From Bipalium vagum (lineage: Eukaryota): DNA of 33,901 nt. Position numbers and translations under genes: made by a program. The stretch is taken from assembly GCA_037834085.1 (NCBI GenBank), contig JBBMKC010222788.1:1-33901 (forward strand), read 5' to 3'. Shown here piece by piece: positions 1-33,901 of the stretch. Numbering within the stretch: the first letter of the stretch is position 1; every line of letters begins with the position of its first letter. The notes below the pieces were generated by a model, which was given only the letters and a program-made list of their open reading frames with translations, did no database searches and was not told where the DNA came from.

Positions 1-114
1 AGGGGTGGCATAATAAATTTATTTTGTAGTAAATTTTGTCGGGAACGTAGAAAAGTGGCATAATAGCGAGAGTGGCACAATAGCGGAGTGGCATAGTAAC
101 GAGATTTGACTGTA
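1..114. mobile_element. Terminal end of a Tc1/mariner-superfamily (pogo/Tigger-like) DNA transposon or MITE, truncated by the window edge
   Basis: Ends ...aacgagatttgactg|TA (reverse complement TA-CAGTCAAATCTCGTT), the CAGT-initial TIR plus TA target typical of pogo/Tigger-like elements. Subterminal ~16-17-bp repeats agtggcataatagcg / agtggcacaatagcg / agtggcatagtaacg at 54-101, plus gtggcataata at 5-15. The other end is not in the window. Confidence 0.6.
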
Positions 115-2616
115 ATTCAATCATTTTGTTTTTTTACTAACTTTTAATTCTTGAACCTGTCTCGACCGAATTTGTATCATTGATCGAAACAAGTCATTAA
201 AGGAAGGGGAGATGACCAATTTATTTTGCCTTAATGTGTAGTTTAAAGTTTTTGATACATTAGACTAGGTGTTGTCTTATAGTGATATCATTTTTCCATA
301 TTTGGTAGGCATTCAGGGTATTTTGCTCTTAATTTATGACCTACCCTCTATTACTTGATGTTTTCGAGTTGTTTCTCTTGGTTTCATTATTTCGGAGTAC
401 AAAATACTTTTTTTATTACATAATACTAAAAATAATATATTCTTTTTGCAGTTGAAAAAAGGAAAAATTGATTATTGATTTTCAGAATATTAATTAATTT
501 TTAGTTAATTTTATTTTATTGAAATTTTTTGAAAAAATTTACTGGAATAAAATAATTAGTTAAAATATTTAGTTTTGTCATTTTCACAAAATAAAATCAC
601 AAGGTCAATAAAAATAGAAGAATGATGATTTTGGAGTTTATTAAATCCGACAGATTTGTCCTTAAAATTGTCCTGCTGCTACAACATGTTGAATTTTTTT
701 ACCTTCGTATATTATCTATTCATTGACCTGTTCATTCTAGAGATAATTAAGTTCACCAAATGTTTAATGAAATTTCAAACCTACTATAAAAGTTTTCTTA
801 GCCCCAAAATATTCTATATATAATACATAGATTTTCATTTTTTGCTCATTACTATTATTATTAATTATGTTAAACTAAAATTAGTATTTTACAAAGTTTT
901 ATGAAATTTGTCTTTAAAATTTAAAAATACATTTCAAATTTTAATCTCATAAAAATTTTGATTAAAATTCCAGATTCATTTAACCTTATTAAAAATCAAA
1001 AACAAAATGTTCTTCAATTTAGAACCAAAATAGTAATATTTGGTTCTAAATTGATTTTAAAAACGATTAATAATAATTTAACTACTTCTGTTCATTTACT
1101 AAGTACACGTAAAAATCTGAATTTCCATGTTTATATTAGCACAAAACGCGTTTAGTCAGAAATTAAAAAATAATTAAAAAGTTTGAAATTTTTATTAGTA
1201 CAAATAGTGTATGAAAATTAAATTAGTATGGTTTATTTTTCTATCTATAGATATGTTAAAATTATATTTTTATGAAAGTAATTTACATAAATAATTATTT
1301 TATTTTTAAAATTTATAAATAATTATTTTTAATTTTCTTATTTACAATTATTTATTATCTATTATTTCATTACTATTTCATTAGTAATATTACTATGCTA
1401 TTTTTTATTGAAAAACAAATAAATCTTAAATAATTGATATTGACTTGTCAAAAGTGTAGGTATTGCAACAGAAAATCTAATTTCATTATTGAATATAATA
1501 TTGCTACAAAATATGTATTTAAAACAGACAATGTCACAAAGACCTTGTGAAAATACTTAACATTTTAAGAAACATAATTTCTTAACTTAGAAATAGATTT
1601 TGATAATAAAATGACACACATTTCTAATCAAACACGTTGCGTTTTAATTAAAAAAGATAAATGAGATGAAAAGCTCAGAAAATCTTTTTATTCAAAATGT
1701 GTTAAATGTTTTATTTTTTCTCAAATTCTTTCTTTAATTACTTTAAGTTAACTATCAAATTAAAAAAGTAATCTTGCAATATTTTCATTAAATGTTTTTC
1801 AAATTTCTTTATTATTATTATTATTATTCTTAAAGTTTCCAAAAATAAAATTCAAATATATTGATTTTGATCTTTGATTGCCGAAATTCATTTTCTTCTT
1901 CTAACACAGTACTATTTGTTAATATCAAATCATGTTTCTCAACTAATTAATACTTTATTTCTTCATCACCTTTCATAAATATTTACCAAATAATTTTACT
2001 TTTTCAACATACCGTTACTCTCACAAAATCATTGTTTAAAAATTTGGTGTATGAAACAAAATTATTTAGTTTTTTCTCAAAATAATTGAAATTTTTTACC
2101 AAAACCCGGGTTTTTATAAATAACTATTCATTTAATTTGATTTAATATTTTATAACTCTATAACAATATTGATTAAGTTTCAGCATATTTTAAAAATATA
2201 ATATTAGTAAATAAGGAAATAAATAAATTATTAATAATTTAATATTTTATTTTTACCTTTAATTTATTTGATTATTTTATTAATGCTACTTTGATTTTTT
2301 AATATGATTAAATTCTTTATTGATTTTTAAAAAATTTAATTATTTAATTTTAAGTAGTGCACTTAACACATTTCTTTAAATAACTTTCTTTGATATATAC
2401 AAACAAGTAGGGTGTCTATGAATATTTTCTAAACAAATTTCTATAAATCGTGTAAAATAAATATACACAAAATAGTTTATATTTTTGGAAAATCTTAGTT
2501 TTTAAATAATTTATCTTTCTGTTTTATGAATTTTATTCGAATCATCAAACTTTTCTTCGCATCTCTTATAAAAGTGACTTTAAAATAATCTTTTACTTAG
2601 GTTTTTTCATCATAAT

Positions 2617-3331
2617 TATTATGGTTGTCATAAGTAATTTCTTTATGAAATAATGAAGAATGATTATATTCCATTTTTTCCATAAAGCCATGAAATCTTT
2701 CCTTCCTTTGAACACGAAAAACGTTTGGCATCTCTTTTCCATCTTGTCAAAACTATTAAAGGTACGCCATTTGAAATCGCAATGTCACTAAAGACATCGC
2801 ATACAACGGTAGAAAATACTCTGAGTATTTTGGGATTCTTTTCTTGACTCAATGTCAAGGTACCGCATAGTTTAACGGAAGCTGATTTATTGGGATTTAT
2901 ATCACTATGTTATTCATTGCTGAAACCCATCCACTCTTGAAGCAATTCGTTAAAATTAATGAAAAGATGGTTGTCTATTATAATGTGGTCCATAAAAGGT
3001 CGTGGGGTCGTCCTGGTGAGCATCAGAATCGTCACAAAAGACAGAAATGTACCCCATGAAGGTTATGCTTTCTTTCCTGCATACTCACCGGACTTGACTT
3101 CTACCGATTATCATTTGTTTCGGTTGCTGTAGTATTCCTTGAACATTGAATGACGATGAGTCTGTCACAAGTCACATTAAAACTTTTTTCTAATAAACAT
3201 CAGGAGTTCTATGAACTCATGGCATCATGAATTTGGCGTATTAATGGAGAAAGATCATAAAAGAATCAAATATAATTGATTGAAATTGTTTTTGTCAATA
3301 AAATATTTTGAACTTTCTTGCTAACCCAATA
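2617..3331 (+). mobile_element. Degenerate, internally deleted mariner (DD34D) element
   Basis: Transposase motifs KVPHSLTE (~2857, cf. WVPHEL), NEKMVVYYNVVHKRSW (~2958, cf. DEKWxxYxN) and YSPDLTSTDYHLF (3082-3120). The HDNARPH segment is missing. Degenerate TIRs: tattatggttgtcataagtaatttc and gaactttcttgctaacccaata. Confidence 0.85.
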
Positions 3332-3411
3332 TATTATTATTTCGTTTCAAGTCTAATTGATTTTTTATTTATCTGTGATGTACGTTTTATTAAATGTACC
3401 TAACATTGTAG

Positions 3412-6400
3412 AATCAAACAGTACTCGAAGTCGCAGATGATGAAGTGAAACCTTACTTGCGTGAGGAAATCAGAAAGGTACTAAAATAAGTTATATTTAT
3501 TTGAAAAAAATAAATTAATAAATTTTATTTATTATTAATAATCTAAATGTATTAAAATCTTATTTGAAGACGTGTCAGAAAGTTAGTATTATATATCTGT
3601 CGTTAACAGAATTTTATATCTCTGTACATTTTGGTATTCATAACAGGCTTGAAGCAAAAACCAAGTTAATAAAAAAAATATTTTATGTTACGTTATTAAT
3701 AAGAGATTTAAGATAGTTTCATCTGTTAGGAAAACTACTATTAAAATTTATTCAAATATTTTTCTATTGGTAGAACTAAGTTTTATTTTAATGTTTTCGA
3801 AAAATTATGTATTTAATATTTACCTTATTAATTATTCATTAAGCAATTATTATAATTACTTTTTGGTATTCATAATCAAATAATATATTTAAAATAAATA
3901 TTAATAAATAAATGATTAAGCAATATTTTCAGTGAAAAAAATATTTTAAGTAAGCTTATAAAACGATTTTTCAATAGATATATTTTTAAAACATAACCTC
4001 TAAACAGATAAATATTGAACTGGAAATAATTAATGATTAATAAAAAACAGAATTCATATCTAGAGGAAAAAGAATACAGTTAAAAATTGATTGCTGAAAG
4101 ATTGGAAAATTATTCAAATTTTAAAGGGGATATTAAAATACAACTTTGAGAATGAGTTCGAAAAACTCCCTGACGAAGAAAATATAATATTAATATAAAT
4201 AACTGCTAAAACCAATGAATTATTTAAAAATTACAATACTAATGTCTACGACATATTTTTTATAAATTTAAATGTCATTTATTTAATAGTCTGTACATAA
4301 AGGGGACATAGTATCACCTCAGAACACAGTAAACTTTTATATGATTCAATTAATGTGTTTTAAGAATAAGAAAAGTTAATATTCAAGAATTTATGATCAA
4401 TATTATTAATAATGATGAATTATTAAAAATCGTGGTTTTTAAAAAAAAATTATTATTTCATTTAAATGTTAAAATTCCTTTCTTCATTTTTTACGATTGA
4501 AAATATTTTAATGTTACCAATAAATTGTTTGAGTTAAGCACGTAAAATTTTAAAAAATCAATTTTCGAAGTTATTATTCTTAAAAGTTAAATTATTTTTA
4601 TTGATAGTGAATTATTAAATTTATGATAAAATGATATTGGTAATAATTATATTCTTTACACTTAAAATCTATGGTAGTATTTAATGTACTTCATTGAGAT
4701 CATTGGTTTATGAAACTAGTCTTCAAATTTGCAGTATAATTTGTCAATCAATATTTTTTCTCTGATTATGTCATCTTTAGTGAAATAAAAGTGTAAATTA
4801 TGTAATAATAATAATATTAATAATATTATTATTATTAAAAGTTCATGATAACCAGAGTGTCATATTTGTATCCTTGGACTCTATTTTAAGCAGTATATTT
4901 TCAGTTAAATATCAGGAATCAGAAAGATAAAACCATTTTTGTCAATAACACATTTTACAATACTTTGATGTTACAGTATTATTGCAGCTAATAATTTTTT
5001 CCATTTTTTCGAAATTTTCTTTTTTTTTAATGATTTATTTACTATTGTCTTGTGTATTTAGGCGAGATTTAGACGCGAAGAGAAAGGCTCAGTTAAAAGG
5101 TAGGTATTACATATATATTATTTGTAATTTTTTTCGTTTATAGACCAGCTCAGTTTCAAAATGGTGAATATCAACCAAGTGAAACAAAAATTATTTGCCA
5201 AGAAAAAATTGCTCAAATTGCAGGTCCTATTCTATTACATCATTATTTTTTAAAAAAAATAACTGTTTGTGTTTATTTTAATTGACTAAATTAAGAATAT
5301 CTTTATAAACAATTTAGATTGTTTAAAGTCGTTATTCCTGATCGAGTTATGTATTTATCTATTGATTTCTTTGAGAACTTTGAATTACAGTAAAAAATCT
5401 AATGGGTTGAAAGAACGTTAAACAAAATATAATTTACTTTTTTCCACTTATAGGCGTATAAAGATCGTTTTTTGAAGCATTTTTATAAACATAGTATCAA
5501 TATTTATAACTATATACGATGAAGTCTGAATTTTGAAAATACCATTAATTGTTCTGTTTAAAGGAAAAAGGAACATTAAAATTAAATTATTTATAAACAT
5601 CTGTTTCACTTTATAATATGTATCAATAATTTTTATTTGGATTTAGTTTATCTTCAACTTCAAGCAACTTAATGAAAAGCAGAATGAGATTTACAATTCT
5701 CTTTTTAACTTTATTGATTTAAATACATATTAGAGATTAATTAAATCTTTTACTTATTTTCTATATTTTACTTTAACTTCAAAATATTCTTTTAAACCTG
5801 GTTTCTATTTTATTCTTTTTAGCTTTGTGTTTCATGAATATGACAAAGGTAATAAAAAAATTATATATAGATAAACTAACAGATTTTTTTGGAATTTTTA
5901 TTAATGAAAAACAATTTATTTCATTATATTTTCACTTTTATCTTGAGAAATGTTTGACAACAGCTTGAATAGAATTTTCTTTGCTTTTCTCCCATAATTT
6001 TATGACATCCCATTGATTGTAGGTAGACGCATATTGACGTTAAAATTCTTTTAATCTTGTAAAATTATCTATTTTTTTATGATTCTCGTCGAGCTTAAAA
6101 GACCAGTCGCACCTTTAAGAGCTAGGTGTATCGTAAAAGTTCAAAACTTGGTGAACAAATTCTTCGCATTACCAACCTTTATCTCACCTTTTTTATACAT
6201 ACAAGGTGTCCCATAAGTCCCCGTGGAAAGTAAACTTAAATATCTTTCATTATTTGAAATATCGATTGAAATTTCTATTTATATAATATTAAGGTTTTTA
6301 AGTCTAAGTTTTGTTTTAATATTTAAAAATTAGATTTACCAAATGCTGCTTGATTTGAAGTTAAGAATCAAAATTGTACTTTTAATGGCCAAATTCAACT

Positions 6401-9400
6401 CAATTTGTGTTGTTAAACGGAAATTAAATGCCGATTTTGGAAAAACCTCACCAAGTGAAAGTGCTTTAAGAGAGACTTTTCATCGTTTTTGTGAGATTGG
6501 CTCGGTAGAAGATCTTGAACGTTCTGGAAGACCAAGGCTGATCATTGAAAATGAAGTTATTGAGTTAATGAGTGAAGTTATTGAAAGTGACTCACAATGC
6601 AGTTTTCGATCCGTTGCAACCATCTGCTCCATTTCGCGAACAACAACCCATCGAATTATGAGAGAACAGTTATCATTGAAACTCTTTAAGGTCCATTTCA
6701 CGCAGGAAGTTACATGAAGAGGATGGAAGAAGAGGAAGAAGAATGTTAGAAAATGTGGATATTCAGGAAAATATTTTCTTTTCAGATGAAGCAATATTTT
6801 ACCTAAAAGGATTAGTAAATAAACATGACGTCAGATATTGGTCAGAAAGTAATCCACATGTTTCTATTGAAACTGCTAGAAAATCACAGAATGTAAATGT
6901 TTTGTGTGCTTTGTCAAAAAATAAAATTATCAGTCCGTATTTCTTTGAAGATGAGACTGTTAATGGCCAAAATTATCTATCAATGCTTCAAGACTATTTT
7001 ATGTTTGAAATGAGGAAAAATGTATAAAGTACGGTCTTCTGGTATTTCAGCAAGATGGAGCTCCTTTGCATTTTTAAACAAATGTACGATGATATCTTGA
7101 CGCTCATTTTCCGAACAGGTGGATTGGAATAGGTGGTTCGATTCGATGGGTTCTACGTTCACCAGATTTAACTCCTCTTGAATAGAATAAGATATACAAA
7201 TTTGACATAAAAAATATTGGCGATTTGAAAACAAAAATCACCGAAGAAATAGAAAGTGTTATCACAGAAACTTTGAATAGTGTATTTTTAAATATTGTAA
7301 AAAGGATGAATTTATGTATATCAGTTAATGGTATTCCTTTCGAACAATTGTTGTAAATATTTTTATATGAAATAAAAATTTAAAGATTAGTCTTTAATTT
7401 TAGAGACCAAGTGATTAAATATCTCAATCTGCTTAAGAAATATTTAAGTTTACATTCCGCTTCGACTTAAGGGACACCCTGTAGCTAAAATATTAATGAT
7501 CTTTTTTGAAATCATTCTGTTGGGGCTCATATGACAAAAATGAAAAGATTTATTCTGTGAAAGCTTTGCTAATTGAAAATTGCCTGTGTTTTCAAACTCA
7601 TAAACGTGCGACAGTCTGTGTTAAATGTGTTTTCTTTCATATAGTGACAAAAAATAAGTGATTAATCAAATTCATTTAAGGATAACCAGTCAAATATCAA
7701 AATATAAACAGCTTGAAATGTCAATAGTAAAAGTTGTTGACTGATTAATAAAAATCAATCATGTGTTTGAACATTCTTACTGTACATTTCTCCCAGAATT
7801 TTCACAAACTCCTTATTATTCGATTTCAACTTAATAATGGAATTTCTTCGATTCCGAATGATTAATGTTGCTATTTCTCTTTGTTTTATTGTATTCCGTT
7901 CTCCAGGTTATTTTAAAATATTTATCGTCGTAGAAGTAACTTCTAAACTTTTAGACTGATCAAAGAAACACCTCTGTCAATTTTTCGTTCCTTTACAGTG
8001 CTTCAGATCAGTTTTTCTGGATTATAGATTTTTCTTTAATTCCCATGTTAAAATATTCATGGCTTTTTCTAGAAAAATATTTATAATTGACAGAAGTTGT
8101 AGAGTTTTTATCAACTGTATGAAAAAAAAATCAAAGTTTTGATAAAAAACAAAAATATCAAATCAAAATAATATCTATTTTAAAAATTGCAATAAAATAT
8201 ACACGTGTATTGATTTTCTGCTGAACATGTTCTATGGTAGAAAGAGCTGGAGAGGGAAAGAGAGAGAAAAAGAGGAAATTACATTAAATAAAGTACATGG
8301 AACAAATTTGCTGGGAATATTAGCATAATTTTATTACTGGCTAAAATGCAAATGGCAATTCAGTGATGAACAAAAATGTCATCATTTGAGAGGAAAATAA
8401 AGGTCAAAACAGTTCATCAATATTTTATTAAATAATAATAGGTAAAATGTCTTTTTTTCATTACTTCTTCTAAATTGTCAATCAATGCGAAAAAAATAAT
8501 TTGATTCATTGACAAATATTAATTAGTAAAAAATCAGAACATTTAATTCTGTGTTTTTAATCGATAACACAAACATGAAATAAATATTTGTTCAAAGTAT
8601 TCCCTTCGATGTTAAAAGGGATTTATTTTTGAGTACTGGCCGCTTAAGAATTAAAAACTAAATAAAAAATCATCAAATAGTGTCATAAACCTAAGCACTC
8701 AAATAAATTATGAAAATATTGTTAAAGACTTTAAATATTGAGTTTTAAATTTCAAATGGTTGAACGTCATGATAATGCTAATAATAACATTTATGTTTTA
8801 GTCGATACGCAGAACGTCAATGGCGATAAACGTGTCACTGTAGTTGAAGAACCCATTAATGCCCCTATTGATGACGACCAGATTTCTGCTGAACGAAAGA
8901 AATCTGCGGATGAATTCGTGCAGTCGCTAAATAATGTGGACATTAAAGATGTCAAAGCAATTTCAAATGATTCGACACACAATATGGATATTTGTCCTCC
9001 CGATTCCCAGGTACATCATTTATGGTTACATATATTTATTCAAATTTAAGATGTATCAGAGTTATTATAATATATATTAATTTCAAGACTGCTTAAATTC
9101 ACAAAATTTTATGTGTTTTCAATTAATGAACCTTATATTATATCGACAAAAATAAAAATATTGATTCATTAATTTAAGTAAAATCGCTTTTTCAAAATGC
9201 TTTAAAAACTAAAATATTAATTAAATTTTTTTTCTGACTTTAAAGTATTTTAAATGTTTTAGAATTATTGATTTATTAATCGATTGTTAAAATTAAAGAA
9301 TTAAATATTAAATTGATTATTTTTAATAATTAACGATCAATAATATTTCTGATGAAATAATTTAAAGAATATCGAATAAATTTTAAAGAAATATTTATAA

Positions 9401-12400
9401 TATAAGAAATCAATTTTTTAAAGTGGAAAATAATCAAATACTTTGAATATTGGAATTACAATAAGATCGATATATTTTTTCAGACAGAATCGAGAATGTG
9501 ACGAATTATTTAATGAATAAAATCTTTTAAGTGAATAGATTTGTTCTCGTTTTAAACACTCTTTTGAAAACTCTTTACACTGAATTTAATATCGATAACA
9601 TATCCCTTTTTATTTTAATTTCAACATTAAAGCGATCCAACCCCTAAACTCTTTCTTTTAATTGATAAGATTACAAAATAGGATTATAAATAAATGAAAA
9701 TAAAACAAATACGAGATCAGTAATAATTAGAGTAGATTTAAAAATCAGATAATTTCAACAGGATTTCACTTAATGAAATAATAACAATTATGTAATTTCT
9801 TTTATTATTTAAAAAGACTCGGCATCTTTTGTTCTAACAATAATTGTTAACTAACTTATTATAATTTCACTGTTTTTATCTATTAAGAAATCAATGTTAT
9901 ATTAAAAATAATTTTTTCTCTTCATATCTATCTAGTAAACTGAACTAGATCAATTTACTGAATTTAATATTTAATAGAAATTTGTATCCTATTATTTTCC
10001 AAAATTATAATATGAAGTTTTATACTAGTTATTAAATTCTTGTAATAAATTAATAGATGATTCTCTGTTGATGACATTGATAAATTGAAATTTTCTCTAA
10101 CTACAATACTCACGAAATGCGTATATCTTTTTAAAAATATATGATAACAAAATTGTGTTGATTATTCTACCAACTGTTTCAGAAAAATTAAGCAGTTTAT
10201 CATGAAATTATAATGAGAATTTGAAGAATTTATCACAGTCAAATTTATATTTTAAAAATCTAATATTTAAAACAAATACTATATATTGTCTGCATAAATG
10301 GTGTCTCATCTGTTTTAAAATTAATAGCAGTTTCGGATCATGTTTTTTTGACCGAGTCGGTGAAAAAAGATACTTGAAACAATTGATCACAAAAAAAAAT
10401 TTCCATTTAATATTTTGGCGCGAAACCCATTCATTTAGATATGATTCCAGAGATCACCAGAGACGCCCTTCATAGACACGGTTTTAGTCTTCAGTTTTCA
10501 CCAAATCGATTCAATTCTTTGCATGTGAGCATCAGTCTCCCTGTTAACAAAACTCATTTTTTGGTTGACATTTCGATGAACATAATTTTCATTTTTGACA
10601 ATTTTCATCTTTCACTCATTATAACGAAGCCACGTTCCCTCGGATCCGCCATTTTTTTGGGAATCTCACATTTCCCCCCTAATTTCTGCATAGAAATTAA
10701 TAACGACAGATTTTGAAACACCTATGTCGTCAGTAACTGATTTTTGTGATCTGCCAAGGGCTTATAAATGTAATAAATGGACACATTTATTTAGAGGTAT
10801 TTTGAATTTCTCAAAAAAGGACTTTCTCCTAATAGAAAAATATCTATTGTAATTTATGCAAATTTTCGTGTAGCAGCGCCATGAAACACAAGTATTTCTT
10901 TTTATGTACATTTCTTGAATATCGTGCCACAACCATCGCATTTATCTAAAATCGTTAATATCATTATAAATTACCTCATAGTAATAACAGGCAGTTTTCT
11001 CTTAAAAACATAATTGCATCTGCTGGAACACCCATTACTATGCTGTTTATTACATGATCCGAAGTTTCGATATTTAAAATCATATTCTGTTATCAGGTTA
11101 AGGAATAAGTAATTTTCAATTATTTGTTTTATTTATGAATTTATAAAGGTATTGATATTAAATCTATTCATATACCATAAAGTTCTAGTCTAAAATTATG
11201 AATTTCACAAAGGTGTTTATTTGGCACTGCATTCTCTTCCAGTTGAAGAGCGGTTTCGGCGCAGCATTTGCGATCAGATGCCATTAGTGTTTCAGAATTG
11301 ATTTAAATTTTTGATTTGAAGAACCAATCATTATCTGGAGCCTAAACTTTAGTGGATAATGACATGTTGCGAGTAGGCATCGAGTCAAACCCACCTCAAA
11401 TCACATATTGTTACGATCCGAAAGCCATTTGGAATCGTATAAAAAGCATTAAGAAAATCAGAAGACTTAGTATCTGAGTAACTTAGTATCAGTATCCGGT
11501 ACGAATTGACAGATAGAATTTAAAGAGTGCGACACTACTCTCCCGATTGCAGTCTGACCTATTGATATTTGTAGATGTGAGATGGATTCTCTAGGTCAAT
11601 AACAAGAAGTAGGTAATGGTTAAATCTTAACCAGGCACCTTTCGCCACTGCAAAATATTGTTCTCACTATAAATAAGTTTTATTGTCTGTTTGGTTGGAT
11701 ATCCATGTATTGTGTGTGTATTGGGACCTGTTGGAAAATAACACCACTATAAATGCCGAACTCTATTCTCAACAATTAGTCAATATCGGGCCTATTTTAA
11801 AAAACAGAAAGGTATAATCCTGAAACACTAAAGTGAGAGACCACATAACTCCTGGTTGACTCAGGAAAAGGTTCTTATGTATGGAGATGAGGTCTTACCA
11901 CATTCATCATACTCTCCTGACATCGCTCAATCAGATTTTTACTTATTTAGGTCTTTTCAAAATCATTTGAATGGACAGTAGTTTCAAAATGAAAATGCTA
12001 TCAAAGAAACCATTTCGGCCTTTTTCCACTCAAAGATATTCGAATTTTATCACGAAGGCATTAAAGCACTATAAAAGAGATTGTAACAAGTTTTCCAGTA
12101 TGATGGAAAATATATCATTGATTGACATTCAAAATACTTTTCGTGCGTTGATTTAAATATATTATCAAAATATGAAATTACTTATTCTTTGACCCAATAA
12201 ATTTGTTAATTGTATATTATATTTGAATATTTAAATTTTAGTAAATGTGATTCCAATGATTCCTTAAATTTTATTGCCAATTTTACCTTTACGGTTTGTT
12301 TTAATCATATTCAATGATAATACCTTTACTGATGAATTTCAGCTGTTTTATACATACATAAATAAGAATTCCGATATTAATATTAGTGATGTCCTGGTTT

Positions 12401-15400
12401 ATAATATCATTTTATAAGACAATACATTATGGATTTATTTTGAATGATGAATATTTTAATTGATATCTCAACATTTTTCTGACATTTCGATCTGAATTTG
12501 AATTTTTGGTAATGGTTGTCTAACCAAAGTGGAACATGTTTTTTTTAGAATTCTTATTAATACTTATCTACCTGTGTGAACGAAACAATTAGAATTACTA
12601 TAGACCTATTTTTAATTACGGTAAATCTAAAAATTCTTGGATGGTGTATTATAAATATTAATTAAAGAAAAGTGGACATTTGTAGAAAATATTTTTGTTT
12701 GACATTCTTAAGGTCTGCTGGTCAAATTGCGATTGTAATTCACTTTGATGATAAAAGCGTAAAATAAGGATATAACAAAATTAAAGAGATAATTAAAAGA
12801 ATATTTTAAAAATATAAAGTATTTATAGAATTTACTGGTAAATGTTTTCTATACATATACAATGAGTTTCTATTTATTCTGAAACCTAAAAAATGAAAAA
12901 ATTATTTATATTTAGAATAGTCCAAAAGATTTCAACCTAAATCATTAAAATCTTTTTTATTATCGTTTTATTGTATGCTTTCTTTTAATACTAAAATTAT
13001 TACCATTATAACTTTTTCTTAATATTTCATTTTTCAAATATTGATTATGAATATAAAAAAGTGTTCGTCCCTTTTAACTTTGTTCGAAAATATCTCTTTT
13101 TGTTTATGATTTTGCTTAACTTTTAATCATTGTTTACAATAGTGAGTTTGGTTTGTTATTTGATTATAATTAAGTAAATTAAGAAGTTAAAGCCAATATA
13201 GTGAATGATAAAATGTCGTTCAAATTTTAATCTAAAATAGATAAGGTTAAACAAGTTCAAATTGGTTGAAAGCGCGTATTAATATAATCTCAAAAATTGC
13301 ATCAATAAATAAATTAGTTAAGAAATAATGAGTGAAAGTTTATAAATTTAGATTTTTTGGCATTCTTTTTAATAAATTTCAGTTTGAAAATTTTCCTCTA
13401 ACTTCAAGATCTTAAACAACTAACAGTCAACCGACCAATTGATTTATTAAATATCTTAATTTTATTTTGTTCTGCATTAGAAATAATATATAAGGATAAT
13501 ATTGATTTTCATATTTATTAGTATAAAATTCATTAATATGATAATATCGAATTGATATTTGTAATATTTTTTTAATAATTATTGATTTTTTTTAAATTCT
13601 GGAAATATTCAATTTTAAACTTTCTCTTTTAAGAAACCGTCTTAGAAATTTTGTAATTTCAGTTCAATCATTTTCAAATTAATTGTAAAAAATTATAAAT
13701 TTATTAAAAATAGTTAATCAAATATTACTTTATTTTAATTATATTACATTTATTACTCATTTTAATTCATTTTTGAAAATTAGAAAAAATTATTTTATAA
13801 TAAAATTTTTTATTTTAATAATCATATTAAAACCGATCAACATTAAACGCAATTTTCTCCTTTATTAATAATAATATCATTTTTTACTTAATATTACATA
13901 GAAATTTTAAAAACCTTCCACTTGATTGATTTACTGTTTCACTTTTATATCCAGAGTATTAGAATAAATAAATATATACCATTTTCATTTTAAATTCAGC
14001 ACTTTACATTTTAAATTCAACACTTTTCATTTTAAATTCAAGACTTTACAATATATATATATAATATATGTAATATACAATTCGATACTAAAATTTTATT
14101 TTTAAAACATTCAAAATTTACATAATTGTTAGTGCATCGGTAGTCCAGATGTAGCTATGGAGAGGTTTCGTGTCATATTCATGACATAGTTGGAACAGTC
14201 TTGGCTGGTCACTGTTTTCACACCTTCTTTAATTAAATCACTTAAAGAACTTTCAGATCTAATTACTCGTTTTGTAAAATGATTAATTTAAAGAAAAATT
14301 TCAGTGTTGAATTTAAGATGTAAATTGTTGAATTTAAAATGAAAATGGTATAGAATAAATATTAGAATAAAACATTTCAAAGTAACTTTTACTTAAGTAA
14401 GTGAAAATACAAATTATTGAGTTTGTATAATTCTAAATCTTCGAAAAAATTGATGCCTTTCAATTTTAAAAATTAATTGATTTAGACTAACATTCGATAA
14501 GAAACAGAAGTTGAAGTGTGTAAGAATATGAAAAATAAATTTTAATTATGTTATCCCATCATATGACAATTTTTAATTCCATTGTAATTTTTCAGAAGAA
14601 TAACAAAGTTCTTATCTCTCAAACCTTTCAAATTTGTTAAACTTGAATTCAATAATCATTGTGTAAAATTATTGACTTTTTGGCTCTTATTATAGATTTT
14701 TGAATTACTCAAAATTGATTAATTGCTAATTTATCCTATTTAAATTTTCAGATAAAAATGCCAACTATAAAAGAAAACGTTAATACCTCTAATGAAAAAT
14801 TAGATCCAACTGCGAAAGATAAAAACGATTTAAAACCAAAGTATATGATTATGAATTTACAATATATAAATTGACGAAAATCAATATAATCAAGAACCTC
14901 TGTAATTTTGCCACCTATCAAAAGCATAGAATCAGAAAGTCAGAGAAAGGATAAAGCAAGGCATGTGCGTTCTAGTAGAAGATCTACCCAAGGTGTAACT
15001 GCTGAAGACATTGATGAAGCAAAAAGGATTATGGCTACGGCACAGAAACAGGAAAAATCCAATATTCCTTCTTCAGTAGGTCCAGTTACAGAAGTGAAAC
15101 AGGATAATATTGATGCTTTGAAAAAATCAAATAGCTCAGATTCATCTCCAAATTATAAAAAGGTGTTTTATTTTTATAGATACATAATCATGTGGAATTT
15201 TGAATTTTTTAAAGTTTAATATATTTAAAATTTGATAAATAATCTAATTTTTTTCTGTTTATCGTTTACATAAATCTCATATTTTCAATTACCCAAACTT
15301 AAAACTAAGGTTAAAAAAGTGTTTACTTAAAATTGTGTGAAAAAATCGATTTTTCTTGTTAAAAAATAGTTTTGACATTCAGAAAAATTTTTAAATAGAC

Positions 15401-18400
15401 CAAAATAATACATGTTTTTTGTCCAATTGATAATTGAAACAGAAATACTGAAAATACATTGATAATCACACGAAAATATTTATAAACATCCTCCTGTTTA
15501 TTTATACGATGTTTGAATTTATTTTTGATCAAAATTAATCATTATGATTTATTTTGATTAATGAGTTATAATTTATTTAATTATAATTATACGATTGATT
15601 TCTTTTATAGAACTACGTTTTTTAAATTACCAATCTTATATTACTTAAGTTCTGTGGTCCATTAAAAATTAATTAAATTATTTTAATAATGATTTTACTT
15701 TTTTTTAATGTATTTTGGAGGTGTTGCCACACGAATTTTTTGTTCAAATGTCAATGATATATTTGCATTCTATACCAAATTTGACTTTAGACGGAGATTA
15801 CACCACCCATAGAAAACCGGTCTCAGTTAGACATCAAAAAGCAGTCACAAATGCCAAATTCATCAATTGACGATCAATTACCTATTCCATTGTCAAAGTC
15901 TACTGATTTGGATGACAAGAGAAGTACGATAGTTTCATTTTGATGGCACGGTTTTCATTTCGAATAATTCCTGTAGCTAGAGTAAGAGGTAATTTGGCAA
16001 ATAAAAGACGAAGTGGAGATAGACCTCCAACAGGAGTCATTGATTTAAAAGATATCCAAACAGCTCAATCAGAAATTCATAAATCTGATTTGAAAGAAAA
16101 GGAAAATTTTGTTAACAATGAGCCAACAAAACCAACCTCTATATCCAACTATTCCAAGTCAATTGTAAGACGTGCATTATTATCAATTTTATTCATTTAT
16201 TTATTTTTATTGATTTTATTTTTGTTTTTTTAATAATAAATATTTTGATTTTTTAGTTGATTTTTTAGTTTATTTTTTTAAAAACCAAAGGAAAAAATGA
16301 AAAAACTGGATGTGTTATGATGTTAAATATTGATGCTACAGGAAGTCTTCAGATTTCCAAAAAAACTTCTCAAATTAAACAGGAAATATGTTTTATGGAC
16401 AGAAATTGATTTTCAAAAATAAATTGATATTTTATTGATTTCGAGTTAATTTTATAAAAATGAAAATTTTTATAATTAATAATAATAAAAATAATGTTTT
16501 CATGTGAAATGTCTGACTCAGAGATGTGAAAGTAGATCTGTGTTAGGAGCAAAAAACAAATATTTATTCAATGATCAATTTACCATTTGAATCAATTGTT
16601 TACTGTCTTTAAAAAACTATATAATTTTAATGATTAGTCTAGGAAAGGCAAAGTGACTCGGCCAATGTAACACTGCTTTCACATAGTTGATCAAGCTTGT
16701 GAAAAGATGAAAATCAGTAGATATGTCCGGTAAATATAATTTGTAAGAAAGAATTTCCTATCCATGATACTATAGATTTTACCTGTGTTTTTTCTGGTGT
16801 TTTCTTGTAGGATAATAGGTTTATATCTATCGACCAAAGAAAGTTGTTTGCACAGTTTGTCGAGCATTAGTTGAAGCACTCTGTATAAAGAATCGGTTAT
16901 GATAATTTAGTGTAGCTCGAGGAATAAAATTGAATAGATAGAGCACCATTAAGTTATCATAATTTTCTTAGAGTAAATTTTTGCTTTTGCAAAGGTACTT
17001 GAGGCACAAGTTTTTAACATTCATTGTCTTTTTTGATTCGATTATCATAAAGAACTCATCTTTCGTCAAATTATAATTCATCCCAAATATGGATTAGTTG
17101 TTGATTGGATTGATGTCTTTTAAGTAAAGAAAATGTCGGTTATTAATGATTTGTTTGAACTCGTCTATCATTTTTTTAAATGTAGCGACTATGGATACCT
17201 GAAATTACTGTGCGACATAAGTCAATGGATCATGTTCCACTTCCAATTTTCAAATCTGGTTCTTTGTGGTCAGTAGTTTTCTACGGCAGCTGCATATTCC
17301 AAAGAAAAATGTCCTTGGGACAATTTTAAAAAAAAACATTGTCTTACTTCTGGTTCAAGTACCACATTAATTTCCTTGGTAATTATAGTTAAGGTTTTTT
17401 TGAAAAAGGAAAAGGAATAGCGAATATCTTATTCTGATAGCGTATCTTTAATTTGAGAAAAGTAGGTTTAACTTATTATGGATTTACTTATTCAAATACT
17501 CTCAAATAAACAAATGCCTTTAATTGTGATATTAATTGTCAAGTTAGTAATATATTGGACATTTCATATGAAACCTCTCTTAATGATAATAAATTAATAA
17601 TCAATCAATAGTTTTTTGTTTTTTAAGTTTCTTCAAAGGCCAGATTTTGAATATAGAAAAGAAATGTTAACGATTCGGAAAAATTGACCAAATTAAAGAT
17701 TTCTCGTTGTGAAATTCGATGAACCTGAACTTATTGTCATTATGGAAAAGGAAAAATCTGCTTTAATACTGTTCTTCTTAGTAAAAGTTAACAATTCTGA
17801 AAAAAATTTTTCTTTGCTCTGTTTTATCAAACTACACAAGGTCTCCATTTTTCTATGTATTCCTGATTTGATTTTTGACACGTTAATGCCTTGGTGAATT
17901 TTGAATTCCTTTCAATCATAGATTTAGATCCAGATTCAGTATTCAATAATTCTCCACGAGTTCTTCTGCATATATCTTTTTCAAAATTCATTATTCTCAA
18001 TATATATATCTTTTATTTTAATTTGTTTTTTCGATTTTCATAATTTTTCTGTTTAAAGCAGTTACTATTTTTTGATCCAAAATCTTTTCCTGAAAAATAT
18101 CGTTATTTACTTGTCTTTCTTTCGGCATTTCTTCTACATTTAATAAAATTCTCTTTGGTTTTCGAAATTCTAATCTTGGATTTTCCTCAAATTTTTTTAC
18201 TGTCTTCAAAATTTGAATTTTCAATATCCTCTTAATTCAGGTTGTATTTTTTCCTCTATTTAGAAATATTTAGTTGCAGATGTGATTAGATTTTTCTACA
18301 TCTCTGGAATAAATCGATTAGAATCCTTACTAATAATCGCGTTGAAAGTTGATTTTCTATTGATTTAAATCCGTTCGTTGTAGAATTTGAAAATTTTATA

Positions 18401-18944
18401 ATTCATATAAATTAAGTATTAACAATTAATATAACATTTACTTTGCACATTGATCTGGAATTTAATTATTATATAATGACCTCTTAATTGTCAAATCAAT
18501 AATAAACTGTATTATTAATGAAGGATAATGAAATCAATTACAAACTTCTTTATGAAAAAGAATGCAAAGAAAAGCAGCTTTTGCACGAAAGTTTTTTAAA
18601 ACTTAGCAAGGAACTCAAAGAATCTCAAGAAAAGATCGAAAATGCTCAAAACAGTGGCTTAGCTTCAAGAAAAAATATGTTATCATCACAGGTACATTGA
18701 TAATTAATTTTTAGGGATGATAAAATTGATGATTGTATTTTTCATTAGAAATCTTTTGTTCTTCCTTCAGATTTTGATTTACAGGTAAATTTACTTTGGT
18801 TTTCGTTTCTGAAAAATTTCCTCGATATTAATTTTTTCCAAACTTCAGGAAAACGAAAAGCTCAGAGAAGAAAATCGAAAAATGAAAGAAGCCAATAGTG
18901 CTCTGATACGCGTAATTAGTCGTTTATCACATAATCATACATGA
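3412..18944 (+). CDS. PPP1R12: Protein phosphatase 1 regulatory subunit 12 / myosin phosphatase targeting subunit (MYPT/Mbs) homolog, 3' portion (456 aa in window; most ankyrin exons lie upstream of the window)
   Basis: Exons joined with GT-AG and consistent phase: 3412-3477, 5062-5099, 5144-5223, 8802-9010, 14752-14840, 14895-15162, 15791-15923, 15977-16164, 18524-18691, 18749-18784, 18849-18944 (TGA). Motifs: ankyrin-end NQTVLEVADDEVKPYL (cf. MYPT1 GQTAFDVADEDILGYL); inhibitory site ESQRKDKARHVRSSRRSTQGVT; second site RRSGDRPPTGV; coiled coil NYKLLYEKE; C-terminal leucine zipper ENRKMKEANSALIRVISRLS (cf. ENGALIRVISKLSK). Confidence 0.92.
6202..7481 (+). mobile_element. Near full-length Tc1/mariner element of the DD41D (rosa-type) group; transposase pseudogenised
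   Basis: TA at 6200-6201 and 7482-7483. TIRs of ~45 bp: caaggtgtcccataagtc...gtaaacttaaatat and atatttaagtttac...gacttaagggacaccctg. ORF pieces 6343-6717 (HTH, RSGRPR) and 6743-7027 (FSDEAIFYLKGLVNKHDVRYW), then FQQDGAP...WVLRSPDLTPL(E) with 41 residues between the second and third catalytic positions. Several stops and frameshifts. Confidence 0.92.
7700..8065 (-). mobile_element. Possible fragment of a non-LTR retrotransposon (LINE) APE endonuclease N-terminus
   Basis: The minus strand reads MNILTW (cf. xxIxTWN) at ~8060 and REIATLIIRN (cf. RGVAILIRN) at ~7880, in broken frames. Confidence 0.3.
10335..11060 (-). mobile_element. Merlin (IS1595/ISXO2-like) DNA transposon, internally deleted
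   Basis: TIR ggatcatgt / acatgatcc, flanked by near-perfect 8-bp direct repeats gcagtttc (10327-10334) and gaagtttc (11061-11068). Minus-strand peptides DKCDGCG (zinc ribbon), PFFEKFKIPL, KIGG, ENYVHRNVNQKMSFVNRETDAHMQRIESIW and LESYLNEWVSRQ match the ISXO2/Merlin C-terminal signature (VNHS..FV...TG.HTQ.IE..W ... YL.EF..R). Confidence 0.88.
11091..12199 (+). mobile_element. Degenerate mariner (DD34D) element
   Basis: TIRs tatcaggttaaggaataagtaatttt and gaaattacttattctttgacccaata. Motifs GIILKH*SERPH (cf. HDNARPH) and EVLPHSSYSPDIAQSDFYLFRSFQNHLNG (~11890-11975). ORF 11971-12156 is a shifted-frame by-product. Confidence 0.88.
13975..14352. mobile_element. Non-autonomous foldback-like MITE with TIRs built from ~21-bp tandem units
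   Basis: Left arm tataccattttcattttaaattcagcactttacattttaaattcaacact... is the inverse of right arm ...agtgttgaatttaagatgtaaattgttgaatttaaaatgaaaatggtata. Flanks aaataaata / gaataaata (8/9) are a candidate 9-bp TSD. Confidence 0.75.
14895..15162 (+). CDS. PPP1R12: MYPT exon carrying the inhibitory phosphorylation motif RRSTQGV (Thr696-equivalent)
   Basis: Translation ...ESESQRKDKARHVRSSRRSTQGVTAEDIDEAKRIM...; acceptor caag ends at 14894, donor gt at 15163. Confidence 0.92.
16492..17582 (-). mobile_element. Degenerate mariner element (antisense in MYPT intron)
   Basis: Inverted ends ttttcatgtgaaatgtc and gacatttcatatgaaac. Minus-strand motifs DER*VLYDN (~17070-17042), PIILQENTRK (cf. ILLHDNARP) and LPDISTDFHLF (~16730-16700). 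Confidence 0.8.
18524..18944 (+). CDS. PPP1R12: MYPT last three exons: coiled coil and leucine zipper (PKG-interaction region)
   Basis: DNEINYKLLYEKECKEK...SSQ | KSFVLPSDFDLQ | ENEKLREENRKMKEANSALIRVISRLSHNHT*; introns of 57 and 64 nt. Confidence 0.88.
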
Positions 18945-19769
18945 TGGAAAACGGTTGCCCGGTGGGGTCTACCTGACACGAAATGCTCACTAGCAATAAT
19001 GCATCTGTTTTTATTTTTATCATTATTTTAATTATTATATGTATTTTTATTATTATTATGCTTAATATTATTTTGTTGTTACCTATTTTCTGAAAATTGG
19101 TCAACTTCACTTGTCTAAGCTTCTCATATGTTTGTTATTTTCTGTAAAAAAATAGTTTCTTTTAATTTCTTTTCTCTTATTATCATTGATCTTTGAAAAT
19201 ATTGTTCGATTTTTGAATGTGAGGTATATGTAAATTGTTAAATTTTTGTCAGTTGTGACAACAAATGATGAGAAAATTATTTTGGAAAAAAGAACGAGAT
19301 AACCTTTTTGACTTTTACAGTTAATTTTATTATTATTTCTTGAAATTGCGAAGTTTGATTACATTTTTCAAAATCTTCTTTATGTTTTTCAAATTGTTAT
19401 TTGTTTTGGCTTTTCTTTGTCATTGTTTATGCATGGTTATGTATGTCTCCTGCTTTACAGTCTTTATATACGTTGTACTTAATTTTAGAAGATTGCAATT
19501 TATAATTCTCCAGTACAGGAACAGTCGCGCTTGACTTGTTAAAACATTAGGAGAAGATTTTAAATTTCACCCTCGAAAATTCACTTGTTATTATTATTCC
19601 TTGAAAAAAAACCCTTAATAAAGTTATCGAGTTTTTTTCAATGTTAATGGTTTTTTTTTAATGAAAATATGATGATTATTTTAAAAAATTTTTTTCAATT
19701 GACTCTACTCTTGATTTCATCGATTTTAATTTGATAGATCGACAATATTTAACATATCGATTTTAATAC

Positions 19770-20340
19770 TTATTCCTTTTCTGTAATGGTGCTAATAGTG
19801 TTTTTCGAGCATAAATTGAGAATATTATCAAAAACAGTTTTCGAATTGTTTCGTTTGCCTTTAACAACAGAAAAAGTTGGAGATCCAATAATATATTCAA
19901 TTCTGATTATGAAATTGATTATAATAATTGTCAATGGAATGTGTTCAGGAACTGGTTTCAGCTTGAAGTTGGTTTTGGATTTTTTGAATATCTGATTCAT
20001 CGAGCGTTGGCTATGGTTTCATAAATTATTTTTATCGTTTTTGGTTCGTGATCCGATCTCCAGTTATTATCTAATGATGAATTTGACAATACTTCCTATG
20101 TAAATAATAGGATCTGTTTTTGATTAAATTGCCGGTGGAGTGTCGCTCAAGATTTTGTAAAGTCTATCTTTGCAATTCCCAATTGCCCAACCTCTACTCT
20201 GTCTATGGTTAATATTTTGCTTACATTCAATTATAAATGTGAAGTAGGAACCTATCCTTTATTTGAAGACTGTCGTGTATGAATTATAAGATCTGAATAT
20301 TAAACATAATTGTATTTTCCTTAATAAAATATGTATGACT
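19770..20340 (-). mobile_element. Possible LINE APE-endonuclease C-terminal fragment
   Basis: Broken minus-strand frames give SKTDPII followed by WRSDHEP (cf. S.IDYI...SDH.P). Composition is more coding-like than the flanks. Confidence 0.3.
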
Positions 20341-21104
20341 TTTATTAGGTTAACATATTTTTATGTAACTGATCCCTTTAGGTCGTCGATATTTTCGCTT
20401 TTTTAACTGTATGGCTAATGTTTATAAATAAATGTTGCCAATATTGTACGAAAATTCATTTACTTATTTAAGAGTTAAATTTAACATTTAGCATGTATAC
20501 AACATTGGATGAAATGTGAATAATAAAAGATCTTTTGTGGGATTTTCTTTTTTATATTCCTTTGAATATACTGATATTGTTCAATTTAAAGGATAAATTT
20601 TAAAAAATTGAATATTAAAATAGTATTCAATTTACGGAATGAAATATTTAAATAGCTTTGCATTAATTAAATAATTTCTTTTCAGATTTATTGTCTTAAT
20701 AAAGGTTTTTTGGATATAAAAACAATATTGCTTTGAAAAAATGTTATGTATGTCTAAACTCAACATTATTTTAAATTAGAGTGAAAAATTTTAAATAAAT
20801 ATTAGCTTAAATATATCACAAAAAATAAATTTAACTTCAATTTTCTTTGAATATACTGTACTCAGATGCTTGTAATAATATTTGGGGTTTTTAATTTCTT
20901 TTAGGTTTTACTTACTTTGCAATTTAAATTTTACAATTTTGATGTACTTTTTTGAACTATAGGCTTATAATAACATAATAGACAAATTCAAAAAAGGACT
21001 CGACAAATTTATTTCAACGTGCATATAATTTTGATGATACAGTGCAATTTATACAATTGATGAAATGATCTGCGCAAAGTATTCTTATTTATACACGATT
21101 CCCA

Positions 21105-24100
21105 TTAATATATTATTCGTTTCACTATTACATCTTGATTTTTAAGCGACGATTTTCCTGGTAGGTTTTTCACTTGAACAATTTTATTCAAAATTGGTTC
21201 ACGATCCAAATAGATACCCTTGATTTTTCTGACATCTCCTTTACTATTCTTACTACCTTTAGTACCGCTAGGTTGTACCAATTCAACTTCAAACTCTTTA
21301 TCATGCCACCAATACCGTTCAATGTCTATCACACGAGATTCACAATTTTTTAACTCACGATTCGATCGTAAGACTGGTTTTCTTTTTCTCTCTTGCTCAT
21401 CAAACATTTGTGACAAAGAATTTGAAATATCTGTTGACCCATCGGCATTGTAATCACTGCTACAAATACCGTCATCTTTATCCATTCTAGTTTTTGTCTT
21501 AATTCCAGACATGGTATTATTAACTGCACAATTATCAACTATCGTCTTTTTTAAATTCATTCTTGTCAGTCGTTGAACAGGTTTTTCACCCGAATTGGAA
21601 TACAGTTTCTGAATTGATGCACGAGTGGTCCTCCTTTGTTTTTTATCATCAACGCTGGTGACCACAGATTCTGATAAATCTTTCTGAAATGGTATTCTAA
21701 TATTCTTTTTCCTTTGAACTTTTAATCGATTTAATCGCACTTTTTGTATCGATTTTGATTTCAACACAATCGATTTCTTGATTCCAATTTTATTTATCCT
21801 ATTTTTTGATGATGTTTCATTAAAACGTGTACTACAGTTTATTTCAGCATTGATGGCCGAGTCTTGAAAATTTTTGTTCTCTAGACTTCCTTTCGATTCA
21901 ACGGAATGTGATGAATCCAAATGAGTCTGTGGTAATGTTTTAGTTTCTCTTTTATCGCAACATAAAGAACCCATTGTGGTATTTGCGATATTATCAGTTT
22001 TTGCAATCAGCCGTTTACTCAATCGTAATGTTTTCCCCGATTCGAGAGCTTCACTCTTCACCGAGACCGTTCTGTCAGAATTTTCTTTCACTGGAGACAA
22101 AGACAAATGATAGTTTTTATTCATTTGCACAGTTCTCAATCTTGGACAAGATCTAACTCCTTGGATCCGGCGATCATGATAGGGAGATTGAATATCTGTT
22201 GCTACTGGTAATGGATTATTGCAGTGGTTTGTAGACTTATTTTGTGATCTCTTACTGCTCACATCGGATACAAGAGACAGTTTCATTTTGCCTGTTGAGG
22301 TTTCTACCTTGAATTTTTCTATTTTCTGCTTTTTTACTGGATCACCATCATCATCATCATTCATCAAGTGATCTGTGATTTTTCGTTTTCTGCACAACGA
22401 ACTTGTTTGATTGCGTCCTTTATCTACGAAAATTTTCGTTTCATCTCTATCACTATTTGTTATTGATTTTCGATCGATTTTGGTTTGGATATCAGTCTTC
22501 TCATCAAATTCGTCTTTATCAACGAAAATTAATGTCGATGATTTTGAAACAATAGAACTTGAAGTGGAATAGCTAAATTCCGTTTTCACACCATCACATC
22601 GATGTCGACGCATTCTGGATTTTATTAGGTTTTCTTTATACATGGAATATTTAGCTGACGGAATAATTCTCCTTTTTTGCCGTGTAAGTGAACTCCTTTC
22701 GGAATCTGTATCATTTGACGTAACATATTCGTTGATGATTTCCTTTTTCTGACAATCGTGCTGTGGCGACGGCGGAAGATGAATTTCCTTTTGCTCGATC
22801 GTTTTCTTTTTCATTTCTTCCGAGGTTTCATTTTTCGTTATGAGATTATTATCTTGAACCAATACAACTCGGATATTTAAAAACTTGTAATTCTCGAAGT
22901 TTTTTGAACACAATACACCCAGTTCTTCCTTTATCATTTTATTTTCCGTTTCATTGGTACTACTATTTTCGATTTTCTCTCTCTTCAAATCGATTTTTTT
23001 CCTCTTCTTTTTTGCCTCATTGCAGAGCAAAATAACATTTTCTTGATCTTTTAATGATAAATTTTCGATTTCCAATTTCAGTTCATTTTTATCAATTTCA
23101 TTGGAACCGGAATTGTAGATATCATCCTGATTATTGTGATTTTCTTTTTTCATTTTAATTTCATTGATTTTACCATCATTGATTTTCAAATTCTCACTCT
23201 CATCTTCTAAATCATCAATTATATCAAATCGATTTTCATTCACAATTTTATCAGTTGAATTTTGATTTTTAGAGTTATAATTACTTGGATCCCATATCGA
23301 TTTTTTTAGGTCTAAATCATTTCTTCCTTCCTTATCTTCAATATTACCGACATCGTGATCAATTGAAATCGACCCTGTCGTTTTTTTAATGGATTCATTT
23401 TCTTTTGAAGACTTGAAATCATTGATTGTCGAAACAATTTTCGACATTTTATGGCCTATAGAACTTTTGTCGTAATACAAATAATTGTCTTGTATTTTAT
23501 TGATGAATTGAAAAACATTTTCACGAGATTTCGGGTTACAAGAAACTATTTTTTGTTCAAACTCATTTTGATCATCTCTATCATGTTTTCCCATCTCGGA
23601 CAGATATTCATTGGACAAATCGATGCATTCTTCAATTTTCTGTTCGACATCTGAAGGTTTTGATACAACCTGACTGACTTCGTTTTCGGAATTGTATAAA
23701 CCATCATCAATCAAAGAACAGCAAGCTGCATCACTGCTACCACCAGCGTCACCACATTCTGAGACTTCCTCAAAATCAATATAATTATCAACTTCGTAGT
23801 CTTTCGTATCTAAAACGATTTGAATTTTAACAGGAAGATTTGGCTCTGAACCGATTATAGTCTCTTGCGGTTCGTCAGAATTTCCGGATTGACTTCGTGG
23901 ATTCGTTTTTTCTACCTCTACATTTTTTAATGAAAAATAATCAATAGTTTCCGGCATGACATAAGTATCTTCCGTTAAAGATGCCGATACATTTTTCTTA
24001 TCAATTTCTCCTGTAATCATGACATTGGTTTTATTATTTTTCTCGAAATTCAGCAACTCAGATTTTTCGTTGCTTTTGCCATCATCGATTTTATTTATAG

Positions 24101-27100
24101 AATTATTATCCAATGTTACTGAGAAGTTGTTAATAGAATCCCTGGTGGATGTCGGTATAACATGAGAACCAGAACAATTTGGAAATGTTGAACTTCCACA
24201 GAACTCGTCATTTGATGAATACGATTCTAATCGATATTTTGAGGCCGAACGGGAAAGTATCAAATGCTCGTCATTATTCATTTCGATATTTCTGTTTTTA
24301 AACAAATCATCATTATCTGTTTCTATCAATTTGTCAGGAACAAGATTAATCTTAATTTCAGAAACTTCCATGTCCAAATTAGAGGTCCCATCATCAATCA
24401 AAATATTGGTTATTTCATCGTTTAAGTTTTGAGCGCCAGTTAACTTTTCATCACAATTTTCTATTTTTAATTCCCCAATTTTTTCGATTCCCGTGTACGA
24501 TATTTGAACTGAAATATGTTTTGAATGTAGATCGATCGTTTCATGAACAATTTCGGTTTTCGTCGTACAATAATCACTAAAAATCAAATTATTCATATCA
24601 TTTTCACATAAAATTGGATTTGAATCCCTTTTCTGTCCGATCACTGAAAATTCAGAATTTTTTTGGTCTAACATGGATAATTGATTGTCAATATTTACAT
24701 TATTCTCAACCACAACCTCGGTTTCGCAAAGTTCTGATATTTGAACGGGATCAGTAGCTTTTACCAAGATTAAATCGTTTGTGTTCCGAAATGTTTGAAT
24801 AGAACCATCGTCACTATTCGTCATCAATCCAAGTTGTTCCAAATCAGAACCATGTTGAGAAATATTACTTAATCGATCTTTTATATATTCATCATGAGAT
24901 ACATCGATTTTCAGACTGATTTTGTCTTCAATTGTCAACCCGTTCTCTTCATTAATCGTATTTTTTTCATCAATGGAACTAGTTTCACAATTTTCAAACT
25001 TATCTTGTTTAGTTAAACTATCTTCAGAAATATTTTCCAATACTGAATATTGATTTTTTACAATCGACCCATTATTATCAATATGCTGTTCACAATTTGA
25101 GTTCGGTTCTTCAACGAAGAAATTTTTATCCATAGAAGCTCTTTCCGGAACTTCTTCAACAATCAAATATTGATTTTCTACAGTTTCATTTTTCTGAGTT
25201 CCTTCAGAAATAGAATCTCTTTCTTTTATCGAATAATTTTCCTCAATTACGGTTAGATTCCTGATATCATTCTCAGAAATCTTTTCACAAACTGAATTCC
25301 CTTCCTTTTCGTTCAAATCAAATTCAGAACCCATGACAAAGACTATATATTTATTTTCTTTAATCGATTCATTTATTAGTATTTCTTCATTTTTTGAAAT
25401 CTGTTCCTTGACCAGGATGCCATCATCGTTTAACAAATCTTCTTCACAAATTGGAATGTTTCTTTCTTTTTTTAAAAAATCGATTCCAGGAATCGTTTCC
25501 GAACTCGAATGTGAATAGTGTTCTTTAATAGTATCATTTTCAGAATTTCTTTCCAGTATAATGACCCGTTCATTGATAAAGACTTTATTTTCACCAGTTC
25601 CTTCTCTTATTGAAACTCGTTCTACTTCCAAATCATTTTCATCTTCGATCAATCTCTTCGTTTTACAATCGATATTATTCCCAGAAATCTTTTCACAAAC
25701 TGAAATCTGTTCCTTCACCGAATGACTTTTAAAAGTACCTACATAGATTGGATGTTGATTATCTTTAATCACGACGTTATCTTCACAAATCTCGACTTTT
25801 ACCTTTGCTGCTACTTCATCGTTTTGACAGTCCGTTATTTCACTCGAAGGACTACTACTACTATTACCGGATTTCAGTACAGGAATTTCAGTTGTACAAT
25901 CTCTTTCCAGAATACAGTCCCCAATGGGAATATCAATTGTTGAAATCTCATCACAAATTAGAACTTTTTCCTCTTCCACTGAATTTTTTTCACAGATCAA
26001 ATATCGATCTTCAATTGTATTGTCTAAATTGTAATTTGTTTCATTTCTAGATAACTTCTGTTCGCCAGTAACAATAGGATCAACAAAAGTTTGATGACAG
26101 CATAAAATACTTTCCTCTTCTAACGATGTTTGTCCATTATCACTTTTAACAATCGAATATTTATCCCCTTGAATCATATCTTCATCTATGACTCTGTTTT
26201 CATCACCTTGGGAGTTTTGTTCCTCATGTTCACTAATTGTATTATACTCGTCACTAACAATCTTATCGACGGAAATTACATCATTAGACGAATTTTGCAT
26301 ATATTTTTTTAAAGAAGATATTTTGTTGGAAACAAAGTATGATTCGTCATCGGTATCATCAATACCGGGAATTTTTTCATGCAAGAAACCAAGATTTTTA
26401 TTGAGATCATTGCCTAGAATTCTTGAGAAAATTAATATCTCTTCATCTTTGATTTCGTTCTGAAGCATCGATTCACTGATTGAATATTCCTCTTCCTGCT
26501 TTTGCTTTTGTTTCTCTTTATCAATATCATTCCCTAAAATCCTTTCGTGTTCTTTTTCTTTAATATTATGTTCTTCTGTAATCATGTCATTTTCAAATGT
26601 TTCACAAAATGACTGTTCTTCTTCTGGTTTGATTTCAACAATCTCTGGGGTTTTCACAGGATTTTGAGTTTCACTGACATTCTGTGGACTTTTAACCAAA
26701 TTATCACATAGTTCCATTTCACAATCTTCATTATAAAAAGACGTTTTACAGATAGTACTATTTTCCTCTTCAATACAATTTCCCACTTGATTCTCTTCAC
26801 AACTAGGATATTGATCTGTCGGGAAAAAATCATTGTGAGACATCTCACAAACCAATTGTTCTCTCTTAATTGTATCATTCTGTGGAATGATTATTCTTTG
26901 ACAAACAAAATCTTGTAATTCTTCATCATCATCATTCCCGATCAAAAATTCAGTCCCATCAATCGATTTTTCTTCTTTAAATTTGTGACTAATTGAAGTT
27001 TCTGTACTACCTGAATCATATTGAACAAGATTCTCTGAAAGTTCTTTTTCAATTTCTAATTCTTGTTTCACTTGACATTTGTCAAGGATCTCTGGAACGA

Positions 27101-28070
27101 TTTCATTCATTATGTTTGCATGTTCATTTCTTTCTCCATCAAACTCTACTTTATCAATCGAGACTTTGTTAAACCAATCTAAATCATGTTCCATATTTTG
27201 ATTTCCTTCCATTAATTCTGGAGAATTAGCGCATTGTTGAGAGATAATAGATAATGATGCGCTTTGATTAATTTCACCCATATTCAAAACAACTGGTGAT
27301 TTCTTTGACAGTTCTTCCTCGAGTTCCAATGCTAAATTTTTCCCATCTTGTTTCACTTCTTCATCTAATTCCAATTGATTGTTATCCGATGATTTTACCG
27401 TCAATTCTGAATTTCTAGCAGCACTATCGGAACAATTATTATAATCGATAATTTCATCACGCATTTCGTCTGTTTTACTACTATCAGAACTACTATCGGA
27501 ATCAATAATTTTTCTTGTTTTCCTCCAGCGATTTTTATCTTTAAATGATAATGATATGTCCAATTCAGATTCACTCGTCTCATTATTCTTATCATCACCG
27601 AAATCCGTAATCAATTTAAATGTTGTTTTCTGTTTCACCATTTTCTTTCTCATCCAATCATCTGTTTTATGGCACGTTCTCTTGGCAGCTTGATTTAACA
27701 TTTTTTCTTCAGAATCTATTTCTGAATCCTTTTCCAGTTCAATATTCTTCCTTATCTTTCTTTGGTTAACTTTACTTATATGGACTGATTGACTTTTATT
27801 CACTGATCGAACATTGGATGTTTTCTTAGACTTGGGCAAAACATGTGATGGTGATGAATCACAGATTTTTTTGTCACTATGAGGTTTGATAGACGGTAAC
27901 ATGAAAACAGATTCCACGTCGCGATTCGTCAGACGAATCAAATTCACCAATCCACAATCCAGCGCTACAGCTGCCCAGCAATAGGCCTGAATATTAGGAT
28001 TGATAGCAACGTTTGTAATGAGCGGATAAGCAACTGATTCGTATTGGTCATACAATTGCATCATGTCGTC
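21105..28070 (-). CDS. Giant 6966-nt terminal coding exon (last WD40 blade plus ~2270-aa low-complexity tail)
   Basis: Uninterrupted ORF of more than 2300 codons in very AT-rich DNA. Acceptor ttcag at 28075-28071 is in phase with the upstream exon; stop TAA at 21107-21105; AATAAA on - at 21013-21008. Confidence 0.93.
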   Translation of the reverse strand, partial: DDMMQLYDQYESVAYPLITNVAINPNIQAYCWAAVALDCGLVNLIRLTNRDVESVFMLPSIKPHSDKKICDSSPSHVLPKSKKTSNVRSVNKSQSVHISKVNQRKIRKNIELEKDSEIDSEEKMLNQAAKRTCHKTDDWMRKKMVKQKTTFKLITDFGDDKNNETSESELDISLSFKDKNRWRKTRKIIDSDSSSDSSKTDEMRDEIIDYNNCSDSAARNSELTVKSSDNNQLELDEEVKQDGKNLALELEEELSKKSPVVLNMGEINQSASLSIISQQCANSPELMEGNQNMEHDLDWFNKVSIDKVEFDGERNEHANIMNEIVPEILDKCQVKQELEIEKELSENLVQYDSGSTETSISHKFKEEKSIDGTEFLIGNDDDEELQDFVCQRIIIPQNDTIKREQLVCEMSHNDFFPTDQYPSCEENQVGNCIEEENSTICKTSFYNEDCEMELCDNLVKSPQNVSETQNPVKTPEIVEIKPEEEQSFCETFENDMITEEHNIKEKEHERILGNDIDKEKQKQKQEEEYSISESMLQNEIKDEEILIFSRILGNDLNKNLGFLHEKIPGIDDTDDESYFVSNKISSLKKYMQNSSNDVISVDKIVSDEYNTISEHEEQNSQGDENRVIDEDMIQGDKYSIVKSDNGQTSLEEESILCCHQTFVDPIVTGEQKLSRNETNYNLDNTIEDRYLICEKNSVEEEKVLICDEISTIDIPIGDCILERDCTTEIPVLKSGNSSSSPSSEITDCQNDEVAAKVKVEICEDNVVIKDNQHPIYVGTFKSHSVKEQISVCEKISGNNIDCKTKRLIEDENDLEVERVSIREGTGENKVFINERVIILERNSENDTIKEHYSHSSSETIPGIDFLKKERNIPICEEDLLNDDGILVKEQISKNEEILINESIKENKYIVFVMGSEFDLNEKEGNSVCEKISENDIRNLTVIEENYSIKERDSISEGTQKNETVENQYLIVEEVPERASMDKNFFVEEPNSNCEQHIDNNGSIVKNQYSVLENISEDSLTKQDKFENCETSSIDEKNTINEENGLTIEDKISLKIDVSHDEYIKDRLSNISQHGSDLEQLGLMTNSDDGSIQTFRNTNDLILVKATDPVQISELCETEVVVENNVNIDNQLSMLDQKNSEFSVIGQKRDSNPILCENDMNNLIFSDYCTTKTEIVHETIDLHSKHISVQISYTGIEKIGELKIENCDEKLTGAQNLNDEITNILIDDGTSNLDMEVSEIKINLVPDKLIETDNDDLFKNRNIEMNNDEHLILSRSASKYRLESYSSNDEFCGSSTFPNCSGSHVIPTSTRDSINNFSVTLDNNSINKIDDGKSNEKSELLNFEKNNKTNVMITGEIDKKNVSASLTEDTYVMPETIDYFSLKNVEVEKTNPRSQSGNSDEPQETIIGSEPNLPVKIQIVLDTKDYEVDNYIDFEEVSECGDAGGSSDAACCSLIDDGLYNSENEVSQVVSKPSDVEQKIEECIDLSNEYLSEMGKHDRDDQNEFEQKIVSCNPKSRENVFQFINKIQDNYLYYDKSSIGHKMSKIVSTINDFKSSKENESIKKTTGSISIDHDVGNIEDKEGRNDLDLKKSIWDPSNYNSKNQNSTDKIVNENRFDIIDDLEDESENLKINDGKINEIKMKKENHNNQDDIYNSGSNEIDKNELKLEIENLSLKDQENVILLCNEAKKKRKKIDLKREKIENSSTNETENKMIKEELGVLCSKNFENYKFLNIRVVLVQDNNLITKNETSEEMKKKTIEQKEIHLPPSPQHDCQKKEIINEYVTSNDTDSERSSLTRQKRRIIPSAKYSMYKENLIKSRMRRHRCDGVKTEFSYSTSSSIVSKSSTLIFVDKDEFDEKTDIQTKIDRKSITNSDRDETKIFVDKGRNQTSSLCRKRKITDHLMNDDDDGDPVKKQKIEKFKVETSTGKMKLSLVSDVSSKRSQNKSTNHCNNPLPVATDIQSPYHDRRIQGVRSCPRLRTVQMNKNYHLSLSPVKENSDRTVSVKSEALESGKTLRLSKRLIAKTDNIANTTMGSLCCDKRETKTLPQTHLDSSHSVESKGSLENKNFQDSAINAEINCSTRFNETSSKNRINKIGIKKSIVLKSKSIQKVRLNRLKVQRKKNIRIPFQKDLSESVVTSVDDKKQRRTTRASIQKLYSNSGEKPVQRLTRMNLKKTIVDNCAVNNTMSGIKTKTRMDKDDGICSSDYNADGSTDISNSLSQMFDEQERKRKPVLRSNRELKNCESRVIDIERYWWHDKEFEVELVQPSGTKGSKNSKGDVRKIKGIYLDREPILNKIVQVKNLPGKSSLKNQDVIVKRIIY

Positions 28071-30452
28071 CTGAATCAATGAAAAAACTCTTAAATCTCA
28101 ATTAAACGTGATGAGATAGATAAGAAGAAAGTGAGAAAATTAAAAAAAGAGTAGAATTACATGACTTTCACAATCGACTAAGACGACTGATTTTGAGTAC
28201 TTGCTCTTCACGCATCGATAGTAATGAAAGCTCTATATGAAACAATAGATATTTATAAAGAGACGACTTTCAATTGTCTTACTTGGCGAATTTCTGAAAA
28301 ATCTTCATCGTCTTTCGTTTCCGTGAGTGCTTCAACAATGGTCGTGTGGTTCAATGAAATGATTATTAATTCACCTTCTGTAGCCACAATTATAGAATTG
28401 AGATAATCACAGAATTGAACGGACTGAAACGAGAAGATCAATAAATAATCGATGATAAGATCAAAATCTGATACCTGAATTCCAGATATTGGTATGATGA
28501 CTTTACAGTTGGTCAAAATCGTTTTAATGACAATTTTATCTTTGGTTTCTGGTACCGCTATCAAAAGATCGCTTCGGCGAGGCCATAAAACTGCACCCAG
28601 TGCATATTCGGACCTTATGATGTCAACTGGTAGGTTACTGGAGGTTATATCGATTGTGAAATTGAAGCCATATTCTTTGCTGGATACAACTTCACCGATT
28701 AATAATAACAAAATCAGAAAGAATAAACGAAGAGAAAAACAATACCTGAAACGTTAAATTGCTGCCAACTCATTGGAGAAAACGAAATAGATTTAATGGA
28801 ATCGTATGCCACTCTCTTTTTGAATACCGGAATTAAATAATGATGTTCATTGTCATATCGAGTGAAATGAGTACAAGACAAGTCATATAGGGCTACAAAG
28901 CCTGAAAATAGCAATAGTTTTATATTATAAATTATTATTATATTTTTTTATTATGATGTAAAATATGTTTTGATAATTCTATAATAGTCACGGTAAATGT
29001 CAGTTTAAAATGAAATGACAAAATTTAAAAATTGAATGACAAAATTTAAAAATGACGTGACAAACCCGGTATATATTTTTTATTATTGAAATCGATTATT
29101 TTTATGTTAATTATTTATTATATTTATCATCATTATTATTATCAGTTCTTAACTCGATTTTCATATGCATAAACCATTTTTACCTCTAGAATATCCTACA
29201 ACAAGTTTTGAACAAAATTGACTTTTCCAATCAACACAAGTTGGATTTCCAAACCGATCTTCTTTTTCTGAACCGATCGTATTAAAATTTAAAAAGACTA
29301 AAAAATTATTACCAATGGAATAAGACGAGCTTATTGCCAGTCTCATGATGTTGCAATCATCAATTTTCAGAACAATCGATTTATCGGAGTTCACAGAATT
29401 GGAAGAAAATTCGTCCAACTGTTCTTTGGAAAATTTTGGGACGGGAATAATTCGCAAAAATTTATCTGCACAAACCAGTAATAAATGTCCATATAATGAT
29501 TGTGGTGATTCAAGCTGATTGTTAATGTTGGTATATTTGAATCCTTTGATCGACTCAGCATCTAAATGATTGGGAGAGATCCATAACATGTTAATGATGT
29601 TTTCTTTGTCGAAAAGTAAACTGTATTTCAGTTCGGTTGTTGATCCTCTACAATGGGACAAAGATGATAATTTCCACACAAATAATATCGATTACAAGTT
29701 CGCATATGAACCATAATCCCATATTTGAATGATGTTCACTGAACCTTCATTTTTCGTAAGCACCTGTTTCGACTTTGTTTCCCCATCTACAGTTCTTAAG
29801 CAAGCGAGAATTTCATTTTCTGACGATGTTATATTGGGGCACCAGGACAATTGGGAAATGTTAGCACCAAAATTAGCGTAACCTTGTTAAACCAAAATTA
29901 ATGCCCACCTAAATTAATAAAATACATACACCCAGCACTTTGCAGTGTTACCAATTTTTTTTTCAAATTACTTTTCTTGATATGAATTTCGATACCTTTC
30001 TCTTCAATTGTTTTGTCATCTTTATTATTATCTCTAAAAAAAAATATTAGAATAACTCAATTGAAAATAGTATCAGTACTGGAATTCTATACATGACCAG
30101 GAGAGCTTCTTTGGAAATAGTTGATTGTGACGAGTACCTAGACTATTACGTTCAACGTCACAGACTTCTCTATTTAAAGAAAATTTAATAAAATATGAAG
30201 ATTTAGCTTTACATAGGCTGCTCAAGAAAAGGAGAAAGAGATTTCTGAAAAATTAATGTCTCCTTTACAAATTTCTTCAAATAAAAATCTTGGATTGTAT
30301 CTTCTGTCGAATACCTTTGCCATTTAATGTGACTTTTATAAAATAATTCCAAATAATTATCAACAGAATTAGAATATGGTGAACCTATTAAAGTATATAC
30401 GTCACATGAATTTATATTAATAATGCAATTTACAATAATCAACCATATCCAT
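21105..30452 (-). CDS. GTF3C2: General transcription factor IIIC subunit 2 (TFIIIC110/Tfc6)-like WD40 protein with a very long C-terminal extension, ~2846 aa
   Basis: 12 GT-AG, phase-consistent exons: 30452-30434 (ATG), 30384-30213, 30169-30080, 30033-29930, 29882-29696, 29647-29313, 29267-29184, 28901-28746, 28689-28475, 28423-28283, 28232-28161, 28070-21105 (total 8541 nt). Motifs in GTF3C2 order: NFGANISQLSWCP, IIQIWD, GHLLLVCADKFLRIIPVP, PTCVDW, LVVGYSRGFVALYDL, IKSISFSP and ITNVAINPNIQAYCWAAVALDCGLVNLI (cf. human [28 protein letters not shown]). Confidence 0.72.
24950..26600 (-). repeat. Degenerate ~17-19-aa coding tandem repeats
   Basis: Examples: EEYSISESMLQNEIKD / EEILIFSRILGNDLNK / EQISVCEKISGNNIDCK / ERVIILERNSENDTIKE / EQISKNEEILINESIKE / GNSVCEKISENDI. 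An identical 23-mer cagaaatcttttcacaaactgaa occurs at ~25274 and ~25682. Confidence 0.6.
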
Positions 30453-30999
30453 GAACTTTATTTAATATTTTATATAAATATTTAAATTATTTGTAAAACA
30501 TTATTTAAATAAACACATTACTGAAAATTCATTAAAAATGATACTATTTAAAAAGTTTAAAAATAAATGAGTTTAAATAACAATAAAAATTGGAAAATAG
30601 AAAATGTTGATTTTTTTATGAAATTTGTAACGAATTTTTGATATTAAATAGCTTAGGTCGTTTTTTGCAAAATTAATTAACAGATAAGATTAAAATTGAT
30701 AAAAGCTAAACTTATATATATTTGATGTTTTTTATCAAACTTTAAAATTTCAAAATACAAATACTTAAGAAATAAAAGTATCAAATTTTTCATGGATTAA
30801 TTATAATTATAGATTATTAACTTTAATTAAAAATAAAATACTTAACTGGTTAATAAATTAATTATATATATTTATTTAAATATATTTAGCTTATATCAAG
30901 TAAAATTTTTATGATTAATTTTGATAATATTTTGGATCTTATTCGATTTAAATACCGTTGAAATGGCATTTTTTTATTTTCTCAAATTCAGTCAGTAAT

Positions 31000-32236
31000 T
31001 TCGACCTAGTCATAGGATCGAGATCCAGCTAATTCTCTTTTTAAAACTACCAAAGTTCTTTCATGTCCTCTTCAAAAGACACCACTCAGTAACAGTTTAC
31101 TCATAAATAGTTCCCGGCTTCCTATCTTCTTCCAGCATTTCTTAATCAATACAGTAACCGAATCACCAGAATCCTATAGTATTTCAACAATCTGTCAAAC
31201 TGTCTTCACCCAACTCCACTGTCTATCATCAACTATTTTAAACATCGGTACATCCTTTACACTTCGATTTCTATTCAGAGATTGGCTGGACTCAACAGAT
31301 AAAATGTGATCAATGAAGTCTGTAATATTTTTTACATCATAGTCTGTGTCGTCTTGTAAACTCTCATCTTCACATATACAATTCAATGGATAACATCGTG
31401 AGATTTCTCATTCCACTTTCTATAATGATCCCGCTATACTGGTCTGATTGATTTTAAGTCCATGTATTCAGAAGTTTTAATTGTTTTTAATATTATCCAC
31501 CTTGAACCATCTCTGCGTAATGTCGATGTCGTACTGCGTTTACTTGCACTATTCCCTATTCTCATAAAACTTTGCCGAATATCTGATCTCTTCTATATTA
31601 ATATCTGATTTTGTCATGAGTATTTCTTTGACTCAATTGCTTCTTGTTCTTTTTAGCAGGAAATCTGTAACCCTTTCTTCCAGTGATAATCCAGAATCCA
31701 TTAAGTTGCTTAAGTGATTACGAACTCAAATCTCGAATGTTGTGAACCTCTCATCCGCGTTTTTCTTAACTTCTGCTAGGTCCATTTACAATCTATACAA
31801 ATGAGTTTGTCACCAAAATTATTTTCTTAAACCACCTCATTGCTTCTTCTTTTGCTTCGCAGTTTTCTTTTTGAAATTCTTCCACAATGCAGCAGCTTTC
31901 TTCTATAGCAAAAGATAAAAAAATGACCAAACATAGATAACTTTTGCTAAATCACTTGTTGATTTTCTTTATCCAGCGCTTTGCTTCTGATGACCTCTGT
32001 CCATTAAATTTACGGATCTGTACTTGTTTTGGTAAAGCATCAAGAAGCTTCTTCTTTCTTGACTTCTCGTAACGACATTAATCTTTTTGGTATGGTCGTC
32101 AATTAGATCTTCTTTCCTATTAATTAATAAAACGGATTTGATTTTTCAAGAATAGTCGAATTCTAATTAAAATTTTCAAGCTGGTTTGTGTGTTTCGTGA
32201 CAAAATTTCAGCGGCTTTTATAGTGATTGTTGATTG
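31000..32236 (-). mobile_element. Degenerate Ty3/gypsy LTR retrotransposon fragment (possible 5' LTR remnant, gag, aspartic protease)
   Basis: Minus strand: LPKQVQIRKFNGQRSSEAKRWIKK, EAMRWF and KKNADERFTTFEI (gag-like). VEIL*DSGDSVTVLIKKCWKKIGSREL at ~31190-31110 (DSG protease) is in frame with ORF 31386-31195. Upstream are tataaaag and a degenerate PBS-like ttgacgacca (~32104). Confidence 0.75.
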
Positions 32237-32488
32237 TTTGAACCCAGGACCTATCACATGCGCATAGACTGCTCTGACCACTGAGCTACATCTCCGACTA
32301 ATATTCGATTTATCTCATATCCCTCTCCTTTAAAGCTCACATCCATCTCCTTAACCGCCCCGAGTCTCTTTACTTCATTTCCATTTCATTCCTTTACATT
32401 TTTAATTTCGAGACCTCGTCCGCTGGTTGGTGTCCTGGTGTGGTCACAATGTTAACTGAAAATTATTCGGAGATACTGGGATTCGAAC
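32237..32488. mobile_element. Circularly permuted ~245-bp LTR-like unit containing a tRNA-derived Pol III cassette
   Basis: Internal junction GGTCACA-a-TGTTAAC (32442-32456). Ends tttgaac (32237-32243) and ttcgaac (32482-32488) overlap to rebuild a full cloverleaf inside a TG...CA unit. Confidence 0.6.
32240..32295 (-). pseudogene. tRNA-Ala(CGC)-like sequence, 5' portion through the T-loop (non-functional, repeat-borne)
   Basis: GGAGATG TA GCTC AGTGGTCA GAGC A GTCTA TGCGCAT GTGAT AGGTC CTGGG TTC. A-box and D-stem are intact, the anticodon stem is mismatched, and the 3' acceptor strand is absent here but present at 32488-32469. Confidence 0.75.
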
Positions 32489-32759
32489 GTACAAAATTTT
32501 ATTTCACGAACATGTTTTTCTTCCACGAACATAAATGTACGCCTATTGTGGCTTTTTTTCAATCTTCATTTTGGAGCAGGTCGTCATCGCAGTCGTCGAG
32601 ATCTTCAGCAGCATCATCAGACTGGCGTTGATTTTCATCGTCAATTTCGTTGAGTTCGGAGAAGTTCACTGATTGTCTTCAAACATATCTGTGAAAATTC
32701 CATTGCGCAGCACTCCATTTTATATTCAAAAGAAGATTACAATTGGCATTTTCCAAACC

Positions 32760-33830
32760 AAAACATATGATGGGTGATTTCGAAAAGTTAATCAACTATC
32801 TTAGATGAGCCGATAGTGTGGAAAATTGTCTGTGAAATGTCCATAAGATGATGGAAGATGTCTTGTCACATGAAATGAAAAAGGAAAGCCTTTTGAAAAA
32901 CCCCTAATTAGATGCATAAACGATCCAAAAATTGAGAATGAGATCGAACGGAGAAAGTTAGGAATTACTGAAGAAATAGAAGATCTAATTAAATTAATGG
33001 ATGTAATCCGACAGAAACAGTTTGATCAGGTCAATACTATCAGGACCTACAGAAACAAAGCGCGGAACGGTAGATATCAAAACGTACGGAGCCAGGAAGC
33101 AGGATATAAGATTCAATCTGTTGCAAGAATGTCTCAACAAGAAGACAAATAGAATGATGGACGTGTAAAAAAGTTGGACATATAGGCCAAGACTGTCCAG
33201 GGAAGAGAATTCCTACATGTTTTAAATGTGGAAAAGCAGGACATACGGCGGAATTGTACAGTTTACAAATGTCAAAGGTGTGGAAGAAATGGTCACCAAG
33301 CTTCGGAGTGCTACACAAATCTAAATAGAGGTCAGAGAAGAAACAGGAATTTTTACGAACGTAATCAGGAGATGAATGAAAGTAAAAGAATTAATGTGGT
33401 TAGTGCAAATATTGATGCGATATCGGAAGGAGATTGCATGAGAGAAGAATGTGAGAATGCATCAGTGTACCCAAAAGACAAAGCTCCACTAGTAGGGGAG
33501 CTAGTGGGAGCCATATACTAGGAATCGAAAATGATTATTCTCAAAAGATTGAGGCAAGGAGTGACGCAAACGACAGAGAAAGTGTACAGATTTTTAAAGT
33601 AGCAGTTTGAGATTGAAGATTGTAAGCAAGTTAATGCGATTGCAGAAAGTGAAGAGACAATTATTTCGTATGACAGAATGCATGGACGTCCAAGTGTGAG
33701 AATAAGTGCAGGATTTGGAATTGGATATTCAAATGGATACGGGAGCAGGAATTAATGTAATGGGTATGAAAATTGCCCATAAACTGAAAGATGTTAAGAT
33801 TCCAGAGGGAGAAATGTGGAGACTCCCAAA
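32760..33830 (+). mobile_element. Degenerate Ty3/gypsy LTR retrotransposon: gag with three zinc knuckles and a protease, pol apparently deleted
   Basis: *WTCKKVGHIGQDC, CFKCGKAGH(frameshift)RRNC and CQRCGRNGHQASEC (33155-33311). Protease QMDTGAGINVM at ~33730. Then a purine tract agagggagaaa directly followed by TGTGG at 33815 (PPT / 3' LTR start-like). Confidence 0.85.
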
Positions 33831-33901
33831 ACAAAACAAAAAAACATTGTGATCCTAATGATTTTATCCCAAAAAACAGTTTTATTTATGTTAATAAAAA
33901 T

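Follow-up and report, generated by a model that had tools for sequence, protein, structure and literature searches.

A probable TFIIIC110 gene with a 2,270-residue, predicted disordered tail, and three long-tailed paralogs, in a flatworm assembly

TFIIIC is usually regarded as one six-subunit complex encoded by single-copy genes, and its TFIIIC110 subunit usually occurs in one copy. How the tRNA-transcription and genome-organising roles of the complex relate to each other is an open question. Known GTF3C2/Tfc6 members carry their low-complexity part at the N-terminus and end soon after the structured head. Here we describe a gene within a 33,901-nt stretch of DNA (the window; contig JBBMKC010222788.1, Bipalium vagum) whose product resembles human TFIIIC110 (GTF3C2), yeast tau91 (Tfc6) and S. 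pombe Sfc6 in having a predicted beta-propeller and, apparently, the block order of these proteins. Unlike them, it has a front part of only about 129 aa and runs on for 2,274 aa behind the head. An earlier note, made from the letters of this DNA, had described such an inverted architecture, and the layout holds: a short N-terminal stretch precedes the first conserved block and the long tail follows the head. We estimate the chain at roughly 320 kDa, half of the whole human TFIIIC (624 kDa).

The gene, with all the features given below, lies on the minus strand. Modelled from a putative start at ATG 30452, it is split into 12 exons by 11 GT-AG introns, of which nine measure 43–56 nt and the other two 90 and 282 nt, and it encodes 2,846 aa with no internal stop; the exon 9 acceptor is likewise putative. 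Exon 1 (30434..30452) holds the putative start, and exons 2–4 (29930..30384) encode a short N-terminal stretch that reaches about aa 128. The beta-propeller-like head, aa 129–572 (27930..29882), occupies exons 5–11 and the first 47 codons of exon 12. Exon 12 (21105..28070) is 6,966 nt long and encodes 2,321 aa and the stop, with 525 aa encoded before it; a candidate poly(A) signal, AATAAA, lies about 90 nt past the stop (21008..21013). The minus-strand frame 28097-21105 stays open for 2,330 codons. Estimated from base composition, the open frame of exon 12 has a chance of about 1e-90.6, and the other five frames contain 85–351 stops.

One 14.7-kb contig from the read run spans 20500-28995 with zero differences, and read depth stays at 26.5–37 across 23 bins from 20851 to 28923. 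The unbroken contig and flat depth exclude both a chimeric join and a collapsed repeat. The reads come from a single run, which must be DNA because the introns have depth too; they are probably the source data of the assembly and are therefore not independent of it. Gene model, stop count and depth confirm the earlier reading of 11 introns in the first ~525 codons followed by a long intron-free last exon, and the gene with this exon is intact. Exon 12 contains no strong intron of its own: the best of 419 short GT-AG candidates within it scores 11.9, against a median of 13.2 for the true introns. Four of the 11 true introns score low themselves (5.3, 5.7, 11.0 and 11.3, against 11.9 plus a margin for the best cryptic candidate), so exon 12 may hold small in-frame introns. 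Upstream of the gene, the density of B-box-like sites is no higher than expected by chance, and tRNA and Rfam searches gave no match.

The head has six conserved blocks, present in all four copies of the gene found in the assembly, the last being an NPN...W.A...CG motif. Their order apparently follows that of TFIIIC110, which is the basis of the GTF3C2 name, and their spacing presumably matches as well. We consider the head likely to be the TFIIIC110/GTF3C2 subunit of TFIIIC, although its sequence similarity to known TFIIIC110 is too low for any search run. When the PDB was searched by sequence with pieces of the head or with profiles, no chain of TFIIIC was among the matches listed up to E 10. 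Pfam found no WD40, TFIIIC or AT-hook family in pieces of the window protein and its paralogs; one paralog piece reached a propeller family at E 0.022. Word-based homolog searches gave no matches among proteins of up to 2,000 aa, a range beyond which full-length long orthologs would fall. HMMER with exon-sized queries against 1.84 billion proteins gave two matches, one a real but unnamed fragment and the other (P0002) a repeat artefact, and none of 60 pattern matches from a metagenome scan was confirmed. Structure prediction for a 316-aa piece of a paralog gave a poor model (pLDDT 35) that is rich in strands; its top Foldseek and VIA matches are mostly propellers with generic blades, at Z up to 4.9, none of them significant. 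A CDY-like PDB match (E 0.009-0.026) was rejected, because it was lost with a tighter profile and CDY is not known to be a propeller.

As in known TFIIIC systems, genes for TFIIIC90 and Tau95 are also present in the genome, which supports the TFIIIC setting of the earlier note. Genome searches located one Tau95 locus (E 1e-8) and two TFIIIC90 loci (E 3e-6 and 4e-5). Both TFIIIC90 exon ORFs fall below the Pfam cut-off when taken singly; TFIIIC subunits are thus strongly divergent here, and blank TFIIIC110 searches are to be expected. The GTF3C1 B-block domain had no clear match in the genome (best E 0.9), and a genome search with the BRF1 C-terminal family, run without a positive control, was blank.

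Three more intact paralogs, B1, B2 and B3, end a propeller-like head with the same closing motif, giving four copies against the usual one. A reciprocal search from one paralog recovered the same four candidates, and the spliced head models are free of stops in all four; a further candidate, C197709, is unrelated (E 0.44). The window head is 22–24% identical to the three paralogs and 45% identical to P0001. Codon comparison shows purifying selection on the paralog heads (B2/B3: dN 0.285 against dS 0.808 over 247 codons). Past the CG of the closing motif, a single frame continues for 2,281 aa in the window gene and for 1,483, 980 and 644 aa in the paralogs, whose tails each occupy one exon. Long tails, which the earlier note had allowed might be standard in the clade, are standard within this genome (4/4 copies), and the short paralog that it had proposed to look for was not found in the assembly. 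Since three paralogs carry tails at the same position, the long tail probably characterises the family and did not arise by a singular fusion with an intronless ORF, as had been suggested; of the earlier interpretation, the architecture and predicted disorder are supported and the one-off fusion is not. Despite a 2.3-fold spread in length, the B tails have C-terminal motifs in common (E 5e-10 to 2e-4), which argues for selection on their ends, and two paralog tails contain AT-hook-like cores. The window tail aligns with none of the B tails, so the tails of the window gene (A) and of the B genes may have separate origins.

Disorder of the window tail, also suggested earlier, is borne out as a prediction: FoldIndex values lie below zero in all 12 windows past aa 600 and above zero in all three before. 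The predicted disordered middle of the tail is acidic (23136..27335; net charge -16 to -30 per 200 aa), a block that the B tails lack, and the distal tail is basic (21108..23135; net +5 to +18 per 200 aa) with NLS-like K/R clusters. A possible small beta-strand domain lies at the C-terminus (21108..21359; predicted model pLDDT 53). The best match of this 84-aa model is a Tudor domain (Z 3.1, rmsd 3.2, 51 residues aligned); an OB fold was considered but not supported, the best matches being weak ones to Tudor/SH3-like barrels, at Foldseek E 2 or worse. At the protein level, none of the four tails has an excess of repeats over local shuffles.

We favour, as the probable explanation, an intact TFIIIC110 (GTF3C2/Tfc6) gene with a predicted disordered 2,270-aa tail, the longest in a four-gene family whose last exons grew by elongation, which is the most likely origin of the tail. 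In tauB, the module that binds the B-box, the head would pair with one of the TFIIIC90 paralogs, and the tail would hang from tauB as a flexible tether, free to drift in its length and in its middle. Short elements of the tails (basic clusters, the AT-hook-like cores of two paralogs, and terminal motifs or the small domain) may touch DNA or partners. A long flexible segment within TFIIIC has a precedent in the TFIIIC220 linker of about 550 aa, for which PMC11811891 proposes fly-casting. That linker belongs to another subunit and joins two structured modules, whereas the window tail is four times longer, with no anchor shown at its far end.

Selection might instead act on the entire length of the tail, which would then be an arm that organises chromatin or forms condensates, its acidic block binding histones and its basic block binding DNA. 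Distinct charge blocks, 2,321 codons kept free of stops and the role of TFIIIC in 3D genome organisation reported in PMC11811891 would fit such an arm, but it is unlikely: tail length in the family ranges from 644 to 2,281 aa, and the other three tails have no acidic block and cannot be aligned to the window tail. That the head belongs to some other, lineage-specific WD40 protein we think quite improbable: the searches found only generic blades and no sequence or fold match to TFIIIC110/Tfc6, but the six blocks apparently follow the order and spacing of TFIIIC110, blank searches are expected at such divergence, and duplication extends to TFIIIC90 and BRF1. Two code-9 COI types, 79% alike, occur in the assembly together with fragments from other animals; its source animal is likely a flatworm. 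If the B copies came from a second animal in the sample, the family would partly consist of orthologs, and two species would then typically have long tails. The two COI types, gene pairs for TBP and RPB2 at 77–78% nt identity, two TFIIIC90 and two BRF1-like genes agree with this reading, which is nevertheless highly improbable: Prp8, Tau95, RPA2 and RPC2 occur once each, counts that are lower bounds and indicate one genome, the second TBP copy has no introns, and an identical 461-nt contig common to B2 and B3 makes at least these two paralogs.

If GTF3C2 had been fused just once to a mobile element or to a separate ORF without introns, this would account for the abrupt switch from intron-rich to intron-free sequence and for a tail that is unrelated to those of the paralogs, perhaps with a small domain of its own at the end. 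Set against such a fusion are the layout of all four copies, the last 100 aa of the tail, whose sole match in the genome is itself, single-copy depth at the window, the lack of a Pfam domain in the tail, codon use continuous from head to tail (r 0.87) and exons of more than 1,000 codons in Prp8 and RPB2 of the same genome, which make it extremely unlikely. Just as unlikely is the loss of most of the tail from the mature protein by early polyadenylation or splicing. Exon 12 does contain 14 AATAAA and several donor-like sites, one at 21131, but 19.5 AATAAA are expected, and at 32% GC a stretch of 7 kb that was not translated would not have remained free of stops (1e-91).

Building on the preferred reading of a tail-bearing TFIIIC110 family, a more speculative and unlikely proposal is that four TFIIIC110-like and two TFIIIC90 paralogs form several alternative tauB modules, each carrying a long disordered tail of its own and all sharing one tauA and Pol III core, beside the extra BRF1-, TFIIB-, TBP- and RPB2-like copies of the genome. 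These would be TFIIIC isoforms specialised by B-box site, tissue or chromatin-organising task, the 2,270-aa charge-blocked arm of the window being the extreme case, and if so, the paralogs would be natural variants with which to separate the roles of TFIIIC. What is new here is the three further paralogs with long single-exon tails at the same place; the top matches in the openly accessible literature included none on GTF3C2 of flatworms or on tails of this kind, and long orthologs may already be present in public annotations of related flatworms. Were the tail mere drift, the gene would still be a clean case of a core transcription factor with an elongated exon. Disordered regions tend to be encoded by long exons, as a study of internal exons describes (Fukuchi et al., PMC9825244). 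The window gene is like the elongated exons covered there in its very long exon, predicted disorder behind a structured domain, possible downstream small domain and relic duplication, and differs in that its 6,966-nt exon is terminal and the trend is repeated in four paralogs. The relic of internal duplication in the window tail is a pair of 45-nt copies, 89% identical (25715-25671 and 25307-25263, within 25263..25715; self-comparison E 8e-11).

On the minus strand of the window, which has a GC content of 28%, an open frame of 2,330 codons runs from 28097 to 21105. A gene model for this locus (A), built by hand from the ATG at 30452, comprises 12 exons and 11 GT-AG introns and encodes 2,846 aa with zero internal stops, 525 aa upstream of the last exon and 2,321 aa within it. 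Downstream of the NPN...W.A...CG motif that closes the β-propeller-like head (residues 129–572) lie 2,274 aa. The chance of such a stop-free last exon is ~1e-91, and the remaining five frames contain 85–351 stops. In a DNA sequencing run, probably the source data, depth was even and a single contig spanned 20500–28995 with no differences. The gene is real, intact and unusual, and the ~2270-codon intronless tail after an intron-rich head, as claimed in the earlier note, is borne out by the model, the chance estimate and the even depth. An AATAAA occurs ~90 nt 3′ of the stop codon. Intron 7 (282 nt) holds a short high-copy repeat, with a depth of ~3,500 in its bin (28924–29274) versus ~29 elsewhere.

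In composition, the tail of A favours D, E, K, N and S and has few aromatic residues. FoldIndex was negative in 12 of 12 windows past residue 600, in keeping with the disorder proposed for it, and positive in all 3 head windows. A short neutral start is followed by ~1,400 acidic and then ~680 basic residues. A Pfam scan of the tail matched no family, and protein-level repeats were not above shuffles; one 45-nt internal duplication persists. The last 84 residues gave a strand-rich predicted model (pLDDT 53) with weak, Tudor-like structure matches.

Using the 5′ part of the last exon of A to query the assembly (441 Mb in 272,664 contigs, the window contig taken at its full 33.9 kb), we found three further loci, the paralogs B1, B2 and B3; a reverse search seeded with one of these paralogs recovered the same set of four loci, counts that are lower bounds. 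The second, short paralog envisaged earlier did not appear in either genome search, from A or from the paralog: only long-tailed copies were found among at least four loci. All four spliced heads are without stops. Head identity is 22–24% between A and the B copies, 43–45% between B1 and B2 or B3, and 77% between B2 and B3, whose dN/dS is ~0.35 as measured downstream of a block they share. Intron 5 is common to A and B in identical position and phase, and introns 10 and 11 approximately so; introns 6–9 of A are absent from the B copies, which have one additional intron before the closing motif. B2 and B3 both run through a single 461-nt contig (C1067, L023), which joins two upstream and two downstream contigs by exact 77-nt overlaps, the downstream pair being 74% alike; this contig does not fix the pairing of their 5′ with their 3′ arms, and the head–tail contig link of B3 is inferred. 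This 461-nt block, common to otherwise diverged copies, likely reflects recent gene conversion between paralogs.

Past the CG of the closing motif, the frame extends for 2,281 aa in A, 644 in B1, 980 in B2 and 1,483 in B3. The B tails could not be matched to the A tail by alignment; they have end motifs in common with one another. B2 and B3 have a GRP core, presumably AT-hook-like, shortly downstream of the head; Pfam matched no AT-hook in the B tails. Along the B3 tail (L009, C70295), a short basic R/K-L-R-S motif occurs six times at scattered positions. In B2 (L011 511–700, C180464), ~55 hydrophobic residues follow the end motif that it shares with B1 and B3; possibly the stop was lost or an intron left unspliced.

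Most likely, the tail is a flexible tether that would have grown by elongation of an unconstrained exon and would bear short functional elements, given the 3.5-fold spread in tail length among paralogs and the persistence of short end motifs. The head would pair with TFIIIC90 in τB, judging from the described behaviour of TFIIIC110, and the tail, beginning at propeller closure, would hang free. Exon elongation of this kind is described as a general trend for internal exons (PMC9825244). Very long exons are not rare in this genome, where Prp8 and RPB2 fall within open frames of 1,369, 1,178 and 1,013 codons. Heading five less likely rivals to the tether, taken in falling order, is a tail selected as a chromatin-organising arm. 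The next rival assigns the head to a different WD40 family. For the head, nothing specific came from nine sequence searches of PDB, from Pfam scans or from three word-based searches, and a poor model of a 316-aa paralog head piece matched generic propeller blades only. Six conserved head blocks appear to follow the order seen in TFIIIC110/GTF3C2, and the genome contains Tau95 and two TFIIIC90 genes, whose own Pfam matches are all weak; on these grounds the head very probably is TFIIIC110/GTF3C2, and A a candidate member. The only genuine outside relative found, a 223-aa fragment from a public run (P0001) that carries no information on tail length, is 45% identical to A and 34–36% to B over the core and clusters with A, on a long A branch, in a five-row tree.

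A mixed sample, the rival listed third, would be compatible with the COI search (L026–L031), which gave two types 79% alike, best read with AAA = Asn and ATA = Ile (code 9). One of the two also occurs as broken nuclear-type copies, and two further types come from other animals; these we ascribe to prey or contamination in the assembly. Code 9 and short AT-rich introns suggest a rhabditophoran flatworm; echinoderms also use code 9. RPA2, RPC2, Prp8 and Tau95 were each found once, which favours a single well-assembled nuclear genome plus scraps. Then comes a one-off fusion, which the earlier note had offered as an origin of the tail. The long tail it described is real, but all four copies found are long-tailed, so that the tail is likely a family trait and not a singular fusion. 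Codon use in the tail of A correlates with that of the head (r 0.87), a comparison that discriminates little (r 0.53–0.59 for Prp8 and 0.19–0.24 for one paralog head). Last is an untranslated tail. As for cryptic introns, 419 GT-AG candidates of 40–60 nt in the last exon reach a top score of 11.9; leave-one-out scores of the 11 modelled introns are 5.3–32 (median 13.2). A donor-like site at 21131, nine codons upstream of the stop, scores 7.1, and no convincing exon was seen 3′ of it in 21100–18900.

A more interesting lead than the tail is that the GTF3C2-like expansion belongs to a wider set of duplicated general transcription genes, as TBP, TFIIB, BRF1 and RPB2 also have extra copies (L012–L021, L043–L052, L059–L068). 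The two TFIIIC90/GTF3C4-like genes (C116872 and C195008; L057, L058) are 38.5% identical over 563 aa and intact-looking; in both, exons are long and open, and cysteines cluster at the C-terminus. TBP-family matches fall on 9 contigs and TFIIB-family matches on 10. The 7 TBP and 7 TFIIB loci inspected, presumptively labelled by their motifs, include a single canonical-looking copy of each of TBP, TFIIB and BRF1 alongside diverged ones; one short scrap is likely from another animal. An extra TBP copy is intronless and 78% identical in nucleotides to the canonical one, and RPB2 is multi-copy, with a pair at 77% and recent copies at 94–97%. Tapeworms reportedly have two TBP paralogs (PMC13134418). 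Of the papers listed in our literature search, none dealt with GTF3C2 in flatworms, with tails of this kind or with paralogs of TFIIIC110; the supplements of bioRxiv 10.64898/2026.02.23.705090 might list such duplications.

Upstream of A, a zinc knuckle (E 0.003) lies in degraded, retroelement-like sequence (~31000–33901), within which a tRNA-like appearance at ~32240–32300 was not confirmed on search. Convergent to A, the C-terminal exons of an MYPT1/PPP1R12-like gene occupy 8735–18941 on the plus strand; its last exon passes the cut-off for PRKG1_interact (E 5.6e-8), and RRSTQG at ~14980 is presumably a motif site typical of this family. Within or beside this neighbour lie a broken Tc1/mariner-type transposase remnant (6334–7027, plus strand; weak HTH and DDE_3 matches) and, judged by their motifs, probable further broken remnants of this type at ~11300–12150 (plus strand) and ~2600–3130.
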